Assembly (NCBI GenBank): GCA_020350285.1
Contig: CP070708.1
Span: forward strand, 3,301,970-3,365,969
Reading direction: 5' to 3'
Origin: Anaerolineaceae bacterium
Lineage (GTDB): Bacteria > Chloroflexota > Anaerolineae > Anaerolineales > E44-bin32
Length of the DNA: 64,000 nucleotides
The position numbers and the translations under genes are program-made. This document shows positions 1 through 64,000 of the stretch, one piece after another. The notes below the pieces were generated by a model. The model did no database searches. It was not told the DNA's origin and saw only the letters and a list, made by a program, of their open reading frames with translations. Numbering within the stretch: the first letter of the stretch is position 1; every line of letters begins with the position of its first letter.

Positions 1-1
1 C

Positions 2-235
2 CTTACACTTCTGCGCGAGTTGACAACAGATCTCCGGCAACAATTAAGAAAGGGCAGAACCCCCAATTTACGAGATACGATTAAGTCCATCACAGACGAT
101 GCAATCCGCCTCTGCAGTCAACCTGGCTTGGTGTCGGATCGCACGAACCTTGTGATACATCTCAGTGAGATGCTGGATGAGTTATCTATCTTGGATGAAA
201 ACTGCCAGGAGACTGAGAGAAGAGGTGGGGGATGA
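2..235 (+). CDS. C-terminal end of a CDS entering from beyond the window start; hypothetical protein
   Basis: The frame is open from base 2, with no stop before the listed TTG at 20. Its TGA stop overlaps the ATG of the next gene (ATGA at 232-235). No recognisable motif. Confidence 0.35.
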   Translation, partial: LTLLRELTTDLRQQLRKGRTPNLRDTIKSITDDAIRLCSQPGLVSDRTNLVIHLSEMLDELSILDENCQETERRGGG

Positions 236-1698
236 GTGAAAGCGCAGTCTCACGCCCAACCAACGCCCTTTGGTCCCTCTTTCGACCTGCACTTGACCTG
301 CTTCTTGGCAGAAATAGAACCAGCGCTGCCTTTCGATTCGTTCTTCTAGGTGCGTTCTTTGTTGTCTACTGGTTCGTGCTGGTTTGGCTAGCAGGTTTCC
401 CGGGAGAGATTCCACTTGATTGGCAAAATCGACTTCCATCCATTGTATTTATCATTATCAACACGATCGCACCCTTCTTCCACCCTCAGGTTCTCATACA
501 TCTTCTCCCTGTTGTGTTCGCAATTTTGGCAAGCTTCTTCATAGGATCGTTGTACCTCACTGACCTTTTCGAACTTGACTCTTTCTGGATCGCCGCTTCG
601 TACTTGTTTGCTTCTCTCTTTGGTTTGGGTTACCCAACGCTTTCCATCAACCGAGGCAATATGAGCGAGTTGGAAGGAATCCACACACACAACCCTCTCA
701 TGCAGATCGGCGGTCCCGGTTACGTTGTCGTCCACCTTGGCTACGCAGCCGTGTTCGAAACCGAGGAAGGGATACCGAAAGTCTACGGCTCACCAAGAAG
801 CGGTGACGAAACAACAGGACCTTTTATCGAGGGGTTTGAACGGCTTAGGGGCGTAATTGACTTACGCGATCAGCTAGGCAAAGTCGATGAGGTTCGAGCT
901 GTGACCCGAGACGGTATTGAAGTATATGCTCGTGATGCACAGATGTTGTTCCGTGTCTACGGTGGTGATCAACAACGGAGTCTTCAAAATCCCTACCCGT
1001 TCACCAATGAAGGCATTCGCCGTCTGACTTATGGGCAAGCCGTAAAACACGAGGGTCAGAGGAATTGGGTAGATTTGCTCCCAGAAATCGTGAGTCGTGA
1101 AATTCGTTCTTTCGTCTCCCAACACTCCATTCAAGAATTTCTAGCATTACAACCCTCTCGCCTATTAGCAGAGGGAGAACCTTCTGAAGAAGGGGAGGAA
1201 GGAGCCCAATCAATCATCCAGATCCCCCGTCGCCAGCTCACAGAACACTTCCATACCGATCAACTAAAAGAACGTCTTAAAGATCAAGGATTGGAACTCG
1301 CATGGGTTGGTGTGGGCACCTGGGAACTGCGAGATGATCAACGATCCTCAATGCCTGGCGTGACAGGTCCCGCAAAAACCCTGACCGCCACCTGGCGAGA
1401 TCTCCAACGAGCCAATCTCTACGCTTCGACGGATTATCAAGCTCGCGAGTATGATCGTTGTCTGCGCGAGCGGACAGCCGAGGGCATTAGTGAAATTATC
1501 AAAACCTGGAAACATGGCGAATTACCGAAATCCTACCGATGTTTCGAGACTTTACACAATCTCCAAATGCAAATGGAGTTGATGCTCCACCAACTGGAAA
1601 CTGAGACTGATCTAAACCCACCCCCCGATATTGAAGCAGCACTAAACCACATTCGCTTTTTAATCCGATCGAGAGAAATCGGAGAGGAAGAGGCTTGA
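232..1698 (+). CDS. Polytopic membrane protein with an SPFH/Band-7-like central region
   Basis: 488 aa. The N-terminal ~130 aa are hydrophobic with about 4 TM segments. The following stretch GGPGYVVVHLGYAAVFETEEG...VIDLRDQLGKVDEVRAVTRDGIEVYARDAQMLFRV fits the SPFH beta pattern (xDLRxQ...V.V.T.DG..V.V.....YRV). The gene overlaps both neighbours by 4 nt. Confidence 0.55.
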   Translation: MSESAVSRPTNALWSLFRPALDLLLGRNRTSAAFRFVLLGAFFVVYWFVLVWLAGFPGEIPLDWQNRLPSIVFIIINTIAPFFHPQVLIHLLPVVFAILASFFIGSLYLTDLFELDSFWIAASYLFASLFGLGYPTLSINRGNMSELEGIHTHNPLMQIGGPGYVVVHLGYAAVFETEEGIPKVYGSPRSGDETTGPFIEGFERLRGVIDLRDQLGKVDEVRAVTRDGIEVYARDAQMLFRVYGGDQQRSLQNPYPFTNEGIRRLTYGQAVKHEGQRNWVDLLPEIVSREIRSFVSQHSIQEFLALQPSRLLAEGEPSEEGEEGAQSIIQIPRRQLTEHFHTDQLKERLKDQGLELAWVGVGTWELRDDQRSSMPGVTGPAKTLTATWRDLQRANLYASTDYQAREYDRCLRERTAEGISEIIKTWKHGELPKSYRCFETLHNLQMQMELMLHQLETETDLNPPPDIEAALNHIRFLIRSREIGEEEA

Positions 1699-2630
1699 CG
1701 CCGTCAGCAGGGTATGTACTTGTCATAGGTTCTGCTGGATTAGACATCATTGGGCGAGCTAACGCAGACCTCCACATCGGAACCTCCAATCCCAGCAACC
1801 TACGTATGTCATTTGGAGGTACTGCGCGCAACGTAGCTGAGAACTTGGCTCGCCTCGGGACAGACGTATTCCTCATCACCGCTGTTGGCGACGACCCGCA
1901 AGGAAAACAGCTCCTCTTTCAAACCTCTGAAAGCGGTGTGAACGTCGATTACGCCATAACCGTTCCGGATCAACCCACCGGAACTTATCTAGCGATCCTA
2001 GATAATCAGGGCATCCTTCACTTAGGCATGGACGATATGAGAGTGATCGATGCAATCACATCTGAATACCTCCGTCAGCAGAGGGAGCTATTCAAAGGCG
2101 CCATCGTTGTTTTTGTAGACGCTAACCTCCCGCCGAAAACCCTAAAGACAGCTGTTTCCATCGCCTGGCGGGCTAAAATCCCGATCGCCGCTGATCCTAC
2201 TTCAGTTAGTCTCGCGCCAGCGCTTCTCCCTCACCTTGAGCGTTTATGGTTGATCACACCAAACGAGACTGAAGCAGAGATTTTGTGCCCCCACCCCGTC
2301 CCTCACGCTGACCGAGATATGGCGATTGACGCTGCCCGTCATCTCGTATCACAAGGCGTTGACATCGCGATCATCACCATGGCGGAGTTCGGGCTGGGCT
2401 ACGCTAGTGCAGACAGAAGCGGTCATGTGCCAGCACTCCACACTGAGATCGTCGATCCGACCGGGGCTGGTGACGCACTGACCGCCGCAGTTATCTTCGC
2501 CCTGCTTAACGATATCCCACTGGACGAAGCGGTTCGCTTGGGTTTGTCAGCCGCTGCGCTCACCTTGCGTTCACCTGGGACTGTGGCTACTAACTTGTCG
2601 ATTGAGATGCTTTATGAGGGTTTAAGATGA
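1695..2630 (+). CDS. psuK: PfkB-family carbohydrate kinase, probably pseudouridine kinase
   Basis: N-terminal VLVIGSAGLDI and C-terminal DPTGAGDALTAAVIFALL (PfkB signature 2). It lies directly upstream of psuG. The start is TTG, overlapping the preceding stop. Confidence 0.65.
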   Translation: MTPSAGYVLVIGSAGLDIIGRANADLHIGTSNPSNLRMSFGGTARNVAENLARLGTDVFLITAVGDDPQGKQLLFQTSESGVNVDYAITVPDQPTGTYLAILDNQGILHLGMDDMRVIDAITSEYLRQQRELFKGAIVVFVDANLPPKTLKTAVSIAWRAKIPIAADPTSVSLAPALLPHLERLWLITPNETEAEILCPHPVPHADRDMAIDAARHLVSQGVDIAIITMAEFGLGYASADRSGHVPALHTEIVDPTGAGDALTAAVIFALLNDIPLDEAVRLGLSAAALTLRSPGTVATNLSIEMLYEGLR

Positions 2631-2635
2631 TAGTT

Positions 2636-2713
2636 GGGGATCAGGGATCAGGGATCAGGATTAGTTCATCACGGAGATGGACTCCTGATCCCTAATCCCT
2701 AGTCCCTGATCCC
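2636..2713. repeat. Inverted arrays of heptamer tandem repeats (GGGATCA x3 facing TNATCCC/TGATCCC x4) forming a long hairpin between psuK and psuG
   Basis: Read directly: ggggatcagggatcagggatcagga ... tcctgatccctaatccctagtccctgatccc, followed by ttt. A related heptamer array occurs at 59034-59061. Confidence 0.8.
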
Positions 2714-2744
2714 TTTCTGAAAATATACTAGAGGATTATTTAAG

Positions 2745-3656
2745 ATGCCCATCGATATCCCCGAATGGCTTCATGTCCATCCAGACGTTGGACAAGCACT
2801 TGAAAGTGCAAAACCGGTCGTGGCCTTGGAGTCGACCGTTATTACCCACGGATTGCCGCGACCGGTAAACCTCGATCTTGCTCGGTGGATGGAAACAGAA
2901 GTGATCTCGGTTGGCGTTCAACCTGCCACGGTCGCGATCATAGATGGCATCGTTCGCTTTGGCCTTTCAAACGAAGAACTTGAGAATTTAGCCTTGACCA
3001 AAGAAGTGCATAAAATCAGCCGCCGCGATCTTGCAACGGCAGTTGCCAAACGTCAGACCGGGGGAACCACAGTGGCGGCTACGATCTTCGTTGCACATTC
3101 GATCGGTGTTCAAGTATTCGCAACGGGAGGTATAGGGGGTGTTCACCGTGGATCCACTGGCGATATCTCTGCTGATTTGCCTGAACTTGCCCGTAGACCG
3201 ATCGTTGTCGTCTGCTCAGGTGCCAAAGCTATTCTCGACTTACCACGAACGGTCGAATGGCTTGAGACAGCGTCGGTACCGGTGATCGGATGGGGGACTG
3301 AAGAGTTTCCTGCTTTTTTCAGCAGAAAGAGCGGATTACCCGTCAGTTTAAGCTTGACCACCCTCGCTGAGATTGGCGCTTTCTTGCGCTCGCATTGGAG
3401 AATGGGTATCGGGAGCGGTGTTCTAATCTGTGTGCCTTGTCCCGAAGATGCCGCGGTTCCAAGGGAGGTGGCTGAAGAAGCAATAGCCAAAGCGGAGATT
3501 GAAGCTCAGGAGTCTAATATAACCGGTGGCGAATTAACCCCTTATCTACTCAGTCGCTTAGCTGAGCTTACAGAAGGCGCGACCCTGCGGGCAAATCTTG
3601 AACTCCTAAAGAACAATGCGCATGTCGCAGCCACGATTGCCAAAGCGTTGTTTTAA
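2745..3656 (+). CDS. psuG: Pseudouridine-5'-phosphate glycosidase
   Basis: 303 aa. VALESTVITHGLPRP near the N-terminus, GGTTVAAT and GGIGGVHRG are hallmarks of the IndA/PsuG family. Confidence 0.9.
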   Translation: MPIDIPEWLHVHPDVGQALESAKPVVALESTVITHGLPRPVNLDLARWMETEVISVGVQPATVAIIDGIVRFGLSNEELENLALTKEVHKISRRDLATAVAKRQTGGTTVAATIFVAHSIGVQVFATGGIGGVHRGSTGDISADLPELARRPIVVVCSGAKAILDLPRTVEWLETASVPVIGWGTEEFPAFFSRKSGLPVSLSLTTLAEIGAFLRSHWRMGIGSGVLICVPCPEDAAVPREVAEEAIAKAEIEAQESNITGGELTPYLLSRLAELTEGATLRANLELLKNNAHVAATIAKALF

Positions 3657-3960
3657 ACGCATAGACCTTCCCGAAAACCTACTGCTCATGGAAGGTCTTA
3701 AAATTCAATCCCTATCTCTCAACCCACATCCCCATCTATACCCTCTCTACTCCTCAAAAGTGCATTTTCCCCTGCACTCATGAATGATTGCTAAGTTTAA
3801 TGCCACAAGGTTGCGAAGCCCTCTGCATCTCGTCTCTCACTACACTCCAAGCAGGACATGAAGAGAGTGACCCACTTGTGAATTTCGGAGTCAGAGGACA
3901 ATAAACCTCAAGAAACAACATGAGGTATTTCTTTGCATACGTCCAAATTAACCGTATTGG

Positions 3961-3989
3961 TTGCAGGCCCTTATGCCGTGTGTTAGAAT
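3961..3989 (+). promoter_or_regulatory. Sigma-70-type promoter: TTGCAG, 17 nt spacer, TAGAAT with TG extension
   Basis: ttgcag at 3961-3966 and tgt-tagaat at 3981-3989, about 40 nt upstream of the ATG at 4030. Confidence 0.5.
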
Positions 3990-4029
3990 GCCACCAATCC
4001 CTTTCAGTGGTACGGGTGGAGGCCTGAGG

Positions 4030-4548
4030 ATGGTAGAGGTCGTTATCGATAGTATTCGGGTGAGCCTGATGTCTCCTCAAAGGATCATCATCCTGCGAGA
4101 GATGGATTCGGAACGTTTCCTTCCGATCTGGATTGGACCTTTCGAAGCGGACGCCATCACTCTCAGCCTACAAGAACTAGAGGTCACTCGCCCTCTGACG
4201 CACGACCTACTCCGAAATGTGCTTCAGGTCTTAGGAGCCGAGGTGCTCCGTGTCAACATCACTGAATTACGCGACGATGTATTCTACGCCCGTATTGTGA
4301 TCAATTTGGATGGACAAGAGCTGGAAATCGACTCGCGCCCCTCAGATGCCTTGGCCCTAGCAGTACGGACTCACGTCCCGATCTTCGTTTCTGAAACTGT
4401 AATGGATGAGGCAGCATCTGTACCTGAGACAGATGTCGAGACAGAAGAGGTTGCTGAGGACAGCGACGAGCGGTTGGAGGTATTCAAGGATTTTGTCGAG
4501 ACGCTGGATCTCGATGATTTGGAATCTCCCGATAACGATAATAACTGA
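4030..4548 (+). CDS. Bifunctional nuclease (BFN/DUF151) family protein
   Basis: The region [10 protein letters not shown]...IIILRE...[15 protein letters not shown]...RPLTHDLL...ARIVI...[14 protein letters not shown] matches the DUF151 pattern and is followed by an acidic tail. The start was trimmed from the track's 3961 to the ATG at 4030, which has a GAGG just upstream. Confidence 0.8.
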
Positions 4549-4658
4549 TACACAATCCCGCTCTTCTTTCTCAAAGATGCCCGACTGGGATATCGCTGCG
4601 ATCCGATACCATACGGATAACAAATCAACCCAAATAGCAGATTTGGAACGAAATAATC

Positions 4659-6050
4659 ATGAGTGAGTATCCTTCCCCCCTCGACCCTGATCCTTCCGGC
4701 GATGGTCGTCAAGCTCAAGAAACTCCTTACGATCGACAAGCTGAGGAGGCCGTTCTTGGCTCTGTTTTGGTCAATACGGAAGTGTATTATGATCTTGCCC
4801 ACTTCCTTTCCAGCGACGATTTTTTCCTGCACCGTAATCGATGGATCTGGGAGACCTTTACCAGCCTCCACGAGCAACGCCTTCCGATCGACATCTTAAC
4901 TGTCTCTGAAGAACTCGAAAGACAAGGACGCCTTGAAGAAGTTGGCGGTCCTGCCTATTTAACAACGCTGATCAACAATGTCCCCTCCTCGTTGCATGCT
5001 GAAGCATACGGGAAAATCGTCGAAGAGACCGCAACTCGTCGCCGTCTACTTGATGCCGCGAACCAAATCGCACGCTTGGCGTTCCAATCTGGAACACCGG
5101 TTGAAGATGTTGTCAACGATGCAGAGAAAGCGGTCTTCGGTGTCAGTGAGCGCCGACTATCACACCAATTGCAACCCATCAGTCAGGTGCTCAGTGAATA
5201 TTATGACCGTATCGATTATCTTGCCCGCCATCGTGACGAAACCATCGGTGTACCCACCGGATTCATTGATCTTGATCGTCTATTAGGTGGTATGCAGCCC
5301 AGCGATTTGCTCATCATTGCTGGGCGACCAGGGCAAGGCAAATCGGGCTTCTGCATCTCTGTGGCGAAAAACGCCAGCCAGTTACACAAGAAGCATGTGG
5401 CTCTTTTCTCTCTCGAGATGTCCAATGATCAACTCGTGCAGCGCCTTGTTGCACAAGAGACCGGCATCGATTCCCAGCGTTTGCGATTGGCCAACCTTCA
5501 CGACGATGAGTGGCCTATTTTCACCCAAGCGGTCAGTGTACTGGGAGATACGCACATCTACCTTGACGACACACCAGCCATCACCCCTTTACAGCTTCAT
5601 ACCAAATGCCGTCGTTTACACATGGAGGTAGGGTTGGATTTGATCATCGTCGATTACCTCCAGCTCATGACAGGTGATGTGAGGATTGAGAACCGTGTCC
5701 AAGAGGTCTCTTACATCTCCCGCAATCTGAAAGCGCTTGCGCGAGAGCTAAAGGTCCCGGTGTTGGCGGCCGCACAACTCTCACGGGCGGTTGAATCGCG
5801 TCGACCACCGCGCCCGATACTATCGGATTTGCGAGAATCCGGGAGTCTTGAGCAAGATTCCGATGTCGTGATGTTCATCTATCGACCGGATCAGTATGAA
5901 AAAGACACCCTGAAACAAAATATCGCTGAGATCATCGTTGCCAAACACCGCAATGGGCCAGTTGGGAGCGTCGAATTGGTCTTCCGACAGGCTCTAGCAA
6001 AATTCGAGAACGCAGCTACACGCCCAATTGATGTAGCCATGGCTGAGTAA
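4659..6050 (+). CDS. dnaB: Replicative DNA helicase DnaB
   Basis: 463 aa. Contains the N-terminal EEAVLGSVL motif, Walker A GRPGQGKS, FSLEMS, DYLQLM and RESGSLEQDSDVV. The length leaves no room for an intein. Confidence 0.95.
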   Translation: MSEYPSPLDPDPSGDGRQAQETPYDRQAEEAVLGSVLVNTEVYYDLAHFLSSDDFFLHRNRWIWETFTSLHEQRLPIDILTVSEELERQGRLEEVGGPAYLTTLINNVPSSLHAEAYGKIVEETATRRRLLDAANQIARLAFQSGTPVEDVVNDAEKAVFGVSERRLSHQLQPISQVLSEYYDRIDYLARHRDETIGVPTGFIDLDRLLGGMQPSDLLIIAGRPGQGKSGFCISVAKNASQLHKKHVALFSLEMSNDQLVQRLVAQETGIDSQRLRLANLHDDEWPIFTQAVSVLGDTHIYLDDTPAITPLQLHTKCRRLHMEVGLDLIIVDYLQLMTGDVRIENRVQEVSYISRNLKALARELKVPVLAAAQLSRAVESRRPPRPILSDLRESGSLEQDSDVVMFIYRPDQYEKDTLKQNIAEIIVAKHRNGPVGSVELVFRQALAKFENAATRPIDVAMAE

Positions 6051-6128
6051 TTCAGCGATACGCACCGCCAAATCAACTAAAATCTCTTTGGATCCGATCC
6101 CTCTACAAGAGGCCACAAGACGAGAGGC

Positions 6129-6833
6129 ATGAAATCCCAGATGGGCTTCCCCGGTTTCCCTGAGGGCAAGTTAAAGCTGACGCCAATCCCCAACCAATTT
6201 TTCAGCGAATTGATACCAGCTATTGACCACCTCGGTGAGATGAAGGTCACGCTGTATGCCTTCTGGGCTTTAGCCAAGAAGGAAGGACGTTTTCTCTATC
6301 TGACTCGGGCCGAGATGGCCTCCGATCAACTCCTCCTTGACAGTCTGACTTCTCCTGGGATGCAAAAACTCGAAGCCCTTGATGACGCCCTCGAACGCGC
6401 CATCGCTCGTGGGACACTGCTTCAAGCATCCATAGATTTTGAGGGCGGAACGGAGGACTTCTTCTTTCTCAATTCCCCTAAAGGACGTGCTGCAATAAAA
6501 GGTATCGAACGTGGCGAATGGCTACCGAGTGGAGAAGAAGGTAAACCGTTGGAATTGAGAATTGAGCGACCCAATGTCTATACCCTCTATGAACAGAATA
6601 TCGGTCCACTAACACCGATGATCGCGGAGAGATTGAGAGAAGCCGAAAGTGAGTATCCATCCCAATGGATCGAAGATGCTATCCGCATCGCCGTAGAGAA
6701 CAACGTCCGCAAGTGGCGATACATCGAAGCAATACTAGAAGATTGGCGCACAAAGGGTAGGGATGAACGAGAAGATATCCGAGACACTGAAAAGGCTCGC
6801 CGCAGCTACCTCGAAGGAGAGCTCGGTGACTGA
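6129..6833 (+). CDS. DnaD-domain replication initiation/helicase-loading protein
   Basis: The C-terminal region YEQNIGPLTP...I..A.....RKWRYIEAILEDWRTKG is the DnaD/DnaB_2 domain signature. GAGAGG lies upstream of the ATG. Confidence 0.75.
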   Translation: MKSQMGFPGFPEGKLKLTPIPNQFFSELIPAIDHLGEMKVTLYAFWALAKKEGRFLYLTRAEMASDQLLLDSLTSPGMQKLEALDDALERAIARGTLLQASIDFEGGTEDFFFLNSPKGRAAIKGIERGEWLPSGEEGKPLELRIERPNVYTLYEQNIGPLTPMIAERLREAESEYPSQWIEDAIRIAVENNVRKWRYIEAILEDWRTKGRDEREDIRDTEKARRSYLEGELGD

Positions 6834-8169
6834 TCAAGAGTTTGAAGGTGGCGAGACCCCTAGATCGACCTTAGGTGATCCGAATTGCCCACACTGCCAA
6901 GGTGCAGGTTATTTACGTAAAGATCTAGCCCCTGGGCATCCCGATTTCGGGCGAATTGAGATCTGCATTTGCCGACAGGCAGATGTTCAATCTCGGATAC
7001 GCGAACGCCTATTCAGCCTAAGCCATCTCGATGAGTTAAGAGACTTAACCTTCGAAACTTTCAACCCGCGCGGTCGAGTTGGCCTGGGGCAACAACAGCA
7101 GGATTCGATCGAACGAGCCTACAACCAAGCGCAGGCGTTTGCCGAAACTCTCAGTGGCTGGTTACTTATCCAAGGTGGCTACGGCAGCGGTAAGACACAT
7201 TTGGCCGCCGCGATCGCCAATGCGTGCGTCTCACGTGGTGTACCGACCTTGTTTCTCACAGTTCCGGACTTACTCGATACATTACGCTTCACCTACGACG
7301 CCGAGGAGGTCACCTTCGAGGAACGTTTCGATCAAGTCCGCAATGCTTCCTTGCTTGTGCTCGATGACTTCGGGACACAGAGCGCTACGGCATGGGCTCA
7401 GGAAAAACTATTCCAGATCCTGAATTATCGCTATATCAACCAGATGCCCGTTGTCGTCACGACCAATCTGGCATTAGAACAAATCGAAGGTCGTATGCGT
7501 TCTCGTCTATCGGATCCTGAACTCGTGACCCATGTTCACATCCATGCTCCCGATTATCGTCGACCCGTTGTGGATACTGGACAACACGAGTTGTCCTCAC
7601 TTCACGATCACAATGATCAAACCTTTGGCACCTTTAGTGACCGGAAAGGTGAAAAACTACAACCTGTCGATGCTAAAACCCTGGAGGAGGCATTCCAGGC
7701 TGCGCGGGAGTTTGCTGAGGATCCTCAAGGGTGGTTGGTCTTAATGGGGCCTTTCGGTTCAGGGAAAACACACCTTGCGGCTGCGATCGCGAACTATCGC
7801 GCCAGTCAAGGGTACCCGGTCATGTATGTAGTCGTCCCTGATCTCCTCGATCATCTTCGGGCGACCTTCAATCCTGCAAGTGCTGTGTCTTACGATCGTC
7901 TCTTCGAGGAGATACGGGCCGCACAGCTGCTCGTACTGGACGATCTGGGCACCCAAGCCATGACACCCTGGGTTCGAGAGAAACTCTACCAGTTGTTCAA
8001 TCATCGATATAACGCTGCCCTTCCAACAGTGATCACAACCGCCGACCGAGAGGCGGAAATCGATTCACGGCTCTACGCCCGGATGCTTGATCGGCGCCTT
8101 TGCAAGGTAAAGAAGATCACTGTCCCCGCTTATCGGGGGCGTGGCACTCGCCGATCGTCAAAGCGTTGA
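6763..8169 (+). CDS. Tandem double DnaC/DnaI-like AAA+ helicase loader with an N-terminal CxxCxGxG zinc-finger motif
   Basis: Two full modules are present. Module 1: GGYGSGKTHLAAAIAN, LLVLDDFG, VVVTTN. Module 2: GPFGSGKTHLAAAIAN, LLVLDDLG, TVITTA. CPHCQGAGY...CICR lies at aa 42-70. The true start may be the in-frame GTG at 6826, preceded by GGAGA, rather than 6763. Confidence 0.8.
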   Translation: MNEKISETLKRLAAATSKESSVTDQEFEGGETPRSTLGDPNCPHCQGAGYLRKDLAPGHPDFGRIEICICRQADVQSRIRERLFSLSHLDELRDLTFETFNPRGRVGLGQQQQDSIERAYNQAQAFAETLSGWLLIQGGYGSGKTHLAAAIANACVSRGVPTLFLTVPDLLDTLRFTYDAEEVTFEERFDQVRNASLLVLDDFGTQSATAWAQEKLFQILNYRYINQMPVVVTTNLALEQIEGRMRSRLSDPELVTHVHIHAPDYRRPVVDTGQHELSSLHDHNDQTFGTFSDRKGEKLQPVDAKTLEEAFQAAREFAEDPQGWLVLMGPFGSGKTHLAAAIANYRASQGYPVMYVVVPDLLDHLRATFNPASAVSYDRLFEEIRAAQLLVLDDLGTQAMTPWVREKLYQLFNHRYNAALPTVITTADREAEIDSRLYARMLDRRLCKVKKITVPAYRGRGTRRSSKR

Positions 8170-8195
8170 CTGTCCCAAAAAGCACATGGTAGAAT
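8166..8195 (+). promoter_or_regulatory. Promoter for tRNA-Glu: TTGACT, 18 nt spacer, TAGAAT
   Basis: ttgact at 8166-8171 and tagaat at 8190-8195. The tRNA 5' end lies 10 nt downstream. Confidence 0.5.
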
Positions 8196-8204
8196 TCGCG
8201 CTGC

Positions 8205-8277
8205 GCCCCCATCGTCTAGGGGACTAGGACGTGGGCCTTTCAAGCCCAAAACCGGGGTTCGAATCCCCGTGGGGGCA
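8205..8277 (+). tRNA. tRNA-Glu (anticodon UUC)
   Basis: Cloverleaf read by eye. Acceptor stem gccccca/tgggggc, anticodon stem tgggc/gccca with loop cTTTCaa, 4-nt variable loop, T arm cgggg-ttcgaat-ccccg. CCA is not encoded. The D-arm is very similar to E. coli tRNA-Glu. Confidence 0.9.
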
Positions 8278-8278
8278 C

Positions 8279-8310
8279 ACAAACCGCCCGACACATCTGT
8301 CGAGCGGTTT
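8279..8310 (+). repeat. Direct repeat copy 1 (32 nt exact), which also forms the tRNA-Glu terminator hairpin
   Basis: acaaaccgcccgacacatctgtcgagcggttt, with stem ccgcccgaca/tgtcgagcgg followed by T-run. An identical copy lies at 9824-9855. Confidence 0.85.
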
Positions 8311-8588
8311 TTATCTTCAATTAGCTTTGAACTTAGGGGAAAATTAGAAGAAATGAACCTTGATGAGTGAAAATCAAAAGTTTTGATCCTTCAATGATGC
8401 ATATTTTAGCAAAAATAAGTTCGAATCTTCGTAGGGTGTAAAGTTTAATTACTTACATTTCCTGTGGTTTCAACGCATAATTCATGGTCAGAAACTCGAT
8501 TGTAAGAAAGAGGTTTTCATTCAATTTTAGATTTTGTTCATGGACAAAAGTAACGAAGACCCGAATATCAACAATCGGAGTAGGTAAA

Positions 8589-9665
8589 ATGAAGACCGAA
8601 AAAACAAATCCTGGAGGTAAAGCTCTAAGAGTAGCAGCTGTCCAAATGGATGCAAATCCTGCTCCTATATCCAATCGCTTGGAACGTGCAGAGCGACTGA
8701 TCACTGATGTAGTCAGGTCTGGAGCAAATCTAGCTGTATTACCAGAATTGTTTAATACCGGTTATTCTTACAACAAGGAAACTCATGCATTAGTGGAAAA
8801 GATTGATGGACCAACGGTGAGTTGGATGCGCAGCCTCTCATCTAAGCTCAACGTCCATATAGCAGGTTCACTAATGCTTTTGGATCAGGGTGAAGTTTAT
8901 AATGCCCTGTTACTTTTTTCGCCTGATGGGACTATGTGGCGCTATGATAAAAACTATCCTGCTGGGTGGGAAAGGGGTTTCTATAGGGAATCTCGCCAGA
9001 ATCCCAAGGTTACTGTAGCAGAAACAGCATTGGGTAATATTGGTCTGCTGGTTTGTTGGGACTCAGCACATCTTGAACTTTGGAGACAGTATGCAGGTCT
9101 TGTTGACATGATGGTTATTTGTAGCTGTCCCCCAAATTTGAGTGATGCCGTCTATCATTACCCTAATGGCGATCAGTTAACGATCGAGGATTTAGGATCG
9201 ATAATAGCCTCTACGAAGGGTAGCATCCAACAGGTATTTGGGGAGATGATCAATCAGCAGACTGCCTGGCTTGGAGTTCCAGCGGTGAATTCATCAGGAT
9301 GTGGATATATCCACACTCATATCCCTAATGGTAGACAATTAATATTAGGAAACACATTTTTAGCTCCCTGGTTGTTAAAATATCTATTTATAGCCGATCG
9401 AATGCAAATGTCCTGCGATATTGTGAAAGAATGTAAAATCATTGACTGCACTGGAGAAGTTCTGTCAAAGGTACCCGAGGAAGAGGAAGAGTCTTTTACC
9501 ATCACAAATATCACCATTCCTGATTCAAAGCCAATGCCAAAAAATCATCAACCACCTTCGTTAATACCAAGAACCACATATTTTTTCGAAGATATTTATA
9601 TAAATTTGATTAGCAGGTCTGAATATCGCAAGGCAAGCTTCGGGGGCAGAGAAAGCCACTCTTAA
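8589..9665 (+). CDS. Carbon-nitrogen hydrolase (nitrilase superfamily) protein
   Basis: An E-K-C triad context is visible: VLPELFNTGY, WRYDKNY, LLVCWDSAHLE. The start was trimmed to the ATG at 8589, with GGAG at about 8577. The gene is visibly more AT-rich than its flanks. Confidence 0.8.
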   Translation: MKTEKTNPGGKALRVAAVQMDANPAPISNRLERAERLITDVVRSGANLAVLPELFNTGYSYNKETHALVEKIDGPTVSWMRSLSSKLNVHIAGSLMLLDQGEVYNALLLFSPDGTMWRYDKNYPAGWERGFYRESRQNPKVTVAETALGNIGLLVCWDSAHLELWRQYAGLVDMMVICSCPPNLSDAVYHYPNGDQLTIEDLGSIIASTKGSIQQVFGEMINQQTAWLGVPAVNSSGCGYIHTHIPNGRQLILGNTFLAPWLLKYLFIADRMQMSCDIVKECKIIDCTGEVLSKVPEEEEESFTITNITIPDSKPMPKNHQPPSLIPRTTYFFEDIYINLISRSEYRKASFGGRESHS

Positions 9666-9823
9666 TCAGTAGGTATGCTCTAAATGAGTTAGATAGGTAA
9701 CACCAGCGTTCCTTGATGATTCCACCCCTTCGAACTAAGATTCGAAAAATGTAATACCTTTGTGACTTGTTTTAGTCTAAAAATAGGGATGGCGGGGTTC
9801 GGAGCAGGTCCTCGTAGGGGCAT

Positions 9824-9855
9824 ACAAACCGCCCGACACATCTGTCGAGCGGTTT
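9824..9855 (+). repeat. Direct repeat copy 2 (32 nt exact), preceded by a degenerate tRNA 3'-half-like sequence
   Basis: Identical to 8279-8310. The upstream sequence ggcggggttcggagcaggtcctcgtaggggcat resembles the tRNA T-arm and acceptor end (ccggggttcgaatccccgtgggggcac). Confidence 0.8.
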
Positions 9856-10077
9856 CTTGTTTCGATTCGTTTGGGTATGAGAGGCATAACCGGTCTAACG
9901 GTTATTCCGTGTGCGAATGAATGGAAATCTATCAGTTGATTTTTCAGCAGTCTTATTTCGATTTAGGTCCCACCAGACATGCGGATGTATGTGCGGTCCA
10001 ACATGTATGGTCCCCAAACCCTTACCCCTTCCACATTTTTGATCCGTAGCATTTCTCTTCATCTGGGATAACCTCCA

Positions 10078-11019
10078 TTAACCTGCACTGTCATTCGCCT
10101 TTGAAGGCAGAAGTGCTCCAAACACAACACCTGACAATACCAATCCGGCACCAACGATGAAGCTCGAAGTGATCTGCTCACCAGCCAATTGAGTTGCCAA
10201 GACAACCGTGATGAGAGGGCTAATCACAAACCCGTATGACGTCCCTGACGCCGTCCAACGTCTTAGAACGTACAAATAAAGAAGGAAACCGATGACCGTT
10301 ACAAGGAATACAAGATAAGCTAAGGCAATCCAAGTGTTCGCCAGAGACGGGATCACCCATCGTTCTCCACTAAGAATTGATGTCATGCCCAGTATGACCA
10401 CACCAACCGTCATCGCAACAGCGTTCATCGCAATTGGATGACTGCGTGGAAATTTCTTAGCAATTACACCCGCTTCAGCCAAGAAAGCTGCAGCCGCTAT
10501 CATGGCGAATAAATGTGGGATGGAGAGCGCCTCTGCGGCAGATCCACCAAACACAACGGCAATTCCAACGACAGCTAACAGGGACCCTAACAATCCCTGC
10601 CAACGCAATCTTTCCAATCCATGCAGATATGCCAGGAATACAGTCAGCAGTGGCACCAAAGCGAGAAGAACACCAGCTAAGGATGCGGGAGTCTTTACCA
10701 GACCCCAAGCAGCCAGAACAAAGGCTCCGCCGACGCTTAGAACTCCGAAAAGAACCGCGCCCAATAGTGCTCGACCCCGCGGCAAAGGTATCTTTAGCAT
10801 GAGTACCAATACCCAGAACACAAGAGCTCCAGCACCAAAGCGAGCAGTTCCGCTCCAGAACGGTGGCAATTCGGCATACGTGAAGCGAATGGCGACTGTC
10901 GCCCCACCGGCAAGAACGACAAAGAGCGCGAATGCTGCAAGGGTCAATCGATTAGGTAAAGATGAAACCCCCCCAGCAGGGACCACGGCAGGTTTTATGA
11001 TGCTTTCTTTTGTAGCCAT
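10078..11019 (-). CDS. EamA/DMT-family transporter
   Basis: 313 aa with about 10 TM segments and two-fold internal similarity typical of EamA repeats. AGAGG RBS. Confidence 0.8.
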   Translation of the reverse strand: MATKESIIKPAVVPAGGVSSLPNRLTLAAFALFVVLAGGATVAIRFTYAELPPFWSGTARFGAGALVFWVLVLMLKIPLPRGRALLGAVLFGVLSVGGAFVLAAWGLVKTPASLAGVLLALVPLLTVFLAYLHGLERLRWQGLLGSLLAVVGIAVVFGGSAAEALSIPHLFAMIAAAAFLAEAGVIAKKFPRSHPIAMNAVAMTVGVVILGMTSILSGERWVIPSLANTWIALAYLVFLVTVIGFLLYLYVLRRWTASGTSYGFVISPLITVVLATQLAGEQITSSFIVGAGLVLSGVVFGALLPSKANDSAG

Positions 11020-11325
11020 TGAAATACCTCTTTGATCAGTGTGATTGAGAATGTGGTTTCTTGGATTGTTTGAAACTCTACCGAACTGAAACGAAATTGC
11101 ATGTATCGCAATAATCTAATTAGGACAATTATACTCCAAATAGACCAATAACAAAAGTGGGTTTCGAGTGATTGTGATCAGGGATATAAACACCTACGGA
11201 AACTCCTCCACGCAATGAAACTGTGGAGGAGTTTCTGCCGCTATACTTTGAGATTAACCGATGATAATCGGGAGTCACCTCACAATACGATAGTCAAATA
11301 CTAAAAATCACAGGACTCTGAGGAC

Positions 11326-12129
11326 TCAGGCTGCTTGGGTAATCAGCCTGCCCTCATCAGGTGACTGGGTGAGTCGTTGCCACATATTGGGCCACAAGAA
11401 CAGCACGACGAGCACCAGACTGAAGATCGGGCCCAGGGAGAACATCGAGAATCTCCCCAAGTTGATGGTTGTAATCACTCCGAGCGGGATGCCCACGACC
11501 AACTCCAAAACTCCAGCTGTGAGTCCGAGGACCCTCATCCATTCCTTAGGGCGAAGCAATATACCCACCGCAACCACACCCCATCCGATGAAAGCCACCC
11601 AATTCAACCGCTGCACTGCCACGAAAATGTGCGATCCAATCGTGATGATCCGACTCCAGCTGGCAACCCCATTCATAAAACAAAAGATGAAAGCCATGCC
11701 GGTGACTAAACCAAGTAATGTGCGGTTCCATGATAATCCCCCCACAACTTTCATCAAGAGGAAATAAAGGATTAGATTGGGCCAAAAGATGATGAAGTAG
11801 ACAGGAGGCATACCCGCAGCCATGAAGGGCACGTTGATGAACCAACTGCCCTGCAATGCCAACACATTCGCGAGCGCGGCCACAGGAAAAGCCCAACCTG
11901 CAGCGGTGAAAAAGCCATAGGCGCTTACGGCATAAAGCACTCCGGCAAGGATGCCAAAGTCCGAGAGAGCAGGCATGAGATACTTTAGCAGGATTTCACA
12001 GCCCGGCTCAGCGGCCTCCGCGGTCAACGCCGGCGAGTACCAATTGAGGAATATGAGGTAAGTGCCAACGATACCGAGCACGGCACCGATCAGGGTTAGC
12101 AATATGCCCAAACGATTCTTGGCTTTCAT
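11326..12129 (-). CDS. Integral membrane protein, unknown function
   Basis: 267 aa with about 7-8 hydrophobic segments. Strong GGAGGTG RBS upstream of the ATG at 12129. Confidence 0.6.
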   Translation of the reverse strand: MKAKNRLGILLTLIGAVLGIVGTYLIFLNWYSPALTAEAAEPGCEILLKYLMPALSDFGILAGVLYAVSAYGFFTAAGWAFPVAALANVLALQGSWFINVPFMAAGMPPVYFIIFWPNLILYFLLMKVVGGLSWNRTLLGLVTGMAFIFCFMNGVASWSRIITIGSHIFVAVQRLNWVAFIGWGVVAVGILLRPKEWMRVLGLTAGVLELVVGIPLGVITTINLGRFSMFSLGPIFSLVLVVLFLWPNMWQRLTQSPDEGRLITQAA

Positions 12130-12236
12130 GTTTCACCTCCATGGGCTAGCGTGATTTATCAGTTCTCCGATCTGATAAATCCATCTTCACAAGAAAAGGA
12201 TCACCCGCCATTTCCATCATCGTGATCAATGGCTCT

Positions 12237-12252
12237 TGTGAAATGTATCACT
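12237..12252. promoter_or_regulatory. CRP/FNR-type palindromic site TGTGA-N6-TCACT
   Basis: tgtgaaatgtatcact lies in the divergent intergenic region between the membrane protein gene and the Crp-family regulator gene. TTGACG follows at 12255-12260. Confidence 0.4.
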
Positions 12253-12408
12253 TATTGACGGGGAATTCTTTGCTTTAACGCAAATTGTCGCCCTCTCCCT
12301 TAATCGTGGGTGTTGATATTTCCAGAAGATGATGGGTATTATTAAATGGAAAATCATCCGACATGGCGAAGAAACTAGCCAGCCCGAATATCGTTAAGGA
12401 GCGGCACT

Positions 12409-13083
12409 TTGAATTCCCTCACGAAACTCCTTCCCGTCCACCCCATCTTTAAACACTTATCTGAAACGACTCTAGATGAACTTGCACGAGGCGCGATCAA
12501 AAAGACATACACATCCCAGGAAATCATCGTTTACCAAGGTGACATATGGCCGTATTTGTTTTACCTTCCTGAAGGGGAAATCAAAGCGGTGAAGCAATCA
12601 CCGGAGGGACGCACATTTACCGCAACCACGCTGAAACCCGGTGATATCTTTTGGGGACTTTCTTTCTTTATCGAGGACACACCAATGCCGGTCTACCTCC
12701 AGGCAAACCTGGATTCCACCATCTACATCTGGAACCGGGAAGATCTCAAACCTATTATTGAAGAAAACGGGGTCATGGCCTGGAAACTTTGTCAGACGAT
12801 GATCAAGCGAATGCAATTAGCGAGCGGAATTGTGGAGGATCTCGCCTTCCATCCTGTCATGAGGCGATTGGCAGGCTTGCTTCTAGACATCTTTGGTGAT
12901 GCAGAAGATGAGTTCATGGCCCGGGATCTAACACTCGAGGATATGGCTTCGTATATCGGCACGACCCGAGAGATGGTGTGCCGTCACTTATACCGTTTCG
13001 CTGAAGAGGGGGCCATTGAGATACGCCGAACCGAACTCCGAATTACAGACCGAGAATTCCTAGAAATGCAACTTCGAAAGTGA
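12409..13083 (+). CDS. Crp/Fnr-family transcriptional regulator
   Basis: 224 aa with an N-terminal cNMP-binding-like beta roll and a C-terminal HTH (LEDMASYIGTTREMVCRHLYRF). TTG start preceded by AAGGAG. Confidence 0.85.
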   Translation: MNSLTKLLPVHPIFKHLSETTLDELARGAIKKTYTSQEIIVYQGDIWPYLFYLPEGEIKAVKQSPEGRTFTATTLKPGDIFWGLSFFIEDTPMPVYLQANLDSTIYIWNREDLKPIIEENGVMAWKLCQTMIKRMQLASGIVEDLAFHPVMRRLAGLLLDIFGDAEDEFMARDLTLEDMASYIGTTREMVCRHLYRFAEEGAIEIRRTELRITDREFLEMQLRK

Positions 13084-13162
13084 TAACTTCCCTCAATCCA
13101 CGTATGATGAATACTGGATTCGCCCATATCTGAATACTGATGTCTGACTACTGACTACTTTT

Positions 13163-14266
13163 CTACCTATCCATCCTTCTGACTTTCCAGACGACCACAG
13201 AGAGCAACAAGATGGCAGCCCCTAGCATGATCCCAAGGTTTGGGAGCAGAATGTTTAAAGACGCCAAATTTGAGAACGAAACCTGGATCACATTCGACAT
13301 AGCCACTGTAGGAAACCAAGCTACGAGCGCCTTAACGATGGGTGGCCAACTCGATCCTACAAACTGTTTCAGGAACACCGAGGCGAGCAGGCTCAAAATA
13401 ACCAAACTGACCCACAGATTTAATGTCCCTGGATTCTCAAATATGGTCCCTAGCAACAATCCCACTGCAACTGCGAAGAGCGAACCACAAATGACCGCCA
13501 GGAAGGCTATTCCCCACTGGTTGAACATCGAAAGATTGAGGGCAAAAACAACGGCAGCAGCTGTCAAGCAATAAAATGAGCCCGCGATGGCTTTTCCAAC
13601 CACCATTTGCCCATAGCTTGCAGGTGAAACAAGGAGAGCTTCCATCGTATGCTTCTCTTTTTCCTCAAGCATGAGATACGGAACCAGGAAGACACCGATG
13701 ATATTGATCGCTAAAACCAGCGTTAATGAAATCATGGTCAGTTGTCCATCTGAATCGGGGTTGGGGTAAACCCGGTTGTCCGTGTAATCGATGTGGACAG
13801 GCACTCCAACCAGCTCGCCAAGTTGGCCCTCAAAGAATTCCACCAGTTTGATCACATCTGAGGATTTCGCCCAATATGCTGCAAAACCATCGATATCCAT
13901 TTGCCCTTCAGTTTGCACATTTTGACGAAGATCTGCTGGAAAGACCAAGCCGAGTTGCGTTTCACTGGACTCCGTAAGGATCTTTTCCATCATCCCTTGG
14001 GAGGTCACTTCGCGCAATCTTAAGTCTTTCATCTTCGCCAGCTCATCGATTAAGCCCGACGCCCCTACATCATAGATCACTGCTGTAGGTGTTGGCTTAA
14101 TGCGTAAAAGAAAAGGAAGTGCTTGACTTGAAAGCATCACCATGCCGATCCCAAGCATGATCGAAATGGTGGTTTTGTTCTTGATCGCATCCACGATATC
14201 CTTGGCTGCGATTGCCCAGATGATTCGGACACTTTCACCCCATCTGCTACGAAGTATGCTTTTCAT
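13163..14266 (-). CDS. ABC-2 type (NatB-like) transporter permease
   Basis: 367 aa. One N-terminal TM segment, a ~150-aa extracytoplasmic loop, then 5 TM segments. Paralogous to the product of 14373-15461 (shared IIWAI.AKDIVD..KNKTT and ALLVSPAS). Confidence 0.75.
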   Translation of the reverse strand: MKSILRSRWGESVRIIWAIAAKDIVDAIKNKTTISIMLGIGMVMLSSQALPFLLRIKPTPTAVIYDVGASGLIDELAKMKDLRLREVTSQGMMEKILTESSETQLGLVFPADLRQNVQTEGQMDIDGFAAYWAKSSDVIKLVEFFEGQLGELVGVPVHIDYTDNRVYPNPDSDGQLTMISLTLVLAINIIGVFLVPYLMLEEKEKHTMEALLVSPASYGQMVVGKAIAGSFYCLTAAAVVFALNLSMFNQWGIAFLAVICGSLFAVAVGLLLGTIFENPGTLNLWVSLVILSLLASVFLKQFVGSSWPPIVKALVAWFPTVAMSNVIQVSFSNLASLNILLPNLGIMLGAAILLLSVVVWKVRRMDR

Positions 14267-14372
14267 TGTTATCTCACCTACATAACAGTTTTTACTTCAA
14301 TCTCCGACTATGAGTTGGAGGCTGATCGTTTGTCCATAGACAATGCTTGACGGGATAGCTAAAGACTCACCA

Positions 14373-15461
14373 TCAGCGATCCGATCGGCGCAGAACCCGC
14401 ACGACCAAAGCGAAGACCAATACGGCACAACAAGCCACCAATAAGAGTTGTGGCCCAAATTGCGACAACGGTGCCTGAGCTGAAAACGAAACACGAAAGA
14501 CCTTGTCCAGTGCTACAGTTGGAATCCATGAAAAAATGTCAATCAGGGTCTTTGGGAGGATAGCTGACATAATGGGCAGGAAAAGCGGCAGCAGCAAAGG
14601 GATGAAGATCATAAACCCCCACAACATTACCTGCTGTCGAACTTCGAAGATACTTCCCAACAGAATACCCAACCCTACTGTAAAGAACGAACCAACGATG
14701 ACCCCCAAGATGACCAACCACCAGTGAGTGATGATTGAACTGTTGAGGGCAAGGACGACTACAGCTCCTAGTAAACAATAGAGCAGTCCGGTCAGGAACT
14801 TTGCCATAACCACCTGTCCACTGCTTGCAGGTGAAACCAGTAGTGCATCAATGGCTTTGGTTTGTTTTTCCTCGAACATTAAGTTCACCGTGAATGAGAT
14901 ACCGATCATGGTGATCACGATGACAAGTGCAAGGGAGACCAAAAAGGCTAAACCCAGAGAGTCTGGCTCGGTGTATACAATATTGCCCTCGATATGGATG
15001 CGGATCGGATGTCCTACGATTTCGCTGATCTCCCCCTCATAAACAGTCTTGAGTTCCTCTGCATCCGACTCACTGACCCAGTGAAGGATATATCCTTCTA
15101 CCTCTGGCGTTGCTGAACCCGTCAATTCTTGATCGAGATCTGGGGGAATCACCAAGGCTAACGCCGGAGTATCCTCCTCCGTGAGAAATCTCTCCATCCT
15201 CTCTCGAGAAGAAAACTCAACGAGATTGAATTCGGTACTTTCTTCCAGCATCGCTACGATCGAGGATCCTCCTTGGTCATAGACAATCAAGTTAGGCAAC
15301 GCGCCCCCAGAATCCAACATAGGGAGAAATTTATAAATCGCTGCCACAAAGAGAGTCGTTAAGATCGTACTCAGTGTCGTCTTATTCTTGAGCCCGTCAA
15401 CGATATCCTTGGCCGTGATCGCCCAGATGATACGTAAGCTTTGACGAATATTTGTGTTCAT
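14373..15461 (-). CDS. ABC-2 type (NatB-like) transporter permease, paralog
   Basis: 362 aa with the same topology and shared motifs as the product of 13163-14266. Confidence 0.75.
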   Translation of the reverse strand: MNTNIRQSLRIIWAITAKDIVDGLKNKTTLSTILTTLFVAAIYKFLPMLDSGGALPNLIVYDQGGSSIVAMLEESTEFNLVEFSSRERMERFLTEEDTPALALVIPPDLDQELTGSATPEVEGYILHWVSESDAEELKTVYEGEISEIVGHPIRIHIEGNIVYTEPDSLGLAFLVSLALVIVITMIGISFTVNLMFEEKQTKAIDALLVSPASSGQVVMAKFLTGLLYCLLGAVVVLALNSSIITHWWLVILGVIVGSFFTVGLGILLGSIFEVRQQVMLWGFMIFIPLLLPLFLPIMSAILPKTLIDIFSWIPTVALDKVFRVSFSAQAPLSQFGPQLLLVACCAVLVFALVVRVLRRSDR

Positions 15462-15496
15462 GATTCGAAGCTCCCAATTTCAAGGTTCATGATGGT

Positions 15497-16078
15497 CTAT
15501 GTTGCCACCACGCACGCTGCAGCAACTGCAGCGGCAGCATCCTGAATATTCATGTAAGCGAGGTACCAGCCTATGAGGATCAAGAGCGAAAGCTCTGGCA
15601 AGGATATTACACCCATTCGCAACTTTACCTCTGCTTCATGTTTGAAACAACGCATCCAGTCATGGATCTCTATTAGCACGACATCGTTTTTATCGGCAAA
15701 CGCCCAGGAATTTGAGAAGACTTTCGTCCTGAACCATTGGTATTCACGCCCAATAACCAGCGAAAGCATACCATCACCCAACCAGTTGCGAACGAAACTT
15801 CCCACTCTGACTCTGGAGCTTATATCCGTCACAACAACCTTATCCCTGAAGAAACCTAAGCGATCGATGAGCCATTTACCATCAGCACAGATGGCTACAG
15901 CTCGATCAGAGAGCCACTTCGGCCAGTAGAGCCTTCCCACCAGATCATCTCCCGCACGGAGCTCGAATTCACGGGCGCCAAATGCGACCTGCTTCCACAT
16001 CAATTGGCGATAATCCACGGATCTAAGCTCTCGCATGACATCCCTCGGAGTATCTTCCTTACGCTTACTCATCTTCAA
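15497..16078 (-). CDS. Hypothetical protein with a C-terminal TM anchor, embedded in the ABC operon
   Basis: 193 aa. Its TTG start overlaps the upstream ATPase stop (TTGA); an alternative ATG lies at 16072. The soluble part looks beta-rich, and the C-terminal segment LLILIGWYLAYM is hydrophobic. No family recognised. Confidence 0.5.
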   Translation of the reverse strand: MKMSKRKEDTPRDVMRELRSVDYRQLMWKQVAFGAREFELRAGDDLVGRLYWPKWLSDRAVAICADGKWLIDRLGFFRDKVVVTDISSRVRVGSFVRNWLGDGMLSLVIGREYQWFRTKVFSNSWAFADKNDVVLIEIHDWMRCFKHEAEVKLRMGVISLPELSLLILIGWYLAYMNIQDAAAAVAAACVVAT

Positions 16079-16812
16079 CTCCCTCGATAAAGCGATCTTC
16101 CCGTGAGTTTAATGAAGACATCTTCTAGCGTGATACTCTGACCGTCTCCTTGTTGTTTTTTCAATCCTTCGGGGGTATCCAACGCCACGATGTGTCCCTG
16201 ATCGATGATCGCCACGCGATCACTCAAACGATCCGCCTCTTCCATATAGTGGGTGGTCAAGAACACTGTCACGCCCTCTTGCGCTAATTCTGCGATGATT
16301 GCCCGGATGTCTCGGGCCACACCTGGATCGAGGCCACGAGTGGGTTCATCTAAGAATAAAACCTTCGGCTCGTGGAGGAGCCCCCGTGCAATAAGCAAGC
16401 GCTGCTTCATGCCATTGGAATAGGTCTTGATCTTATCCCGCTCCCGACCTGTGAGTCCGACTTGAGTCAGCACTCTATCTACACGCATTTTATCGACACC
16501 ATACAACCGAGCATAGAAGACGAGGTTGTCTCGTGCTGATAAACGCTCATAAACATTCTGGTACTCAAACACTACCCCAATTTGCGGTTTGAGTTCCTGA
16601 CGTTCCTCGACCACATCGCAGCCAACCACCTGGGCTTTCCCTGATGTCGGTCTTAGTTGTCCTGTGAGCATTTTTATTGTCGTCGTCTTGCCAGCGCCGT
16701 TTGGACCCAAGAAGCCGAAGATTTCGCCCGGCTCAACAACAAAGCTGATCTTGTCTACCGCACATAGGCCGTTGAAATTTCGAGTCAGGTCCATAGCTTC
16801 AATCGCATTCAT
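16075..16812 (-). CDS. ABC transporter ATP-binding protein (canonical NBD)
   Basis: Walker A GPNGAGKTTT, Q-loop FEYQNV, signature YSNGMKQR, Walker B LFLDEPTRGLD and H-loop LTTHY are all present. The start was trimmed to the ATG at 16812 (MNAIEAMDL). Confidence 0.9.
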   Translation of the reverse strand: MNAIEAMDLTRNFNGLCAVDKISFVVEPGEIFGFLGPNGAGKTTTIKMLTGQLRPTSGKAQVVGCDVVEERQELKPQIGVVFEYQNVYERLSARDNLVFYARLYGVDKMRVDRVLTQVGLTGRERDKIKTYSNGMKQRLLIARGLLHEPKVLFLDEPTRGLDPGVARDIRAIIAELAQEGVTVFLTTHYMEEADRLSDRVAIIDQGHIVALDTPEGLKKQQGDGQSITLEDVFIKLTGRSLYRGS

Positions 16813-16831
16813 CTGCAATCTCCTAAAATTA

Positions 16832-17041
16832 CTAGGGTTGTTTACTTCGCTTATACAGGTGCTCCCCAATAGCTACTCCGATAGAGATTCCAATCGCAGG
16901 ACCGACGCCTATCAAACCAGGGTTATCGGTCACAATCCACAACGCAATACCGATTGGGGCGAACATGGCCATACCGAGTGCCATCCCCTTGCCCATGCAG
17001 CGTTCCTTTTCTTTCGTCGGATCGTTCGTTTGCTGAGACAT
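16832..17041 (-). CDS. Small glycine-zipper membrane protein
   Basis: 69 aa containing GMALGMAMFAPIGIALW...GLIGVGPAIGISIGVAIG. Strong AAGGAG RBS. Lies inside the operon. Confidence 0.5.
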   Translation of the reverse strand: MSQQTNDPTKEKERCMGKGMALGMAMFAPIGIALWIVTDNPGLIGVGPAIGISIGVAIGEHLYKRSKQP

Positions 17042-17200
17042 GTCTACTCCTTTCTATCCAATCTTGTTGGGCTCAGTACGAATTTCTGATTGCACTATAT
17101 AAAAAAGAAAACGTCGCTGCAATAAAAAAGCGCTGAACGGCGCATCTAGGAGGATGAATGGATGTTTTTGGGGGTCGAAAGGAACAGTTTTCTTGAGGTA

Positions 17201-18193
17201 TTAATAACCTAAAAGGTCACGTAACTCACCTGCGGCGGATTTGCTCAGAGGTATAAGTGTGCCCTCTGGATCATCCATCCGAAGGCTGAATGTGTTGCGC
17301 GTGAAGGGGATCACCTCGGTAACATGCTGAAGGTTCACCAGATATCCGCGATGGGCACGGAAAAATCCCCTTCCTGAAAGACGTTCCTCAAGCTCCGCAA
17401 GCGTAAACTGAGTCGGAAGCCGAGCCTCGGTTGTTTGGACGAACGCCCTTCCTTCTTCTGCATCGGCGAACAAGATATCAGCAGGATTTACCAGCGCCAC
17501 CCTACCCTCAAGCCGGACAGGGATTTTGAACGGAAGCTCCGCCTCGCGTTCTTCTTTCGGACTGTAGGTCTCCATAATTCGACCATTGGCTAGAACATGA
17601 ATCGTATCGCAAAGCGTTGTGAGATTGGTGTTGTCCTCCGCCAGAATGAGTACCGTGACCTCATCCTCAGCCAATTGAGTTATCAAGTCACTCAACAAAG
17701 ATATCGATGCTTCATCACATCTCGCAAAAGGCTCCATGAGAATGAGGTTCGAGGGTTCATGTAAGAGAGCGCGGCCGAAGGCAAAACGCCGCGCGAGTCC
17801 TGTGGGGATTTTATCCAGCTTCGCATTCGCATGATCCGCTAGACCCACCTGAACCAGAACCCGCTCAGCTCGTGACTTTGGAAGACCCCGAATCCTGCAA
17901 TGAAAGGTCAAATTCGCTAGCGGAGAGCGATGTACATAAAGGCTATCGTCGTAAAAGAGGACGCCAACTTGATGGCTGAAATCATCCCGATCTGTTATCG
18001 GATCCGAGTCACCAAGACGCACAGTACCAACGGTTGGCCGCGCATTTCCGATGAGTAGATCCAACAATTCTCCTTTGCCACTACCAGCCGGACCAACAAG
18101 GGCGACAACCTCTCCCGGTTCAACTCGCAGATGATCAATATCAACGACCGTATTCTGATCTATCACCTTCTGCAACTTGTCAACTTCAATCAT
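17201..18193 (-). CDS. Degenerate ABC NBD fused to a LytTR DNA-binding domain
   Basis: The N-terminal ~210 aa are ABC-NBD-like but with altered motifs: GPAGSGKG, LFYDDS, IPTGLARR, LILMEP, LAEDN. The C-terminal ~100 aa have LytTR hallmarks (ILFADAEE...FFRAHRGYLVNLQHV). Confidence 0.8.
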   Translation of the reverse strand: MIEVDKLQKVIDQNTVVDIDHLRVEPGEVVALVGPAGSGKGELLDLLIGNARPTVGTVRLGDSDPITDRDDFSHQVGVLFYDDSLYVHRSPLANLTFHCRIRGLPKSRAERVLVQVGLADHANAKLDKIPTGLARRFAFGRALLHEPSNLILMEPFARCDEASISLLSDLITQLAEDEVTVLILAEDNTNLTTLCDTIHVLANGRIMETYSPKEEREAELPFKIPVRLEGRVALVNPADILFADAEEGRAFVQTTEARLPTQFTLAELEERLSGRGFFRAHRGYLVNLQHVTEVIPFTRNTFSLRMDDPEGTLIPLSKSAAGELRDLLGY

Positions 18194-18376
18194 CGTATGT
18201 TTAACTCAGGTAGAGATGATTCGGAGATTAAAGATTCAATCCGCCGTGATTCTAGCATACTAGGAATAAGAAACACTCATAAATATGATTTGTTCGTCTG
18301 TAGGGAATATCTCAAGGAGTTCGGCCCATCATTTAAGACTTTCTCTTACACGAAGAAATAAATAGTTTGAAGTTGA

Positions 18377-19615
18377 TTATTTCACTGGTTCAAGGGTCGC
18401 TTCTTCTTGTTTATCCGGAAGTTTAAATTTCAACCACGTTGGGATCACTGTGAGGATGGAGACCGCAGCAGTGATGGAGAAGGGCAGACGTGGGCTGAAG
18501 CGCTCCCAAAGCTGAGCGCCGATCCATGGCCCAGGCAATGAAATGAGTCCAATACTGCTCTGGAATAATCCGCTGAAGGTACCTAGCATCTTCTGTGGAA
18601 CCACTTTTGTAATCAAGGACATGTATGCCGGGCTCAAGAGACCCACGCCGATCCCAAAGACCATCCATGCGATGATAAACCCAGTGTAGGCGTAAACCTG
18701 CAGGAAGATCATATACCCCAGGAACACCAGGCTGAAACCTATCGAGATGGGCACACGTTCTCCGTACCTGTCCGAAATACGTCCGGAAAGCATCGGGGTG
18801 AACATCATGGCTCCGGAAAAGACAGAACCAAGTAACCCGATTTGTTCAAAAGAAAGCCCTGCGATCTGTTGCAAGTAGAGGGGTTGCAGCTCGCCTGAGA
18901 GACGGAAGGCGATGTCGCGCACACCGTCGGTGATCAGGATCCAGGTGATCACCCCACCCCCGACAAGCATACCGACCATGGTTTTGATGCTTGTTCGTAG
19001 CGAATCCATTGTAAGGCGTTGCGGGGGAGCCTCTTCAGGAGAACGCATGGTGGTGGCCATCCAGATACGCAAGACAGCTGCAACGGCGTAGAGGATCGCG
19101 GAGACAAACAACATCAACTTGAAACCGTATGCACCAGCAAGAAATCCACCCAAAGGAGGTCCAAGCACGCCCGTAATCTGGTAAATGGTATCGGTGATGC
19201 CAAACACCCTCCCTCGGTGTTCCTCGGCTGAGTTCTCTGCGATGAAAGCCCCAAAACTGGGACCGACTAGTGCATAAGGGAAGCGGCCCACCACAAGAGC
19301 TACCAGCATCCACTGCCAGGTGGGGGCGAGCAGCATGGCGATGTACCCGATAACACCTCCGATGCTGCCGATCGCGATGGCACGCAACCGTCCGATCGAA
19401 TCCGATATCCACCCACCGAAGATTTGCAGGATGAACATCATTAAAGACATGAGGGTGAACACGATGCCCACCTGACCGACGCTAGCTCCCAAGTCAGTGA
19501 GGTAAATGGGCAACAAAATGGGGAACATCATACCGGCGATGTTCGCCAGGACCATGGCGAACATGAACCAACGCATCAGAGGGGTAAGCATGGGTTGTTT
19601 GTCTGATGTTGTCAT
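18377..19615 (-). CDS. MFS transporter
   Basis: 412 aa with 12 predicted TM segments and the MFS loop motif GWISDSIGRLR between TM2 and TM3. Confidence 0.85.
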   Translation of the reverse strand: MTTSDKQPMLTPLMRWFMFAMVLANIAGMMFPILLPIYLTDLGASVGQVGIVFTLMSLMMFILQIFGGWISDSIGRLRAIAIGSIGGVIGYIAMLLAPTWQWMLVALVVGRFPYALVGPSFGAFIAENSAEEHRGRVFGITDTIYQITGVLGPPLGGFLAGAYGFKLMLFVSAILYAVAAVLRIWMATTMRSPEEAPPQRLTMDSLRTSIKTMVGMLVGGGVITWILITDGVRDIAFRLSGELQPLYLQQIAGLSFEQIGLLGSVFSGAMMFTPMLSGRISDRYGERVPISIGFSLVFLGYMIFLQVYAYTGFIIAWMVFGIGVGLLSPAYMSLITKVVPQKMLGTFSGLFQSSIGLISLPGPWIGAQLWERFSPRLPFSITAAVSILTVIPTWLKFKLPDKQEEATLEPVK

Positions 19616-19775
19616 GATCTTGCCATTTTAACACCCCTAAGATACTCGAAAAGTTCATCCCAGATTCGTAATGGACCCTATTGTGCCAGGTTTCATGATG
19701 GTTTTCGAGGATTCCCTCAACCTAATAATGCCATCGAATCAGACGAGCAGTTGGCTGTGCGGGGAGAGCTATATG

Positions 19776-19808
19776 AAAAGCGGGTTGGGTTCCTACACCC
19801 AACCCGCT
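19776..19808 (-). terminator. Rho-independent terminator of the fasciclin gene
   Basis: On the minus strand: aagcgggttgggt-gtaggaa-cccaacccgct, followed by tttt. Confidence 0.6.
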
Positions 19809-19859
19809 TGATCTTACGAGAGAACGCGGATCGTTCTCTCAAATCTGCAGTCTATCTCA

Positions 19860-21233
19860 CTACGAAGGTGGTAATAGCACTGCGTCGATGACATGGATCA
19901 CGCCGTTGGCGGCTTCGATGTCGGTAATGATAACTTCCGCATCCCCGATCATCACTTTACCACTATCGATCATAATCCCTGCACTCTCACCAAGCAAAGT
20001 GGCGACCAACTCACCATCCAGTCCAAGCACATCGGCTGCCATGACTTTCCCTTCGATGACATGGTAGAGAAGGATATCGGTTAATGCGGGGATATCCGCC
20101 AATAGCGCTTCGATGGTTCCCTCAGGCAAAGCTGCGAAAGCATCATCCGTAGGAGCAAAAACGGTCAATGGACCATCTCCTTTGAGCGCCTCGACAAGCC
20201 CGGCTGCCTGCACGGCGGTCACCAAAGTTTCAAAGCGACCGTCCTCGATGGCGATGTCCACAATGTCCCGAGACTCAGGCAGGATCACGGCATCAATGAC
20301 ATGGATCACGCCGTTGGACGCTTCAATGTCGGTGATCAGGACCTGAGCATTATCGATCATGACTTTGCCCATATCGAGTGAAATTTCGACATATTGACCT
20401 TGCAATGTTTGAGCCTGGCTTAGCTCGGCCACCTCAGAAGCCATGACCTTTCCTGCAGCGATATGGTAAAGCAAGATATCGGTCAGTGCGGGGATGTCTT
20501 CGAGCAAAGCTTCGACCGTACCTTCAGGCAGCGCGGCAAAGGCATCATCCGTTGGGGCAAAAACTGTCAACGGACCTTCGCCCTTCAGTGCATCCACCAA
20601 ACCTGCTGCACCAACCGCGGCGACCAAAGTCTCAAATCGTCCATCTTCCGCAGCGATATCGACGATGTCACGACTCTCGGGCAGGATCACGGCATCAATG
20701 ACATGGATGACGCCATTGGAAGCCTCGATATCGGTGAGGATGACTTCGGCATTGTCAACCATGACCTTTCCGCCATCAAGCAAGATATCGACAAATTGTC
20801 CTTGTAGTGTTTGAGCCTGACTCAGCTCGATCACATCAGCCGCCATGACCTTGCCTGCTAAGACATGGTAAAGCAAGATGTCGGTCAGAGTCGGGATGTC
20901 CTCGAGCAAAGCTTCTACGGTGCCCTCAGGAAGCGCAGAAAAGGCGTCATCCGTGGGAGCAAAAACGGTTAAGGGACCTTCGCCCTTCAAAGCATCCACC
21001 AACCCAGCGGCCTGTACTGCCGCCACTAAAGTCTGGAAACGACCATCGGCCACCGCGATGTCAACGATGTCCTGCGGTTCTGGTGCGACCATCTCGGTTG
21101 GCTCAGGGACTGCGGTGGGCTCAGGCATTGCCGTTGGCTCGGGGGCTTCCGTCGCGACCGGAGTCGCAGCCGAACAAGCCGCCAAGACCATGGATAATGC
21201 AAGCAACAAACCAACTGTGTAACGGGACTTCAT
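19860..21233 (-). CDS. Lipoprotein with three tandem fasciclin (FAS1) domains
   Basis: Signal peptide with lipobox LAAC, a PEPT-rich linker, then three ~134-aa near-identical units ([43 protein letters not shown]...[12 protein letters not shown]). Confidence 0.88.
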
Positions 21234-21313
21234 CTTATCCTCCTAATTAGAGTAGAATTGTCCAAATATTAGCACAATGTCTTAGAGATGTCAAGTATTA
21301 ATTTGACAAATAT

Positions 21314-21342
21314 TTGACAGTTTGCGGTTTCTGTGCTAGAAT
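21314..21342 (+). promoter_or_regulatory. Consensus-like promoter TTGACA, 17 nt spacer, TAGAAT, upstream of the B12-photoreceptor regulator gene
   Basis: ttgaca at 21314-21319 and tagaat at 21337-21342. The -35 element lies inside the second of two contiguous 11-nt direct repeats (21299-21320). Confidence 0.6.
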
Positions 21343-21427
21343 GCCCCCTAGTCGCACAAGATGAAGCGACAGATAAGGTTGATCTTGCTCACAACCTCAT
21401 GATGGAGATACTAAAGGAGGATCATTC

Positions 21428-22741
21428 ATGGCTCAAGAGCCCCATGAGATCCCGATGCTGAACATTCGAGCTGTCTCTAGGGAGACCGGTCTCAAACCAG
21501 ACACGATTCGCGCCTGGGAACGTCGGTATGGGCTTCCAATGCCTAGTAGAACACAGGGAGGCCATCGACTTTACTCCCCGCGCGATATCGCCGTTCTCAA
21601 ATGGTTGAGCGATCGACGAGAAGAGGGATTGAGCATTAGCAGGGCCGTAGATATTTGGGAAAGGTTAAGCCGCGATGGGCAAGATCCGTTAGCCACACCG
21701 CAATTTGCTAAGCCACACCAATATACTTTTCCTGCTCAAGATGTCAGCATCAGCTCTTTACGTGATGATTGGGTCCAGGCATGCATGCGTTTTGATCAAC
21801 AAGCCGCAAATCAACTCTTGAACGAAGCATTTGCGCGTTATTCTGTTGAGTATGTGTGTTTAGAACTTTTGATCAAAGGTCTGGCAAACATTGGTCATGA
21901 TTGGTATCAAGGACAGATCACCGTCCAACAAGAGCACTTCGCTTCAGAGCTAACAATCCGACGCATAGAAAGTTTATTAATGGCATCCCCCCAACCCTCA
22001 ATTCCGGGGCAGATATTGGTTATCTGCCCACCCGATGAACAGCACACCATCAGCGCTCTGCTGATCACCTTGTTCCTGCGACGGCTAGGGTGGAATGCAA
22101 TCTTTTTAGGGGCGAATGTGCCTCTGGATCGGTTAGAACAGACCATCCAAAACACAAAGCCAATATTGGTCGTTCTCACTTCACAACAGCTTCTAACCGC
22201 AGCCACAGCACTACAGGTCGCTCAACTCCTGATCGAATACGACATCCCTATCGCATTCGGAGGTCGTGTCTACAATCTTGTTCCAGGAGTGCGAGATCGG
22301 ATCCCCGGTATATTCCTGGGTGAAACCCTAGATCAAGCCCTTTCGATGATCCTTCAATTGCTTGAATATGCACCCCCCACGCCTTCTGTTGAACCGCCCG
22401 AACAAGGATACCTCCTGGCATTAGAAGAATTTCACAACCGACAAGTTCAGGTGGAAGTACAGGTGGTGCAGGGAATGGCAGCTGTCGGGATCCACCCTGA
22501 TCACCTGGAAATCGCGAATACAAACCTCACCCAGAACATCATTGCAGCGTTGACACTCGGTGATATCTCCTTTCTCAGTAGCGATATCGAATGGGTGAAA
22601 GGTCTGCTTGAGCACCAGGGAATTCCAACCAGGGGCGTGAATAGTTATCTTCAAGCTTATGCGGAAGCCGTTATGCACGAATTGGGTGATCGTGGTTCCC
22701 TGATCGCGTCTTTTCTGGTTCAACTTGTTAGGGAAGGATGA
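21428..22741 (+). CDS. MerR-family, cobalamin-binding (CarH/LitR-type) light-responsive transcriptional regulator with a C-terminal extension
   Basis: MerR HTH (LNIRAVSRETGLKPDTIRAWERRYGLP). An exact W-x9-EH motif (WYQGQITVQQEH). B12 lower-ligand region ICPPDEQHTISALLITLFLRRLGWNAIFLGANVP. About 130 extra C-terminal aa. AAGGAGG RBS. Confidence 0.8.
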   Translation: MAQEPHEIPMLNIRAVSRETGLKPDTIRAWERRYGLPMPSRTQGGHRLYSPRDIAVLKWLSDRREEGLSISRAVDIWERLSRDGQDPLATPQFAKPHQYTFPAQDVSISSLRDDWVQACMRFDQQAANQLLNEAFARYSVEYVCLELLIKGLANIGHDWYQGQITVQQEHFASELTIRRIESLLMASPQPSIPGQILVICPPDEQHTISALLITLFLRRLGWNAIFLGANVPLDRLEQTIQNTKPILVVLTSQQLLTAATALQVAQLLIEYDIPIAFGGRVYNLVPGVRDRIPGIFLGETLDQALSMILQLLEYAPPTPSVEPPEQGYLLALEEFHNRQVQVEVQVVQGMAAVGIHPDHLEIANTNLTQNIIAALTLGDISFLSSDIEWVKGLLEHQGIPTRGVNSYLQAYAEAVMHELGDRGSLIASFLVQLVREG

Positions 22742-22830
22742 TAATGGAAGCCCCTATTTAAGGAAGTTATGGGAAGAGGGTTCCACAGAAAGACGAGGGA
22801 TTGAACATGGCAAACAAAGAAGAGAGGCTC

Positions 22831-23757
22831 ATGCGTTTCATCATCACTGGCGGCACTGGTCTCATCGGCCAGGCGCTAACCTCGGATCTCCTGAAGGAGG
22901 GTCATGAGGTAATCGTACTCAGTCGCAATCCTGCCATGGGAAAGGATGTTCTTCCACAAGGCACACGTTTTGTTGGATGGGACGCCAAGACCTCGGAAAG
23001 TTGGGTTGAGTGGGCTGAAGGCGCAGCTGCGATCATTAACCTCGCTGGTGAACGGCTCGCTGGTCCGAACCCCTTCAAGCTCCGCTGGACAGATAGGCGC
23101 AAGGATCTCATCTGCGAAAGTCGCTTACATGCCGGCCAAGCGGTATCCCAAGCCGTTGAAGCGGTGAAGGAGAAGCCCAAGGTCGTCGTTCAGGCTTCGG
23201 GTATCAATTACTACCCCATAGGCGACGATATTGCGACGGAAGAAACACCACCAGGCGAGGGTTTCCTCCCACATATTTGTTTAAATTGTTGGGAGATTTC
23301 CACACAACCAGTTGAAGACCTTGGGGTACGGCGGGTTGTCATGCGAACTGGTCCTGTGCTTCATCCCAAGAGCGGTCCCCTCCCACCCATGGTGCTCCAA
23401 TCAAAGCTTTTCCTCGGCGGGCCTCTAGGAGAGGGTCAACAATGGTTCTCCTGGATACACCCGACCGATGTCGTCGGCGGTATTCGATTTCTCATCGATC
23501 ATCCGCAGGCAACTGGAGCGTTTAATCTCTGTGCGCCCAATCCGCTAACCAATGCTACTTTCAGCCAAGTATTGGGTCGTGTTCTGCGGAGACCTTCGAT
23601 CCTTCCCCTTCCTTCCTTCGTGCTCAAGCTCATATTCGGCGAGATGGCCAGCACGATGTTGACCGGCGTCCGAGCCGTACCTACCCGACTACAAGCGATG
23701 GGCTATACCTTCCGCTTTCCGGAGGCGGGGGAGGCATTGAAGGATTTATTACTGTAA
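22831..23757 (+). CDS. TIGR01777/YfcH-like NAD-dependent epimerase family protein (SDR fold plus DUF1731)
   Basis: MRFIITGGTGLIGQAL Rossmann motif and a C-terminal GYTFRFPEAGEALKDLL end. The start was trimmed to the ATG at 22831, preceded by AGAGAGG. Confidence 0.75.
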   Translation: MRFIITGGTGLIGQALTSDLLKEGHEVIVLSRNPAMGKDVLPQGTRFVGWDAKTSESWVEWAEGAAAIINLAGERLAGPNPFKLRWTDRRKDLICESRLHAGQAVSQAVEAVKEKPKVVVQASGINYYPIGDDIATEETPPGEGFLPHICLNCWEISTQPVEDLGVRRVVMRTGPVLHPKSGPLPPMVLQSKLFLGGPLGEGQQWFSWIHPTDVVGGIRFLIDHPQATGAFNLCAPNPLTNATFSQVLGRVLRRPSILPLPSFVLKLIFGEMASTMLTGVRAVPTRLQAMGYTFRFPEAGEALKDLLL

Positions 23758-23841
23758 TCATAACGATGGACTTACCAGCTTGGTTGTGCGTTGAAGCTAC
23801 AAATGAAGAGGGTAAATTAAAAACCGAAAGGAAAGAAGTAC

Positions 23842-24837
23842 ATGTCCGAGTTTGTGAATGTTAATAGAACGAATGGCGAGATCCGCGTTGAACAACTTGT
23901 CAAGAAATATCCGGGCGATGTCGTCGCGGTTGATGACATTTCCTTCCATGTAGAGAGCGGACAGATCTTCGGCTTTCTTGGCCCGAACGGCGCGGGAAAG
24001 AGCACGACGATCAAAATCTTAACCACATTGGCTCTACCGACGGAGGGCATTGCATTTGTCGGCGGCTACGATGTGGTCTGTGAGGCAGCCGATGTGCGCC
24101 GCATCGCCGGCGTTGCCCTTCAAGACATCGGATTGGATCCGATGATGAAATCCATGGAACTGCTCACCCTTCAAGGTCAACTTTTTGGTAATTCAAGGTC
24201 CGGCGCAAGGAAGCGCGCCGAAGAACTGCTTGAATTGATGAGATTGACCGATGCCAAGGATCGTCGGGTCGGTACATACAGCGGTGGTATGCGACGACGA
24301 CTCGATCTGGCATTAGCCTTGGTCCATGAACCACAGATCCTATTCCTCGATGAACCGACGACAGGTCTCGATCCTGCTGGACGTCGCGATGTCTGGGAAG
24401 AGGTTCGACGATTAAATCGCCAGCTTGGCATGACCATCTTTCTGACAACCCAGTATTTAGAAGAAGCCGATGAATTGGCTGATGTGATCGCCATCATCGA
24501 TAGGGGCAAAGTCCAAACCGAGGGCTCTCCAGCAAGGCTTAAAGCTGCTGTTGGAAACGAGTCGATTAACCTGGCCTTTGAGAGCGGGGAGATCGCCGAA
24601 AGAGCTCGCGTGGACCTAAAAGATTTAGCAGACAGAATCCAATCCGATCGCGACGTGGTCCGACTGTATGTCAGCCAAGCTGCGGAGAGGATTCCATTGG
24701 TTGTCAACCGTTTACAGGAGTTAGAACTCAATCCCATCTCCATAACGCTCACCCAACCAACCTTGGACGATGTTTTCCTGCAGGTCACAGGGCAGCGTTT
24801 AATCGCTCAAGAAGCGATGCCTGTGCAGCCTGAATAG
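23842..24837 (+). CDS. ABC transporter ATP-binding protein (DrrA-like)
   Basis: GPNGAGKSTT, YSGGMRRRLDLA, LFLDEPTTGLD and LTTQYLEEA, plus a ~100-aa C-terminal extension typical of DrrA-type NBDs. Confidence 0.9.
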   Translation: MSEFVNVNRTNGEIRVEQLVKKYPGDVVAVDDISFHVESGQIFGFLGPNGAGKSTTIKILTTLALPTEGIAFVGGYDVVCEAADVRRIAGVALQDIGLDPMMKSMELLTLQGQLFGNSRSGARKRAEELLELMRLTDAKDRRVGTYSGGMRRRLDLALALVHEPQILFLDEPTTGLDPAGRRDVWEEVRRLNRQLGMTIFLTTQYLEEADELADVIAIIDRGKVQTEGSPARLKAAVGNESINLAFESGEIAERARVDLKDLADRIQSDRDVVRLYVSQAAERIPLVVNRLQELELNPISITLTQPTLDDVFLQVTGQRLIAQEAMPVQPE

Positions 24838-24851
24838 ACATCACAACATAA

Positions 24852-25694
24852 ATGATGAGGTTTCACAATATGACTACTCAAACATCTACACAAGAAATGG
24901 CCTGTAGAACCCCGCGGCAAAGGTGGTCACCACTGCAACTCCTCCTGGTGACTTGGCGCAACTTGGTGACGATCGTCCGCACCCCGGAAGCCTTGCTGCC
25001 TCCGATCGCGATCAGTGTTTTCTTCTTGATCATCTACGATTCCACCCTAGGTAAAGCCTCTGGCTTCATCCCCAATATTGGTAGCAACAGTTATCTTGGT
25101 TTCATCCTACCGCTCTCGATTGTCAGTTCGTCATTATCTGGTGCGGGGGTCGCTGCTCAGAACCTCGTTCGGGACATTGAGAGTGGGTACTTCGACAAAC
25201 TCCTACTAACACCGATAAGCCGGGCCACATTGCTGTTCGCTCCAATCCTGGCAGGCGCGTTCATACTCGGAATGCAAGCCTCGATCGTTGTAGGTATCGG
25301 ATTGCTTCTGGGATTGCAGCCCGCCACCGGATTCCCGGGGTTGTTGGTTGTCATCGGTCTGGCGATCTTGTTAGGCACAGGATTTGCCGGCTTCACGGTC
25401 TCGGCGGCACTGGGCAGCGGTAGTGCAGCTGCAACGCAGGGTGCCAGCTTCATTTTCTTCCCTTTAACCTTCTTGGCACCCACCTTCGTTCCAATAGATT
25501 TACTTGATGGATGGCTTAAGTCAGCAGCACAAATCAACCCCATTACCTACGTGTTGGAAGCGATGCGTGGACTCATCAACCAAGGTTGGGATGGAGTTGC
25601 CCTTTGGCAAGGTGTACTTGCCTGTCTGCTCCTAGCTGGCGCGATGTATGCGTTGGCCGTCTTTGCCTTGCGAGTACGCACAAGAAGGACGTGA
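24852..25694 (+). CDS. ABC-2 type transporter permease (DrrB-like)
   Basis: About 6 TM segments, immediately downstream of the NBD gene. The alternative ATG at 24870 has a better-spaced GAGG. Confidence 0.8.
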   Translation: MMRFHNMTTQTSTQEMACRTPRQRWSPLQLLLVTWRNLVTIVRTPEALLPPIAISVFFLIIYDSTLGKASGFIPNIGSNSYLGFILPLSIVSSSLSGAGVAAQNLVRDIESGYFDKLLLTPISRATLLFAPILAGAFILGMQASIVVGIGLLLGLQPATGFPGLLVVIGLAILLGTGFAGFTVSAALGSGSAAATQGASFIFFPLTFLAPTFVPIDLLDGWLKSAAQINPITYVLEAMRGLINQGWDGVALWQGVLACLLLAGAMYALAVFALRVRTRRT

Positions 25695-25851
25695 TTGGAT
25701 TTATCCGTGGATTTGATCCAGGCCTTAGGGTTATCCGTGGAAACGCATCCGATGTAAGGTCAATCAAAGGGGATCCAAGCGTTATCAACAGGGTTAAATA
25801 AGCACGCTAGACATCTCAACAGGATCGTGTGAATGATCGCAGGTATAAACA

Positions 25852-26841
25852 ATGACTAAACATACACCCCGTATTGGTTTTCCGGTCCAAATCTTAAGCC
25901 GCCCGGATCTAAAATCTCACGACACACGTCGCTGGTCAAGCGATCCACATCTGAGAATCAGTCTTCAATATTTGCGAGAAATCTTCGACTACCTCTCAGA
26001 AGCTGACATCAACATGTATCGCTTAGCAGCTGGTTTGGTTCCCTATGCCACCCATCCCGACCTACCACAATTCCATTCTCAAATTGAGGAGTGCACAAGT
26101 GAGCTTGCTGAGACCGGTAGGGTAGCCAGAGAAAGGGACATTCGCCTCTCATTTCATCCAGGCCAATTCATCGTTCTTAATGCCCCAGATGATGATCTGG
26201 CCAGTCGATCAGCAGCTGATATTGAGGTTCAAGCTAATGTCCTTGAATCGATGGGACTGGACGATAATGCCGTGGTCGTGGTTCATATCGGTGGCGTTTA
26301 CAACAATAAAGTTGAAGCCATAAAGCGCTTCGCAGCGCGATATTCCCAACTCAGTCAAACCGCGCAACGAAGATTGGTTGTAGAGAATGACGATCAACGA
26401 TTTGGCGTCGATGATGTTTTAGTGTTGCACGATTTAGTTGGCATCCGAGTTGTCTTCGATGCTCATCATCACCTCTGTTTCAATCCCAGCGGGTTAGATC
26501 CCCAGGATGCAGTGAATTTATGTCTAGAGACATGGCAGGGATGGGAAGCGCACCCGAAAATTCATTTCTCTTCACCTCGTACGGATTGGGGATTCCGTTA
26601 CGGAAGCGAAAATGGGCGCCAATCTCCCAATTGGCGATCTCACGCCGAGTTCATCGATCCTTTCCAATTCATACAGTTTTACCAATCCATCATCGAAGTG
26701 GCGCCAGATGTCATGTTGGAAGCGAAGGCGAAGGACATCGCAGTACGGCAATTAAAGCGAGACCTGCAGAGCTATGCTCCTGACCTGGCAGATTTATTTG
26801 TTATTAATGAGGAAATGGTATTAACGAAGGATAAAGCATGA
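25852..26841 (+). CDS. uvsE: UV damage endonuclease UvdE/UvsE
   Basis: Colinear motif match to B. subtilis UvsE recalled from memory: YR..A.LVPYATHPD, RLSFHPGQF, VVVHIGG, ENDD, FD.HHH, IHFSSP, RSHA.FID, MLEAKAKD. Confidence 0.85.
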   Translation: MTKHTPRIGFPVQILSRPDLKSHDTRRWSSDPHLRISLQYLREIFDYLSEADINMYRLAAGLVPYATHPDLPQFHSQIEECTSELAETGRVARERDIRLSFHPGQFIVLNAPDDDLASRSAADIEVQANVLESMGLDDNAVVVVHIGGVYNNKVEAIKRFAARYSQLSQTAQRRLVVENDDQRFGVDDVLVLHDLVGIRVVFDAHHHLCFNPSGLDPQDAVNLCLETWQGWEAHPKIHFSSPRTDWGFRYGSENGRQSPNWRSHAEFIDPFQFIQFYQSIIEVAPDVMLEAKAKDIAVRQLKRDLQSYAPDLADLFVINEEMVLTKDKA

Positions 26842-28271
26842 AAGCAGCAATCTGGTGGATACGGCGCGATCTGCGTCTCAGCGACAATAACGCTTTACGA
26901 ACGGCATTCGAGCAAGCCGAAAAGGTCATCCCGTTGTTTGTGCTCGACCCGAAATTGCTTCGTTCACCCTATGTCGGGCAAAAACGATTGGCCTTTCTTT
27001 TCACAGGTCTGCGGCAAATGGAAGGTGACCTCATTGAACACGGCAGCACATTGATCATCCGGAAAGGTGATCCATTAGATGTTCTCCAGGCGATTACTTC
27101 TGAGACTCAGGCAGGGGCGATCTTCGCTGAAGCTGATTTCTCTGCCTACGCCCGAAGCCGTGATGATCAAATTTCCCATGAACTTCCATTGAAACTCGTT
27201 GATGGCTTAACGTATTGGCCGCCTTCGATGATCACGAAGGCTGACGGGAAACCTTATTCTGTATTTACACCATTCAGTCGTGCGTGGCGCGCCTTACCCA
27301 CCCGGAATGCATCAGATCTCCATCATACCCCACAGGACATCCCCACCCCTCTAGGATTGGCTAGCGATCAGGTACCCAACAAACCAATCCTGACGCCTGA
27401 GGCGCCATTCCAACCTGGAGAAAGGGAAGCTCAACATCGGCTTGATGCTTTCACCAAAGATAAACAGGCTCCTGTTTATCGTTATGCTGATGAACGGAAC
27501 CTATTGGACATCTCGGGTTCCTCGCGGCTCTCGCCCTATCTTCGCTTTGGTATGCTTTCAGCCTGGCAAGCTATCGATGCTGCCCACAAAGCAATTAATA
27601 CCGCCCCTACGGATGATGCTCGTGAAAGTGCTCAAACATGGCTCAGTGAATTAATCTGGCGGGAATTTTATATCCATATCCTCCATCATTTCCCACATGT
27701 GAGAACGCAAAGCTTTCGGGCAAACCTACGCACCATTCCCTGGGTGAATAACGAGCGTGATTTCACAGCCTGGTGCGATGGGCAAACAGGTTTCCCTGTC
27801 GTTGATGCTGCCATGCGTCAACTGCGCCAAACCGGATGGATGCACAATCGTGGACGTATGATCGTAGCTTCGTTTTTGGTCAAGGATCTTCTCATCGATT
27901 GGCGCTGGGGAGAGCGTTGGTTCATGCAGCATTTGATTGATGGGGATCCGGCTTCCAATAATGGAGGTTGGCAATGGACAGCCGGTACCGGTACCGACGC
28001 CGCGCCTTATTTCAGGATCTTCAATCCGGTACTTCAAAGCAAGAAGTTCGACCCCCACGGTAGATTTATCCACAAATGGGTGCCCGAATTACAAAATGTA
28101 ACCGGAAAGTTTGTCCACGAGCCCTGGAAGATGTCGAGCGAGATGCAAGAGAAAACAGGATGCGTCCTTGGGGTGGATTATCCCGCACCGATCGTGGATC
28201 ACGCCACCGCTAGAAAACGGACCTTGGAGGCATATGCTTTTGCAAGAGAAAATTCAGGATCGAAAGAATAA
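26838..28271 (+). CDS. phr: Deoxyribodipyrimidine photolyase (class I CPD photolyase family)
   Basis: WWIRRDLRLSDNNAL, SRLSPYLRFG, TGFPVVDAAMRQL...GWMHNRGRMIVASFL, DGD.ASNNGGWQW, PYFRIFNP. The ATGA overlap with uvsE suggests translational coupling. Confidence 0.92.
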   Translation: MKAAIWWIRRDLRLSDNNALRTAFEQAEKVIPLFVLDPKLLRSPYVGQKRLAFLFTGLRQMEGDLIEHGSTLIIRKGDPLDVLQAITSETQAGAIFAEADFSAYARSRDDQISHELPLKLVDGLTYWPPSMITKADGKPYSVFTPFSRAWRALPTRNASDLHHTPQDIPTPLGLASDQVPNKPILTPEAPFQPGEREAQHRLDAFTKDKQAPVYRYADERNLLDISGSSRLSPYLRFGMLSAWQAIDAAHKAINTAPTDDARESAQTWLSELIWREFYIHILHHFPHVRTQSFRANLRTIPWVNNERDFTAWCDGQTGFPVVDAAMRQLRQTGWMHNRGRMIVASFLVKDLLIDWRWGERWFMQHLIDGDPASNNGGWQWTAGTGTDAAPYFRIFNPVLQSKKFDPHGRFIHKWVPELQNVTGKFVHEPWKMSSEMQEKTGCVLGVDYPAPIVDHATARKRTLEAYAFARENSGSKE

Positions 28272-28400
28272 TTGAATGAATAAGTCAATGCCTCTCGCAA
28301 ACCATGTGGGATTCATAGCAAAGAATGCATCATGAATAAGACTTTGGGTCATGGGTTGAAGAGGTATAGGATTGAGTATAGAAGTTAAAGAGAAGACATC

Positions 28401-29876
28401 ATGAGCGGTATTGAGACTGTTTTGGTTACGGGCGCAACAGGTTATGTGGGCGGAAGGTTGATCCCTCGATTATTGTCGGAGGGCTACCGTGTTCGTGCTT
28501 TAGCTCGTAATTTAACACGAATACAAGATCGAACCTGGTTCAAGGATGTTGAGGTGATCGAAGGAGATGTCCTCGATCCAAGCACCCTGGAAACTGCGTT
28601 TGATGGCGTACAAGCTGCGTATTACCTCATCCACAGCATGATGGCAGGGCGTGAATATCACCACCGGGATCTCATGGCCGCAAGACAATTTGGATCATTC
28701 GCTGAGAAAGCGAAAATCCAAAGAATCATCTACCTTGGCGGTCTCGGTGATCCCGATGCTGATCTTTCGCGCCATCTCCGTTCACGCCAACAAACGGGTG
28801 AAGCCTTGAGAGAAGCTGGGGGGCCTGTTTTCGAATTCCGCGCAGGCGTGATTGTCGGGGCAGGAAGTATCTCCTTCGAGATGATTCGATACCTGACTGA
28901 GCGGATTCCACTCATGATCTGCCCGCGCTGGGTCTTTACACGGACTCAACCCATTCACATCTCCAACGTCCTTGACTATCTCATTGCTTCGCTCCGGCAC
29001 CCCGGAGATGAAAATCTCATTGTCGAAATTGGTGGACCAGAAATCATGAGTTACGGCGATATGCTTCAAGGTTATGCGAACGTGCGCGGTCTCAAACGTT
29101 GGATACTTCCGGTCCCAGTGCTCACACCCAGGCTTTCCTCGTATTGGGTTCACTGGGTTACCCCGATTCCGGCCGCAGTTGCTCGCCCCCTGATTGAAGG
29201 TTTACGCGATGAAGTCTTGGTCCGATCCGAAACAGCTCGTAATCTCTTTCCCGAAATTAGCCTTATCGATTATCAGGCCGCGGTTCGTAAAGCTTTGGAG
29301 GCTCTACAGGCCAGCGAGGTGGATACCTCTGCAAGAGATGTCGATGCCGTTCATCAGGGTGATGTCGTCCCTGTTAAGTTGACCACCAAGGAAGGCATGA
29401 TCATTGAACGTCGTGCGCTTGAGGTTGAAGCTCCCCCACATGTTGTATTCAAAGCATTCACGGGTTTAGGTGGCGAGCGTGGCTGGCTTTATGCGAATTG
29501 GTTATGGCGCATCAGAGGGGCCATTGATCGCCTGTTTGGTGGTGTCGGTCTTCGCCGTCATCGTCGCGATCCCGACCATCTTCGCGTTGGCGATGTGCTC
29601 GACTTCTACCAAGTTGAACACTTAGAGCCTGTTCGCATGATGCGCCTGCGAGCTGAGATGAGGCTTCCAGGACGAGCATGGCTTCAATTTGAAACTCATC
29701 CATTGGCAGAGGATCGAAGCTTCTTGGTTCAAACTGCGATGTTCGCACCGAAAGGGCTTATCGGATTGATCTATTGGTACCTGCTTTACCCGATCCATGC
29801 ACAGGTTTTCTCCGGTTTAATATCCGGAGTAGCTAATGAAGCAGTCAAGATGAAGCATGAGGCAGTATCAGGCTAA
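28401..29876 (+). CDS. NAD(P)-binding SDR/NmrA-like protein with a C-terminal DUF2867-like domain
   Basis: VLVTGATGYVGGRLIPRLL Rossmann motif and a ~180-aa C-terminal domain. The architecture as I recall it is SDR plus DUF2867. Confidence 0.7.
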   Translation: MSGIETVLVTGATGYVGGRLIPRLLSEGYRVRALARNLTRIQDRTWFKDVEVIEGDVLDPSTLETAFDGVQAAYYLIHSMMAGREYHHRDLMAARQFGSFAEKAKIQRIIYLGGLGDPDADLSRHLRSRQQTGEALREAGGPVFEFRAGVIVGAGSISFEMIRYLTERIPLMICPRWVFTRTQPIHISNVLDYLIASLRHPGDENLIVEIGGPEIMSYGDMLQGYANVRGLKRWILPVPVLTPRLSSYWVHWVTPIPAAVARPLIEGLRDEVLVRSETARNLFPEISLIDYQAAVRKALEALQASEVDTSARDVDAVHQGDVVPVKLTTKEGMIIERRALEVEAPPHVVFKAFTGLGGERGWLYANWLWRIRGAIDRLFGGVGLRRHRRDPDHLRVGDVLDFYQVEHLEPVRMMRLRAEMRLPGRAWLQFETHPLAEDRSFLVQTAMFAPKGLIGLIYWYLLYPIHAQVFSGLISGVANEAVKMKHEAVSG

Positions 29877-29896
29877 ATTTTAAAGGAAGATAAATC

Positions 29897-30277
29897 ATGG
29901 AATCAACTAAAACAACATCAACAACCTTGAATACTACGATCTATCGTGGGGTTACCGCACTTGCACTCATCGGTTTCCTGATCATGTTTTTCTCCATATC
30001 CACCGCATTTATCGTCGGTGACTTCTCTGCAGAGGGTAGCGTTATTCTCTCCCTCGCTTGGGGAAAAGTCTCCTTGATCGATGTATATATTGGTTTCCTC
30101 ATCTTTTCCGGCTGGATCATCTACCGAGAACGCTCTATTGGGCGATCATTGATTTGGGTGATTTTTATGATGATTTTCGGAAACATGACGGCCTGTTTGT
30201 ATATTCTGTTTGCGTTACGGCAAAGTCGTGGAGATTGGTCGCGATTTTGGCTGGGGCAGCGGACAGAGGCAAGCTGA
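29897..30277 (+). CDS. Small 4-TM membrane protein, DUF1475-like
   Basis: 126 aa containing W.KVSLIDVYIGFLIFSGWIIYRE...WVIFMMIFGNMTACLYILFAL. AAAGGAAG RBS. The family assignment is from memory. Confidence 0.5.
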   Translation: MESTKTTSTTLNTTIYRGVTALALIGFLIMFFSISTAFIVGDFSAEGSVILSLAWGKVSLIDVYIGFLIFSGWIIYRERSIGRSLIWVIFMMIFGNMTACLYILFALRQSRGDWSRFWLGQRTEAS

Positions 30278-30333
30278 AAGTATTGGTCTACAAAAAGAAA
30301 TGTTCAAATAAAAGAGAAGCACGAGGATATACG

Positions 30334-31185
30334 ATGACAATTAAGATTGTGACAGACAGCACCAGCGATCTCTCACAGACCATTGCAGATCAACATGACA
30401 TCACCATTGTTCCCCTTTACATCAATTTCGGTGATCAAAGTTATCTCGATGGCGTGGAACTTACGCGTGAAGAATTCTATAAGATGCTTCCAGATCACCC
30501 AACGCCACCATCAACATCAGTTCCAAGTGTTGAAATGTTTCAGAACATCTATCAGAAATTGAGTGCCGAGGGAGCGGATCAAATCCTTTCGATTCATATT
30601 GCGGGCAGCCTCAGCGCGACAGCTGACATCGCCCAGTCCACCTTGGAAACACTAACCGATGTGCCTGTAACGGTATTTGATGCCGGCCAGATCAGCTTAG
30701 GAACCGGTTTATTAGCCATTGCGGCCGCACAAGCCGCAGTTTCGGGGATGACGATGGAAGAAATCGTGTCCATGTTAAAAGATAAGGCGTTACGGACATA
30801 CTCATTCGCCGCGTTGGATACGCTTGAATACCTACGCCGGAGCGGTCGCGCCAGCAGATTTCGGTCCACGGTTGGGTCGTTGTTGAGCATTAAACCTCTG
30901 CTAAGCATGCATAATGGAAAGATGGATGTCGACAGAGTGCGCACAGAAAAAGGGGCAATCGAATGGTTGATGGATCACCTCGCCAACCTCCATCCATTTG
31001 AGGAGATCGCACTAATTCACACCAATGCGCCTGATAAAGTCGAAGCTTTTCGGCAACGTGCCCATCCATTCCTTCCAAGTGGCAAAGAACCGATCATCGC
31101 GGAGGTGACACCGATCATTGGTACGCACGTGGGCCCTGGCGCAGTGGGTTTCTCTTGCATATCAAAAGGAATTTCAAATCTATAA
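30334..31185 (+). CDS. DegV-family fatty-acid-binding protein
   Basis: IKIVTDSTSDL N-terminus, S.PS...F and LSATADIAQ. The start was trimmed to the ATG at 30334 because the 5' part of the track ORF overlaps the previous gene in another frame. Confidence 0.85.
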   Translation: MTIKIVTDSTSDLSQTIADQHDITIVPLYINFGDQSYLDGVELTREEFYKMLPDHPTPPSTSVPSVEMFQNIYQKLSAEGADQILSIHIAGSLSATADIAQSTLETLTDVPVTVFDAGQISLGTGLLAIAAAQAAVSGMTMEEIVSMLKDKALRTYSFAALDTLEYLRRSGRASRFRSTVGSLLSIKPLLSMHNGKMDVDRVRTEKGAIEWLMDHLANLHPFEEIALIHTNAPDKVEAFRQRAHPFLPSGKEPIIAEVTPIIGTHVGPGAVGFSCISKGISNL

Positions 31186-31214
31186 ATCGAAAAGAAAGTA
31201 AAAGGAGATTTAAC

Positions 31215-31994
31215 ATGAACAATGACAAACTTAGGCAGGCGATCGTCGTTGTGATGGTTATCGCCACCATCGTGGTCAACGGTCTAGCCACCGCGCTGCC
31301 CCTCAATGGGCAGACGACAGGAGAGATTTCGGACCGTTTTGAAGTATTTTTCGTTCCAGCTGGTTACGTTTTTACCATCTGGGGTCTTATTTACCTGGGT
31401 CTTGGCGCGTATGCGATTTTCCAGGCAATCCCCGCGCAATCAGACAATCAGCGTCTGCGTCGCATTGGGGTTCCATTTACCATCGCTTCTCTAGCCAACA
31501 TGGCCTGGATCTTCCTCTGGCATTACGAACAATTCCCTTTGACTTTGGTCGCGATGCTTACACTTTTGATTTCGTTGATCGTTATCTATCTGCGATTGGA
31601 TATCGGTCGTGCGGAGGTTTCCACAGCTGAGAGATGGTCTGTGCATGTTCCATTCAGCATTTACCTCGGATGGATCACCGTGGCGACCATCGCCAACGTG
31701 ACCTCACTACTGGATTACATAAATTGGAGTGGATGGGGAATAAACCCTGAAGTGTGGGCAGTGATTATGTTGATCGCTGGACTAGCGATTGCACTAGCAA
31801 TGAGCCTGACGCGAGGGGATGTCGCTTACTTGCTGGTCCTCATATGGGCATTTGTAGGAATCGCCATGAAACACCAAGGAGCCGCGCTCGTTGCACCCGC
31901 GGCTTGGATCACCTCGGGATTGGTCTTGGTCGTGCTTGTGGTAGGCGTTTTCCTGAAATCTCGATCTCTGGCGACGCCTGAATCCACCGGATGA
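31215..31994 (+). CDS. TspO/MBR-like tryptophan-rich membrane protein (long form)
   Basis: 259 aa, Trp-rich, about 7 TM segments. FFVPAGYVFTIWGLIYLGLGAYAI resembles the TspO TM1-TM2 motif. AAAGGAG RBS at the ATG at 31215. Confidence 0.4.
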   Translation: MNNDKLRQAIVVVMVIATIVVNGLATALPLNGQTTGEISDRFEVFFVPAGYVFTIWGLIYLGLGAYAIFQAIPAQSDNQRLRRIGVPFTIASLANMAWIFLWHYEQFPLTLVAMLTLLISLIVIYLRLDIGRAEVSTAERWSVHVPFSIYLGWITVATIANVTSLLDYINWSGWGINPEVWAVIMLIAGLAIALAMSLTRGDVAYLLVLIWAFVGIAMKHQGAALVAPAAWITSGLVLVVLVVGVFLKSRSLATPESTG

Positions 31995-32146
31995 GATGTC
32001 GGTCATATCACGATCGGCAAATCAAGGGCTGAACTCGAGGGATACTCACTTGAGTCTATACGGCTACGGGGTTTCCATCCTTGGAGTTCAGCTTCTCAAG
32101 AATTGAATCACATCGAAATCATCAACTAAATCATGAAAGGAGAGAG

Positions 32147-32491
32147 ATGATGATAGTGACGGTATTGAAGATCATTGCTGCGATAGCTACGATCGCCACA
32201 GGTTTGGTGTCTTTGATCCGACCCACCGCAATTACTGGCTTCACAGGATTGAGTGTGACAGGACCGCGCGGGGTCACCGAGATTCGATCCATACTTGGCG
32301 CTTTGTTTGTGGCCCTAGGCGCTACACCGCTTCTGCTGAACGTTCCTGCTACCTATCAGATGTTGGGAATAGCCTACCTCGTTATAGGCTTTGTACGGCT
32401 TGTGTCCATGATCGTCGATAAATCAGTTGAGCCATCGAATGTTATCAGCTTGATCGTTGAGATCGTTTTCGGCGTCATATTAGTTATCTAA
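32147..32491 (+). CDS. Small membrane protein, DUF4345-like
   Basis: 114 aa with 4 hydrophobic segments. AAGGAGAGAG precedes the ATG at 32147. Confidence 0.45.
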   Translation: MMIVTVLKIIAAIATIATGLVSLIRPTAITGFTGLSVTGPRGVTEIRSILGALFVALGATPLLLNVPATYQMLGIAYLVIGFVRLVSMIVDKSVEPSNVISLIVEIVFGVILVI

Positions 32492-32592
32492 GCTACCCAT
32501 CACACCTTAATCAACAATTATGCAGAGAGAAAGATGTGAAGAAAGTCGTAAGCCACAAACTGCAAGCTACTTGTGGGCTCTAGGAAGGGTTC

Positions 32593-33267
32593 ATGGAGAA
32601 ATTACAAGAGTTGTTAGAGGAATTTCGAAGCGTTGTCGCAGGTAGACAGAAGATCATAGATTCGATTCTCCCTCCTCTCACGTTTGTCATCGTGAACGAA
32701 CTTGCTGATGTAAATTACGCCTTGTGGTCGTCACTCGGTATGGCTTTGGTGTTCACGATGTTCCGTCTATTCAAGGGAGAATCTGTTGGGTACGCCGTGG
32801 GAGGTTTAGGAGGTGTTATCGCAGCAATCGCTATTGTGAAGCTGCTGGGCAGAACAGAGGGCTTTTTTGTGCCGGCACTCGTCTCGGGGTCGCTGACATT
32901 TGTCCTTTGTCTCGTAAGCATCATCATCAAACGACCGCTTGTGGCTTTTACCAGTCACATCACACGCAGATGGCCGTTAGGCTGGTATTGGCACCCGAAG
33001 GTCGTCGCGGCTTATCAAGAGGTCACCTTCTTCTGGACCATATTCTTTGCTTTACGTGTATTGGTTCAAATTGCCATCCTCCAAGGTGGAACTAGCAACT
33101 TCTTCGCCATCATAAATATCATCTTGGGTTGGCCAGCACTTATCGTACTCCTTGCCGGAAGTTATCTTTATGGATCATGGAGACTTCGACGACTCCAAGG
33201 TCCGAGTATTGAAGAGTACGATCGTGGGGATCCTCCACCATGGACGGGCCAATTACGTGGCTTTTAG
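32593..33267 (+). CDS. Integral membrane protein, possibly DUF3159-like
   Basis: 224 aa with about 5 TM segments and an N-terminal IIDSILPPLTFVIVN segment. The family call is tentative. Confidence 0.5.
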   Translation: MEKLQELLEEFRSVVAGRQKIIDSILPPLTFVIVNELADVNYALWSSLGMALVFTMFRLFKGESVGYAVGGLGGVIAAIAIVKLLGRTEGFFVPALVSGSLTFVLCLVSIIIKRPLVAFTSHITRRWPLGWYWHPKVVAAYQEVTFFWTIFFALRVLVQIAILQGGTSNFFAIINIILGWPALIVLLAGSYLYGSWRLRRLQGPSIEEYDRGDPPPWTGQLRGF

Positions 33268-33329
33268 TGATCTCCGAGAGTATCTTTATGGAGTAGGTTT
33301 ATGCTTGAACTCGAGCGAAGGACACTTTA

Positions 33330-33791
33330 ATGAATCATCTAAATCCTGAGAAGCTACACACCCGTTTTCTAAACGGAACAACAGACGCTGGACCACGCAT
33401 TCCGCGCTGCTATACGTTGACCCACTCGGATACCACGGGTGAACTCTTCTTAACGATTGGTCCTACCTATGATCAGGAGCAGATCTCAGGCTGGTACACA
33501 CGATTCATGCGCGACGAGGTGTTGGCGGCTTGGGAAATGGATGAAGAAGGTATGTCCCTCCATGTCCATGCTCATGTCAGCGGTGGATTGATCCTCGGTT
33601 CCGCTAAATGGCGAGAAAAGATCTTTCGCCGACACATGCCTTTGGTCTTAGAAGCTTTTCGGTATGGGGATCGCGCATTGGTGGTGAAATATCCAGAGTT
33701 GGATCAAGCACCGCTTGTGATCCATTTCCACGCCCCCACCCCAAAGGATGATCTGATTGAAACTTGGGGCACGCTTGGTGATTACAGATAG
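33330..33791 (+). CDS. STAY-GREEN (SGR) family protein, putative Mg-dechelatase homolog
   Basis: Motif series PRCYTLTHSD, GWYTRFMRDEVLAAW, MSLHVHAHVSGG, MPLVLEAFRYGD, YPELDQAPLVIHFH. It is colinear with the plant SGR core as I recall it: YTLTHSD, GWY..LQRDEVVAEW, LHVHCHISGG, LPVVL.AF.HGD, PEL..A.V.VYFHS. Confidence 0.8.
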   Translation: MNHLNPEKLHTRFLNGTTDAGPRIPRCYTLTHSDTTGELFLTIGPTYDQEQISGWYTRFMRDEVLAAWEMDEEGMSLHVHAHVSGGLILGSAKWREKIFRRHMPLVLEAFRYGDRALVVKYPELDQAPLVIHFHAPTPKDDLIETWGTLGDYR

Positions 33792-33878
33792 TACAGATAC
33801 ATAAATGGTTCCTCGGAGTTTTTCCTCCTGCTAGGCACGCCTTTTCTTGCAACAGAACCATGCGTGAGCCTATATCAG

Positions 33879-33915
33879 AAAACCGCCGAACGAGTCATTC
33901 GTTCGGCGGTTGAAA
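33879..33915. terminator. Bidirectional terminator hairpin between the SGR gene and the convergent small gene
   Basis: aaaaccgccgaacga-gtca-ttcgttcggcggtt, with an A-run 5' and T/A residues 3'. Confidence 0.6.
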
Positions 33916-33933
33916 TTCATTATGACAGGCATG

Positions 33934-34101
33934 TTACTTATCGGGAAGGGGCTCCCATGGTGAGATCCGACGGATTTTTTCAATCAGACGTCTGCGGGTC
34001 TTTACATCTTGTGTCTCTTCAAGCCTGGCTTTGAGTGCACGCAGTTTTCGCACTCGTCGTTGGCGCCGTCGAATATTACGTTGCTTTTCCGTCATCGGCA
34101 T
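33934..34101 (-). CDS. Small, highly basic Arg/Lys-rich protein (55 aa)
   Basis: MPMTEKQRNIRRRQRRVRKLRALKARLEETQDVKTRRRLIEKIRRISPWEPLPDK. GAGAGGTG RBS 7 nt upstream of the ATG at 34101; the track ORF start at 34197 was rejected. Confidence 0.5.
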   Translation of the reverse strand: MPMTEKQRNIRRRQRRVRKLRALKARLEETQDVKTRRRLIEKIRRISPWEPLPDK

Positions 34102-34214
34102 GAATACACCTCTCGCTATCAAGAACTCCCGTAAACTATAACGGAAGAGTGACGGACTTTCAAGGTTATGATTTGCGGTGGCAGGCATTGACCTCAAGGC
34201 ACAAGTCGCATGTT

Positions 34215-34249
34215 ACAAGCTTCAAGCTGCAAGCTACAGGCTTCAAGCG
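34215..34249. repeat. Heptamer tandem repeat (NCAAGCT) x5
   Basis: acaagct tcaagct gcaagct acaggct tcaagcg, read directly. Confidence 0.75.
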
Positions 34250-34257
34250 GTAAATTA

Positions 34258-34294
34258 CCTCCCCGCGAGTTTAAAACTCGCGGGGAGGTTTCTT
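34258..34294 (+). terminator. Perfect 12-bp GC-rich hairpin with a T-tract (terminator-like); no obvious upstream plus-strand gene
   Basis: cctccccgcgag-tttaaaa-ctcgcggggagg followed by tttctt. Confidence 0.45.
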
Positions 34295-34560
34295 CCGAGT
34301 CCTCTGCCAATCCAAAAGGAATCAGTAGCCGCAGGCTTGAGCCTGCGTTGGCGCACCTTCAGGGGTGCAACAACATTGGATATCACCTCCTCGAGAAACC
34401 GCATACAAATTACGATCCGTGTAGGGGCGTAATTAATGTAACCACAGGCTTTAGCCTGCGCTGACATACACCCTAGGTTGTCACTTCATTGGATATCGGA
34501 CCCCGAGAAGTTACTTTTACCGAGGGTGCGCAAAATGAAGTGCGCCTATACCTGCTAAAT

Positions 34561-34660
34561 GTCATTCCGAGGAGCCATGCGACGAGGAATCCCTATGTTG
34601 CAACTTCTTTAATCGATACATCATAGGGATTCCTCTCTCGTATTAAAATCTCGGAATGAC
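34561..34660. repeat. 100-nt compound inverted repeat (MITE/REP-like) with GTCATTCCGAG outer arms and GAGGAATCCCTATG inner arms
   Basis: gtcattccgag...gaggaatccctatg [24-nt loop] catagggattcctc...ctcggaatgac. Confidence 0.75.
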
Positions 34661-34772
34661 ATCTGCGGAGGCGAAATTACTGTACCCGCAGGCTTCAGCC
34701 TCCGTTGATGCATCTTGAAGCACACAGCTAAATCTTCTCATTACATTTGGTGGAGAATAGTGGTCACAACCC

Positions 34773-34813
34773 AATAAAACAAACATCGTCCTCGAGCCTG
34801 GTCGAGGACGATG
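34773..34813 (-). terminator. Rho-independent terminator of the kinase/receiver operon
   Basis: On the minus strand: catcgtcctcgac-caggc-tcgaggacgatg, followed by tttgttttatt. Confidence 0.7.
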
Positions 34814-34834
34814 TGATGTATTCGTCCCGATGAT

Positions 34835-35206
34835 TTATTTAGAACATAACTCTGAGATGTAGCGGATGAGCTCCTCGGTGTCAAGATCTTTGAGTAAATA
34901 GGATGTCGCCCCCGCTCGGATTGCGGCTTCTTCCTCCCACTCGGTGGGGTAAGAGGTCAGAACAACTAAACAAGGCGGATCGGATAGTTCCGAAATTTGG
35001 CGCATTATCTCTAACCCCATTCCATCACTCCGCTTAACCTCAAGCAGAACGACATCCGGTTCCTGCGCTTGGATATCCTCTAGTACCTGGTTAGCATCCC
35101 CTGAGTGACCGAGGACGGTGAAACCGGTAGCGCGACTCAACCGATCTGCAAGCGCAGATCTTACAGAATCGTGTTCGTCGACGATATATAACCGTGCTGG
35201 GCACAT
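34835..35206 (-). CDS. Single-domain response-regulator receiver with Glu in place of the phospho-acceptor Asp
   Basis: 123 aa. IVDEHD, then PDVVLLEVKRSDGMG where NarL-type receivers have LLD, then LVVLTS and YLLKD. No output domain. Confidence 0.8.
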   Translation of the reverse strand: MCPARLYIVDEHDSVRSALADRLSRATGFTVLGHSGDANQVLEDIQAQEPDVVLLEVKRSDGMGLEIMRQISELSDPPCLVVLTSYPTEWEEEAAIRAGATSYLLKDLDTEELIRYISELCSK

Positions 35207-35323
35207 ATAAGCTACCCGATGCTAAAAGTTAAGTTCAGTATAAGACCCCTTCAAAACATGCTCCAGTGAACAATATCCCAAAGTGATTTGAAACCTGTCA
35301 CGCTTGAAATTCGGGGTGTCAGA

Positions 35324-37090
35324 TCAGTTAATGTGGGCCGAAACGGAAGTAGAACTGCTCGGAGATTGTGATGCGTGGGAATCCTGATTCATTGGCATAC
35401 GTACGGTGACCGTTGTCCCGTCACCCGGATTGGACACGATCTCGAACCGCCCCCCTATCTGTCGTGCCCTTTCAGACATATTTGACAATCCATGACCTAA
35501 CCTTTCGGGTTCCTTGTTGAGGTCAAACCCTCGCCCATTGTCGATAACCTGGAGGAATACTTCCTCATCAAGTTGACGAACGCTGAGCCATACCTTGGTG
35601 GCAAAAGCATGCTTAGCAGTATTGGCCAACGCTTCCTGGGCAATGAGAAATAACTCGGAAGCGGTAACTCGTTCCAGTTTCTCAAGCGCTTCTGGCTCAG
35701 TGATCAATTCTGCATCAACGAGGGTATTGGACTTAAACTCCCCAACGAGCCGTTCCAGCGCAACATGAAGATCATCAACCTCAATGCGACTCGGCTGCAG
35801 ATCGAGGATATAAGATCTCAGATCCCCAATAACCGCATCAAGACCTTCGATCGCCTGCTCCAATCGTTGGATGGCCTGTTCTGGATCCTCCTCGATCTGG
35901 AGACGGATATATTCGAGGGTCAACCCAACTGCGTAGACCGATTGGATGATCCCATCATGGAGATCCATTCCAATTCGCTCACGTTCTTCTAGTACGGCTA
36001 AGCGACGTGTCCGTCGATTGAGACGAGCATTTTCGACCGCGATCCCAACCCCGGCACCAACAGCTTCAAGCAGGCTGATTTCCCTCTCATCGATAACGCG
36101 CTCGCCTTGAAAAGCAAGACACAAAACTCCAACAACTTGTCCAGGCGCGTTAAGCGGGACACAAACCATCGATCCAAAACCAGCATCACCCACAGCTGGA
36201 TCTAAATAAGTCACTTCATCAGTAAGATTAGGGGTCCATAATGGCTTGCCATCTTTCGCCACTTGACCGACCAATCCTTCGCCAGGCCGAAAACGATCGG
36301 CCTCCCACAAAGCCTCGATCACCTCCCCCCGATGAAGTACTTTGTAAAAACTGCCTTCCGTCTCCTCCCTCAGGTAGAATTCCCCAGCACCAGCCCCAAA
36401 GATGGTAATCAGTCTCTCAAGCATCACCTCAAGCAAGGCATCAAGTTCCGATGTTGAACTTGTGGTCGTGGATAAAGAGTTAACAAGTTCCAATTCCAGG
36501 TTGCGTTGGGTAAGCTCCGCTTCGCTTTCCGAGACTTGTCGGTAAAGCCTGGCGTTCTCAATTGCCGCAGCAGCGTGTGCTGCCAGCATCTCAATCAATC
36601 GTTGATCTTCGGGAGTGAATTCATCAGCATTGCGTTTATCGGTGAGGTAGATCTGGCCTAAGTTACGACCATAGGCAATGATGGGAACACCCAGAAAGGA
36701 ACGCATCCTCGGATGTCCTGAAGGAAAACCGACCGAACGTGGATGCTCGATTATTTCTGGAATACGTATGCTTTGACCCGTCCGTATCATCTCTCCTATC
36801 AACCCATGCCCCACAGGCAGGTGCGGAATCTGCCTCGTCTCTTCATCTGACATACCGAGGGTGATAAAAGCCTCCAGCCCGCCTTTACCATCAGGTATTC
36901 CAATTGCTGCGTATTGGGCTCCGGAAAGATCACGGGCTGCATGGATGATGCGGCGGAGGACGCCGTCCAAAGACAGGTCAGAAAATAAACTCAATGTTGC
37001 CCGGTGCAGAGCATCCACGTTGTTCTCTGCACGTGAGCTCTCATCTGGGGCCTCCTTCTGGGTTCCCAGAGACTGACGCTCTTCTTTCAC
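35324..37090 (-). CDS. Sensor histidine kinase: two GAF domains, HisKA_3 and HATPase_c
   Basis: Two GAF-like segments are followed by the H-box ERERIGMDLHDGIIQS (HisKA_3 type) and the ATP-binding boxes EALANTAKHA, DNGRGF and GHGLSNMSERA. GTG start with GGGAAGG RBS. Confidence 0.85.
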   Translation of the reverse strand: MKEERQSLGTQKEAPDESSRAENNVDALHRATLSLFSDLSLDGVLRRIIHAARDLSGAQYAAIGIPDGKGGLEAFITLGMSDEETRQIPHLPVGHGLIGEMIRTGQSIRIPEIIEHPRSVGFPSGHPRMRSFLGVPIIAYGRNLGQIYLTDKRNADEFTPEDQRLIEMLAAHAAAAIENARLYRQVSESEAELTQRNLELELVNSLSTTTSSTSELDALLEVMLERLITIFGAGAGEFYLREETEGSFYKVLHRGEVIEALWEADRFRPGEGLVGQVAKDGKPLWTPNLTDEVTYLDPAVGDAGFGSMVCVPLNAPGQVVGVLCLAFQGERVIDEREISLLEAVGAGVGIAVENARLNRRTRRLAVLEERERIGMDLHDGIIQSVYAVGLTLEYIRLQIEEDPEQAIQRLEQAIEGLDAVIGDLRSYILDLQPSRIEVDDLHVALERLVGEFKSNTLVDAELITEPEALEKLERVTASELFLIAQEALANTAKHAFATKVWLSVRQLDEEVFLQVIDNGRGFDLNKEPERLGHGLSNMSERARQIGGRFEIVSNPGDGTTVTVRMPMNQDSHASQSPSSSTSVSAHIN

Positions 37091-37238
37091 ATCATACCTT
37101 CCCTTTGGATAAATTCTACCCTATACGTATGCGATCGCCAACGTTCAACCAAAAATCGCCCCCCTTCCCATAACCGCTGCCAATACAAAGTACACATCTC
37201 CAATCCTGATAGTTTTTGCCAGATTAAGAGTCGTATAT

Positions 37239-38573
37239 ATGAGCGACGTCTTGCCCAGGAGTGACATGATGCCCAACACCCGCTCCTCGCGCTTGCCCGG
37301 TTTCTACGCGTTGACCCGAGAAGATCGTCTCGCCGCGGTGGCTGAGGTCTGCAAGTTGGATCCAGAAGCTTTGACTGCGCTATCTGGTGAGGGAGGTTTA
37401 TCATCGGAGGGTGCCAATCACATGATCGAAAATGTGATCGGCACCTATGATCTTCCACTAGGTATAGCCGTGAACTTCCTTGTTAATGATCGTGAAGTTC
37501 TCGTGCCGATGGTTATTGAGGAGCCTTCTGTTGTTGCAGGGGCGTCCTACATGGCAAAGCTCGTGCGATCTGGAGGGGGTTTCACGGCGAAATCCTCCGC
37601 ATCCAATATGATCGCCCAGATTCAGATCCTTGAGCTGGAAGATCTTGAGGCCGCCAAACAGCAAATACTCGAGAATAAAACAGAACTGCTCGAAACCGCA
37701 AATAAGGTCAATCAAGTCATCACAAAACTGGGTGGAGGGGCACGCGATCTCGAAGTACGGATGTTGGGTGAAACCCCAGTAGGACCGATGTTGGTTGTCC
37801 ATTTGATCTACGACACGTGCGACGCCATGGGTGCAAATACGGTTAACACAGCCGCAGAAGCTCTCGCACCACGGATTGAAGTCCTTACAGGGGGTCGTGC
37901 ACATCTACGTATCCTCTCGAATCTTGCCGATCAACGTTTAGCATATGCTCACTGCCGTATTCCATACAGAGAGCTTGCCTTCGGCGAATTCAGCAGCGAG
38001 CGCGTTCGCGATGGCATCATCGAGGCGTGGGCGTTGGCTGCAGTGGATCCATATCGAGCCGCAACACATAACAAAGGGATCATGAATGGGATTGACGCCG
38101 TCCTGATTGCAACCGGCAACGATTGGCGAGCAGTAGAGGCGGGAGCCCATGCATACGCCGCTCGGGACGGCCACTATACCTCCTTGAGCAACTGGTGGGT
38201 TAACCAAGAAGGTGACCTAGAAGGCGAATTGGAAATGCCTTTAGCTGTAGGAATCGTGGGTGGCGCCACACGTGTCCATCCCACGGCCCAAGCCAATCTG
38301 AAAATCCTTGGCGTAAGTAGTGCCCGTGAATTCGCAGAGATCGTTGTTTCCGTTGGACTTGCGCAAAACCTTGCCGCTCTACGCGCCTTGGCCACGGAGG
38401 GCATTCAGCGAGGTCATATGGCTCTCCATGCCCGACAAATCGCCATCGCTGCAGGCGCAGAAGGGGCTTTGGTTGAATTGGTGGCAAATCAGATGGTCGA
38501 TGAGGGGACAATAACACTCAATCGTGCTCAAGAACTGATCACCACGATGGGCAAAGAAGGCAGATCCGGATAG
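37239..38573 (+). CDS. mvaA: Hydroxymethylglutaryl-CoA reductase, class II
   Basis: SRLPGFY...R......, ENVIGTYDLPLGIAVNFLVN, VPMVIEEPSVVAGAS, DAMGANTVN, HNKGIMNGIDAV, GTVGG-like VGIVGGAT. Confidence 0.9.
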   Translation: MSDVLPRSDMMPNTRSSRLPGFYALTREDRLAAVAEVCKLDPEALTALSGEGGLSSEGANHMIENVIGTYDLPLGIAVNFLVNDREVLVPMVIEEPSVVAGASYMAKLVRSGGGFTAKSSASNMIAQIQILELEDLEAAKQQILENKTELLETANKVNQVITKLGGGARDLEVRMLGETPVGPMLVVHLIYDTCDAMGANTVNTAAEALAPRIEVLTGGRAHLRILSNLADQRLAYAHCRIPYRELAFGEFSSERVRDGIIEAWALAAVDPYRAATHNKGIMNGIDAVLIATGNDWRAVEAGAHAYAARDGHYTSLSNWWVNQEGDLEGELEMPLAVGIVGGATRVHPTAQANLKILGVSSAREFAEIVVSVGLAQNLAALRALATEGIQRGHMALHARQIAIAAGAEGALVELVANQMVDEGTITLNRAQELITTMGKEGRSG

Positions 38574-38691
38574 AATGGCTTGGACCTTGCACCCGCGCAA
38601 GATAAAATCGAGTCCCATGAATGGCAAGGAGACAATCAACCTGATTATGCTCATATAGTCGAGGTTGAAACAATCGGCGAGGTATGAATAA

Positions 38692-39765
38692 GTGACAGAA
38701 AAAAAAGAAACACCCATCCTCAAACCACTTCGTGATGTAGGTATTGTAGGTTACGGCGCATATATCCCGCGTTATCGCTTACCGGCGAGGGAGGTGGCGC
38801 GTGTGTGGAAATCGGGCACCGGCGGTTTGTCGATTGAGGAGAAAGCGGTTGCGGGTCTCGATGAGGATGTGATCACCATGTCCATCGAGGCGGCGCGCAA
38901 CGCGTTAGCCCGTGCCAGCATCGATCCCACCGAGATTCGTGCCGTATGGGTTGGATCGGAATCCCATCCATATGCCGTCAAGCCGACCTCGACAGTCGTC
39001 GCAGAATCGATCGGTGCCACGCCCCACACACAAGCGGCTGACTGGGAGTTCGCCTGTAAGGCGGGGACAGAAGCGATGCAGGCTGCCATCGGTTTCGTTG
39101 GATCCGATATGGCTGACTACGCAATGGCAATAGGGATGGACACTGCGCAAGGCCGACCGGGTGATCCCTTGGAATACACCGCAGGAGCAGGAGGGGCTGC
39201 CTTTCTACTTGGTCCGGCCGAGATGTCACTGGCAACAATCGAAGGTTCCTATTCCTACGCTACCGATACACCAGACTTCTTCCGCCGCGCCGAGGAGAAA
39301 TATCCTGTACATGGGGAGCGATTCACAGGTGAACCCGCCTATTTCAAACATATCACATCGGCTGCCCAGGCTCTCATGGAGGCGTTGAATTGTTCACCCT
39401 CTGACTTTCAACATGTCATTTTCCATCAACCGAACACCAAGTTTCCAAAAAGAGTAGCCAAACAGCTAGGGTTTACGATGGATCAAATCGAAACCGGATT
39501 GTTGGTCCCTAAAATCGGGAACGTATATGCAGGCTCCTCCCTGGTCGGTCTGACTGCAGTGCTTGATGTAGCAGAGCCAGAAGAACGTATTCTTCTGGTC
39601 TCATATGGTTCTGGTGCAGGATCAGATGCGATGAGTCTGAGGACGAAAGCTTTGCTCCCTGAGCGTCGAGGGTTGGCACCAAGGACTCACGACTACATCT
39701 CAAGACGCACTGAGATCGATTATGCAACCTACGCCCGCTACCACGGCAAGATTGCGATGAAATGA
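38692..39765 (+). CDS. HMG-CoA synthase, archaeal-type (about 350 aa)
   Basis: [61 protein letters not shown], and a C-terminal GSGAGSD. GTG start. Confidence 0.8.
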
Positions 39766-40955
39766 CCATGACACAAGACGCGAAGACCAACAAGGATGTG
39801 TATATCATCGGTGTCGGCATGACTCCAGTAGGTGAGCACTGGGAGAAATCCTTGAGAGAGCTGGCACTTGATGCCATCACCGCGTTGCAAGCAGATGGGG
39901 TTTGGGCAAGACCACAAGCTTTATATGTGGCTAATATGTTAGCGCCCTCCCTCTCCGGACAGACACAATTAGCGGCTTTACTAGCGGATTTCGCTGGATT
40001 ACGAGGAATCGAAGCGATCACGATCGAAGCAGCAGGTGCTTCAGGTGGTGCCGCAGCGCGCCAAGCTTACCTCGCCATTACGTCCGGCGTGATCGATGTC
40101 GCGCTCATTGTTGGTGTCGAGAAAGTCACCGAAAGAACGAGTGCTGAACTGGAAGCCGCCCTCAGTACCTCTAGCGATGCTGATCATGAGGCCGTTCATG
40201 GGATCACACCTACAGCTCAAGCAGCACTTCTCATGCGCCGATATCTTCATGAATACAACGTTCCAGAAGATGCATTCGCCGGGTTTAGCCTTAACGCCCA
40301 CGCCAACGCCGTAACCAACCCGCAAGCTATCTACCGAAGGTCAATCCGGGTTGAGAATTATCTGAACGCACCGATGGTAAGCGAACCCGTAAATCTGTTC
40401 GATGCTGCCCCACTAGCCGATGGTGCTGCTGCAATACTCATGGCACGTAGTAACGCGTTACCCGAGGATCTTCCCTATCCACCTGTGCGAATCGCGGCTT
40501 CTTCAATTGTGAGCAATACGGTGGCCATACATGATAGATCTGACCCACTGCTGCTGGATTCTGTTGTCGATTCATCCATTCAAGCTCTACAACAGGCCGG
40601 ATTGAAACCTGAGGACATCGATATATTCGAGTTGCATGATCGCTATTCGATTTACGCTGCTTTGTCCCTTGAAGCGGCTGGGTTCGCCACACGAGGAGAG
40701 GGCTGGAAACTAGCCCATGATGGCGTTATCGCTAAGGACGGCGAAATTCCTATTTGTACCTTTGGTGGTTCAAAGGCCCGCGGTGATACAGGAGGCGCTA
40801 CAGGTGTGTATCAGTTAGCAGAGATAACCCTTCAGTTGCAGGACCGAGCAGGTGAAAACCAGGTTCAGGGTGCGAGATTTGGCATGGCTCAATGTCTGGC
40901 GGCAAGCGGAGCAACTGCTGCGACTCACATCCTTTCTAGGAAAGATGGGCCTTGA
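39762..40955 (+). CDS. Thiolase-domain protein (archaeal-type acetoacetyl-CoA thiolase)
   Basis: 397 aa. [58 protein letters not shown] overlap with the synthase gene. Confidence 0.8.
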
Positions 40956-41035
40956 GAGGTATCTGATAGCTCTTGAGAGTCACAAACGCCTAAACTCTAG
41001 CTTGACTTACACGAACTTTATTCATGAGGCGAGGT

Positions 41036-41443
41036 ATGGAGATATCAAGACACTGGAGATTAAAGAGGCAAAGATACGCTTTAATCGGTGAGGTTTGTCC
41101 ACACTGCAAGAAGAAGATTTTCCCACCGCGGGATATATGTCCTGAGTGTAGTGAAGATGCTCGTACCCTTTACCAGTTCAGCGGTCGCGGTGAGGTCTAT
41201 TCGTATACAACGGTTTTTCAAGCCCCGGCTGGATATGAGGAGCACGCCCCCTATACCGTTGCGCTTGTGAAGCTTGAAGAAGGCCCAATGCTCACGGCTC
41301 AACTAACTGATCTAGGTGATGAACCCGTTGAAGTCGGAATGCCGGTCGAGATGGTGACACGGAAATTACGCTCAGACGGCGAAAAAGGCATGCTCGTTTA
41401 TAGCTATAAGTTTCGTCCCAGATTCAAGGAAGCGGTAAGATAG
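41036..41443 (+). CDS. DUF35 Zn-ribbon/OB-fold protein (scaffold of the thiolase/HMG-CoA synthase complex)
   Basis: CPHCKKKIFPPRDICPEC rubredoxin-like ribbon followed by an OB-fold-like segment (YSYTTV...YTVALVKLEEGPMLTAQL). The start was trimmed to the ATG at 41036, preceded by GAGGCGAGG. Confidence 0.8.
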   Translation: MEISRHWRLKRQRYALIGEVCPHCKKKIFPPRDICPECSEDARTLYQFSGRGEVYSYTTVFQAPAGYEEHAPYTVALVKLEEGPMLTAQLTDLGDEPVEVGMPVEMVTRKLRSDGEKGMLVYSYKFRPRFKEAVR

Positions 41444-41465
41444 AAACATCTATATCGAAGGTGTG

Positions 41466-41499
41466 CGACCTGGCGCATAGTGGCGCCAGGTCGTTTTTT
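41466..41499 (+). terminator. Rho-independent terminator of the mevalonate operon
   Basis: gacctggcgc-atagtg-gcgccaggtc followed by gtttttt. Confidence 0.8.
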
Positions 41500-41701
41500 G
41501 TATAAAATGGCTCAATTGAACCATGTCAATCGTAAGAAGAGGACGCTATATTTGGGGGTGCGGACTGCGACCGCGCCCCTAGATATACCACGTCCTTCAC
41601 CTTGAGAGTGGATTATTCAGAGCACTCATACATCAAGATATTAGGACAGGAGCGAAAAAACGGCACGTATCTTGCACCAATCAGATGGTCAGCTACCCCG
41701 C

Positions 41702-41730
41702 TTGACGCACTTTAGCTCCTATGCTACTAT
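41702..41730 (+). promoter_or_regulatory. Promoter TTGACG, 17 nt spacer, TACTAT, upstream of the LysM lipoprotein gene
   Basis: ttgacg at 41702-41707 and tactat at 41725-41730. This implies a ~140-nt leader before the ATG at 41876. Confidence 0.45.
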
Positions 41731-41875
41731 GCGCGCTTGAAGATCAAAATGGGGCAATAGCTGACCCCACAAACGGAAGGGTGCGAATTAGTTTTATCAA
41801 CTCGGAACGGTAGAAAACATGCGACCAACCGGGTTGTACACCCAAATCAGTCCATGTATATGCTAGGAGGAGCCA

Positions 41876-42505
41876 ATGGGTAAAAAACACCTTAGTTTCC
41901 TGGTGTTCGCCGCACTCATCATGCTCGCGCTCACCATGACGGCCTGTACACGTTCAGCATCAACTTCCCCTGCCCCTGAAACAGAGGAAGCAACCTCAAA
42001 GGAGGCCGCTGATACACAGGCCACGATGGACGCGGTCCGCGCGGCCATTCTCACGCAAACCGCGGAGGCTGGCGAGGCAACGCCTACGGAAGCTCCTACT
42101 GCCACCGAGACACCTGAGGATTCAGGCACACCTGCTGCGGTCACACCCGAGGCGACACCCACATCCGGGGAGATCACAGAGTACACCGTCCAGCCAGGCG
42201 ATTGGATCTTCAAGATCGCCAGGCAGTTCGGCGTCGAACCAGAGGACATCATTGAGCTCAATGATCTGACCTCCCCCAGCCAGATATATCCAGGCTTGGT
42301 TCTGAAGATACCTGCACCATCTGGAGTTGTTGAAACCCAAGAGCCAACCGGTGAAGCAGGGGGCGTGGTCCATGTCGTACAACCGGGTGAATGGATCTGG
42401 CAGATTGCCCGTCAGTATGGTGTTGATCCGCAATCCATCATCGACGCTAATAATCTGACTAATCCAGCCTTGATCTACCCCGGTCAGGAATTGGTCATCC
42501 CCTAG
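41876..42505 (+). CDS. Lipoprotein with two LysM peptidoglycan-binding domains
   Basis: Lipobox LTMTAC and a low-complexity TPE-rich linker. Two LysM units: YTVQPGDWIFKIARQFGV...LNDL...IYPGLVLKIP and HVVQPGEWIWQIARQYGV...NNL...IYPGQELVIP. Confidence 0.88.
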   Translation: MGKKHLSFLVFAALIMLALTMTACTRSASTSPAPETEEATSKEAADTQATMDAVRAAILTQTAEAGEATPTEAPTATETPEDSGTPAAVTPEATPTSGEITEYTVQPGDWIFKIARQFGVEPEDIIELNDLTSPSQIYPGLVLKIPAPSGVVETQEPTGEAGGVVHVVQPGEWIWQIARQYGVDPQSIIDANNLTNPALIYPGQELVIP

Positions 42506-42904
42506 ATCGAAACATCTCGTTTCGTGTTTCGGATCGTCTCAATTGCTGACAAGTGGGGTATGATCTTGCCCACTGGCTCATTTTGTGCGCTGTATCGGAA
42601 CCTTGTAGCAAATAGTGAATAGGCAGTAGAGAAAAACAAAACAGGGGTAGACAGAGAAGTCTACCCCTGTTTACTTTCCCTGAGGATTGGTCTTAACAGG
42701 ATCAAGCAACACTTACGTTTGGTAAATCCCTGATAACAACCAAGTATGAGAAGAAAACCCAATTCTTTGGGGAGGTGGGTCGCACCGCCATAGCCAAGTG
42801 TTCCCCTCCCCATACCATCAGGATACCTTTTTCGGTGCACTCATTGGTAGAATTCAAGGACTGGTGTCATAGGGCGCTAGAAGCCTTTAGACCTGGAGAA
42901 ACTC

Positions 42905-43447
42905 ATGAAATACCGTGTAAATCGCACAGAACAAGTTTTTCAAGGCAAGATCTTCGCCGTGCGGATTGATCAGGTCGACAAACCTACTGGCGAAACCATG
43001 CGTGTCGATGTTGTAGAGCACCATGACGCTGTTGTCCTCATCCCTGTTGATGACGAGGGGAGAATATGGTTCGTTCAACAATATCGGCATCCGACAGGAA
43101 AAAGGCTGCTCGAACTTCCTGCTGGCACACTCGACCCAGGGGAGGAACCCGAAGTGGGTGCCGTGCGTGAATGCCGAGAGGAGATCGGTATGTCCCCTGG
43201 CCAGCTAACCCCACTAGGGGGAGCGTTCCTCGCTCCAGGCTATTCAACGGAGTACCTACACTTTTACCTCGCAAAAGATCTCAGCGAGGCACCGCTTACA
43301 CCGGATCATGATGAAGACCTAAACATTGAGCGTCTGACATGGGATGAAGCTACAGCTCGGATCCCCCAAGGTGAATTAGAGGATGCAAAATCCTTAGCTG
43401 GTTTATTCCTGGCACGTAAGTTACTCAGCGATCCTAGTAAACATTGA
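42905..43447 (+). CDS. NUDIX hydrolase (ADP-ribose pyrophosphatase-like)
   Basis: Nudix box GTLDPGEEPEVGAVRECREEIG. Confidence 0.85.
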   Translation: MKYRVNRTEQVFQGKIFAVRIDQVDKPTGETMRVDVVEHHDAVVLIPVDDEGRIWFVQQYRHPTGKRLLELPAGTLDPGEEPEVGAVRECREEIGMSPGQLTPLGGAFLAPGYSTEYLHFYLAKDLSEAPLTPDHDEDLNIERLTWDEATARIPQGELEDAKSLAGLFLARKLLSDPSKH

Positions 43448-43669
43448 AAACGAATCATCATGGGTTGTGAAGCTGTGAATTCTGGGCAACCGAGTCCTCA
43501 CGCACCACTAGTAGCCTGAAATCTTGATCCAGATTAGTAGAATAATCGATCAAACCATCCTGCCCTATACTCACCTGGACGCATTTCCCAGCGCTGTGGT
43601 ATACTTCTGCCTGCGCCGCCCGAATGAATGGGCGGCCAGTCGTGTCTAAATCAACCAGGGTTAATTCTG

Positions 43670-44023
43670 ATGACTGATGTAGTGAAAGCTCTTGAAGCAC
43701 CGGTAAACCCAAACATCCCGCAACTCCGTCCGGGTGATACCGTTGTTGTGCATGTGAGAATCAAAGAAGGAGATCGTGAGCGGGTCCAGGAATTTCGGGG
43801 CACCATCATTCGATTGCGAAAAGGCGGTAACAATGCAAACTTTACCGTTCGAAGAACCGCATCTCACGGTATCGGTGTCGAGCGGACTTTCCTGCTGCGG
43901 TCCCCGCGTGTCGAAAAGGTCGAAGTGATCCGACGGGCCCATGTACGACGAGCACAATTGTATTACCTACGTGATCGTGTCGGTAAACGAGCGCGCCTAA
44001 AAGAGAAGCGAGGCCCATCATAA
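43670..44023 (+). CDS. rplS: 50S ribosomal protein L19
   Basis: 117 aa with [37 protein letters not shown]...FTVRR...[11 protein letters not shown]....VEVIR. The start was trimmed to the ATG at 43670. Confidence 0.92.
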
Positions 44024-44038
44024 GGATCTTGAAAGACC

Positions 44039-44071
44039 AGGGTGCAGCTCAAAAGGCTGCACCCTTTTTTT
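44039..44071 (+). terminator. Rho-independent terminator of rplS
   Basis: agggtgcagc-tcaaaag-gctgcaccct followed by ttttttt. Confidence 0.85.
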
Positions 44072-44200
44072 ATTTCTCGATGCGTTACTCACTCTGTTGT
44101 AACTATCACTGGATGTTTAGAAACCAAGCCGAGTGAGGCGCTCCGGTAGTCACTTTCACGACCTTGACCTAAGCGGCATGCAAGTAGTACCCTTCCAGCT

Positions 44201-45025
44201 ATGGACGATAGAGCGATTGGCATCTTTGATTCCGGTGTTGGTGGTCTTTCAATCCTCAGGCAAATCAGAGCCCTACTGCCAAACGAAGACCTTATATTCC
44301 TCGCTGACCAAGCTCATGTCCCCTATGGCCAGCGAGCGTTGCATGAAGTACGGACTTTTGCTCACAGCATAACCAACTTCCTCCTAGATCATCATGCCAA
44401 GACCATTGTCGTCGCATGCAACACGGCTTCAGCAGCAGCGCTGAAGGATTTAAGATCCACCTTCCCTTCCATACCTTTCGTTGGTATGGAGCCTGCCGTC
44501 AAGCCTGCTGCGGAGACTACACAGAGCCAGGTCGTCGGCGTGTTGGCAACGCCCGCGACCTTTCAAGGTAAGCTTTTCGCTTCCGTTGTGGAACGATTCG
44601 CAAGTAATGTCACGGTGCTTGAAAAAACCCTTCCTGGCTTGGTAGACCAAATTGAGCAAGGGGATTTAGACGGGGCAAAGACTCGGGAGATTCTAGAGCA
44701 GGGGATCTTACCCCTTCTTGAACATGGTGCGGACACCCTAGTTCTGGCGTGCACACATTATCCTTTCATTATTCCACTCCTGTCCGAGCTCGCTGGTCCA
44801 GGCGTGCAGGTCATCGACCCCGCACCAGCGATCGCACGCCAAACAGGTAGGGTTATCAACCAGCATGACCTATCCGCGCCTCCTGAGAAACATGGTCAGA
44901 TTGACTATTACACGACCGGAGATCCAGTTCGTTTTGAGGAATTATCAAAGTCTTTGATTGATGAACCCGGCATTGTTAGACAGGTGTTTTGGAGGCGGAA
45001 GAAACTAGTTCTCCCTGATTGTTGA
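44201..45025 (+). CDS. murI: Glutamate racemase
   Basis: IGIFDSGVGGLS, VVACNTASA and LACTHYP catalytic-Cys motifs. Confidence 0.9.
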   Translation: MDDRAIGIFDSGVGGLSILRQIRALLPNEDLIFLADQAHVPYGQRALHEVRTFAHSITNFLLDHHAKTIVVACNTASAAALKDLRSTFPSIPFVGMEPAVKPAAETTQSQVVGVLATPATFQGKLFASVVERFASNVTVLEKTLPGLVDQIEQGDLDGAKTREILEQGILPLLEHGADTLVLACTHYPFIIPLLSELAGPGVQVIDPAPAIARQTGRVINQHDLSAPPEKHGQIDYYTTGDPVRFEELSKSLIDEPGIVRQVFWRRKKLVLPDC

Positions 45026-45104
45026 AAGCTTAACACCAAAACATCATCCAACTTCCATGTCGGGGCGCAAAGTTTCACTGCCTTTCTTATATAACACAAT
45101 TATC

Positions 45105-45126
45105 GGGGCGCAATTTATTGCGCCCC
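45105..45126. repeat. GGGGCGCAAT-type palindrome (member of the dispersed GTAGGGGC family)
   Basis: ggggcgcaatttattgcgcccc followed by tac. A half copy, cggggcgcaa, lies at 45061-45070. Confidence 0.7.
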
Positions 45127-45273
45127 TACAACATCCTAGCATTAGGCGTCCCGTGGCCGTAGAATTCGCGGGAAGCTTCTCAATGGGTCATCTACGATGA
45201 AAATATGAATATCTCAGAATATCTAGCATCTTAGAATGTCAACCTATGCGATGTGATAGACTCAATTCCAAAC

Positions 45274-45305
45274 AAGAAAAAACCCCCTCGACTACATGAG
45301 GGGGT
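45274..45305 (-). terminator. Rho-independent terminator of gyrA
   Basis: On the minus strand: ccccctc-atgtagtc-gaggggg followed by ttttttctt. Confidence 0.75.
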
Positions 45306-45328
45306 GAACTTTATATTACGAAGTCAAG

Positions 45329-47794
45329 TTACTTCTCGACTCCAATCTGCTTCAGATCCTTAGCCGCGATGCGTGCAACGGATGCCACGGTCTCCCCTTC
45401 TTTCAGGTTGATCACGCGCACGCCCATTGTTGCCCTACCGGCCTGTTTGACTTGTTTCATCTTCGTGCGTAATACGATTCCCCCACTTGAGATGATCGTT
45501 AAATCGTCCTCTTCATCGACGACCCGCGCCGCGGCAACGTGGCCTGTGACGTCACGTTTACTCCGGCTGAGTGTAATCACACCGCCCGTCGCTCGCCCTT
45601 TCGCAGGATATTCCTTCAAGGGTGTCCTCTTGCCATATCCCTTCTCGGACACAACCAACAGATCACCTCCGGGATCGATGACATCCATGCTGGTCACAAA
45701 ATCTCCCTTGCGTAACCTTATACCTCTTACACCAGAAGCTGGACGGCCCATTGGTCGAACAAGTTTCTCATGGAAGCGGAGGGCTTGACCCTGCTCGGTG
45801 ACCAAAATGATCTCGTCATCACCGCTTGTTAGTCGGACCCAACCTAATACATCGCCCTTTTCCAAACCGATGGCGATAAGGCCCGAAGGTCGAACTGCAG
45901 CGAAATTCGAGAGCTCAACCCGCTTGATCTTTCCATTTCGGGTTGCCATTGTGCAATAATTGGCGGCACTGAAGTCTGGAACCGCGACGGCCGCGGTGAC
46001 CAACTCCTCCGGTGACAACGCAAGGACATTCACCATCGGGATACCGCGCGCGGTTCTCCCGGCGTCAGGGATCTGATAAGCCTTCTCAGAATACACTTTG
46101 CCTCGGTCCGAGAAGAACAAGATCGTATCCAATGATCGAGCGGGGAAGAGCATCATCACCTCGTCCTCCCCACGCATGGAATGCCCAGTCACCCCTCGAC
46201 CGCCTCGTGTTTGTCGTCGATAGGTATTCGCTCCAACACGCTTCACGTAGCTTCGCTGTGTGATGCTGACAAGCACCGCTTCATCGGGAACCAAATCTTC
46301 TTCGCTAAACTCCTCACTAGCATCCGGCGCGATTCGTGTCCTTCGTGGATCTCCATACTTTTCCACCAACTCGGATAAATCGTTTTTGATCAATCCAAGG
46401 ATCTTCTTCGGACTTGCTAACAAGTCCTCGAGTTCCTTGATACGTTTCACGATTTCTTTATGTTCCGCTTTAATATTCTTACGCTCAAGAGCCGCAAGCC
46501 GCCGTAACTGCATGTCTAAAATAGCCTGGGCTTGAATCTCGGAGAGTTCGAATTTATTAATGAGGCGCTTCTTGGCTGTATCAACATCAGCTGCCTTGCG
46601 AATGGTATCGATCACCTCGTCAATCTTGGCCAAAGCGATCAACAATCCATCCAAAACGTGCTCACGTGCGCGAGCCTTCTTTAATTCGAACTCCGATCGT
46701 CGTGTGATAACGTCGATGCGATGTTCCACATACAGCTGCAATGCTTTTTTAAGCGACAACAATCGAGGTTCACCATCTACCAGCGCGAGCAGTTGCACGC
46801 CGAAAGTCGTCTGGAGCTGTGTGTACTTAAACAATTGGTTAAGTACCTTTGTTGGCTGCGCCCCACGTTTTAGTTCGACAATGACGCTCAAACCTCGTCG
46901 ATCGGATTCATCCCTCAGATCCGATATGTCTGATAGTCGTCCACCTCGGACGAGCTCCGCTATCCGTTCGATGAGGGCGGCTTTGTTCACTTGGTAGGGT
47001 ATTTCAGTAATTACGATACGATGGCGCGCTTTTCCAACTTCCTCAATATGCGCCATGGCACGAACGACGATACGGCCTTTCCCTGTGCTGTACGCTTGTT
47101 TTATACCAGCCGCACCGACGATCATCCCCCCGGTGGGGAAATCTGGCCCGGGGATGAACTTCATCAATTCAGATACCGTGACATCGTCCAATTGCTCATA
47201 ATGGTCCACCATGTACTGAAGTGCATCCCCGAGTTCGCCAAGATTATGAGGCGGGATATTTGTCGCCATGCCCACCGCAATACCTGAGGTGCCATTTAGT
47301 AGAAGGTTGGGTAAACGAGCCGGCATCGCAAGGGGTTCTTGGAGCGACCCATCGAAGTTATCCGTAAAATCGACGGTTTCTTTCTCAATATCGACCAGGA
47401 TTTCACCCGCGATTGCTTCCAAACGTGCCTCTGTATATCTCATCGCGGCTGGGGGATCGCCATCGATCGAACCAAAGTTGCCCTGCCCGTCGACTAACAA
47501 GTAGCGCATCGAGAAGTCCTGCGCCATACGGGCCATGGCATCATAGACTGCCGCATCTCCGTGTGGGTGGAATTTACCTAAAACTTCACCGACGATACGT
47601 GCTGATTTGCGATAGGGTGTTCCGGATCGAATCCCCATCTCATGCATCGCATACAAGATGCGTCGATGGACCGGTTTCAATCCGTCGCGCACATCCGGCA
47701 AAGCGCGCGCAACGATTACGCTCATGGCGTAATCCAGGTAAGCATCACGCATTTGATCGTCTATATCAACTTGACGAACGGTCCCAATCTCCAT
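45329..47794 (-). CDS. gyrA: DNA gyrase subunit A
   Basis: 821 aa. [23 protein letters not shown] with the active-site Tyr, a QRDR-like HPHGD, and C-terminal beta-pinwheel repeats. Confidence 0.97.
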
Positions 47795-47830
47795 GATTTC
47801 ACTTCTCTCACTAACCAGAATCGGTGGAAA

Positions 47831-47850
47831 ACCCGCCTTCGGCGGGCTAA
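47831..47850 (-). terminator. GC hairpin plus TTTT about 35 nt upstream of the gyrA start codon (leader element or upstream terminator)
   Basis: On the minus strand: agcccgcc-gaa-ggcgggt followed by tttcc. Confidence 0.35.
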
Positions 47851-48078
47851 ATACAATTATACCGCGGGGGGTGATTTGAGGCTATTTTTATCCATGATAA
47901 TTGATCGTAAGCAAGGGATTGATCAGCGAAAAATCGAGGTTGAACTGAAGATCAAGCTGGCAAAAAAATACACATGTCTGTACTGTCATATTAAGGTCAC
48001 CTATTTTGCCCGTTAGAAGACCTCAAGTCAAAGCTTCCTACGTTTTTTTTAGCTCACCAAAACTCAACCCTGAAAGAT

Positions 48079-48106
48079 GTAAGGGCGACCAGCCGGTCGC
48101 CCTTAC
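48079..48106. repeat. GTAAGGGCGACC...GGTCGCCCTTAC palindrome (dispersed family)
   Basis: gtaagggcgaccagccggtcgcccttac, read directly. Confidence 0.75.
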
Positions 48107-48369
48107 GCGATATCGGGTGAACGAACATCACCCCTGGGTTCTTTGTACCCTTCGATAAGTTAGCATGACATGCGCGAAGTTATCATCAGTGTACCCAAAC
48201 ATTTCTACTGCTGACGCAGCCAATGCAAAGCTTCCTGCGAGCTTAAAGCTTGCGGGAAGCTCATACACACCAGAAATCAGGATGCAAGGTCTAAATCCCA
48301 GACCAGTATCTTCGTAAACCTATATCGATGCTTCTCTATTAATCTCCCTCATCATCCTACAACAAGAAA

Positions 48370-51057
48370 CTAATCTGTGGCCTCACGAATGATGCCGACC
48401 GCGTTCCATTCACCGTTGATCTGAAAAGTAGAGATCGAGATTCTGATCGGAAATTCTGTCCCGTCCTTCTTAACCGCCTCAAATTCCAACACCCCATCAA
48501 TTGCTGGCACTTCACCACTTTTCATAAATGTCGTAAGCCCTTCGAAGTATTCTTGATGACAACCTTCCCGCAGAATGACCTTGTGGAGGTCCATACCCAT
48601 GACCTCATCGCTATCGTGTCCGAAGATCTTTTCTGCAGAAGGGTTCCAATATGAGATCTTTCCCTCACCATCTATCATAAGAATCCCGTCCATAGCGGTA
48701 TCGGCCAATGCTCGAAACCTCTCCTCATTCTCGCGCAACGTTTCCATGGCACGTTTTCGCTCTGTGATATCAAGGGCAGAAAAAGTGATCCCGGCGGAAG
48801 GGTCATCAGGATCGACAACAACCGAACTTAACAAGACATCGATGATCTCTCCATCCTTGCGTATCAAACGCGTCTCCACGGTTCCTCTTCCGTGTTCCCG
48901 AATCTGAGCATATTTCTCACGACCAACATGCTCATATTCTTCATCGGTTGGGTACAACAATCTCGCCTCTTCTCCAATAAGTTCATCGGCAGAGTAACCC
49001 ACCATTTCACAAAAATGTTCATTCACATTTAAAATCACACGATCTAATACGAGGCCGATACCTGTTGGTGTGGCCGTGATAATACTTTGCAGTCTAGCTT
49101 CATGCATCCGTAATTCTTCCTCTGCCTGCTTACGATCGGTGATATCCCTAGCTACGGACTGGAAACCCAGGATATGATCCCCTTCCATAGATAATTGAAC
49201 ATTCTGTCCAAACCAAACCTCTGACCCATCTTTAGCAATGACAGGAAATTCATAATATGTATTCAGTGTTCTTTCAGCAAATTGCGACCGATAGAATCGG
49301 TTCGCCTCCTGTTGCCAATCGGGATGTATCAAATCGACAAAATTCGTTCCCAGGAGTTCCTTCTCAGAATATCCCACTATGTTTTTTACAACCGAGTTAA
49401 CAAATATAAAATTACCGTTGATATCAGTCTCGTAGATGATGTCGTTAGCCTCTTCGATAAGTTGCCTGTACCGCTCCTCACTCTCTCGCAACGCCTCTTG
49501 AACATCTGTTAGCCTAGTAATATCGCTCCATATGGCCTGAATGTATTCTTTCCCATGAATTGAAATGGTCTTACAACTGACTTGAATATCTCGGATACTC
49601 CCGTCCTTTCTCCGATGCTTGGTGAGGAATGTATCGCTTCCTTTCTTCGTAACTTGCTTGAGGTGTTGCTCAAACACCTCAGGCGTCTCAACAACCTCAA
49701 AGTCAGTCACCTTGAGTGACTTGAACTCTTCTTCTGTGTACCCAAGATTGATCCATGTTTGATCGTTATATTCCACGAGTACACCTGTCTTAGCATCCGC
49801 GAGGATAATCGAATCAGCTGCCTGCTCAAAAATAGCGCGGTATCGTTCCTCCGACGCGCGTAGGGCCTCATCCGTCTTTACTCGATCCGTAACATCGGTG
49901 ATGATCCCCAGAATCGCTTGTGCGTCATCGTAATGGATCAATTTCGTCGTGATGATCGCTTCGATTTTTTTTCCCTCTTTTGTTATGAGTGAATATTCAT
50001 AAGGAGGGATATCTTTCCCAGCCCTATGCTGCTCAAAATTCATCCGGATGATTTCTCTTGAATCAGGTGCGATAAGATCCATGAAGTCAAAATCAGGTGA
50101 GTAGAACTCATCAGATGTGTACCCCATCATCTGTTCACATAAGGGATTAGCATAGACAACTTTGTCAAGCTTGTTGATGAAAATCATGTTGGGTGATTGT
50201 TCGGCCAGGGTTCTGAATTTTGACTCCGAGTCTGCCAGTGCTTCTTCCGCATTCTTACGATCTGTGATATCGAAAATGATGCTTAATGCCCCGTTGTAAA
50301 TTCCGTAAGCAGAAAAGCGAGGTACCGAGGAGACAAGCATAACCCGCTGTATGCCGTCCTTCCTTTTCATCATAACTTCGTATTGCGTGGGGATTCCCCT
50401 CTGCATGAGATCAATGTGTTCATTGATTTTAAAGTACTCGTCCGAGTTCATGATGGAGCTATAGAACATCCCGTGCAATTCATCAGTAACATACCCCAGC
50501 ATTTCGGCGAAAGTTGTGTTGCAATACAAAAGTCGTTCGGCGTTATCCGTGACAGCGATCCCCGTAAATGCTGTATCTAAAACCTCATATCTTTCTTTAC
50601 TTCCCCAGAACTCCAACTCCCCTCTCAACTGTGTTTTTAGATCAGTTTTTAATTGATCTCTTATGTCACGCAATCTACCAATTAAAAAGCCTAAACCGGA
50701 AAGAACCACAATTATGACTATGCTAGAAGAGTCGTGGGTATTGCTTACAGGTTGCCTGAGTATTGTCATCAAGATCATGATGGATGGGAAAGTAAGCAAC
50801 CCTGCGATCAACCCAGCCCACTTACCCAGAAGAAGTCCTGTAATCGTAACTGGCACGACTGCCAGAATGCCTGTTACAGGATTGAGATAAGGGTCTGTTA
50901 TGAGATAAGCAACAGCAACGCCGAGGACACTGACACCGATAATAATTATCCGATCTCCGTATGATTGAGGCTCGCGAATGGTTATTCTCGAAGTTCGTCG
51001 GGTAACTTCTACTGCCTTGTCATCAGATTCCTGTTTGGTTATGTTTCGATCACCCAT
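48370..51057 (-). CDS. Membrane-anchored protein with six tandem PAS domains and no recognisable output domain
   Basis: About 4 N-terminal TM segments, then six ~120-aa PAS units, each beginning with an F/Y-R-x-L/I-x-E/D motif and containing N..F....GY. The protein ends directly after PAS6. The ATG at 51057 is preferred because GGGAGGA lies 5 nt upstream; the track start is 51069. Confidence 0.8.
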   Translation of the reverse strand: MGDRNITKQESDDKAVEVTRRTSRITIREPQSYGDRIIIIGVSVLGVAVAYLITDPYLNPVTGILAVVPVTITGLLLGKWAGLIAGLLTFPSIMILMTILRQPVSNTHDSSSIVIIVVLSGLGFLIGRLRDIRDQLKTDLKTQLRGELEFWGSKERYEVLDTAFTGIAVTDNAERLLYCNTTFAEMLGYVTDELHGMFYSSIMNSDEYFKINEHIDLMQRGIPTQYEVMMKRKDGIQRVMLVSSVPRFSAYGIYNGALSIIFDITDRKNAEEALADSESKFRTLAEQSPNMIFINKLDKVVYANPLCEQMMGYTSDEFYSPDFDFMDLIAPDSREIIRMNFEQHRAGKDIPPYEYSLITKEGKKIEAIITTKLIHYDDAQAILGIITDVTDRVKTDEALRASEERYRAIFEQAADSIILADAKTGVLVEYNDQTWINLGYTEEEFKSLKVTDFEVVETPEVFEQHLKQVTKKGSDTFLTKHRRKDGSIRDIQVSCKTISIHGKEYIQAIWSDITRLTDVQEALRESEERYRQLIEEANDIIYETDINGNFIFVNSVVKNIVGYSEKELLGTNFVDLIHPDWQQEANRFYRSQFAERTLNTYYEFPVIAKDGSEVWFGQNVQLSMEGDHILGFQSVARDITDRKQAEEELRMHEARLQSIITATPTGIGLVLDRVILNVNEHFCEMVGYSADELIGEEARLLYPTDEEYEHVGREKYAQIREHGRGTVETRLIRKDGEIIDVLLSSVVVDPDDPSAGITFSALDITERKRAMETLRENEERFRALADTAMDGILMIDGEGKISYWNPSAEKIFGHDSDEVMGMDLHKVILREGCHQEYFEGLTTFMKSGEVPAIDGVLEFEAVKKDGTEFPIRISISTFQINGEWNAVGIIREATD

Positions 51058-51423
51058 CGTTCCTCCCATGAAAGGTGAATCATGATCCTAAACACCAAAC
51101 CCACGCAAAATTAACCTGGTGGAATACCATCTTACCTTACCAGGCATAGATTTTCGCTATTACCCATGTTCTACTCGTGAATCACAGCAAGAGACGTGCC
51201 AATCTGAGCGGGAATACTACATACGTGTTTGTGGCTTTCAAACTAAGCATTCTCTCTCTTGTAGCCCATACGCTTCAAATGCTTCTTTGATGTTCCCCAT
51301 CATCCAGACCTCATAGGTATTTTCGAGAATGCAAGGTGTATGTAAGGTTACACCATCCTATGTCTCTTTATACTGTTATTGTCGCGTTGAAGCTTGTAAA
51401 GAAATTTACTTAAGGCAGACACA

Positions 51424-51816
51424 ATGGCTAGAGTTCTTATCGTAGACGATGAGAAATGCAATGCGGGCATCCTCTCACTCATTGTCACGCAACTTGGTCA
51501 CGATCCGATCGAGGCCTATAGCGGTCAACAGGCGATTGATTCTTTCTCTGAGCACCAGCCTGATCTTATCCTTCTCGACTACATGATGCCTGGCATCAAC
51601 GGGCTCATGACATTACAACAAATCCGCCAGTTACCAGGCGGTAAAAAGCCTGCCGCGCTCTTAATCACAGCGAGTCAACTACGATCTGTTGAGGAGGAGG
51701 CGAAGGGTGTGGGTGTGGTCGGTTTCCTAAGAAAACCCCTCAATCTGAATACGCTCAAAGCCTTGATCGAAGAGCACAGTGGGGAGGAAGAACTCAAGGC
51801 ATCGGTGATCACCTAA
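51424..51816 (+). CDS. Single-domain response regulator (CheY-like), canonical
   Basis: VLIVDDE, LILLDYMMPGING, LLITAS and FLRKP are all intact. Confidence 0.85.
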   Translation: MARVLIVDDEKCNAGILSLIVTQLGHDPIEAYSGQQAIDSFSEHQPDLILLDYMMPGINGLMTLQQIRQLPGGKKPAALLITASQLRSVEEEAKGVGVVGFLRKPLNLNTLKALIEEHSGEEELKASVIT

Positions 51817-51858
51817 TTCGTATTTGCGCTCCTCCAATTCCCCATTCCTGCGGTAATA

Positions 51859-51887
51859 ACTCGCCTTGAAGGCGAGTTTGTGTTTTG
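51859..51887 (+). terminator. Rho-independent terminator of the receiver gene
   Basis: actcgcc-ttgaa-ggcgagt followed by ttgtgttttg. Confidence 0.7.
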
Positions 51888-51991
51888 TAGGTTAAATCAG
51901 AATTATTGATTATGGTTATTTACTTGGATATGCAACTTGAGAGTTCTTGCTGACACTAATCACTTCGACAGGTTGGTGAGAATATAATGAT

Positions 51992-52019
51992 GTAGGGGCG
52001 ACCAGCTGGTCGCCCCTAC
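51992..52019. repeat. GTAGGGGCGACC...GGTCGCCCCTAC palindrome
   Basis: gtaggggcgaccagctggtcgcccctac, a near-identical relative of 48079-48106. Confidence 0.8.
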
Positions 52020-52078
52020 ACTTACATATAATGTCTTTCCGAATCATACAGATCATGAGAAGCTCAAGACCAAAGAAT

Positions 52079-52106
52079 GTAGGGACGCAATTAAGTGCCC
52101 CCCTAC
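52079..52106. repeat. GTAGGGACGCAATT...CCCCCTAC imperfect palindrome of the same family
   Basis: gtagggacgcaattaagtgcccccctac. Confidence 0.65.
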
Positions 52107-52288
52107 GATATTTCTGTAACATACTCTCTTTACCCATCAGACGCGAATAAACTTTTACGCATAGATTCAACAGCAGATTAAGTCTAGCCAACCATGACCT
52201 GCCCACGCAACAGACATTAAAGAATTGACTCTTGCGGCCAATGGTGCTAGAAACAGGTCATGCTGTACCACGATCAAGGGAGGTCACA

Positions 52289-54721
52289 ATGAAATGGTTC
52301 CGACGCCTTCTTGCATTTCTCGGTATCGTTTTGGTTATTCTCGTTATTGCGGTTGGTGTCTTCGGGTTTATCACGGTCCGACGGCAATTCCCTCAAACCG
52401 AAGGGACCATCCAACTGCCTGGCCTAGAAGGGCAGGTTGAGGTCTACCGTGATTCTTATGGCGTACCACACATTTACGCCAAGACATCACACGATCTGTT
52501 AATGGCTCAGGGCTTTGTCCACGCACAAGACCGCTTCTGGCAGATGGAATTCTGGCGACGTGCAGGCGCGGGAAGGCTATCCGAGATACTTGGTGAATCG
52601 GCCTTAAGTAGTGACCGCTTTATCCGGACTGTCGGCTGGCATCGCACAGCAGCGGAGGAACTGAACAGGATGACAGCCGAAGAGCGGCAATATTTGGAGG
52701 CCTATGCCGAAGGTGTAAACGCTTACTTATCCGCTAATCAAGGTAACTTGGGATTGGAATTTTTCATCCTTAGCTTGACTGGGGTCAGCTACGAACCAGA
52801 ACCATGGACGCCCTTGCATACCATCACATGGGGAAAAATGATGGCCTGGGACCTGAGTGGCAACATGGACGCTGAACTCACCCGTGCCCACATCGCTGCA
52901 CGCCTCGGTACACCTGCAGTCAGCACACTCATGCCTCCGTATCCCGATGATTATCCCTTCATCGTCCCCAACCCACTGACTGGTGCTACGCTCCAAGCTA
53001 TTCCGGATGCTTTATTCGACACTCACTTTTTAGGGCAAGGAGATGATATCGGCAGCAATAACTGGGTTACTTCTGGAGATCGAACAGAAACTGGGGAACC
53101 GCTTCTGGTGAACGATCCCCATCTGGGTATACAGATGCCCTCTACCTGGTATGAGATCGGACTGCACTGTGACCCTGTTGGCCCTGAATGTCCTTTCAAC
53201 CTCGTCGGTGCATCTTTCGCCGGTGTTCCTGCTGTGATTATTGGACACAATGATCATATTGCATGGGGCCTCACAAATCTTGGTCCGGATGTGCAGGATC
53301 TCTTCATCGAACGGGTTAACCCCGAAAACCCCAACCAATATGAATTCCAAGGCGAATGGGTCGATATGGAGATCATCCAAGAGGAGATTCGGGTCGCAGG
53401 TGAAGATGATCCTGTAATCATCAATGTGCGCCTCACGCGTCATGGTCCGATCATCAACGATGTGGTCGGCGGCACGGAGGAGGATTGGTCGTTTGGTTGG
53501 CAGCCGCTCGCTTTCTCATGGACTGCCTTAGAGCCAGGCTCAGTATTTCGCAGCGTTCTGCAGCTTGGTCAAGCACAGAATTGGGATCAATTCCGTGAGG
53601 CATTGAGATATTGGGACGTCCCCAGTCAGAACTTTGTTTTCGCCGATATTGAGGGCAATATCGGTTATCAAGCGCCAGGAAGGATTCCTATCCGCGCAGC
53701 AGGTGATGGTTCAATGCCTGTCCCTGGTTGGACAGGTGAGTATGAGTGGGTAGATTACATCCCCTTCGATGAGTTGCCTCGGTCGTTCAACCCACCTGAG
53801 GGTTATATCGCCACTGCGAATCACGCCGTCGTCGGGAAGGATTTCCCCCACTTTCTTGGAATGGATTGGGCGCCTGGCTACCGAGCACGTCGGATCCTTG
53901 AATTGATCGAAGCTGATCCTTCGCTTACCCTTGAAGACATGCAAACTATCCAGGCCGACAGTAGCCTCGTCTACGCACAAGACATCCTACCTTATCTCAT
54001 GAGTCTAAATCCATCCGATGAACGAGCTGCGCAGGCTCTTGATGTGCTCAAGGCATGGGACGGACGTGCGGTCCGAGATAGCGCAGGTGCGGCAATTTTC
54101 GAGGCCTTGCGAATCCACATGATCGACAGGATCTTCACGGACGAACTAGGGGAACAACTCTTGAAACGTACTCGGGGTAGTCTCATGGTTGCCGTGACCA
54201 ACTTCTTGCCAGACCCTACCTCCCACTGGTTTGATGACAAATCCACAACTCTCGTCGAGGGTAGGGACGAGATCTTAGTCCTTGCCTTAGAAGACGCGGT
54301 TGAGGAACTCACCGAAAGCCTGGGACGTAACATATCAAACTGGACCTGGGGGGATTTGCACGTGGCAATATTCGAGAATCAAGCCTTAGGCCAGAGCGGT
54401 ATTGGACCGATCGAGGCTCTATTCAATCGCGGACCTGTTCCTGTCGACGGATCACTAGCAACTGTAAACAATACCGGCTATGGCGCGAGCGACCCATACG
54501 TCGTTCGGACTGTACCGTCCTATCGACAAATCATCGACCTGCAAGATTTCGATCGATCGGTATCTATGCACACTACAGGTCAATCGGGTCACCCCTTCCA
54601 CCGTCACTATAAGGATATGATCGATTCTTGGAGGAACTTCGAATACCATCCGATGCTCTGGAATCGTCAATTGGTTGAGACGGTCGCTGAAGCCCACTTG
54701 ACGCTCACACCAGGGGAGTAA
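52289..54721 (+). CDS. Penicillin acylase family (Ntn-hydrolase; possible acyl-homoserine-lactone acylase) with an N-terminal membrane anchor
   Basis: 810 aa. TM anchor LLAFLGIVLVILVIAVGVFGF, alpha-subunit motif DRFWQMEFWRR, nucleophile context GSNNWV, and NDPHL. The start was trimmed to the ATG at 52289, preceded by AGGGAGG. Confidence 0.85.
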   Translation: MKWFRRLLAFLGIVLVILVIAVGVFGFITVRRQFPQTEGTIQLPGLEGQVEVYRDSYGVPHIYAKTSHDLLMAQGFVHAQDRFWQMEFWRRAGAGRLSEILGESALSSDRFIRTVGWHRTAAEELNRMTAEERQYLEAYAEGVNAYLSANQGNLGLEFFILSLTGVSYEPEPWTPLHTITWGKMMAWDLSGNMDAELTRAHIAARLGTPAVSTLMPPYPDDYPFIVPNPLTGATLQAIPDALFDTHFLGQGDDIGSNNWVTSGDRTETGEPLLVNDPHLGIQMPSTWYEIGLHCDPVGPECPFNLVGASFAGVPAVIIGHNDHIAWGLTNLGPDVQDLFIERVNPENPNQYEFQGEWVDMEIIQEEIRVAGEDDPVIINVRLTRHGPIINDVVGGTEEDWSFGWQPLAFSWTALEPGSVFRSVLQLGQAQNWDQFREALRYWDVPSQNFVFADIEGNIGYQAPGRIPIRAAGDGSMPVPGWTGEYEWVDYIPFDELPRSFNPPEGYIATANHAVVGKDFPHFLGMDWAPGYRARRILELIEADPSLTLEDMQTIQADSSLVYAQDILPYLMSLNPSDERAAQALDVLKAWDGRAVRDSAGAAIFEALRIHMIDRIFTDELGEQLLKRTRGSLMVAVTNFLPDPTSHWFDDKSTTLVEGRDEILVLALEDAVEELTESLGRNISNWTWGDLHVAIFENQALGQSGIGPIEALFNRGPVPVDGSLATVNNTGYGASDPYVVRTVPSYRQIIDLQDFDRSVSMHTTGQSGHPFHRHYKDMIDSWRNFEYHPMLWNRQLVETVAEAHLTLTPGE

Positions 54722-54824
54722 ACAGGATCAGCATTCGAAGTACACAAGCGAGAAGCTAGAATAGCAGCAGGGGCGCGCTCTGCGCCCCTGCTGTCTTTAG
54801 CGGTCGAGATTCAACGATCGTTGA

Positions 54825-55040
54825 TTAGAACGGCCAGACTTTTTGTGTCACCATCAGACAAGTTATCCCTATAACGATCACAGTTGCGAGCAACATCAAT
54901 GAAATGAAAAACCGCTGACCCGCAGTCATCCCCATGATTCGCCCATCCCCTGCCTGTTCAAAATCCTGCTCAAAGATACTCTCAATGGGCTCATCGAATT
55001 CAGCCGGATCATCTGTTATATCACGTAGGTTATCGAACAT
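54825..55040 (-). CDS. Small acidic protein with a C-terminal TM segment
   Basis: 71 aa with AGGAGG 8 nt upstream of the ATG. The hydrophobic segment is FFISLMLLATVIVIGITCLMV. Confidence 0.45.
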   Translation of the reverse strand: MFDNLRDITDDPAEFDEPIESIFEQDFEQAGDGRIMGMTAGQRFFISLMLLATVIVIGITCLMVTQKVWPF

Positions 55041-55068
55041 CGTCGACCTCCTAAGGGGATTTTCCCCA

Positions 55069-55893
55069 TCAAACCAGTTTAGCTGATTTAGATTTCATGT
55101 CAACTGGCCTTAGCTGAACATCACCAAAGGCCACCTCAATGGTCTCTCCAGTTTTTAGCGTTAATTGCAAGCGACCACCAACATCCACACCTCGCAACTT
55201 ACCAACAATCTCTTCCTCCGGCAATTTCACCACAACCAACTCATCTTGATACGCTAACCGCTGATTCCAAGTATGGACAAAAACAGGTGAACCCAATTTT
55301 GGAAGCCACTTCCCCACCCCTTCAACAACATGCAATATAAGATCATGACGGTCCGTACGGGCTCCCACTGCTGTATCAACGCATATCGCTGGGATTTCTA
55401 CCTTCTCCTTAGGAGGTACCGATTCGGGTCGAACATTGATCCCGATCCCCAGAATAACATGCTCGAGTTGATCACCGATCCATGACCCTTCTACCAATAT
55501 ACCTGCAGCTTTCTTGCCTAGCAGCATCACATCGTTGGGCCACTTGATCTTCCCTTCAATCCCCAACATTTCAATTGCCTCGGTTACTGCAATCGCTCCA
55601 AGCGCTGTTAAATCCCCGATAACATCAATTGGTATTTCTTCCAGACGTAGCAGCAAGCTCAAGGCGACAGCGCTATTGGGTGGTGTAAACCAGTGTCTTC
55701 CAGCCCGTCCTTTACCCTCTGTTTGTTCCTCAGCTACCACCAGTGTGCCATGCAGTGCGCCATCTCTCGCGAGTTTCATCGCATGATCATTCGTTGATCC
55801 AATACTTTTTAAAAAGTGCAGCGGTTCACCCAAACCGCGGATTGGAAGACCACTACGTAAGCGTTCAATGTCTAACATAGGATGATTGTACAC
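55069..55893 (-). CDS. birA: Biotin--[acetyl-CoA-carboxylase] ligase (group I, no HTH)
   Basis: GKGRAGRHW biotin/ATP motif, KWPNDV, and a C-terminal SH3-like end. The start is ambiguous: GTG at 55893 or ATG at 55878. Confidence 0.8.
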   Translation of the reverse strand: MYNHPMLDIERLRSGLPIRGLGEPLHFLKSIGSTNDHAMKLARDGALHGTLVVAEEQTEGKGRAGRHWFTPPNSAVALSLLLRLEEIPIDVIGDLTALGAIAVTEAIEMLGIEGKIKWPNDVMLLGKKAAGILVEGSWIGDQLEHVILGIGINVRPESVPPKEKVEIPAICVDTAVGARTDRHDLILHVVEGVGKWLPKLGSPVFVHTWNQRLAYQDELVVVKLPEEEIVGKLRGVDVGGRLQLTLKTGETIEVAFGDVQLRPVDMKSKSAKLV

Positions 55894-55926
55894 AGTTGTG
55901 CAAGAAGTATGCTAGGGGGCTTTTCT

Positions 55927-55999
55927 GTAGGGGCAATTCATGCCGTCTCGCACTGGCGTGCCACCGGTTCTCGCAGCACGAACGGTGAAATGCCCCTAC
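55927..55999. repeat. 73-nt element bounded by GTAGGGGCAATTCATGCC / GGTGAAATGCCCCTAC inverted repeats
   Basis: gtaggggcaattcatgccgt ... acggtgaaatgcccctac flanks a 35-nt core. Confidence 0.7.
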
Positions 56000-56082
56000 A
56001 TTTATTACTGACTTCTCTTACACACCAATCGCCGAAAATGTTCTTAACAGCTGTGATAAATCGCCTCGCAGTTCCCCTAACC

Positions 56083-56100
56083 TATAATCTCTGTTAGAAT
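56083..56100 (+). promoter_or_regulatory. Tandem -10 elements TATAAT and TG-n-TAGAAT just upstream of the HIT gene
   Basis: tataat at 56083-56088 and tgt-tagaat at 56092-56100, with the ATG at 56115. This implies a very short leader. Confidence 0.4.
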
Positions 56101-56114
56101 CACTCAACCTCAAA

Positions 56115-56612
56115 ATGAAGCGTATTTGGGCACCCTGGCGTATGGCTTACATCAAAGGTGACACGGAAGAAACTGGCTGTTTGTTTTGCAATCGGCTTAC
56201 CCAGCACGATGGACCACAAAATCTCATCCTCTACCGCGGCCAACGGGCGTTTGTCATCCTCAACCGATTTCCTTATACCAATGGCCATATGATGGTCGTC
56301 CCGAACGAACACAAACCTTCGATTGAAGAACTCGACGATCAAACTCTGGCAGAATTGTTCCAATTAACCAATCAGGCTTTAGGTATTCTCCGCCAAACCT
56401 ATGGTGCTGAGAATTTTAATATCGGGATTAACATCGGCGAGGCTTCCGGCGCAGGCGTAACTGATCATGTACATCTTCATGTCGTTCCGCGCTGGTCCGG
56501 AGATACGAGTTTCATGTCCACCGTGGCTGAAACGCGCGTCCTTCCAGAGGCATTGGAAGAGACCTTCGAGAAATTGCTATCGGCATGGATTCAAAGCAAC
56601 CATCATCCTTGA
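56115..56612 (+). CDS. HIT-family nucleotide hydrolase/transferase
   Basis: Histidine triad HVHLHVVPRW and an N-terminal WAPWR..Y segment. Confidence 0.85.
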   Translation: MKRIWAPWRMAYIKGDTEETGCLFCNRLTQHDGPQNLILYRGQRAFVILNRFPYTNGHMMVVPNEHKPSIEELDDQTLAELFQLTNQALGILRQTYGAENFNIGINIGEASGAGVTDHVHLHVVPRWSGDTSFMSTVAETRVLPEALEETFEKLLSAWIQSNHHP

Positions 56613-56669
56613 GGGTCCACCAGATGTATTCCCCTTTCGTTGTCACATTCCATAAATAACGAGGTAAGG

Positions 56670-57881
56670 ATGACCAACAAACACAATCCCCGCGATCCTG
56701 TTATTCTTAGTGCGGCCCGCACACCCACCGGTAGGTTTCAAGGCGCCCTGGGCTCGTTATCAGCCACCCAATTAGGGGCAATTGCGATTAGTGAAGCCGT
56801 CGTTCGTGCAGGACTTTCAGATTCTGGCGAGATCGATGAGGTGTTGATGGGCAACGTGGTTTCAGCCGGATTAGGCCAAGCACCCGCGAGGCAAGCTGCG
56901 ATTTTTGCCGGACTTCCACCCACCGTAGGGGCCTCGACGGTCAATAAAGTCTGTGGTTCTAGCCTCAAAGCCGGCATGATCGCATCACAAGCCATCAAGG
57001 CTGGGGATGCGGACTTGATTGTCGCCGGTGGCTTGGAGAGCATGAGCAACGCTCCTTATCTCATCCATGGTCGCGGTGGGCAGTTGCGATATGGTCATGC
57101 TCAACTCGTCGACGCTTTACTCCACGACGGTCTTTGGGATCCTTTTGAAGATTGGGTCATGGGCATGGCGGCTGAGTGGATCGGTGAGCAATACGAGGTG
57201 ACGCGAGAAGCCATGGACCGCTGGGCGTTTGAGAGCCAACAGAAAGCGATCACAGCCATGGACGCTGGGAAATTCAATGACGAGATTGTCCCAGTTGAGG
57301 TGCCTGGAAGAAAAGGCCAAGTGACGGTTGTTGACAAGGATGAAAGCCCACGACGGGATACCACACTCGAAAAACTAATGTCCCTCAAACCCGCCTTCAA
57401 AGAAGATGGCAGCGTGACTGCAGGAAATTCATCAACTCTGAACGATGGAGCTGCTGCGGTGATCTACGCGAGTAGAAACAAAGCCGAAGCCTTAGGTGTA
57501 AAACCATTGGCACGGGTTATCGGGTATGCGCAAGCAGCGGTCCCACCTATCGAATTGTTTATCGCTCCCGCTAGAGCCATTCCAAAACTACTCGAAAAGA
57601 TCGGCTGGGAACTCTCCGATGTCGACCTTATAGAATTAAATGAGGCTTTTGCGGCTCAAGTTCTTGCCGACGGATATGCACTGGCAGATATGGGTTGGGA
57701 TTGGGACAAAGTCAATGTGAATGGTGGCGCGATCGCTCTTGGTCATCCAATCGGAGCATCGGGCGCCAGAGTTTTAACCACACTGCTCTATGCTCTTAAA
57801 GATCGAGGATTGAAACGCGGCATTGCGTCGCTTTGCCTCGGAGGTGGTGAAGCTGTGGCAATGGCCATTGAGATAGAATAA
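56670..57881 (+). CDS. Acetyl-CoA C-acetyltransferase (bacterial thiolase II)
   Basis: TVNKVCGSSLKA active-site Cys, NEAFAAQ, NVNGGAIALGHPIGASGAR and CLGGGEAVAM. The start was trimmed to the ATG at 56670, preceded by GAGGTAAGG. Confidence 0.92.
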   Translation: MTNKHNPRDPVILSAARTPTGRFQGALGSLSATQLGAIAISEAVVRAGLSDSGEIDEVLMGNVVSAGLGQAPARQAAIFAGLPPTVGASTVNKVCGSSLKAGMIASQAIKAGDADLIVAGGLESMSNAPYLIHGRGGQLRYGHAQLVDALLHDGLWDPFEDWVMGMAAEWIGEQYEVTREAMDRWAFESQQKAITAMDAGKFNDEIVPVEVPGRKGQVTVVDKDESPRRDTTLEKLMSLKPAFKEDGSVTAGNSSTLNDGAAAVIYASRNKAEALGVKPLARVIGYAQAAVPPIELFIAPARAIPKLLEKIGWELSDVDLIELNEAFAAQVLADGYALADMGWDWDKVNVNGGAIALGHPIGASGARVLTTLLYALKDRGLKRGIASLCLGGGEAVAMAIEIE

Positions 57882-58119
57882 AAATCTCAAATTGCCACAC
57901 CACGATCTTAAGAATGTTGATCAAGGTATAACCAAAGTCAACATCTTGCTGATCATCATAGACGTCACAATCTTTTTGTACCGTGCTTCAAACATAACAA
58001 CTCGGTTTTAATTAAACCTATAGAAGATGATCACTTCATATACTCCCTAACCAAGATTTCGTGCAGTATCGAACCATTCACCAAACAATAATCGACATTG
58101 CTTGCTAGGAGAAAGAATC

Positions 58120-58971
58120 ATGGAAATCAAGAATATTGTTGTCGTCGGTGCAGGGACGATGGGCAACGGCATCGCACAGACGGCTGCGGTAGCTGGTTAT
58201 GAGGTGACCATGACCGACGTCGTCCCAGAGGCAATCGAAAAGGCTAAAGCGACAATCGCGAAATCGGCCGAAAAGTTATTCAGTAAGGGCGTGATCGATG
58301 AATCCCAAAAGGAAGCTGCGCTCAATATCCAGACCGCTTTGCACCTTGTCCCAACTCAAGGAGCGGATCTGGTCATCGAGGCTGCCACTGAACAGCCCGA
58401 TCTTAAAATTGAGCTCTTCGATGAGCTTAATCGTCTAGCCCCATCGCAATCGATCCTGGCCACAAACACCTCTTCGATTTCGATCACCAAGATCGGTGCA
58501 GCCACGGATCGACCCGATAAAGTGATCGGGATGCATTTCTTCAATCCCGTGCCTCTCATGAAGCTGCTAGAGGTTGTGCGTGGTCTCGCCACCTCGGATG
58601 AGACCACTGAGACCGTCTTTGATGTGGGGCGAAAGATGGGCAAAGAACCCGTGGAGGCAAAGGATTCACCGGGTTTCATCTCCAACCGCATTCTTTGTCC
58701 AATGATCAACGAAGCGATCTTCGCCTTGCAGGAAGGTATCGGCACAGCCGAGGCGATCGATAAAGTAATGAAGCTCGGCATGAATCATCCCATGGGACCT
58801 TTGGCATTAGCCGACCTGATCGGGTTGGATGTTGTCCTCCTTGTCCTCAAGGTGCTGCACCGTGATCTTGGTGAGGATAAGTATCGACCCGCCCCCCTGC
58901 TGCGCAGGATGGTCAACGCCGGTTATTACGGCCGAAAGACAGGACGTGGATTTTATGAGTATGCGGATTAG
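58120..58971 (+). CDS. hbd: 3-hydroxybutyryl-CoA dehydrogenase
   Basis: [12 protein letters not shown] Rossmann motif, NTSS, HFFNP, PGF..NR and MGP..L.D..GLD. ATG at 58120 preceded by AGGAGAAAG. Confidence 0.9.
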
Positions 58972-59033
58972 GCACCTAGGCACATAGGCACTAAGGTTGA
59001 AAGGCGGACACCTTTCTTCAAGGCTCAATGGAA

Positions 59034-59061
59034 TTAGGGATCAGGGATAAGGGATCAAGCG
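59034..59061. repeat. Heptamer tandem repeat (TNAGGGA) x4, related to 2636-2713
   Basis: ttaggga tcaggga taaggga tcaagcg. Confidence 0.7.
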
Positions 59062-59286
59062 AAAACTAAATTAGATCATTGGTTCAGCGGGTGGTTGGCG
59101 AAGAAAGGCGGCCACCCGCCTTGCATTCCACGTCTTATGCCGCTTACATGGCGGATTTTCACTTAACCCTCAAAATTATCAGAGTAGGATGACCTCCCTA
59201 ATTGCATCGGGAGCATTTTTCCAGTATTTTGGTGCTACTGACAATAAAACCGCACCAGTATCCTCGAAATCTGAGGAGGGAAAATC

Positions 59287-59595
59287 ATGAAAGCATTTCT
59301 CTATCCGCTATGGTTTCTATTCGGATCTATCTTCGCCTACCTCGCATATATGCATTGGCGCTACTCTGATACACCGATTAGACCATTTTATCTCCGGCAA
59401 CCAACCGGCTCAGATGATATGACATCTGAAGTTCCCGAGCAGGATAAACTCGCCCGCAAGGTTGTTGAGGATCTGAATAATTACGTGGAGAAAATGAACG
59501 GCAATCTGAGTAAGCGGAATCGGGTTGCTGCGACTGGATATTTCGCTGCCGTCATCGTTTGTTTGATCTCGATCTTCCTGGTGTACGTCACCTGA
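59287..59595 (+). CDS. Small two-TM protein, paralog A (WRYSxTPIRPF motif)
   Basis: 102 aa. GAGGAGGG RBS, an N-terminal TM segment, then WRYSDTPIRPF, and a C-terminal TM segment after R.RVAA.G. Confidence 0.55.
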   Translation: MKAFLYPLWFLFGSIFAYLAYMHWRYSDTPIRPFYLRQPTGSDDMTSEVPEQDKLARKVVEDLNNYVEKMNGNLSKRNRVAATGYFAAVIVCLISIFLVYVT

Positions 59596-59746
59596 ATTGG
59601 CTTCTAAAACGAAACAAGGTTGGTAAGTCACTATCCGGAAGATCTTCTCACAACCGAGGATTTACTGGAGCAAGCCATTTAACCGAAATACGCCAATGGC
59701 AGGTGTAAGGGAATCGAACTAACTCGCGATCAATTGAGGTGTACTC

Positions 59747-60037
59747 ATGGCCTACTTCGTCTGGCTACCACTAACGGTGATCTTTTTCTACTTCTCTTTC
59801 ATCTTCTGGAGATATTCACGTACTCCTATCAGACCATTCATATTCCGAAAGCGGGGAGAAGCACGACAAATTGAAGTGGAGGGGGGTGCTTCAGAATCGC
59901 TTTCAGATGATTTAGCTCAGGACATTGATGGATTTGTGAAATCAGTGAATGATACCAACAGGATTCGCTACAGGGTCGCTGCTCTTGGATTTCTCATCGC
60001 GGCGGTAAACGCCTTGGTCACGATCTTCTTTCTATGA
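59747..60037 (+). CDS. Small two-TM protein, paralog B (WRYSxTPIRPF motif)
   Basis: 96 aa with a GAGGTG RBS. It has the same architecture as paralog A, and WRYSRTPIRPF is conserved. Confidence 0.55.
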   Translation: MAYFVWLPLTVIFFYFSFIFWRYSRTPIRPFIFRKRGEARQIEVEGGASESLSDDLAQDIDGFVKSVNDTNRIRYRVAALGFLIAAVNALVTIFFL

Positions 60038-60075
60038 GACATTAAAACCTAACTTTAAAATATTCACAGTAAACC

Positions 60076-60102
60076 ATAGGGGCGGGGTGACCCCGCCCCT
60101 AT
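60076..60102. repeat. ATAGGGGCGGGGTGACCCCGCCCCTAT palindrome, probably serving as a bidirectional terminator
   Basis: ataggggcggggtgaccccgcccctat lies between convergent genes ending at 60037 (+) and 60126 (-). Confidence 0.7.
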
Positions 60103-60125
60103 GTCTTTTAAACCCAGAAACCCTC

Positions 60126-61580
60126 TTAATCGTCCTTTGAAAGCAACTCCTCGAAGATCGCTTTTACCATTTGTGGATTTGCTTTTCCTTGTGTTTTCTG
60201 CATCACCTGTCCAACAAACCAACCAATAATTGTCGTCTTTCCATCTTTATATGTCGTCACTTGTTCAGGGTTTGCGGACAGGATCTCTGACGCCAAGGAT
60301 CGCAAAGTCTCATCGTCAGAAACTTGAGCTAAACCCTCCTCTTCAACGATCTCACTTGGATTGCGACCACTCTCCTCAACCTTTTCCAGCATCGCTTTGC
60401 CTGTACTGGTGGTGATCACCTTCTCCTCGACCATGTGGATGATCTCAGCAAGGTGTTTAGGACGCAAACGCAGGCTTTCCGCTCTAACTCCCCGCTCTCG
60501 GATCATACGCAACACATCATTCATCAACCAATTCGAGACCACCTTGGCTTCGCCATCATAGAACGAGACCGCTTGTTCGAAATAATCCGACAAACTACGC
60601 TCATCTGTAAGGATTTCAGCATCATACAAAGGTAGCGCGTATTGATCGACAAATCGAGCACGTCTTTCCAGAGGTAGTTCGGGTAGATGCGCAAGAATTT
60701 CCTCGCACCACTTCTCATCCAGCCGTATAGGGAGCAGGTCCGGCTCGCGGAAATATCTGTAATCAGCTTCGGTTTCTTTGGTACGCATCTTAGCTAATGT
60801 CCCGCTGTCCTCGTCCCAGGTGAGCGTCCATGCCCCGATCGTCTTCCCAGAATCGACCTCCCGTATCTGACGTTCAACCTCGGCTTGGATCGCAGTTCGT
60901 ACATTTTCTATCGAATTGAGATTCTTGATCTCAGTTTTGGTAGACAGTTTTTCTGCCCCGATTGGTCTGATAGAGACGTTTGCGTCGCATCTCAGTTGGC
61001 CCTTCTCCATGTCCCCCTCTGAGATACCTAACCAGCGTAAAAGCTGCCGCAACCGAATCAGGTATTGGGCTGCCTCATCAGCTGAGCGAAGATCTGGGCC
61101 AGTGACCATCTCAACCAACGGGACACCGCAGCGGTTGAAATCGATGAGGCGCTTACCATTTTGATACACCGTCTTACCCGCGTCCTCTTCAATGTGCAAC
61201 TTGGTAATGGTTACCAGACGACTGGAACCATCCGGCATCGGTAGATCGAGCTTCCCACCCCGTGCCAAAGGTTCATCATATTGGCTGATTTGATAACCCT
61301 TTGGCAAGTCGGGATAGAAATAATTCTTCCGAGCGAAATATGAAATCGGCTGGATCGATACAGCATGCATTGCTGCAGCCAGCAACACCGCTTTTTCCAC
61401 CACGGATCGGTTGAGAACCGGCAACACACCTGGCAAACCGGTGCACACTGGACAGATATTGGTATTCGGCGGATCACCCCACGAATCCGCTTTGCATCCA
61501 CAAAAGATCTTGCTTTGGGTATTCAATTGGATATGTGTCTCGAGACCAATGACCACTTCAAATTCAGACACCACACCCAT
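60126..61580 (-). CDS. gatB: Asp-tRNA(Asn)/Glu-tRNA(Gln) amidotransferase subunit B
   Basis: FEVVIGLETHIQL, KIFC.C, NRCGVPL.E.V, RCDANVS, and a C-terminal YqeY-like tail. GGAGGATG RBS. Confidence 0.95.
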   Translation of the reverse strand: MGVVSEFEVVIGLETHIQLNTQSKIFCGCKADSWGDPPNTNICPVCTGLPGVLPVLNRSVVEKAVLLAAAMHAVSIQPISYFARKNYFYPDLPKGYQISQYDEPLARGGKLDLPMPDGSSRLVTITKLHIEEDAGKTVYQNGKRLIDFNRCGVPLVEMVTGPDLRSADEAAQYLIRLRQLLRWLGISEGDMEKGQLRCDANVSIRPIGAEKLSTKTEIKNLNSIENVRTAIQAEVERQIREVDSGKTIGAWTLTWDEDSGTLAKMRTKETEADYRYFREPDLLPIRLDEKWCEEILAHLPELPLERRARFVDQYALPLYDAEILTDERSLSDYFEQAVSFYDGEAKVVSNWLMNDVLRMIRERGVRAESLRLRPKHLAEIIHMVEEKVITTSTGKAMLEKVEESGRNPSEIVEEEGLAQVSDDETLRSLASEILSANPEQVTTYKDGKTTIIGWFVGQVMQKTQGKANPQMVKAIFEELLSKDD

Positions 61581-61639
61581 CCTCCGTTGGCCTTCGTCAA
61601 GACTCCAGAGCTTAGGAGCTTCGAAAAACCTAACGCCCT

Positions 61640-62839
61640 CTACCTTTCCTCAACATCAATTCTCACGATCCTATCCTCGAGCGTCAATTCCCGCACGACC
61701 TCCAATCCATCGATCACGTAACCAAAAACTGTGAATGCACCATCCAATTGGAGGTTATCTTGAAGGAGAATATAGAACTGACTTCCACTCGATGCGTTCA
61801 CGTCTGCTCGGAAGAGAAAGCCGACCGCGCTTTCAGAATTGGGCATCCCAATCTCAGTTGGTAAAGTATATCCGACATCGCTATCCACTCTACCAGCCGG
61901 CGAACCGGTCAACACGAGGGCGTCTGGTTCAACAAACACAATCGGGAATTCATCCCAATATCCTAGCAGAGCAAGCACATAGAAGTTATTAACGCTTTCT
62001 GGCGCAAATTGAGGGCGTAATTCGACTTCAATCTCCCCCTTCGTCGTCTCGATGATGGCGAAATAAAACTTGGATACGTCAATGACCATGCCGGGCTTGC
62101 CCGTATAGAGGCCTTCCCGATCTGCAATCTCGAGCAAGGCCAGTGGTCGGCCCTCCTCCAATTGAGGCACGACAGGAATCGGTGTCGCTGTTGGAGGTGG
62201 AAGTAGGCTTACAGGTATCACTTCGATCTCAACCTTTTGAAGAAGATCACCAAGATAATCAGGATTCTCCTGAGGATCGCGCAGGGAGAGAGAAAGAACC
62301 ACGTCCATACCTTCCACGACCTTGCCAAAGATCGTATGGCGGCCCGTCAGGTATTCCGTGGAGCCAAAGGTGATGAAGAATTGACTGCCATTGGTGTTGG
62401 GACCACCATTTGCCATCGCAAAGTAACCCGCACCATCAAAGCGAAGATCAGGATGAAATTCATCCTCAAAAGTGTATCCTGGACCGCCTCCCCCAGTACC
62501 GGTTGGGTCGCCTCCTTGAGCCATGAAGTCCGGCAGCACTCGATGGAAGGTCGTGCCGTCGTAATATCCTTGCCTGGCCAAAAAGACAAAGTTGTTGACC
62601 GTTTTAGGTGCTTTTGAAGCGAAGAGTTCTATTTTGATCTCACCCTTTTCCGTTACTAACGTAGCGAGATAGATCGTTTCCGGATCAATGGACATCTCTG
62701 GTGGGGTATCCCATTGTTTTGGGGATGAGGTGGAGGTAGCTATCTCATTCCTAGTAATGCTCGGTCCGCAGGCCACAAGGATGATGGACAAGATTGAGAC
62801 AACCAGTAAATAGGTTATGAAATTAATTCGATGAGTCAA
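61640..62839 (-). CDS. Lipoprotein with one canonical and one degenerate cyclophilin-type PPIase domain
   Basis: Lipobox LVACG. Domain 1 has [27 protein letters not shown]. Domain 2 aligns but reads [17 protein letters not shown] at the catalytic position. TTG start with AGGAGG RBS. Confidence 0.85.
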
Positions 62840-62922
62840 AGGAACCTCCTTAATGATCTAGTCAACGAATACTTTGAACCGAGAAACATGATGTTCACAA
62901 CACTACGAACAGTGCCCTTCCA

Positions 62923-63999
62923 CTACTCAGGTTCACTCTGATCTTTAATGAGGCGAGCGATGTAGTGAGAACTCCAACCTCTTATACGGGAACCTTCAAG
63001 GTATATCTCGATACCAGCTAACGCCCTCGTTAGAAAAGGTGGAAAAAAGTCTGGCAGGAAGTTAAAGAAAAGGATTTCGTCTACCCAGCTTGCTCCTTCC
63101 AACTCTGGCAAGGCTGATGGCATCACCCATTTTTCCGTTCCATCATCAATTTCCCGGAGAAGGGGAAATATGTATCCCATGTAAAACCTAAAGATGGGAT
63201 TCTCTGTGTTGATCTCTTGCAAGAAGAAGATCCCCCCCGGCTTTAGCACCCGCACGACTTCATGAAAAGCTCTCCAGCGGGCTTGGAATTGGGTTATGTG
63301 ATGGATGACATTCACACTGAATACAAAATCAAATGTGCTCTCCTCATAAGGCAATGAAGCCCCATCAGCGACAGACAGATCCACCTCAACTTTTTCTTCA
63401 CGTGTGAAGTCACTCGCATGTTTGATTTGGTGGAGTGACAAATCACAAGCGCTCATATTAAATCCTTGTTTCGCCATTTCACTAACATACCAACCTTGCC
63501 CACAACCGATATCAAGCCCTCGCCATCCTGGTTGTGCACCTATGTGCTCGAGTTCTTGATGCATTGCTTCTACTTTCCGATTCAACAATCGATCACGAAC
63601 ATGCTGGGGCAGATTCTCTTCATACTCCTGGGCCATGAGATCAAAACGATCCTGCGGTTGTTGGAAACGATACAACTGAATGATGTAATCTTTCCAGATA
63701 ACGACCGCAAACAACCCAATACCTACTGCGAACCAGACCGTACCTGCCCTGAACACAGCGATGGCTATCGTTGCGATCTCCAATCCGATTCCCTTGGCCT
63801 GCAGAAGAAAAATCATAACCGAACCTGTAACGCCCACACCAAGGGGAATGCCCGTGATACCTCCGAAAATCGTTCCAAGACTGAAGACTTCGGTCACATC
63901 AACGCCTGGAATTTGAGCGCCCAATTCGCTCATCACAACCCATAAACCAAATACAGGGAAGATCCACGCGAATGCCGTCCCCAAGAAAACCGCTCCCAT
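62923..63999 (-). CDS. Fusion of a membrane domain and a class I SAM-dependent methyltransferase; the N-terminus may lie beyond the window end
   Basis: The N-terminal ~110 aa have 3-4 TM segments. The C-terminal part has the SAM motif I LDIGCGQGWY and motif FDFVFSVNVIHH. The ORF reaches within 1 nt of the window edge. Confidence 0.7.
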   Translation of the reverse strand: MGAVFLGTAFAWIFPVFGLWVVMSELGAQIPGVDVTEVFSLGTIFGGITGIPLGVGVTGSVMIFLLQAKGIGLEIATIAIAVFRAGTVWFAVGIGLFAVVIWKDYIIQLYRFQQPQDRFDLMAQEYEENLPQHVRDRLLNRKVEAMHQELEHIGAQPGWRGLDIGCGQGWYVSEMAKQGFNMSACDLSLHQIKHASDFTREEKVEVDLSVADGASLPYEESTFDFVFSVNVIHHITQFQARWRAFHEVVRVLKPGGIFFLQEINTENPIFRFYMGYIFPLLREIDDGTEKWVMPSALPELEGASWVDEILFFNFLPDFFPPFLTRALAGIEIYLEGSRIRGWSSHYIARLIKDQSEPE

Positions 64000-64000
64000 C

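Follow-up and report, generated by a model that had tools for sequence, protein, structure and literature searches.

The first gene of a six-gene, same-strand array in the window, by which the whole analysed stretch of 64,000 nucleotides from an Anaerolineaceae bacterium is meant, encodes a 330-aa protein that is probably a one-component LytTR activator of the adjacent exporter. Its input domain would be a degenerate ABC nucleotide-binding domain (pseudo-NBD), and the control would be linked to the transporter. As judged from the sequence, the likely operator lies in the stretch that separates the fusion gene from the exporter genes, not in the region upstream of the fusion gene; this assignment is new here. 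The six ORFs are present at 13163-18193, where the first-pass annotation had placed them (Table 1). The same annotation described a tight array, and the genes are indeed there, but the tightness is not uniform: the fusion gene is followed by a 159-bp gap (17042-17200) that contains a promoter-like element.

Table 1. Features of the fusion gene, the exporter genes and the adjoining regulatory regions (positions counted from the first letter of the window)
Feature	Coordinates	Strand	Remarks
GATTC x3, 15-nt spacing	18218..18252	+	exact matches at 18218, 18233, 18248
Extended -10 of fusion gene, TGCTAGAAT	18249..18257	-	hexamer TAGAAT at 18254..18249
Fusion gene, full ORF	18193..17201	-	330 aa, ABC NBD fold + C-terminal LytTR
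Pseudo-NBD, residues 1-215	17549..18193	-	PF00005, AF2 and superposition; five degenerate motifs
LytTR domain, residues 221-330 + stop codon	17201..17533	-	PF04397; preceded by flexible linker, residues 216-220
Predicted LytTR box 3 (distal), TGTTCCTTTCGAC	17174..17186	-	PWM 10.6 bits, 21 bp from box 2
Predicted LytTR box 2, ACATCCATTCATC	17153..17165	-	PWM 8.4 bits, 21 bp from box 1
Predicted LytTR box 1 (proximal), TGCGCCGTTCAGC	17132..17144	-	PWM 18.8 bits
Exporter promoter (predicted, regulated)	17094..17122	-	-35 TTGCAG 17122..17117, 17-nt spacer, -10 TATAGT 17099..17094
Glycine-zipper small membrane protein, 69 aa	16832..17041	-	first cistron past predicted promoter; accessory
Canonical ABC-2-type NBD, 246 aa	16075..16815	-	catalytic motifs all intact
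191-aa clade-restricted protein	15497..16072	-	predicted tubby/LURP-one-like beta-barrel, long C-terminal helix; accessory
ABC-2 permease paralog 1 (ABC2_membrane_3)	14373..15461	-	PF12698 E 1.4e-28
ABC-2 permease paralog 2 (ABC2_membrane_3)	13163..14266	-	PF12698 E 3.6e-18

Both domains proposed for the 330-aa product were found above the Pfam cut-offs: ABC_tran (PF00005) matches residues 21-157 (E 4.1e-17, 63.5 bits, cut-off 25), and PF04397 matches residues 231-328 (E 4.7e-21, 75.3 bits, cut-off 22.6; profile positions 2-97 of 98). The Pfam comparison gave no Response_reg match in the fusion protein, the N-terminal domain being ABC_tran and not a receiver. The AF2 model of the fusion contains two confident domains with a flexible linker between them. 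The pseudo-NBD model (pLDDT >90) has the RecA-like plus helical subdomain fold of an ABC NBD, with LptB, TM0544 and ArtP superposed on it at 2.3-2.8 A (~225 columns), and its best family matches, drrA, GldA and NodI, are ABC-2-type NBDs and the same set as those of the cognate NBD. The solved structure nearest to the LytTR half is the LytTR domain 3D6W (E 3e-12).

The pseudo-NBD and the canonical NBD of the operon share 32% identity across 212 aa (MAFFT/BLASTP), and all five motif differences listed by the first-pass annotation were reproduced: Walker A is GPAGSGKG in the pseudo-NBD and GPNGAGKT in the canonical NBD, the Q-loop FYDDS and FEYQN, the signature IPTGLARR and YSNGMKQR, Walker B LILMEP and LFLDEP, and the H-loop LAEDN and LTTHY, respectively. 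The motifs of a catalytically competent ABC ATPase (Walker A, Q-loop, Walker B, H-loop, signature LSGGQ) are all degenerate in the pseudo-NBD. A rigorous alignment might have revealed intact catalytic motifs; instead, their loss proved to be real and family-wide. Motif frequencies were counted over 85 Anaerolineae homologs of the fusion protein. The Ser/Thr of Walker A (GxxGxGK[S/T]) is kept in only 27/85, the aligned Q-loop position is D in 84/85, and the H-loop His position is D or E in 81/85. At the Walker B Asp position V is found in 57/85, with D absent from the eight commonest residues listed and M in the window copy. The signature Ser is replaced by P in 65/85 and the Q by L in 83/85, while the second Gly is retained in 82/85. 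The rest of the domain appears to be under purifying selection, since 97 positions of the non-catalytic scaffold, D-loop D160 among these, are at least 97% conserved. Across 84 Anaerolineae homologs, mean identity is 81% in the LytTR half versus 64% in the NBD half.

It is possible, though not probable, that the pseudo-NBD is an autonomous sensor, either controlled by a nucleotide or small molecule or acting as a constitutive dimeriser, which would bring the LytTR domains to the phased boxes with no contact to the transporter, and that the transporter is merely its regulated target. The backbone GPxGSGK of Walker A is strongly kept in Anaerolineae (G34, P35 and G39 in 100%, K40 in 92%, 78/85), as is E or D at the catalytic-base position (82/85). 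The conserved GPxGSGK hints at retained nucleotide or phosphate binding in this group and, with it, at ligand sensing in which the transporter has no part. D-loop D160 and the signature helix, both at the NBD dimer interface, are invariant, a dimerising domain at the N terminus is a general requirement of LytTR regulators (PMC4005675), and the regulator gene has its own promoter. However, the Walker A loop is destroyed in 10/10 Bacillota and in the majority of 38 diverse cluster representatives, with the operator and synteny unchanged, so nucleotide binding cannot be the family-wide input. The P-loop of the Bacillota relatives is gone and their LytTR half is still conserved. An autonomous sensor would also leave unexplained why the NBD fold always accompanies an ABC-2 exporter.

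The candidate operator consists of three predicted boxes with the core CC[A/G]TTC[A/G]NC and an exact 21-bp period (17186..17132). Box 1 has the top PWM score anywhere in the 64-kb window, and the triplet is the sole phased cluster found there by the PWM scan. The fusion-to-NBD gaps of the family contain at least one site in 74/75 cases and at least two in 67/75, compared with 12% of shuffled gaps containing a site; the PWM was trained on the same gaps that it scored, and training had no influence on the spacing, on how far the boxes lie from the -35 or on the Bacillota check. Box-to-box spacing is 20-21 bp in 76/100, and 77 of the 81 phased pairs in the 1.75 Mb scanned fall in the gap, which makes up 1.3% of that sequence. 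The Bacillota loci, which lay outside the PWM training, have predicted sites of 16-18.8 bits, again with a 21-bp period. The box core equals the AlgR consensus, given by ChIP-seq and footprinting as CCGTTCGTC and CCGTTCATC, and the half-site core of the boxes is essentially AlgR's own (CCGTTCGTC; PMC4787818). The published LytTR rule requires 9-bp direct repeats with 10-13 bp spacers, located 4-11 bp upstream of the -35 (PMC6193735; PMC11347149). The layout of the gap agrees with this rule, and the predicted operator fits it in silico with a 20-21 bp period just upstream of the -35. Two genomes with two paralogous modules (L003, L024) carry the same box core in both, a source of cross-talk that is unexplained.

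Downstream of the boxes, a layout of T-run, TTGCA, N17 and a TATACT-like hexamer can be aligned free of gaps over ~58 loci, and the distance from the end of the proximal box to the -35 is exactly 9 nt in 56/58. The sigma-70 scan missed the exporter promoter because its -35 matches at only 3/6 positions. By analogy, the combination of boxes, weak -35 TTGCAG, 17-nt spacer and good -10 TATAGT strongly indicates the activator-dependent LytTR promoter type. It is rather unlikely that the protein is a repressor, which on the boxes beside the -35 would obstruct RNA polymerase until a signal sets it free. CoxC does repress through three direct repeats (PMC11347149), the number of boxes in the window, and the good -10 with the T-rich upstream tract might function without an activator. 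On the other hand, the CoxC repeats overlap the -35 (PMC11347149), whereas the boxes described here stop 9 nt short of it without overlap (56/58 loci), the position described for LytTR activators and for LRS operons (PMC6193735), and the weakness of the -35 also argues against repression. Box 1 doubles as a short GC hairpin (GCGC-N6-GCGC) followed by TTTTTT, which may be the terminator of the fusion gene transcript. Self-complementarity is far stronger in proximal boxes than in distal boxes, and at least 5 T occur within the next 8 nt in 49/74.

The genes past the gap have the composition of an ABC-2 (NatAB/DrrAB-like) exporter, namely a canonical NBD (PF00005 E 4.6e-34; TIGR01188 drrA 285 bits; 60-93% identity among loci) and PF12698 permeases. 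The two permeases are paralogous, as annotated, with 40% identity (E 8e-86). No equivalog-level NCBIfam match was obtained for the exporter substrate (Na+, drug, peptide). The start of the canonical NBD is most likely ATG 16815, with AGGAG 8 nt upstream, and not TTG 16869. The 69-aa glycine-zipper gene is preceded by AAGGAG 6 nt before its ATG; its product has no Pfam match and has homologs at the matching position in loci L001, L003, L007 and L009. Similar small hydrophobic ORFs occur in ~11/39 long-gap loci, and in most loci the fusion-to-NBD gap is <260 bp, leaving no room for such a gene. The gene annotated as encoding a 193-aa anchored protein exists, but the product is probably 191 aa long, and its C-terminal hydrophobic helix may, according to the AF2 model (pLDDT 86, pTM 0.85), be the core helix of a tubby/LURP-one-like barrel instead of anchoring the protein in a membrane. 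The top Foldseek match of this protein is 1ZXU (E 6e-4); it has no Pfam match and is found in ~8/80 loci, and its 54 homologs are all from Anaerolineae.

The order fusion, canonical NBD and 2-4 ABC2_membrane_3 permeases is found in ~70/80 Chloroflexota loci, and the order fusion, NBD and ABC-2 permease in 3/3 Bacillota loci. A survey of such linkage had been suggested in the first-pass annotation, and it showed the fusion to be strictly linked to an ABC-2 exporter across two phyla. Synteny alone is no proof of physical coupling, because regulators normally adjoin their targets. That the pseudo-NBD is a second NBD subunit of the exporter, forming an asymmetric heterodimer with one degenerate ATP site and carrying LytTR as a secondary add-on, is very improbable, even though the two permeases in the window differ from each other, as do its two NBD-fold proteins, and asymmetric NBD pairs are established in other ABC transporters. 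In the known pairs one ATP site remains consensus. The degenerate subunit would then be expected to bear a consensus signature; the signature of the pseudo-NBD is itself degenerate (Ser to Pro in 65/85), and a heterodimer would therefore have two composite ATP sites that are crippled or non-consensus, which speaks against a productive asymmetric dimer like those already known. Besides, the single permease gene and single canonical NBD gene of the Bacillota modules suffice for a homodimeric transporter, permease copies vary from 1 to 4 across loci with the fusion always single, and a terminator-like element and a promoter part the fusion gene from the transporter genes.

The description of the fusion gene as the regulated head of the operon probably does not hold, as the gene has an extended -10 of its own and the conserved boxes sit downstream of it, before the exporter promoter. 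Over-representation upstream of the fusion genes (78 loci) is confined to words of the TGnTAnnAT type, and AGTATGCTAGAAT is identical in L003, the closest relative; a conserved extended -10 promoter is strongly indicated by this comparison. LytTR-type family boxes occur upstream of the fusion genes in 8/78 loci, which is the chance level. The lack of family boxes upstream and the phased boxes at the exporter promoter suggest that the fusion gene is probably transcribed as a unit of its own. The region 18194-18376, earlier proposed as the DNA target, does contain the GATTC trio, but neither its conservation nor its role as a binding site was borne out: all three copies are changed in L003 with the -10 unchanged, and the trio sits in the 5' UTR with its first copy overlapping the -10 hexamer. 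Despite the three regularly spaced copies and the autoregulation known for LRS-type LytTR regulators (PMC6193735), it is hardly credible that all six genes are autoregulated as one operon through LytTR binding at these repeats, since none of the three copies is intact in L003, the -10 is overlapped by the first of them, the 15-bp period lies outside the 20-22 bp LytTR rule and the family boxes there are at chance level.

Among the closest known systems are the LRS of Streptococcus mutans (HdrRM, BrsRM, SMU_433/434, SMU_1070c/1069c), whose LytTR regulators also lack a receiver domain and whose direct repeats have a ~21 bp period and lie ~10 bp upstream of the -35 (PMC6193735). Control is proposed to act via a membrane protein partner in both, and several LRS operons are linked to ABC transporter genes. 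The LRS regulators, however, are small, single-domain and paired with a dedicated transmembrane inhibitor, whereas the fusion has a pseudo-NBD of 215 aa. The fusion loci appear to share no dedicated inhibitor gene, the small glycine-zipper membrane protein following the fusion in the window and in ~11 loci. LRS regulators autoactivate their own operon, but the predicted boxes of the fusion lie downstream of the regulator gene, which implies no positive feedback in this module; autoregulatory repeats of the LRS type upstream of the regulator gene are at the chance level mentioned above.

AlgR, AgrA, ComE and NatR have the same DNA-binding fold, and phased direct repeats abut the -35. In B. subtilis, NatK-NatR controls natAB, an ABC-2 exporter, as is proposed for the fusion. 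The input of these regulators is a phosphorylated receiver fed by a histidine kinase, whereas the fusion module encodes neither a receiver nor a kinase, the receiver's place being taken by a decayed ABC ATPase domain. The one-component regulators CoxC and RcoM, with MHYT or haem-PAS sensor domains (PMC11347149), likewise combine a sensor and a C-terminal LytTR in one polypeptide and have operators of three direct repeats at 12-13 bp spacing; they differ in having a gas-sensing domain instead of an NBD fold. In MalK, MetN and ModC, a C-terminal beta-rich regulatory domain follows the NBD, in the topological position that LytTR has in the fusion according to full-length Foldseek matches. MalK sequesters MalT and so relays the transporter state to transcription; MalK, however, is a working ATPase acting on a separate transcription factor, whereas the fusion is a dead NBD joined to a DNA-binding domain. 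In BceAB-BceRS, an ABC transporter controls its own transcription through its activity, and such flux sensing may also take place in the fusion module. In the Bce system a histidine kinase, in complex with the permease, passes the signal on to a response regulator; the fusion would do both jobs. No functional study of a pseudo-NBD-LytTR fusion was found in the literature.

We infer that the fusion protein binds DNA, that it activates rather than represses, and that it contacts the transporter. The LytTR domain would bind the three boxes as an oligomer and activate the exporter genes, the predicted promoter driving the small membrane protein, the canonical NBD, the accessory barrel protein and the two permeases. 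The pseudo-NBD would derive from an ABC-2-type NBD and serve as a module for protein-protein interaction; it would not hydrolyse ATP, and the Bacillota relatives would be unable even to bind it. Most likely it mimics the cognate NBD and would in this way contact the permease coupling site or the canonical NBD, so that the state or abundance of the transporter would set the amount of regulator free or dimeric on DNA. Docking of the pseudo-NBD, with transporter state gating DNA binding, is compatible with all the findings. With predicted sites on the exporter promoter and a sensor derived from a dead ATPase, the transporter may itself inform the gene switch of its state.

The 330-aa fusion protein (18193..17201) contains an ABC_tran domain at residues 21-157 (E 4.1e-17) and a LytTR domain at residues 231-328 (E 4.7e-21), as revealed by Pfam, both above the curated cut-offs. 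The first-pass annotation described six ORFs on the minus strand, all of which are present, and its interpretation of the product as an ABC nucleotide-binding domain (NBD) fused to LytTR agrees with these matches. The presence of a canonical NBD two genes downstream of the fusion (PF00005, E 4.6e-34; 285 bits to TIGR01188 drrA) and of two paralogous permeases after the 193-aa ORF (both ABC2_membrane_3, 40% identical) was also confirmed. Alignment of the fusion with the canonical NBD of the operon (32% identity over 212 aa), also by MAFFT, reproduced every motif difference listed earlier.

In 85 Anaerolineae sequences, G34, P35 and G39 of the Walker A backbone never vary and K40 is found in 78/85, while the Mg-coordinating Ser/Thr of this motif occurs in only 27/85. 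The Q-loop Gln position is occupied by Asp in 84 of the 85 sequences. In the signature motif, Pro stands in place of Ser in 65 and Leu is found at the Gln/Met position in 83. Val is present at the Walker B Asp position in 57/85, Asp not being among the eight commonest residues there, and the H-loop His is replaced by Asp or Glu in 81/85. Bacillota fusions have lost the P-loop itself (10/10). GSGKTT and LLLDEP are retained by a few distant representatives, and the H-loop His by none. As judged from the alignments, the motif degeneracy is a trait of the family, not a sequencing accident, and the protein is not a working ABC ATPase. The non-catalytic NBD scaffold is under purifying selection, as 97 positions show conservation of 97% or higher, D-loop D160 and the signature helix among them.

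The AlphaFold2 model, based on a 95-sequence alignment (mean pLDDT 91.3), comprises two confident domains and a disordered linker (residues 216-220). For the NBD half, superposition on LptB, TM0544 and ArtP gives 2.3-2.8 A, and the full-length Foldseek matches are MalK-, CysA- and MetN-type NBDs with a regulatory domain in the equivalent topological place at their C-terminus. The PDB sequence search found no entry spanning both domains; the nearest solved LytTR domain is 3D6W.

Genomic linkage was assessed by a tblastn search with the window's proteins in 80 Chloroflexota loci (labelled within L001-L082) of a species-representative genome collection. In about 70 of the 80 loci the fusion gene is followed on the same strand by a canonical NBD (60-93% identity) and two to four ABC2_membrane_3 permeases, the exceptions being mostly truncated contigs. 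Three Bacillota loci contain a minimal form consisting of the fusion, an NBD (282 aa) and one ABC-2 permease (236 aa). The neighbourhood of the fusion and ABC-2 genes, for which a survey had been suggested, held in both phyla. In silico, a LytTR protein with a dead NBD belongs to a module of fusion, canonical NBD and permease genes kept across two phyla.

The number of permease paralogs per single canonical NBD is two to four in Chloroflexota versus one in Bacillota, with three genes in L001, L005, L007, L011, L024, L031, L043 and L046, and four in L012, L013 and L055. This variable copy number points to repeated duplication of the membrane subunit. Several genomes contain two modules, and paired paralogous modules were found in L003 and L024 (isolate W379), L055 and L056 (isolate W1033), L009 and L047, and L014 and L020.

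The mean identity of the LytTR half is 81% within Anaerolineae versus 64% for the NBD half, and 43% versus 21% in comparison with Bacillota. As the LytTR half is nearly invariant, its DNA site was expected to be conserved across the loci. The gap between the fusion gene and the exporter genes (159 bp in the window, 17042-17200) is enriched in words such as GCCATTCA, CGCCGTTC and TTGTTGCA, found in about 60 of 75 loci versus 10-20 in shuffles. An anchored display of the gaps revealed two to four direct repeats, followed by a T-run, TTGCA, 17 nt and TATACT/TATAGT. With a self-trained 13-mer PWM, TGCGCC[A/G]TTC[A/G]sC, at least one site was found in 74/75 gaps, at least two in 67/75 and at least three in 29/75. 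Consecutive sites are 20 or 21 bp apart in 76/100 cases, with nine more at 40-42 bp, and the proximal site ends exactly 9 nt before a -35-like hexamer in 56/58. Shuffled gaps contained a site in 12% of cases, and only 1/23 pairs was spaced by 19-24 bp. In 1.75 Mb of locus sequence scanned on both strands, 77 of the 81 phased pairs lie inside the gap, which constitutes 1.3% of the sequence, and the three boxes of the window, at an exact 21-bp period, are its only phased cluster in 64 kb. The Bacillota loci, left out of the PWM training, have the same boxes in the same gap with a 21-bp period (sites of 16.0-18.8 bits), including four to five boxes in register in the Paenibacillus gap. Checks that do not depend on the self-trained PWM come from the site spacing, the -35 distance, the Bacillota loci and the scan of whole loci.

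The core of the boxes is the core of the experimentally defined AlgR site, CCGTTCGTC, with the CCGTTCATC footprint (PMC4787818), and the AlgR half-site resembles the present boxes. According to the published rule, LytTR sites are 9-bp direct repeats with 10-13 bp spacers located 4-11 bp upstream of the -35 (PMC6193735; PMC11347149), and the geometry in the gap is the same. These in silico comparisons place a conserved LytTR-type operator in the activator position on the predicted promoter of the adjacent exporter. No promoter emerged from a consensus scan of 16700-18500 for sigma-70 sites and terminators; the scan is blind to the regulated one because the -35 of the latter matches at only 3/6 positions, and that promoter was revealed by comparative alignment. 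A riboswitch or structured leader in the gap was rejected, as no Rfam family matched (E up to 1) and RNA folding gave no significant structure (z = -0.43). The boxes of paralogous modules within one genome have a common CCGTTC core, and cross-talk between their regulators would be either avoided or exploited.

Predicted regulatory sites and neighbouring genes, in window positions
Feature	Position	Strand	Remarks
LytTR box 3 (distal)	17186..17174	-	predicted, 21-bp period
LytTR box 2	17165..17153	-	predicted, 21-bp period
LytTR box 1 (proximal)	17144..17132	-	predicted; top-scoring PWM site in the window
Regulated promoter	TTGCAG 17122..17117, 17 nt, TATAGT 17099..17094	-	predicted, after the boxes
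CRP/FNR-family regulator (cNMP_binding + HTH_Crp_2)	12409-13083	+	convergent to the exporter operon end
267-aa polytopic membrane protein	11326-12129	-	no Pfam match; beyond the CRP/FNR-family gene
MFS_1 transporter gene	18377-19615	-	ends 183 bp upstream of the fusion gene, same strand
457-aa secreted or lipoprotein-like protein	19860-21233	-	three to four near-identical repeats, ~130 aa each

In the window (17124-17144, minus strand) and among L001-L082, the proximal box usually forms an inverted repeat, GCGCC-GTTC-GGCGC or a variant of the CCGCC..GGCGG type, with T5-7 behind it. Such self-complementarity with an adjacent T-run is far commoner in proximal than in distal boxes and is consistent with a terminator of the regulator's transcript overlapping the operator. 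A different subgroup has a box that can instead pair with sequence immediately past the -35 (ACGCCG...CGGCGT or TGCGCC...GGCGCA), behind which lies ATTTCTTTT. It appears that operator, terminator and promoter are laid over one another.

The LytTR target was initially proposed to be located at the operon head, upstream of the fusion gene (18194-18376). The GATTC trio reported there is indeed present at 18218-18252, but it was rejected as a LytTR operator. All three copies are altered in L003, the closest relative (89% protein identity), where AGTATGCTAGAAT is unchanged, and the first copy runs into the -10 hexamer of the promoter that serves the fusion gene itself, the trio lying within the 5' UTR. 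Family boxes occur upstream of fusion genes at chance level (8/78), contrary to the proposed binding, and the only word enriched there is the extended -10 (TGnTAnnAT). Since the trio is not conserved, its 15-bp period is a misfit to the LytTR geometry and the boxes are at chance level, it seems that the regulator is not visibly autoregulated and that the fusion gene is probably transcribed as a unit of its own.

The 69-aa and 193-aa proteins are accessory, being found in about four and eight of the 80 Chloroflexota loci, respectively. The hypothetical 193-aa protein (15497-16072, minus strand) has no family match, agrees at 100% identity with JSV37_14870 of an Anaerolineaceae bacterium MAG, and has 54 homologs, from Anaerolineae only. 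Its AlphaFold2 model (pLDDT 86, pTM 0.85) is a 12-strand beta-barrel with a long C-terminal helix, and in the PDB it matches the LURP-one/tubby-like protein 1ZXU best (E 6e-4), so that its hydrophobic C-terminus may form the core helix of the barrel instead of anchoring the protein in a membrane. The start of this gene overlaps the NBD stop codon, which suggests translational coupling.

Among the 39 loci whose fusion-to-NBD gap is long, about 11 have, as the first cistron behind the regulated promoter, a gene for a small membrane protein of 55-80 aa (16832-17041, minus strand, in the window; also L001, L003, L005, L007, L025, L026, L037, L057 and L063). These glycine-zipper or two-TM proteins belong to at least two sequence families and could be accessory subunits or counterparts of the LRS membrane inhibitor. 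At most loci the gap is too short to hold such a gene.

The CRP/FNR-family and 267-aa genes are syntenic in L003 (86% and 88% identity), not in more distant loci. The MFS gene adjoins the module in L003 and L067 and lies on the opposite strand in L002; it is missing in most loci and is thus probably outside the module. The repeats of the 457-aa protein resemble fasciclin (FAS1) domains by eye.

More than 2800 database relatives of the fusion protein were found, and the best 120 of them all possess both domains and belong to Anaerolineales or Chloroflexota MAGs. A profile search of 1.84 billion cluster representatives yielded many more distant fusions (315-420 aa), with no count of family size possible because ordinary NBDs score highly too. 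A second search found fusions to be common in cultured Bacillota (Cytobacillus, Virgibacillus, Oceanobacillus, Sporosarcina and Paenibacillus). The genome scan relied on clade-specific peptide patterns, so its Chloroflexota-only outcome is no estimate of distribution. The database names are generic, either 'LytTR family transcriptional regulator DNA-binding domain-containing protein' or 'ABC-2 type transport system ATP-binding protein'.

The LytTR protein would activate transcription of the exporter, with the pseudo-NBD as the putative input domain. In Anaerolineae, the conserved P-loop backbone keeps alive the possibility that the pseudo-NBD binds nucleotide or phosphate, but nucleotide binding cannot be the family-wide input, since Bacillota lack the P-loop and retain the operator and synteny. 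Repression in place of activation, for which CoxC provides a precedent, may apply but agrees less well with the box position. A productive asymmetric pair of the fusion and the canonical NBD is unlikely, as the pseudo-NBD signature is degenerate too, leaving both composite sites defective, and the Bacillota modules already supply the needs of a homodimeric transporter. The pseudo-NBD is best seen as a protein-interaction module. It shares its top NCBIfam families with the neighbouring NBD and, on this evidence, descends from the same ABC-2-type NBD lineage; such common descent makes mimicry of the cognate NBD the most economical hypothesis. If so, the pseudo-NBD might dock on the permease or form a pair with the canonical NBD. 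More specifically, and tentatively, the pseudo-NBD might be a decoy subunit that finds the canonical NBD on the ABC-2 permease and either competes or pairs with it there. The occupancy, cycling or abundance of the transporter would then directly determine how much LytTR domain is available to the phased boxes; we consider this possible rather than probable.

LytTR regulators and ABC-2 exporters are both well known. To our knowledge, the route from exporter load to transcription has been worked out in few cases, BceAB-BceS and MalK-MalT among them. The present system is similar to LRS or CoxC-type regulators as a one-component LytTR switch. However, LRS is distinguished by autoregulatory repeats, which the present system does not show, and by a dedicated membrane inhibitor, for which most of its loci offer no space, and, unlike AgrA/AlgR/NatR-type proteins, the present regulator has no receiver domain. 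In Bce-type systems, a chain of transporter, kinase and response regulator operates, which one polypeptide would replace here if the pseudo-NBD is such a decoy. No functional or descriptive study of an ABC-LytTR fusion was found in the open-access literature, an earlier listing of the bare architecture being possible; the first catalogue of LytTR architectures is reportedly that of Nikolskaya and Galperin in 2002. What appears to be new is the assignment of the operator and the extent of the family across phyla.

The analysis, computational throughout, defines a large, generically annotated family (thousands of sequences) spread over two phyla, in which a decayed transporter ATPase would serve as the input domain of a transcription factor predicted to act on the promoter of the matching transporter, a clean example of an enzyme domain turned into a signalling module. 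The predicted operator is concrete and sequence-defined (CC[A/G]TTC boxes with a 21-bp period), and culturable Bacillota hosts exist. If the pseudo-NBD docks on the transporter, this would be the simplest transporter-coupled gene switch known, and if it acts as a decoy, a single polypeptide would constitute a flux-sensing switch conserved from Chloroflexota to Bacillota.

What the first reader, a model, noticed from the sequence alone, without database searches (positions are those of the whole stretch)
21428..33791. Thirteen co-directional genes headed by a B12 photoreceptor: candidate integrated light, UV and phototoxic-tetrapyrrole protection island
Seen: thirteen genes lie on one strand with no intervening opposite-strand gene. 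In order they are:
- the CarH/LitR-like regulator;
- a YfcH-like epimerase;
- a DrrAB-like ABC exporter (2 genes);
- UvdE and CPD photolyase (ATGA-coupled);
- SDR+DUF2867;
- a DUF1475-like membrane protein;
- DegV;
- a TspO-like protein;
- two small or medium membrane proteins;
- a STAY-GREEN homolog.
Established: CarH/LitR regulons commonly include photolyase and photoprotective genes. UvdE and photolyase repair UV photoproducts. TspO proteins bind tetrapyrroles, and photo-oxidative porphyrin degradation has been reported for them. SGR removes Mg from chlorophyll a. Inference: the block may be a coordinated response in which light triggers three things. These are DNA photorepair, membrane and lipid adjustment (DegV, SDR, DUF proteins), and detoxification or export of photosensitising tetrapyrroles (TspO-like, SGR, DrrAB-like pump). 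This would suit a probably non-phototrophic bacterium living beside phototrophs. The combination, and the roles of the DUF1475-like, DUF4345-like and 224-aa membrane proteins, appear undescribed. Intergenic gaps of 85-157 nt imply several transcription units, so co-regulation is unproven. The 11-nt repeat operator is seen only at the regulator's own promoter.
Basis: partly seen in the sequence, partly recalled or inferred. Interest (0 to 1): 0.8.

Follow-up and report, generated by a model that had tools for sequence, protein, structure and literature searches.

The report
Light-switched photoprotection gene cluster with Mg-dechelatase
A non-phototrophic-type Anaerolineae bacterium carries a 13-gene array headed by a vitamin-B12 light sensor, and comparison with about 80 other species suggests that a chlorophyll Mg-removing enzyme of unknown bacterial role belongs to this light-response gene set.

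Summary
Thirteen co-directional genes occupy 21428-33791, and every family call is confirmed or only refined.

The array most likely is the local form of a CarH-type, B12-dependent light regulon. The promoter at 21314-21342 has its -35 inside tandem 11-bp TnnACA repeats, as in characterised CarH operators.

Support from 78 more distant SGR loci in other species:
- 34 carry CarH, photolyase, heliorhodopsin, UvdE or RudS within 10 kb of SGR.
- Gene order is shuffled, so this is not plain synteny.
- The same operator motif lies directly upstream of SGR, AhpC>SGR, HeR>SGR, DegV and SDR-DUF2867.
- It occurs in 12/92 such regions versus 4/338 others (p=4e-6).

- The regulator is a 437-aa MerR-B12 protein. 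Its extra C-terminal domain superposes on photocobilins.
- The 224-aa protein is DUF3159.
- The TspO assignment is weak.
- UvdE, the ABC permease and DUF3159 are not conserved partners.
- The divergent fasciclin gene probably belongs to the regulon.
- Several of these families were already reported as heliorhodopsin neighbours.

Tetrapyrrole detoxification is plausible but unproven. I rate it a new variant of a known kind, interest about 0.65.

The parts
21299..21320 (+). Two tandem 11-bp direct repeats (taatTtgACAa, atatTtgACAg) forming the carH operator. The second repeat contains the -35 hexamer.
   Evidence: Sequence read. Unique exact repeat in the window. Position-weight-matrix score 20.8 bits, the top hit in the window. 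Fits the published CarH repeat nnnnTnnACAn with -35 TTGACA embedded (PMC9304148).
21314..21342 (+). Sigma-70-type promoter of the array: TTGACA, 17 nt, TAGAAT, with TG extension.
   Evidence: 11 of 12 matches, the best in 19.5-35.5 kb. The -35 and -10 hexamers are largely kept in relative L003.
21277..21298 (-). Two 11-bp repeats on the opposite strand (atacTtgACAt, ctctAagACAt) that directly abut the carH repeats. The first contains the -35 of a divergent promoter (TTGACA-17-TAATAT, 21294 to 21266) facing the fasciclin gene.
   Evidence: 13.3 bits, second-best in the window but below the chance level for a whole-window scan. Divergent second operators are clear in L007, L033, L051 and L061.
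19860..21233 (-). Gene for a protein with three fasciclin (FAS1) domains, divergent from carH.
   Evidence: Pfam Fasciclin 8e-114. Promoter and repeats as above. A FAS1-domain gene in L072 has a 24-bit operator directly upstream.
21428..22741 (+). Light-sensing regulator of 437 aa: MerR HTH, B12-binding four-helix bundle, Rossmann domain, and a C-terminal helical domain (about residues 300-437).
   Evidence: Pfam. RAWERRY, Wx9EH and E-x-H motifs. TtCarH 5C8D/3WHP E about 6e-31. AF2 model pLDDT 88.8. It superposes on whole photocobilins 8J2X/8J2Y/8J2W, TM 0.77-0.83 normalised by target.
22801..23757 (+). YfcH-family NAD-dependent epimerase/oxidoreductase (Epimerase + DUF1731).
   Evidence: TIGR01777 283.7 bits, above the 207 cut-off. 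Directly follows carH in L007, L033, L051, L061 and L087, and faces a divergent short-CarH gene in L038. Found in 15 of 78 distant SGR loci.
23842..25694 (+). ABC-2 type exporter pair: ATPase 23842-24837 and permease 24852-25694.
   Evidence: Pfam. Weak conservation. 70-72% identical ATPases lie next to SGR only in L072 and L078, and the permease only in L072.
25852..26841 (+). UvdE UV-damage endonuclease, translationally coupled (ATGA) to phr.
   Evidence: Pfam 3.5e-51. Overlap confirmed. Absent from the closest relatives L001/L005 and present in only 3 of 78 distant loci. This fits a lineage-specific insertion.
26838..28271 (+). Class I CPD photolyase.
   Evidence: Pfam. Best PDB matches 1OWL/1TEZ/1DNP. 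Found in 11 of 78 distant SGR loci, always co-directional with SGR.
28401..29876 (+). NmrA/SDR-like reductase fused to DUF2867.
   Evidence: Pfam. Found in 13 of 78 distant loci, often SGR>SDR-DUF2867>MFS. Operator-like sites upstream in L059, L072 and L078.
29897..30277 (+). Small membrane protein, DUF1475-like (126 aa).
   Evidence: Pfam 30.7 bits versus a cut-off of 22.3, N-terminal half of the model only. Found in 14 of 78 distant loci.
30334..31185 (+). DegV-family fatty-acid-binding protein.
   Evidence: Pfam 1.2e-74. Start set. Found in 13 of 78 distant loci. Operator directly upstream in L033, L051, L056 and L061.
31215..31994 (+). Membrane protein of 259 aa with 7-8 helices and a weak TspO/MBR-like core.
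   Evidence: Pfam 23.3 bits, under the cut-off of 24. Most relatives carry PF03073. AF2 pLDDT 82. Foldseek hit BcTSPO 4RYM, probability 0.87, E 1.2, TM 0.56. Found in 7 of 78 distant loci, including directly next to SGR in L040 and L082.
32081..32491 (+). DUF4345 small membrane protein.
   Evidence: Pfam 33.7 bits. Found in 7 of 78 distant loci.
32593..33267 (+). DUF3159 membrane protein (224 aa).
   Evidence: Pfam 9e-35. Found in only 1 of 78 distant SGR loci, but sits as DegV>DUF3159>DUF1295>CarH in L087.
33330..33791 (+). STAY-GREEN homologue, predicted Mg-dechelatase.
   Evidence: Pfam 1.3e-46. 81% identical over its full length to PDB 7Y5Y, the Anaerolineae SM23_63 enzyme with demonstrated Mg-dechelatase activity (PMC8531759, PMC11006732). 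H32, D34, D62, R26, Y28, T29 and D114 are conserved.
33882..33910 (.). 12-bp GC-rich hairpin that closes the array. It is terminator-like on both strands, with a weak U-tract on the + strand.
   Evidence: dG -25.1 kcal/mol, z -4.66.

Best explanation
The block is this Anaerolineaceae genome's version of a B12-dependent, CarH-type light regulon, here strung into one co-directional array behind a single operator-controlled promoter.

Proposed mechanism (inferred from the CarH family; none of it is tested here):
- In the dark, the AdoCbl-loaded regulator oligomerises and sits on the 11-bp TnnACA repeats that cover the -35 hexamer at 21314-21319. It probably also covers the abutting opposite-strand repeats over the fasciclin-gene promoter.
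- Near-UV to green light photolyses AdoCbl, the oligomer falls off, and RNA polymerase transcribes carH and, by read-through, most or all downstream genes.
- The regulator's extra C-terminal helical domain occupies the place of the bilin-binding globin domain of photocobilins. It may add a second input from a linear tetrapyrrole or long-wavelength light.

Proposed output, in three parts:
- Repair of UV photoproducts, by UvdE and class I CPD photolyase.
- Membrane and lipid adjustment against photo-oxidation, by DegV, the two SDR-type reductases and the small DUF membrane proteins.
- Handling of a photosensitising Mg-tetrapyrrole, by the SGR Mg-dechelatase, possibly with the TspO-like protein and a transporter.

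How far each step is supported:
- Shown by sequence and comparison: the identities, the operator-promoter architecture, and the conserved linkage of SGR to carH and its operator in other species.
- Inferred only: light-dependence, the operon extent in this genome, and the substrate of SGR.
For: Regulator:
- MerR HTH with RAWERRY, the Wx9EH motif and the His ligand motif.
- TtCarH is the best sequence match in PDB.
- NCBIfam CarH model E 1e-40.

Operator and promoter in the window:
- Two tandem 11-bp repeats fit the published nnnnTnnACAn consensus, with -35 TTGACA embedded (PMC9304148).

Unbiased neighbourhood test:
- I took 80 GTDB species-level SGR loci.
- After SGR itself, the most recurrent de novo ORF families outside the syntenic relatives are MFS, CarH, ABC ATPase, photolyase, SDR-DUF2867, DegV, heliorhodopsin, YfcH and a FAD oxidase.
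- 34 of 78 distant loci have CarH, Phr, HeR, UvdE or RudS within 10 kb. That is 33 of 66 bacterial-labelled loci.
- Housekeeping flanks (response regulator, kinase, HMG-CoA reductase) are kept in only one distant locus.
- Gene order differs among loci. One arrangement is CarH>YfcH>148-aa>FADox>PHR>AhpC>SGR>SDR-DUF2867>MFS with a divergent DegV-FolE-DUF1295-DUF4345-DUF1475 operon. Others are DegV>HeR>CarH>DUF1475>SGR and SGR>CarH>TspO-like.

Operator motif in other species:
- A matrix built only from sites flanking carH finds tandem sites directly upstream of SGR in L034, L038, L051 and L061. In L059 the site upstream of SDR-DUF2867 also lies 78 nt before the SGR match.
- It also finds them upstream of AhpC>SGR (L007, L022, L033, L046), HeR>SGR (L070, weaker in L042), DegV, FADox, SDR-DUF2867 and a FAS1 gene.
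- At 15 bits or more, 12 of 92 intergenic regions upstream of cluster families have a site, versus 4 of 338 others (Fisher p=4e-6).
- In genome CP070811, SGR lies 1.9 Mb from carH yet keeps a 24.7-bit operator plus a TTGACA-17-TATAAT promoter.

SGR enzyme:
- It is 81% identical to the enzyme with proven Mg-dechelatase activity, and the catalytic residues are intact.

Transcription through the array:
- No + strand terminator lies inside the array, and a strong hairpin follows it.
Against: - In this window the operator occurs only at the head. None of the 56-157-nt internal gaps has one, so co-regulation of genes 5-13 depends on a 12.4-kb read-through that is not shown.
- A weak promoter-like site precedes uvdE.
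- The window's own operator site (20.8 bits) was part of the training set. By itself it is near what a 128-kb scan gives by chance, since the shuffle maxima average 16 bits and reach 22. Its weight comes from its position and from conservation.
- UvdE, the ABC permease and DUF3159 are rarely linked to SGR elsewhere.
- About 30 of 78 SGR loci show no cluster family within reach. 11 of 12 archaeal-labelled loci show no light marker (CarH, Phr, HeR, UvdE or RudS), and only L069 (RudS) and L082 (TspO-like) carry any cluster family at all.
- The B12 motif has Ser where the classic motif has Gly/Pro.
- Pheophytin and pheophorbide are still photosensitisers, so dechelation alone is not detoxification. 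This rests on established plant biochemistry and my own knowledge.
Confidence: 0.7

Rival explanations
1. Membrane-lipid and photo-oxidative-stress regulon without any tetrapyrrole role. The cluster would be the heliorhodopsin-associated DegV/DUF1295-type lipid-remodelling and antioxidant set. SGR would act on an unknown non-chlorophyll substrate, its Mg-dechelatase activity being promiscuous.
For: - DegV, DUF1295, AhpC, photolyase, cobalamin-binding proteins and ABC/MFS transporters were already found enriched next to heliorhodopsins and interpreted as lipid remodelling and oxidative stress.
- The same families recur here.
- The literature calls the bacterial activity promiscuous and the physiological role unknown (PMC8531759).
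- The TspO assignment is weak.
Against: - The closest characterised homologue is a very active, broad-range Mg-dechelatase acting on Chl a/b/c, chlorophyllide and protochlorophyllide, and all catalytic residues are kept.
- SGR is directly adjacent to the TspO-like gene in L040 and L082, the latter labelled archaeal, and to transporters in many loci.
- No alternative substrate is known.
Confidence: 0.25
2. A syntenic run of several independent transcription units. Only carH, and perhaps yfcH and the ABC pair, would be light-controlled here, and the rest would be expressed from their own promoters. The co-directionality would be historical.
For: - Gaps of 84-157 nt occur before the ABC genes, uvdE, SDR-DUF2867, DUF4345 and DUF3159.
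- There is no internal operator.
- Gene content varies among close relatives: uvdE is missing, and an extra adh_short SDR or DUF1295 is inserted.
- In other species the same families are split over two or three operator-bearing units.
Against: - In those other species each unit carries its own operator, so selection keeps them light-controlled. Loss of all internal operators here is most simply explained by fusion into one unit.
- There is no terminator in the gaps and no convincing internal promoter.
Confidence: 0.3
3. The organism is a phototroph, or makes (bacterio)chlorophyll, and SGR serves ordinary pigment turnover.
For: SGR acts on chlorophylls. A few Chloroflexota outside the classical Chloroflexia are phototrophs (my own knowledge).
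Against: - No photosynthesis or chlorophyll-biosynthesis gene was seen among the ORFs of 150 aa or more that I annotated across the 64-kb window.
- The literature treats the SM23_63 relative and bacterial SGR carriers in general as non-photosynthetic.
- SGR homologues occur in 562 loci, including Bathyarchaeia and Thorarchaeota.
Confidence: 0.05

Closest known systems
CarH/LitR class I AdoCbl photoreceptor regulons (Thermus thermophilus, Bacillus megaterium, Myxococcus xanthus)
   Same: - MerR HTH with RxWERRY.
- Wx9EH plus a His-ligand B12 domain.
- Autoregulated promoter whose -35 TTGACA lies inside tandem 11-bp TnnACA direct repeats.
- Divergent second promoter.
- Photoprotective targets.
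   Different: - The regulator is about 140 aa longer, with an extra C-terminal helical domain.
- The targets are not carotenoid genes. They are photolyase, UvdE, reductases, DegV, small membrane proteins and an SGR Mg-dechelatase.
- Only two good repeats occur per strand.
Photocobilins and photoglobin-coupled B12 sensors (SasPcob 8J2W/8J2X, AbDPcob 8J2Y; Zhang et al. 2024; Schneider et al. 2022)
   Same: - The predicted structure of residues about 105-437 superposes on the whole B12-domain-plus-globin unit (TM 0.77-0.83 normalised by target).
- A MerR-HTH + B12 + photoglobin architecture was predicted bioinformatically.
   Different: - There is no detectable sequence similarity in the C-terminal domain.
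- The bilin-binding residues could not be mapped.
- No MerR-fused member has been characterised.
- Here the module drives a defined regulon.
Pseudomonas class II LitR light regulon (phrB, SDR, FAD oxidoreductase, ufaM, folE, cryB, RudS)
   Same: - A MerR-family light regulator sits next to photolyase, an SDR and a FAD oxidoreductase.
- FolE and RudS also appear in the Anaerolineae loci.
   Different: - Class II LitR lacks the B12 Rossmann domain and works with a LOV protein.
- That regulon contains no SGR, DegV, TspO-like or DUF1475/4345/3159 genes.
Heliorhodopsin gene neighbourhoods (Chazan et al. 2021 preprint; Bulzu et al. 2021 preprint)
   Same: DegV, DUF1295, AhpC, photolyase, UvdE, cobalamin-binding proteins and ABC/MFS transporters are reported there. 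DUF2867, DUF3159 and TspO are in the supplement.
   Different: - The window has no heliorhodopsin.
- Staygreen is not mentioned in the main texts or in the stored part of the supplement.
- No operator or regulator was defined in those studies.
AbSGR-h, Mg-dechelatase homologue of Anaerolineae bacterium SM23_63 (PDB 7Y5Y)
   Same: 81% identity, the same length, the same catalytic residues, and the same syntenic gene cluster (locus L001).
   Different: Only biochemistry and structure are published. The gene's genomic and regulatory context, and its physiological role, were left open.

Membership tests
CarH/LitR class I (AdoCbl-dependent MerR photoreceptor) | N-terminal MerR-type HTH with the RxWERRY recognition helix | tested here: met
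   MerR_1 2.3e-14. The sequence IRAWERRYGLP is present.
CarH/LitR class I (AdoCbl-dependent MerR photoreceptor) | Wx9EH motif in the four-helix bundle that caps the adenosyl group | tested here: met
   HDWYQGQITVQQEHF. W159, E169 and H170 are invariant in 41 homologues.
CarH/LitR class I (AdoCbl-dependent MerR photoreceptor) | Classic D/ExHx2G/P B12 motif supplying the lower axial His | tested here: inconclusive
   DEQHTIS has E-x-H, with H206 invariant, but Ser in place of Gly/Pro.
CarH/LitR class I (AdoCbl-dependent MerR photoreceptor) | Operator of tandem 11-bp direct repeats nnnnTnnACAn overlapping the -35 or -10 element | tested here: met
   Repeats at 21299-21320 with the -35 inside the second one. 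The same design is found upstream of carH homologues in L007, L033, L046, L051, L054, L061 and L072.
CarH/LitR class I (AdoCbl-dependent MerR photoreceptor) | Two-module architecture (DNA-binding domain plus B12-binding domain, about 280-330 aa) | tested here: not met
   437 aa, with an additional confidently folded helical domain at about residues 300-437. Short 327-332-aa paralogues exist in L011, L038 and L087.
CarH/LitR class I (AdoCbl-dependent MerR photoreceptor) | AdoCbl- and dark-dependent oligomerisation and DNA binding, released by light | not testable with these tools
   Needs protein biochemistry.
Photocobilin / photoglobin-coupled B12 photoreceptor | B12-binding domain followed by a helical globin-like domain packed against it | tested here: met
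   The top Foldseek hits cover the full target length: 8J2X, 8J2Y and 8J2W, E about 8e-16, TM 0.77-0.83 normalised by target, rmsd 3.4-4.2 A over about 340 columns.
Photocobilin / photoglobin-coupled B12 photoreceptor | Sequence homology of the C-terminal domain to photoglobin | tested here: not met
   A profile of the C-terminal domain (A5) finds no photocobilin chain in PDB at E up to 10. No Pfam hit.
Photocobilin / photoglobin-coupled B12 photoreceptor | Biliverdin-binding residues (Asp270 and Trp296 of SasPcob) and actual bilin binding | not tested
   No residue-level structural alignment was available. D379 and W389 are conserved in the family, but their equivalence is unknown.
STAY-GREEN Mg-dechelatase | Staygreen domain with catalytic H32, D34 and D62 and structural R26, Y28, T29 and D114 | tested here: met
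   Pfam 158.5 bits. All of these residues are present, and all but D114 (at least 90% conserved) are invariant, in alignment A1. 81% identity to 7Y5Y.
STAY-GREEN Mg-dechelatase | Mg-dechelating activity on chlorophyll(ide)s | not testable with these tools
   Shown only for the SM23_63 orthologue (PMC8531759, PMC11006732).
TspO/MBR | Passes the Pfam TspO_MBR gathering score | tested here: not met
   23.3 bits against a cut-off of 24. No NCBIfam hit. Many relatives do carry PF03073.
TspO/MBR | Five-helix TspO fold of about 150-170 aa | tested here: inconclusive
   The 259-aa model has 7-8 helices. The only meaningful PDB hit is BcTSPO 4RYM: probability 0.87, E 1.2, TM 0.56 normalised by target.
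UvdE / class I CPD photolyase | Full-length domain matches to characterised enzymes | tested here: met
   UvdE 174.5 bits. Photolyase matches 1OWL/1TEZ/1DNP at E 5e-104 to 5e-98.
Heliorhodopsin-associated DegV/DUF1295/DUF2177 neighbourhood | A heliorhodopsin gene in the cluster | tested here: not met
   tblastn with HeR finds nothing in the window. HeR is present in 12 of 78 related SGR loci.

The most novel reading that the evidence does not exclude
In Chloroflexota the STAY-GREEN Mg-dechelatase would be a dedicated light-response enzyme.
- Its gene would be switched on by a B12 photoreceptor of the MerR-photocobilin type, possibly sensing both B12 and bilin.
- In other species it would be co-transcribed with heliorhodopsin.
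- Its job would be to dismantle or hand over for export Mg-tetrapyrroles (chlorophylls from neighbouring phototrophs) that would otherwise photosensitise the membrane.

This would give bacterial SGR its missing physiological role. It would supply a natural output for a MerR-fused photocobilin and a new functional partner for heliorhodopsin.
Probability: 0.3. Interest if true: 0.85.

Novelty: new variant of a known kind. Interest (0 to 1): 0.65.

Why it matters
Three open questions become directly testable.

1. Role of bacterial SGR. The papers on the Anaerolineae SGR homologue state that the physiological role of bacterial SGR homologues is unknown. A conserved link to a B12 light switch, photolyase and heliorhodopsin predicts light induction and a phenotype under light plus chlorophyll.

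2. Natural output of photocobilin-type sensors. MerR-fused B12-plus-globin-like photoreceptors have been predicted but never tied to target genes. Here there is a defined operator consensus (TTGACAATATn tandem repeats) and a candidate regulon.

3. Function of heliorhodopsin. The direct HeR>SGR gene pairs add a concrete candidate partner.

The work also gives light-linked context to several DUF families (DUF2867, DUF1475, DUF4345, DUF3159, DUF1295).

Tried and rejected
- Exact-sequence look-ups of the window's SGR and of P0121 found no contig on record. I could therefore not read the rest of the source genome or test for photosynthesis genes or a heliorhodopsin elsewhere in it.
- Whole-window operator scan: nothing convincing outside 21273-21320. 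The next hit (19605, 12 bits, at the MFS start) is below chance level.
- Rfam: only a tRNA in the window; no riboswitch or other RNA element in the island.
- Sequence searches of the regulator's C-terminal domain found nothing, either alone or as a profile. Only the fold comparison was informative.
- The TspO-like protein has no PDB sequence match and only a marginal fold match.
- The uvdE upstream gap is not conserved in relative L001. I did not interpret the TTATCCGTGGA repeat there.
- Obata et al. 2019, Dey et al. 2022 and Sumi et al. 2020 are not in the held library. I cannot exclude that one of them comments on the SGR gene neighbourhood.
- I considered a metagenome scan anchored on carH and did not run it. 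The best 80 hits would mostly be close syntenic relatives.

Full report
**1. What is in the sequence**

Thirteen ORFs lie on the + strand between 21428 and 33791 without a credible opposite-strand gene.
- a MerR + B12-binding regulator;
- a YfcH-family epimerase (TIGR01777, above its cut-off);
- an ABC ATPase and an ABC-2 permease;
- UvdE;
- a photolyase whose best solved relatives are class I CPD photolyases;
- an NmrA/SDR-DUF2867 fusion;
- a half-length DUF1475-like membrane protein;
- DegV;
- a weak TspO_MBR match (23.3 bits against a gathering score of 24);
- DUF4345;
- a Staygreen protein (1.3e-46).

The uvdE/phr ATGA overlap is real. DegV starts at 30334 and the TspO-like gene at 31215. 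The 259-aa TspO-like product is identical to a deposited Anaerolineaceae MAG protein on a 3.4-Mb contig.

Intergenic gaps range from -4 to 157 nt. No terminator-like site falls in a + strand gap. A 12-bp GC hairpin follows SGR.

Flanking genes are a three-FAS1 fasciclin gene and an MFS gene on the left. On the right are a receiver and a GAF-GAF histidine kinase, then mevalonate-pathway genes.

**2. The head of the array**

The carH promoter is the best sigma-70 match in 16 kb: TTGACA-17-TAGAAT with a TG extension. Its -35 lies inside the second of two tandem 11-bp repeats, taatTtgACAa and atatTtgACAg, at 21299-21320. These fit the experimentally defined CarH repeat nnnnTnnACAn, in which the -35 TTGACA is typically embedded (PMC9304148).

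Two further 11-bp units abut them on the opposite strand (21277-21298). The first contains the -35 of a divergent TTGACA-17-TAATAT promoter that faces the fasciclin gene. There is probably a second, leftward target.

**3. The regulator is not a plain CarH**

It has the RxWERRY helix, the Wx9EH motif and the His ligand. TtCarH is its best sequence match in PDB. However, it is 437 aa long, about 140 aa more than CarH.

An AlphaFold2 model built on 41 homologues (pLDDT 88.8) shows a confidently folded helical domain after the Rossmann fold. The top structural matches are the three photocobilin entries 8J2X, 8J2Y and 8J2W. They are covered over their whole length, with TM 0.77-0.83 normalised by target and rmsd 3.4-4.2 A over about 340 columns.

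Photocobilins are B12 domains fused to a globin-like domain that binds biliverdin (PMC10979010). A MerR-HTH + B12 + photoglobin architecture was predicted bioinformatically (PMC8717448).

The C-terminal domain shows no sequence similarity to the solved photocobilins, even as a profile. Bilin binding is therefore an open possibility, not a finding.

This long form (about 435-460 aa) is the predominant one next to SGR in other Anaerolineae. Short paralogues also exist.

**4. Is the block functionally linked or just syntenic?**

The closest relatives (SM23_63 and two other MAGs) are syntenic far beyond the island, so they say little. I therefore scanned one genome per GTDB species with an SGR alignment. 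This gave 562 relatives, of which the 80 best loci were kept, with up to 10 kb on each side.

tblastn with the window's proteins, together with a de novo clustering of all ORFs, gave the same picture:
- After SGR itself, the most recurrent families in the 78 non-syntenic loci are an MFS transporter, CarH, ABC ATPase, photolyase, SDR-DUF2867, DegV, heliorhodopsin, YfcH, a FAD amine-oxidase-type protein, DUF1295, DUF1475 and AhpC.
- The housekeeping neighbours of the window survive in one locus only.
- Counts among the 78 loci: CarH 17, YfcH 15, DUF1475 14, AhpC 14, DegV 13, SDR-DUF2867 13, HeR 12, Phr 11, DUF1295 10, TspO-like 7, DUF4345 7, UvdE 3, DUF3159 1, ABC permease 1.
- Half of the bacterial-labelled loci (33 of 66) have a light-sensing or light-damage marker within reach. 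Only 1 of 12 archaeal-labelled loci does.

Gene orders differ. A common form is CarH>YfcH>148-aa>FADox>PHR>(AhpC)>SGR>SDR-DUF2867>MFS, with a divergent DegV-FolE-DUF1295-DUF4345-DUF1475(-TspO-like) operon. Other forms are DegV>HeR>CarH>DUF1475>SGR, SGR>CarH>TspO-like, and SGR>DegV..CarH>YfcH.

Linkage that survives rearrangement is the classical signature of functional coupling. Nine of the thirteen genes pass this test. The ABC pair, UvdE and DUF3159 pass weakly or not at all, although DUF3159 sits in a DegV>DUF3159>DUF1295>CarH>YfcH cluster in CP070818.

**5. Is SGR under the same switch?**

I built a position matrix from 34 repeats flanking carH homologues (consensus TTGACAATATn). I then scanned 1.14 Mb of loci with it.

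Non-training tandem sites, each followed at 17 nt by a -10-like hexamer, lie in these places:
- directly upstream of SGR in L034, L038, L051 and L061; in L059 the site upstream of SDR-DUF2867 also lies 78 nt before the SGR match;
- upstream of AhpC>SGR in L007, L022, L033 and L046;
- upstream of HeR>SGR in L070 (weaker in L042);
- upstream of DegV, FADox, SDR-DUF2867, an ABC operon and a FAS1-domain gene.

Restricted to intergenic regions and excluding carH flanks, 12 of 92 regions upstream of cluster families have a site of at least 15 bits. Only 4 of 338 other regions do (Fisher p=4e-6). Those four precede a FAS1 gene, a DUF4397-like secreted protein, an M50 protease-MFS pair and an FtsX-ABC>SGR>CarH unit.

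In the complete genome CP070811, carH and SGR are 1.9 Mb apart, yet SGR keeps a 24.7-bit operator. This argues that SGR is a regulon member in trans, not merely a neighbour.

Caveats:
- The matrix contains the -35 consensus.
- Mononucleotide shuffles of 64 kb reach 16 bits on average, so single sites are not significant on their own. The argument rests on position and enrichment.

**6. The SGR enzyme**

The window's protein is 81% identical over its full length to PDB 7Y5Y. This is the SM23_63 homologue, whose Mg-dechelatase activity exceeds that of the plant enzyme and extends to Chl b/c and protochlorophyllide (PMC8531759 and PMC11006732). H32, D34, D62, R26, Y28, T29 and D114 are all kept.

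[quoted passage not shown] No held paper combines Staygreen/SGR with heliorhodopsin, CarH or LitR.

**7. How it most likely works**

- Dark: the AdoCbl-bound regulator oligomer occupies the repeats over both -35 hexamers.
- Light: the Co-C bond is photolysed, the regulator is released and transcription starts.

In this genome the units that are separate and individually operator-controlled in other species appear to have been fused into one 12.4-kb array. It has one operator, and an uvdE gene has been inserted in front of phr. Read-through is inferred from the absence of terminators and of internal operators. It is not shown.

The outputs are DNA photorepair (firm), lipid and membrane protection (family-level inference) and Mg-tetrapyrrole processing (enzyme identity firm, physiological substrate unknown).

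Dechelation alone does not abolish photosensitisation. If the tetrapyrrole reading is right, SGR must feed a further step. Candidates are export (MFS or ABC genes are its most frequent neighbours), TspO-type photo-oxidative breakdown, or hydrolysis by the alpha/beta-hydrolase that recurs beside it in other loci. These are hypotheses.

**8. Comparison with what is known**

- The regulatory design is that of class I CarH/LitR, with a photocobilin-like extension.
- The target set overlaps the Pseudomonas class II LitR regulon: phrB, SDR, FAD oxidoreductase, folE and RudS.
- It also overlaps the families reported around heliorhodopsins: DegV, DUF1295, AhpC, photolyase, cobalamin-binding proteins and ABC/MFS transporters, with DUF2867, DUF3159 and TspO in the supplement.

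Three things are new relative to the literature I could search:
- SGR as a conserved, operator-bearing member;
- the HeR>SGR gene pairs;
- an operator consensus and candidate regulon for a MerR-fused photocobilin-type sensor.

**9. Verdict**

The feature is a new variant of a known kind of system, a CarH-type light regulon. Interest is moderate to high, because it turns the unknown role of bacterial SGR, and the outputs of photocobilin-type regulators and heliorhodopsins, into specific experiments.

Main uncertainties are the operon extent in this genome, whether the C-terminal domain binds a bilin, the real substrate of SGR, and the genome's pigment-biosynthesis status. I could not test the last point.

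Noticed in passing
L041, L042, L045, L047, L062, L070, L071, L077 (HeR ends 16-86 nt before SGR); L053; L056: A heliorhodopsin gene lies directly upstream of the SGR homologue and runs in the same direction in eight species-level Chloroflexota loci. It follows SGR in L053, and L056 has DegV>HeR>CarH>DUF1475>SGR. L070 has a 24-bit CarH-type operator before HeR. The window itself has no heliorhodopsin. No held paper links the two families.
   Followed up: partly
window 19860-21298 (- strand); L072:3347-4089: The divergent fasciclin (3x FAS1) gene has a TTGACA-17-TAATAT promoter whose -35 lies in an 11-bp repeat abutting the carH operator. Four contiguous 11-bp units result, two facing each way. 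A FAS1-domain gene in L072 carries a strong operator. A secreted adhesion-type protein under light control is unexpected.
   Followed up: partly
window 25701-25711 and 25731-25741: A perfect direct repeat TTATCCGTGGA occurs twice, 30 nt apart, in the 157-nt gap before uvdE. The gap is not conserved in the closest relative, which lacks uvdE. It may be the binding site of another regulator or a scar of the insertion.
   Followed up: partly
window 34835-37090 (- strand): A receiver protein and a GAF-GAF-HisKA_3 histidine kinase converge on SGR. They are retained next to SGR in the close relatives and in the more distant L028. GAF domains can bind tetrapyrroles, but nothing here tests that.
   Followed up: no
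L023, L035, L045, L054, L057, L081 and others: An alpha/beta-hydrolase family (about 330 aa) recurs next to SGR in 8-11 loci, always co-directional. Plant pheophytinase is also an alpha/beta-hydrolase, so a dephytylase role is conceivable but untested.
   Followed up: no
L011, L038, L087:6462-7445: Short (327-332 aa) CarH paralogues lack the C-terminal domain. In L011 and L038 the short form is the regulator next to the cluster. In L087 short and long forms flank the same DegV-DUF3159-DUF1295 unit.
   Followed up: no
L012, L022, L051, L059, L061 (about 135-aa ORF, e.g. L061:9348-9752); L011:4651-5454: Small secreted proteins with DUF4397-like repeats (by eye, not profile-tested) sit divergently next to SGR or AhpC. 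They have operator-like sites of their own: 21.9 bits in L061 and 22.6 bits in L011.
   Followed up: no
window 37239-41440: HMG-CoA reductase, an HMG-CoA-synthase-like protein, a thiolase and a DUF35/OB-fold protein form an archaeal-style mevalonate-pathway set just beyond the two-component genes. The set is syntenic in close relatives only.
   Followed up: no
window 48370-51069 (- strand): An 899-aa protein made almost entirely of PAS domains, with no recognisable output domain, lies in a stretch of lower G+C (0.45 against about 0.50).
   Followed up: no

What the first reader, a model, noticed from the sequence alone, without database searches (positions are those of the whole stretch)
33330..33791. 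STAY-GREEN (Mg-dechelatase) homolog in a genome segment that shows no photosynthesis genes
Seen: the 153-aa product carries the colinear motifs YTLTHSD, GWY..F.RDEV.A.W, LHVHAHVSGG, LVLEAFRYGD and YPELD.APLVIHFH. These match the plant SGR core as I recall it. Established (from memory, to be verified): plant SGR is the Mg-dechelatase that starts chlorophyll a breakdown. Homologs in non-photosynthetic bacteria, including Anaerolineae, have been reported to be catalytically active and proposed as the evolutionary source of the plant enzyme. Inference: its physiological substrate and role in such bacteria remain unclear. Its position at the end of a photoreceptor-led cluster next to a TspO-like gene gives a testable context, namely light-linked handling of exogenous Mg-tetrapyrroles.
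Basis: partly seen in the sequence, partly recalled or inferred. Interest (0 to 1): 0.7.

Follow-up and report, generated by a model that had tools for sequence, protein, structure and literature searches.

The report
Mg-dechelatase gene in light-response cluster
This gene encodes a close relative (81% identical) of a bacterial enzyme already shown to strip magnesium from chlorophyll, so the enzyme is ordinary; but it ends a gene cluster headed by a vitamin-B12 light sensor, and the same enzyme sits beside light-sensing and UV-repair genes in many other lineages, which gives a testable clue to its unknown role in non-photosynthetic microbes.

Summary
Window 33330-33791(+) encodes a 153-aa Staygreen-family protein (Pfam PF12638, 158.5 bits, full length). 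It is 81% identical, without gaps, to AbSGR-h of Anaerolineae bacterium SM23_63 (PDB 7Y5Y), a characterised Mg-dechelatase. All 13 residues tested by mutagenesis are identical, including H32, D34 and D62. The exact protein is already in NCBI as UCF61036.1, "staygreen family protein", so the gene is a new member of a known kind.

About 58 ORFs in the window were scanned and none is a photosynthesis gene.

The useful result is the context. SGR is the last of 13 co-directional genes headed by a CarH/LitR-type B12 photoreceptor-repressor (Wx9EH present). An operator-like 11-bp repeat overlaps that gene's -35 box. The run includes UvdE, photolyase, an ABC-2 exporter and a divergent TspO/MBR relative.

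In 79 more distant loci (72 lineages), 33 lineages keep a light or UV marker within 10 kb of SGR, in at least eight gene orders. Markers are CarH, photolyase, UvdE, heliorhodopsin, RudS, DUF1295 and the TspO-like gene. They are 2.8-fold denser within 2 kb than at 4-10 kb (p=2e-4).

I infer a light-induced role in handling phototoxic Mg-tetrapyrroles. That role is not demonstrated.

The parts
21299..21320 (+). Operator-like element: two tandem 11-bp repeats, TAATTTGACAA and ATATTTGACAG, matching the CarH half-site consensus nAnnTnnACAn at 9 of 10 positions. It overlaps the -35 box. A 2-mismatch copy faces the divergent gene at 21278-21294(-).
   Evidence: Exact TTGACA-N5-TTGACA occurs only here in the 64 kb. 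Consensus taken from PMC8156234.
21314..21342 (+). Best sigma-70-like promoter match in the region: TTGACA-17-TAGAAT with a TG extension, 11 of 12. It lies 86 bp upstream of the CarH-like start codon.
   Evidence: The extended -10 is conserved in L005.
21428..22741 (+). CarH/LitR-type regulator, 437 aa: MerR HTH, B12-binding_2, B12-binding, then a C-terminal extension of about 150 aa. It carries Wx9EH at 159-170 and the motif E204-Q-H206-T-I-S.
   Evidence: (Thermus CarH 5C8D/3WHP, E about 6e-31)
22801..23757 (+). SDR epimerase-like protein with DUF1731
23842..24837 (+). ABC transporter ATPase (DrrA-like C-terminus)
24852..25694 (+). ABC-2 type permease (PF01061)
25852..26841 (+). UV-damage endonuclease UvdE/UvsE
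26838..28271 (+). Deoxyribodipyrimidine photolyase. Its start overlaps the end of UvdE by 4 nt.
28401..29876 (+). NmrA/SDR domain fused to DUF2867
29897..30277 (+). DUF1475 membrane protein
30334..31185 (+). DegV-family (fatty-acid-binding) protein
31215..31994 (+). Divergent TspO/MBR-related membrane protein, 259 aa, modelled as a bundle of about seven helices (UCF61033.1)
   Evidence: (5 of 6 homologs hit PF03073, best E=3.3e-7). The fold is not confirmed.
32150..32491 (+). DUF4345 membrane protein. The start is set at M24 of the mechanical ORF to match the 113-aa orthologs.
32593..33267 (+). DUF3159 membrane protein
33330..33791 (+). Staygreen-family Mg-dechelatase homolog, 153 aa (UCF61036.1), an ortholog of AbSGR-h. 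H32, D34 and D62 are conserved.
33881..33911 (.). Hairpin with a 13-bp stem between the convergent SGR gene and the small minus-strand ORF. It ends the plus-strand gene run. The T-tract is better on the minus strand.
   Evidence: 3' region z = -4.1

Best explanation
The ORF encodes a soluble Staygreen-family Mg-dechelatase that is orthologous to AbSGR-h.

Established for the 81%-identical ortholog: it replaces the central Mg2+ of chlorophyll a, chlorophyllide a, protochlorophyllide a and chlorophylls b and c with two protons. D34 is proposed to coordinate and destabilise the Mg, and H32 and D62 are proposed to act as a proton relay.

Inferred here from gene order and comparative context: in this Anaerolineaceae bacterium the gene is expressed as the last member of a light-response cluster. 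The cluster is repressed in the dark by a CarH/LitR-type AdoB12 photoreceptor bound over the -35 box of the promoter at the head of the cluster, and it is de-repressed by UV, blue or green light.

The enzyme's physiological job would be to demetallate Mg-tetrapyrrole photosensitisers that the non-phototrophic cell picks up from its surroundings, such as chlorophylls and their precursors from neighbouring phototrophs or detritus. This would be the first step in getting rid of them. The partners would be the co-clustered membrane proteins: the ABC-2 exporter and the TspO-like protein here, and an MFS transporter plus alpha/beta-hydrolases in other lineages. The same cluster also repairs UV damage to DNA through UvdE and photolyase.
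For: Enzyme identity:
- Pfam Staygreen at 158.5 bits, full length.
- Ungapped 153-residue match to PDB 7Y5Y, E=2e-88, and 81% identity to the SM23_63 protein.
- All 13 residues mutated in AbSGR-h are identical, including D34 and D62 (the N mutants are soluble but inactive) and H32 (the A mutant is weakly active).
- Substrate range and proposed mechanism come from PMC11006732.
- dN/dS is 0.13-0.22.

Cluster:
- 13 co-directional genes with gaps of 157 bp or less, closed by a hairpin after SGR.
- The first gene matches Thermus CarH at E about 6e-31, with Wx9EH and the axial His aligned.
- The best promoter match of the region lies just upstream of it, and the window's only exact TTGACA-N5-TTGACA overlaps its -35 box. 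That element fits the CarH half-site at 9 of 10 positions (consensus from PMC8156234).
- The cluster is syntenic in SM23_63 and four relatives.

Linkage beyond inherited synteny (79 loci, 72 lineages, SGR 52-64% identical):
- CarH homologs lie within 10 kb in 15 loci. Fourteen of those carry Wx9EH, and the exception is cut by a contig end. Two sit directly upstream of SGR, at 43 and 146 bp.
- Photolyase occurs in 10 loci, heliorhodopsin in 13 (9 of them within 160 bp and on the same strand), RudS in 7, DUF1295 in 11 and the TspO-like gene in 7 (4 within 190 bp, including one on a closed Bathyarchaeota chromosome).
- 33 of 72 lineages have at least one marker within 10 kb, 23 within 2 kb and 14 within 500 bp.
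- Marker density is 2.8 times higher at 0-2 kb than at 4-10 kb, p=1.8e-4.
- There are at least eight different gene orders.
- Triple 11-bp repeats scoring 12-15 of 15 lie upstream of CarH homologs in nine loci.

The literature independently ties heliorhodopsin, RudS and LitR neighbourhoods to photoprotection and UV repair, and TSPO to porphyrin binding and degradation.
Against: - Nothing here shows transcription. Co-transcription of SGR with the head of the cluster is assumed, internal promoters are possible in gaps of 129-157 bp, and none of the internal gaps has a CarH-type repeat.
- The window's operator has only two good repeats; the best triple scores 10 of 15.
- The canonical B12 motif is degenerate, with G to S, S to T and V/T to Q substitutions.
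- 39 of 72 lineages show no light marker within the DNA fetched, though many of those contigs are short.
- The lineages are related, so the counts are not fully independent.
- From established plant biology, pheophytin and pheophorbide are still photosensitisers, so Mg removal alone does not detoxify. No ring-opening oxygenase or known downstream catabolic enzyme was seen in the window. The export and TspO steps are conjecture.
- The TspO-like fold was not confirmed.
- The title of Obata et al. 2019 calls the bacterial activity 'promiscuous', which implies a different native substrate. That paper could not be read.
Confidence: 0.55

Rival explanations
1. The enzyme belongs to a light-stress response, but Mg-dechelation of chlorophylls is only a side activity. 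On this view the native substrate is some other compound relevant under illumination, such as another metal chelate or an endogenous tetrapyrrole intermediate.
For: The title of Obata et al. 2019 calls the bacterial activity promiscuous (cited). AbSGR-h has low substrate specificity. Activity varies widely among bacterial homologs (Introduction of PMC8531759). The light-gene linkage fits this reading as well as it fits the best explanation.
Against: AbSGR-h is reported to be more active on chlorophyll a than the Arabidopsis SGRs are. The catalytic residues are strictly conserved across the 15-sequence alignment. No alternative substrate has been proposed. A TspO/MBR relative (TSPO is a porphyrin-binding family) recurs as the direct neighbour of SGR across domains of life.
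Confidence: 0.2
2. SGR serves the nutritional catabolism or scavenging of chlorophyll from algal detritus (phytol, Mg or N recovery). On this view its place next to light-response genes is a genomic accident with no regulatory meaning.
For: The organisms are heterotrophic Anaerolineae from sediments and mats (record titles). Alpha/beta-hydrolases and transporters flank SGR in several lineages and could form a catabolic module. There is no CarH operator next to SGR itself in the window.
Against: The linkage to photoreceptors recurs in many rearranged forms. It involves two unrelated light sensors, CarH and heliorhodopsin, placed immediately next to SGR on the same strand. Marker density peaks at SGR. 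No tetrapyrrole ring-cleavage or phytol-catabolism genes were found in the window.
Confidence: 0.12
3. The host is a cryptic phototroph, and SGR turns over its own (bacterio)chlorophyll as in plants.
For: Some members of Chloroflexota are phototrophs (general knowledge). Only 64 kb of a 3.4-Mb contig was examined.
Against: No photosynthesis gene was found among about 58 ORFs in the window. The literature treats SM23_63 and the other bacterial and archaeal SGR hosts as non-photosynthetic. Homologs also occur in Bathyarchaeota, Dehalococcoidia and Alicyclobacillus records.
Confidence: 0.05
4. The ORF is a decayed or non-functional remnant, or a chance ORF.
For: None found.
Against: Full-length profile match, all functional residues intact, dN/dS of 0.13-0.22, and a conserved position in five related genomes.
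Confidence: 0.01

Closest known systems
AbSGR-h, the Mg-dechelatase homolog of Anaerolineae bacterium SM23_63 (PDB 7Y5Y; Obata 2019, Dey 2021/2022, Sato 2024)
   Same: Both are 153 aa and align without gaps at 81% identity. All 13 residues probed by mutagenesis are identical, including H32, D34 and D62. The gene cluster around them is the same, from photolyase through SGR to the downstream response regulator, GAF kinase and mevalonate genes.
   Different: It comes from a different species (an Anaerolineaceae MAG, UCF61036.1). There are 29 substitutions, none at a tested functional site. The window also has a UvdE gene in front of the photolyase that the tblastn comparison did not find in the SM23_63 locus. 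Activity of this particular protein has not been measured.
Plant STAY-GREEN (SGR/SGRL), the Mg-dechelatase that commits chlorophyll a to breakdown
   Same: Same Pfam domain and the same reaction. The literature places AbSGR-h nearest to the green-plant clade and proposes horizontal transfer from bacteria.
   Different: The bacterial protein is the bare domain. It has no room for a chloroplast transit peptide or a C-terminal extension, because residues 4-152 of 153 are the domain. It has a broader substrate range that includes Chl b, Chl c and protochlorophyllide. Its host lacks photosystems, and no PPH or PAO pathway genes were seen nearby.
CarH/LitR light-inducible regulons (Thermus, Myxococcus and Bacillus megaterium CarH; Pseudomonas class II LitR phrB-litR-rudS operons)
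   Same: A MerR-plus-B12 regulator with Wx9EH heads a co-directional set of photoprotection genes that includes photolyase. 11-bp repeats overlap the promoter.
   Different: There are no carotenoid genes in the cluster. The regulator has a C-terminal extension of about 150 aa and ExHxxS instead of ExHxxG. The cargo includes a Mg-dechelatase, which none of the CarH/LitR papers I could search mention.
Heliorhodopsin operons (heliorhodopsin with photolyase, ABC transporter, glutamine synthetase and others)
   Same: In nine related loci a heliorhodopsin gene lies within 160 bp of SGR on the same strand. Around it are the families reported to flank heliorhodopsin: photolyase, MerR regulators, ABC transporters, SDRs and alpha/beta-hydrolases.
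   Different: This window has no heliorhodopsin. Staygreen is not among the ten published neighbour groups and is not mentioned in the main text of either neighbourhood paper.
TSPO/MBR tryptophan-rich sensory proteins
   Same: The sequence profile matches nearly the whole TspO_MBR model, and sources name the relatives 'tryptophan-rich sensory protein'. TSPO binds and degrades porphyrins (papers listed).
   Different: It is 259 aa and modelled with about seven helices, not about 150-160 aa with five. The window protein scores below Pfam's cutoff. A profile search of PDB sequences and a Foldseek search both failed to recover TSPO.

Membership tests
Staygreen family (Pfam PF12638), bacterial SGR-homolog clade of AbSGR-h | Full-length match to the Staygreen profile above the curated cutoff | tested here: met
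   158.5 bits against a cutoff of 27; residues 4-152 match profile positions 2-147 of 147
Staygreen family (Pfam PF12638), bacterial SGR-homolog clade of AbSGR-h | Close sequence relationship to the crystallised, enzymatically characterised member | tested here: met
   7Y5Y_A at E=2e-88, residues 1-153 aligned to 1-153 without gaps; 81% identity to the SM23_63 protein
Staygreen family (Pfam PF12638), bacterial SGR-homolog clade of AbSGR-h | Proposed catalytic residues H32, D34 and D62, plus the structural residues R26, Y28, T29 and D114 | tested here: met
   All are identical at the same numbering. Their roles come from PMC8531759 and PMC11006732. They are invariant or nearly invariant in the 15-sequence alignment.
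Staygreen family (Pfam PF12638), bacterial SGR-homolog clade of AbSGR-h | Mg-dechelatase activity on chlorophyll a or chlorophyllide | not testable with these tools
   Shown only for the 81%-identical ortholog
Plant-type SGR/SGRL | N-terminal plastid-targeting extension and a C-terminal region beyond the Staygreen domain (recalled from memory, not from a tool) | tested here: not met
   The protein is 153 aa and the domain spans residues 4-152, so no extension is possible. It is a bacterial homolog, not a plant-type SGR.
CarH/LitR AdoB12 photoreceptor-repressors (window 21428-22741) | N-terminal MerR-type HTH plus a C-terminal B12-binding module | tested here: met
   MerR_1 at 12-76, B12-binding_2 at 112-181, B12-binding at 195-286; Thermus CarH 5C8D/3WHP at E about 6e-31
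CarH/LitR AdoB12 photoreceptor-repressors (window 21428-22741) | Wx9EH motif capping the adenosyl group | tested here: met
   WYQGQITVQQEH at 159-170, aligned to the CarH motif. The definition comes from PMC8156234. The motif is present in 14 of 15 CarH homologs found beside SGR in the distant loci.
CarH/LitR AdoB12 photoreceptor-repressors (window 21428-22741) | Canonical B12 motif ExHx2Gx41SxV/Tx22-27GG | tested here: inconclusive
   E204-x-H206 and GG278-279 are present with the right spacing, but G is replaced by S209, S by T251 and V/T by Q253. ExHxxS recurs in the Chloroflexota homologs.
CarH/LitR AdoB12 photoreceptor-repressors (window 21428-22741) | Operator of three or four tandem 11-bp nAnnTnnACAn repeats overlapping the promoter | tested here: inconclusive
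   Two repeats score 9 of 10 over the -35 box, but the best triple scores only 10 of 15. Triples of 12-15 of 15 occur upstream of homologs in nine other loci.
CarH/LitR AdoB12 photoreceptor-repressors (window 21428-22741) | AdoCbl-dependent DNA binding in the dark that is released by light | not testable with these tools
   Needs EMSA or reporter assays
TspO/MBR family (window 31215-31994) | Match to the PF03073 profile above the curated cutoff | tested here: inconclusive
   The window protein scores 23.2-23.3 bits against a cutoff of 24, covering profile positions 11-142 of 145. Five of six homologs match, best E=3.3e-7. Most database relatives carry a precomputed PF03073 hit.
TspO/MBR family (window 31215-31994) | TSPO five-helix fold | tested here: not met
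   The AF2 model (pLDDT 81, pTM 0.81) has about seven long helices. Foldseek against PDB gave no hit at E of 0.001 or better and no TSPO among the top 50. A profile search of PDB sequences found nothing at E of 1 or better. Foldseek is weak on all-helical membrane proteins, so this lowers the claim of membership but does not exclude it.

The most novel reading that the evidence does not exclude
Bacterial and archaeal SGR homologs may be the core of a widespread, so far undescribed light-triggered pathway that rids non-phototrophic cells of exogenous chlorophyll-type photosensitisers. The pathway would run from SGR (Mg removal) through a neighbouring alpha/beta-hydrolase (possibly removal of the phytol tail) to MFS or ABC-2 export or capture by the TspO-like protein. 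Light control would be supplied in different lineages by two unrelated sensors: CarH/LitR at the level of transcription, and heliorhodopsin, possibly by direct protein-protein regulation as published for photolyase and for an ABC transporter. This would be the ancestral function from which green plants recruited SGR for chlorophyll breakdown.
Probability: 0.3. Interest if true: 0.75.

Novelty: new member of a known kind. Interest (0 to 1): 0.5.

Why it matters
The enzyme itself adds little. It is a species-level ortholog of a crystallised, assayed protein and is already annotated correctly.

[quoted passage not shown] The context found here turns it into concrete experiments. SGR is repeatedly wired to two different light sensors and to UV and photo-oxidative repair genes. 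This predicts light- and B12-dependent expression, protection from chlorophyll-mediated phototoxicity, and possibly heliorhodopsin-gated enzyme activity.

If this is correct, chlorophyll 'degradation' began as a defence of non-phototrophs against other organisms' pigments. It would also add a new kind of cargo to CarH/LitR and heliorhodopsin regulons.

Tried and rejected
1. The window's MFS gene (18377-19615, minus strand), in the operon divergent from the CarH promoter, looked like the MFS that flanks SGR in 16 other loci. It is only about 24% identical, a generic MFS resemblance. Rejected.

2. I looked for extra CarH-type operators in each internal intergenic gap of the cluster, including the 62-bp gap before SGR. 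None scored better than shuffled sequence.

3. TspO-like protein. A profile search of PDB sequences found nothing. The AF2 model with Foldseek against PDB gave no significant match. The fold is unconfirmed.

4. The alpha/beta-hydrolase next to SGR in other lineages was tested as a possible chlorophyllase or pheophytinase. Pfam gives only generic Abhydrolase_5. The nearest solved structure is AroC (9EH6), from a PETase-mining study with no stated native substrate. This is suggestive only.

5. An Rfam scan for a cobalamin or other riboswitch in the cluster found only one tRNA-Glu at 8205-8278.

6. Obata 2019 and Dey 2022 are not held in the library. I therefore cannot exclude that they discuss gene context.

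7. The look-up of encoding contigs could not retrieve the source contig for the window's own proteins. The rest of the genome was not screened for photosynthesis genes.

8. Footprinting the promoter with the one close relative that includes it (L005) gave 84% identity overall, too similar to single out the operator.
Full report
**1. The observation.** The reverse strand is closed by stop codons. The Pfam Staygreen profile PF12638 matches residues 4-152 to profile positions 2-147 of 147, with E=1.3e-46 and 158.5 bits against a cutoff of 27. NCBIfam has no model for this family. Against orthologs in three related genomes, dN/dS is 0.13-0.22, and the gene's GC and GC3 match its neighbours. It is a real, native gene under selection.

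**2. What the protein is.** A search of PDB sequences returns a single hit, 7Y5Y chain A ('Staygreen domain-containing protein'), with E=2e-88 and residues 1-153 aligned to 1-153 without a gap. This is AbSGR-h of Anaerolineae bacterium SM23_63, which appears in the large protein search as P0005 at 81% identity.

Published work on AbSGR-h shows high Mg-dechelating activity on chlorophyll a. D34N and D62N mutants are soluble but inactive, and H32A is weakly active. R26, Y28, T29 and D114 are needed for solubility (PMC8531759). The enzyme also has a broad substrate range (Chl a, chlorophyllide a, protochlorophyllide a, Chl b and c). In the proposed mechanism D34 coordinates the Mg, and H32 and D62 assist (PMC11006732). 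All 13 mutated positions are identical in the window protein at the same numbering. The catalytic residues are invariant in a 15-sequence alignment that goes down to 60% identity.

The exact sequence is already public as UCF61036.1, 'MAG: staygreen family protein [Anaerolineaceae bacterium]', on a 3,405,363-bp contig. As an enzyme it is therefore a new species-level member of a known, characterised kind.

**3. No photosynthesis genes in the segment.** I scanned about 58 ORFs of the window against Pfam. They encode housekeeping and miscellaneous functions: DnaB, GyrA, GatB, L19, transporters, two-component systems, mevalonate-pathway enzymes, penicillin amidase and others. None is a reaction-centre, antenna, chlorosome or (bacterio)chlorophyll-synthesis family. 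Five ORFs had no hit.

**4. The cluster.** SGR is the last of 13 genes on the + strand, with intergenic gaps from -4 to 157 bp. In order they are:
- a regulator with MerR HTH, B12-binding_2 and B12-binding domains (21428-22741)
- an SDR with DUF1731
- an ABC ATPase and an ABC-2 permease
- UvdE
- photolyase
- an SDR fused to DUF2867
- DUF1475
- DegV
- a TspO/MBR-like membrane protein
- DUF4345
- DUF3159
- SGR

. A hairpin with a 13-bp stem at 33881-33911 separates SGR from a convergent small ORF.

The regulator matches Thermus thermophilus CarH (5C8D, 3WHP) at E about 6e-31. The Wx9EH motif (WYQGQITVQQEH, 159-170) and the cobalt-ligating His (E204-Q-H206) are aligned. According to the review PMC8156234, Wx9EH together with the B12 motif defines CarH photoreceptors, and their operators are tandem 11-bp nAnnTnnACAn repeats overlapping the promoter.

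Here the classical B12 motif is partly degenerate (G to S, S to T, V/T to Q, with GG retained), and the protein has an extra C-terminal region of about 150 aa.

The best sigma-70-like promoter match in 16 kb (11 of 12, with a TG extension) lies 86 bp upstream of this gene. Its -35 box is part of the only exact TTGACA-N5-TTGACA in the whole window. That element reads as two CarH half-sites at 9 of 10 positions, and a weaker copy faces the divergent gene.

No such repeats occur in the internal gaps of the cluster, and no riboswitch is present. The picture is a single light-controlled promoter at the head of a long operon-like run. Co-transcription through to SGR is inferred, not shown.

**5. Is the linkage more than inherited synteny?** The same order, from photolyase to SGR and on to the downstream response regulator, GAF kinase and mevalonate genes, is found in SM23_63 itself and in four relatives. 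These genomes are close (SGR 72-86% identical), so that alone proves little.

I therefore fetched 80 loci from species-representative genomes with SGR homologs of 52-81% identity and analysed the 79 that are not close relatives. They fall into 72 groups at 80% SGR identity.

Searching them with the window's cluster proteins gave these counts within 10 kb of SGR:

| Family | Loci |
|---|---|
| CarH homologs | 15 |
| SDR-DUF2867 | 14 |
| SDR-DUF1731 | 12 |
| DegV | 11 |
| Photolyase | 10 |
| DUF1475 | 10 |
| TspO-like | 7 |
| DUF4345 | 6 |
| UvdE | 3 |

These occur in at least eight different orders and orientations. CarH lies directly upstream of SGR in L040 (43 bp) and L039 (146 bp). L058 reads CarH-MFS-SGR-hydrolase-hydrolase-ABC. 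Fourteen of the 15 CarH homologs carry Wx9EH, and the exception is cut by a contig end. Nine loci have triple 11-bp repeats scoring 12-15 of 15 upstream of the CarH gene, including a perfect 15 of 15 in L028.

The TspO-like gene is the immediate neighbour of SGR in L013, L071, L070 (Dehalococcoidia) and L059. L059 is a closed Bathyarchaeota chromosome, so the pairing crosses the bacteria-archaea boundary.

**6. An unbiased look at neighbours.** I clustered all ORFs within 4 kb of SGR without reference to the window and annotated cluster representatives. This added families the window lacks:
- an MFS transporter: 16 loci, always on the same strand, median gap 81 bp
- heliorhodopsin: 7 loci in this clustering and 13 by tblastn; 9 of those are within 160 bp on the same strand, representing 7 lineages
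- RudS, the TudS-DUF1722 tRNA 4-thiouridine desulfidase: 7 loci by tblastn
- DUF1295: 11 loci by tblastn
- an AhpC/TSA peroxiredoxin
- a flavin amine-oxidase-like protein
- two alpha/beta-hydrolases directly downstream of SGR

Heliorhodopsin is a light sensor. Published neighbourhood analyses tie it to photolyase, UvdE, MerR regulators, ABC transporters, SDRs, alpha/beta-hydrolases, GAF and PAS kinases and redox enzymes (PMC8612252 and PMC11109279). RudS is reported to sit in light-responsive operons with photolyase and LitR, and it reduces UVA-induced growth delay (PMC11417400).

Taking CarH, UvdE, photolyase, heliorhodopsin, RudS, the TspO-like gene and DUF1295 as markers:
- 33 of 72 lineages have at least one within 10 kb, 23 within 2 kb and 14 within 500 bp.
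- Marker density is 10.9 per 100 kb at 0-2 kb from SGR and 3.9 per 100 kb at 4-10 kb. The ratio is 2.8, binomial p=1.8e-4.
- As a rough inference, a single-copy gene in a genome of a few megabases has about a 0.5% chance of falling in a given 20-kb stretch, so even the distal density is well above background.

Two caveats apply. The lineages are related, so the counts are not fully independent. Also, 39 lineages show no marker, though many of those are on short contigs.

**7. Interpretation.** The enzymatic identity is about as secure as sequence can make it. The physiological reading is inference. Two unrelated photoreceptor systems, UV-repair genes and oxidative-stress genes are repeatedly placed beside SGR on the same strand, and in this genome SGR ends a CarH-headed run. 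The simplest explanation is that SGR is made, or activated, when the cell is lit.

The only known substrates of the enzyme are Mg-tetrapyrroles, which are potent photosensitisers. A non-phototroph can only get them from outside. I therefore propose light-induced demetallation of acquired chlorophyll-type pigments as a first step in their removal, with the neighbouring exporters, hydrolases and TspO-like protein as candidate partners.

Several points weaken this:
- Pheophytin and pheophorbide remain phototoxic, which is established plant biology, so later steps are needed, and those steps are conjecture.
- The TspO-like assignment rests on borderline profile matches. Neither a PDB profile search nor a Foldseek search with a confident model confirmed it.
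- The alpha/beta-hydrolase resembles only a generic esterase, AroC (PDB 9EH6).
- The original authors called the activity 'promiscuous'.

**8. [quoted passage not shown] Full-text searches combining Staygreen, SGR or Mg-dechelatase with CarH, LitR, photolyase or heliorhodopsin, and searches for the family's database names, returned only plant papers or papers without the link. Neither heliorhodopsin neighbourhood paper mentions Staygreen in its main text. Obata 2019 and Dey 2022 could not be read, so I cannot rule out prior mention.

**Verdict.**
- The gene is a new member of a known kind.
- Its value lies in a recurrent light-sensor context that makes the open question of bacterial SGR function directly testable.

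Noticed in passing
window 21428-22741: The CarH-like regulator is 437 aa rather than about 300. It has a C-terminal extension of about 150 aa and ExHxxS in place of ExHxxG. Chloroflexota homologs beside SGR share the length (445-455 aa) and the Ser. PDB 'cobalamin-binding protein' and GGDEF entries (8J2X, 8J2Y) align into the extension.
   Followed up: partly
window 33934-34101 (-): A small Arg-rich ORF of about 55 aa with a weak DUF6800 match lies convergent to SGR. It is 87-91% conserved in all close relatives and has its own terminator hairpin.
   Followed up: no
window 34835-37090 (-): A stand-alone receiver domain and a GAF-GAF-HisKA_3 histidine kinase are conserved next to SGR in the relatives and also in the more distant locus L021. 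GAF and PAS kinases are a reported feature of heliorhodopsin neighbourhoods.
   Followed up: no
window 37239-41443: Mevalonate-pathway genes (HMG-CoA reductase, an HMG-CoA-synthase-like protein, a thiolase and an OB-fold/zinc-ribbon ChsH2-like protein) follow immediately. This is an archaeal-style thiolase/HMGS/OB-fold set in a bacterium.
   Followed up: no
window 48370-51069 (-): An 899-aa protein made of six or more PAS domains with no recognisable output domain. A lone response regulator lies at 51424-51816.
   Followed up: no
window 4659-8169: DnaB helicase is followed by a 468-aa protein with two AAA+ modules (IstB/DnaC-like and DnaA-like), and then by tRNA-Glu at 8205-8278.
   Followed up: no
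L004, L015, L043, L059, L072, L082, L083 and others: Many SGR loci are labelled as archaeal MAGs (Hod-, Thor-, Bathy- and Hadarchaeota), including two closed Bathyarchaeota chromosomes. The 'Hodarchaeota' contig L004 is 81-94% identical at the protein level to this Anaerolineaceae window across 12 kb, so it is probably mis-binned. The closed chromosomes suggest genuine cross-domain transfer.
   Followed up: partly
L073 and L075 (JBFFEL010000001.1, 12.5-33 kb and 86.5-107 kb): One 119-kb contig carries two inverted copies of the whole CarH-SDR-photolyase-SGR-DUF2867 cluster, with identical tblastn profiles. This is either a large inverted duplication or an assembly artefact.
   Followed up: no
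L016, L058, L076, L040, L031: A recurrent MFS - SGR - alpha/beta-hydrolase (PF12695) arrangement, sometimes with a second alpha/beta-hydrolase (PF00561). The PF12695 protein matches PDB 9EH6 (AroC, from a PETase-mining study) at E=4e-80. Its native substrate is unknown, and it could be a dephytylating esterase.
   Followed up: partly
L038 7143-7874: A fusion of a pyrimidine-dimer DNA glycosylase (Pyr_excise) with DUF1722 sits in an SGR/heliorhodopsin neighbourhood. This is another UV-repair gene in the same context.
   Followed up: no
window 19860-21233 (-) and L052: A protein with three fasciclin domains is transcribed divergently from the CarH promoter region, and an operator-like repeat faces it. 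A 46%-identical fasciclin protein also lies 8 kb from SGR in L052.
   Followed up: no
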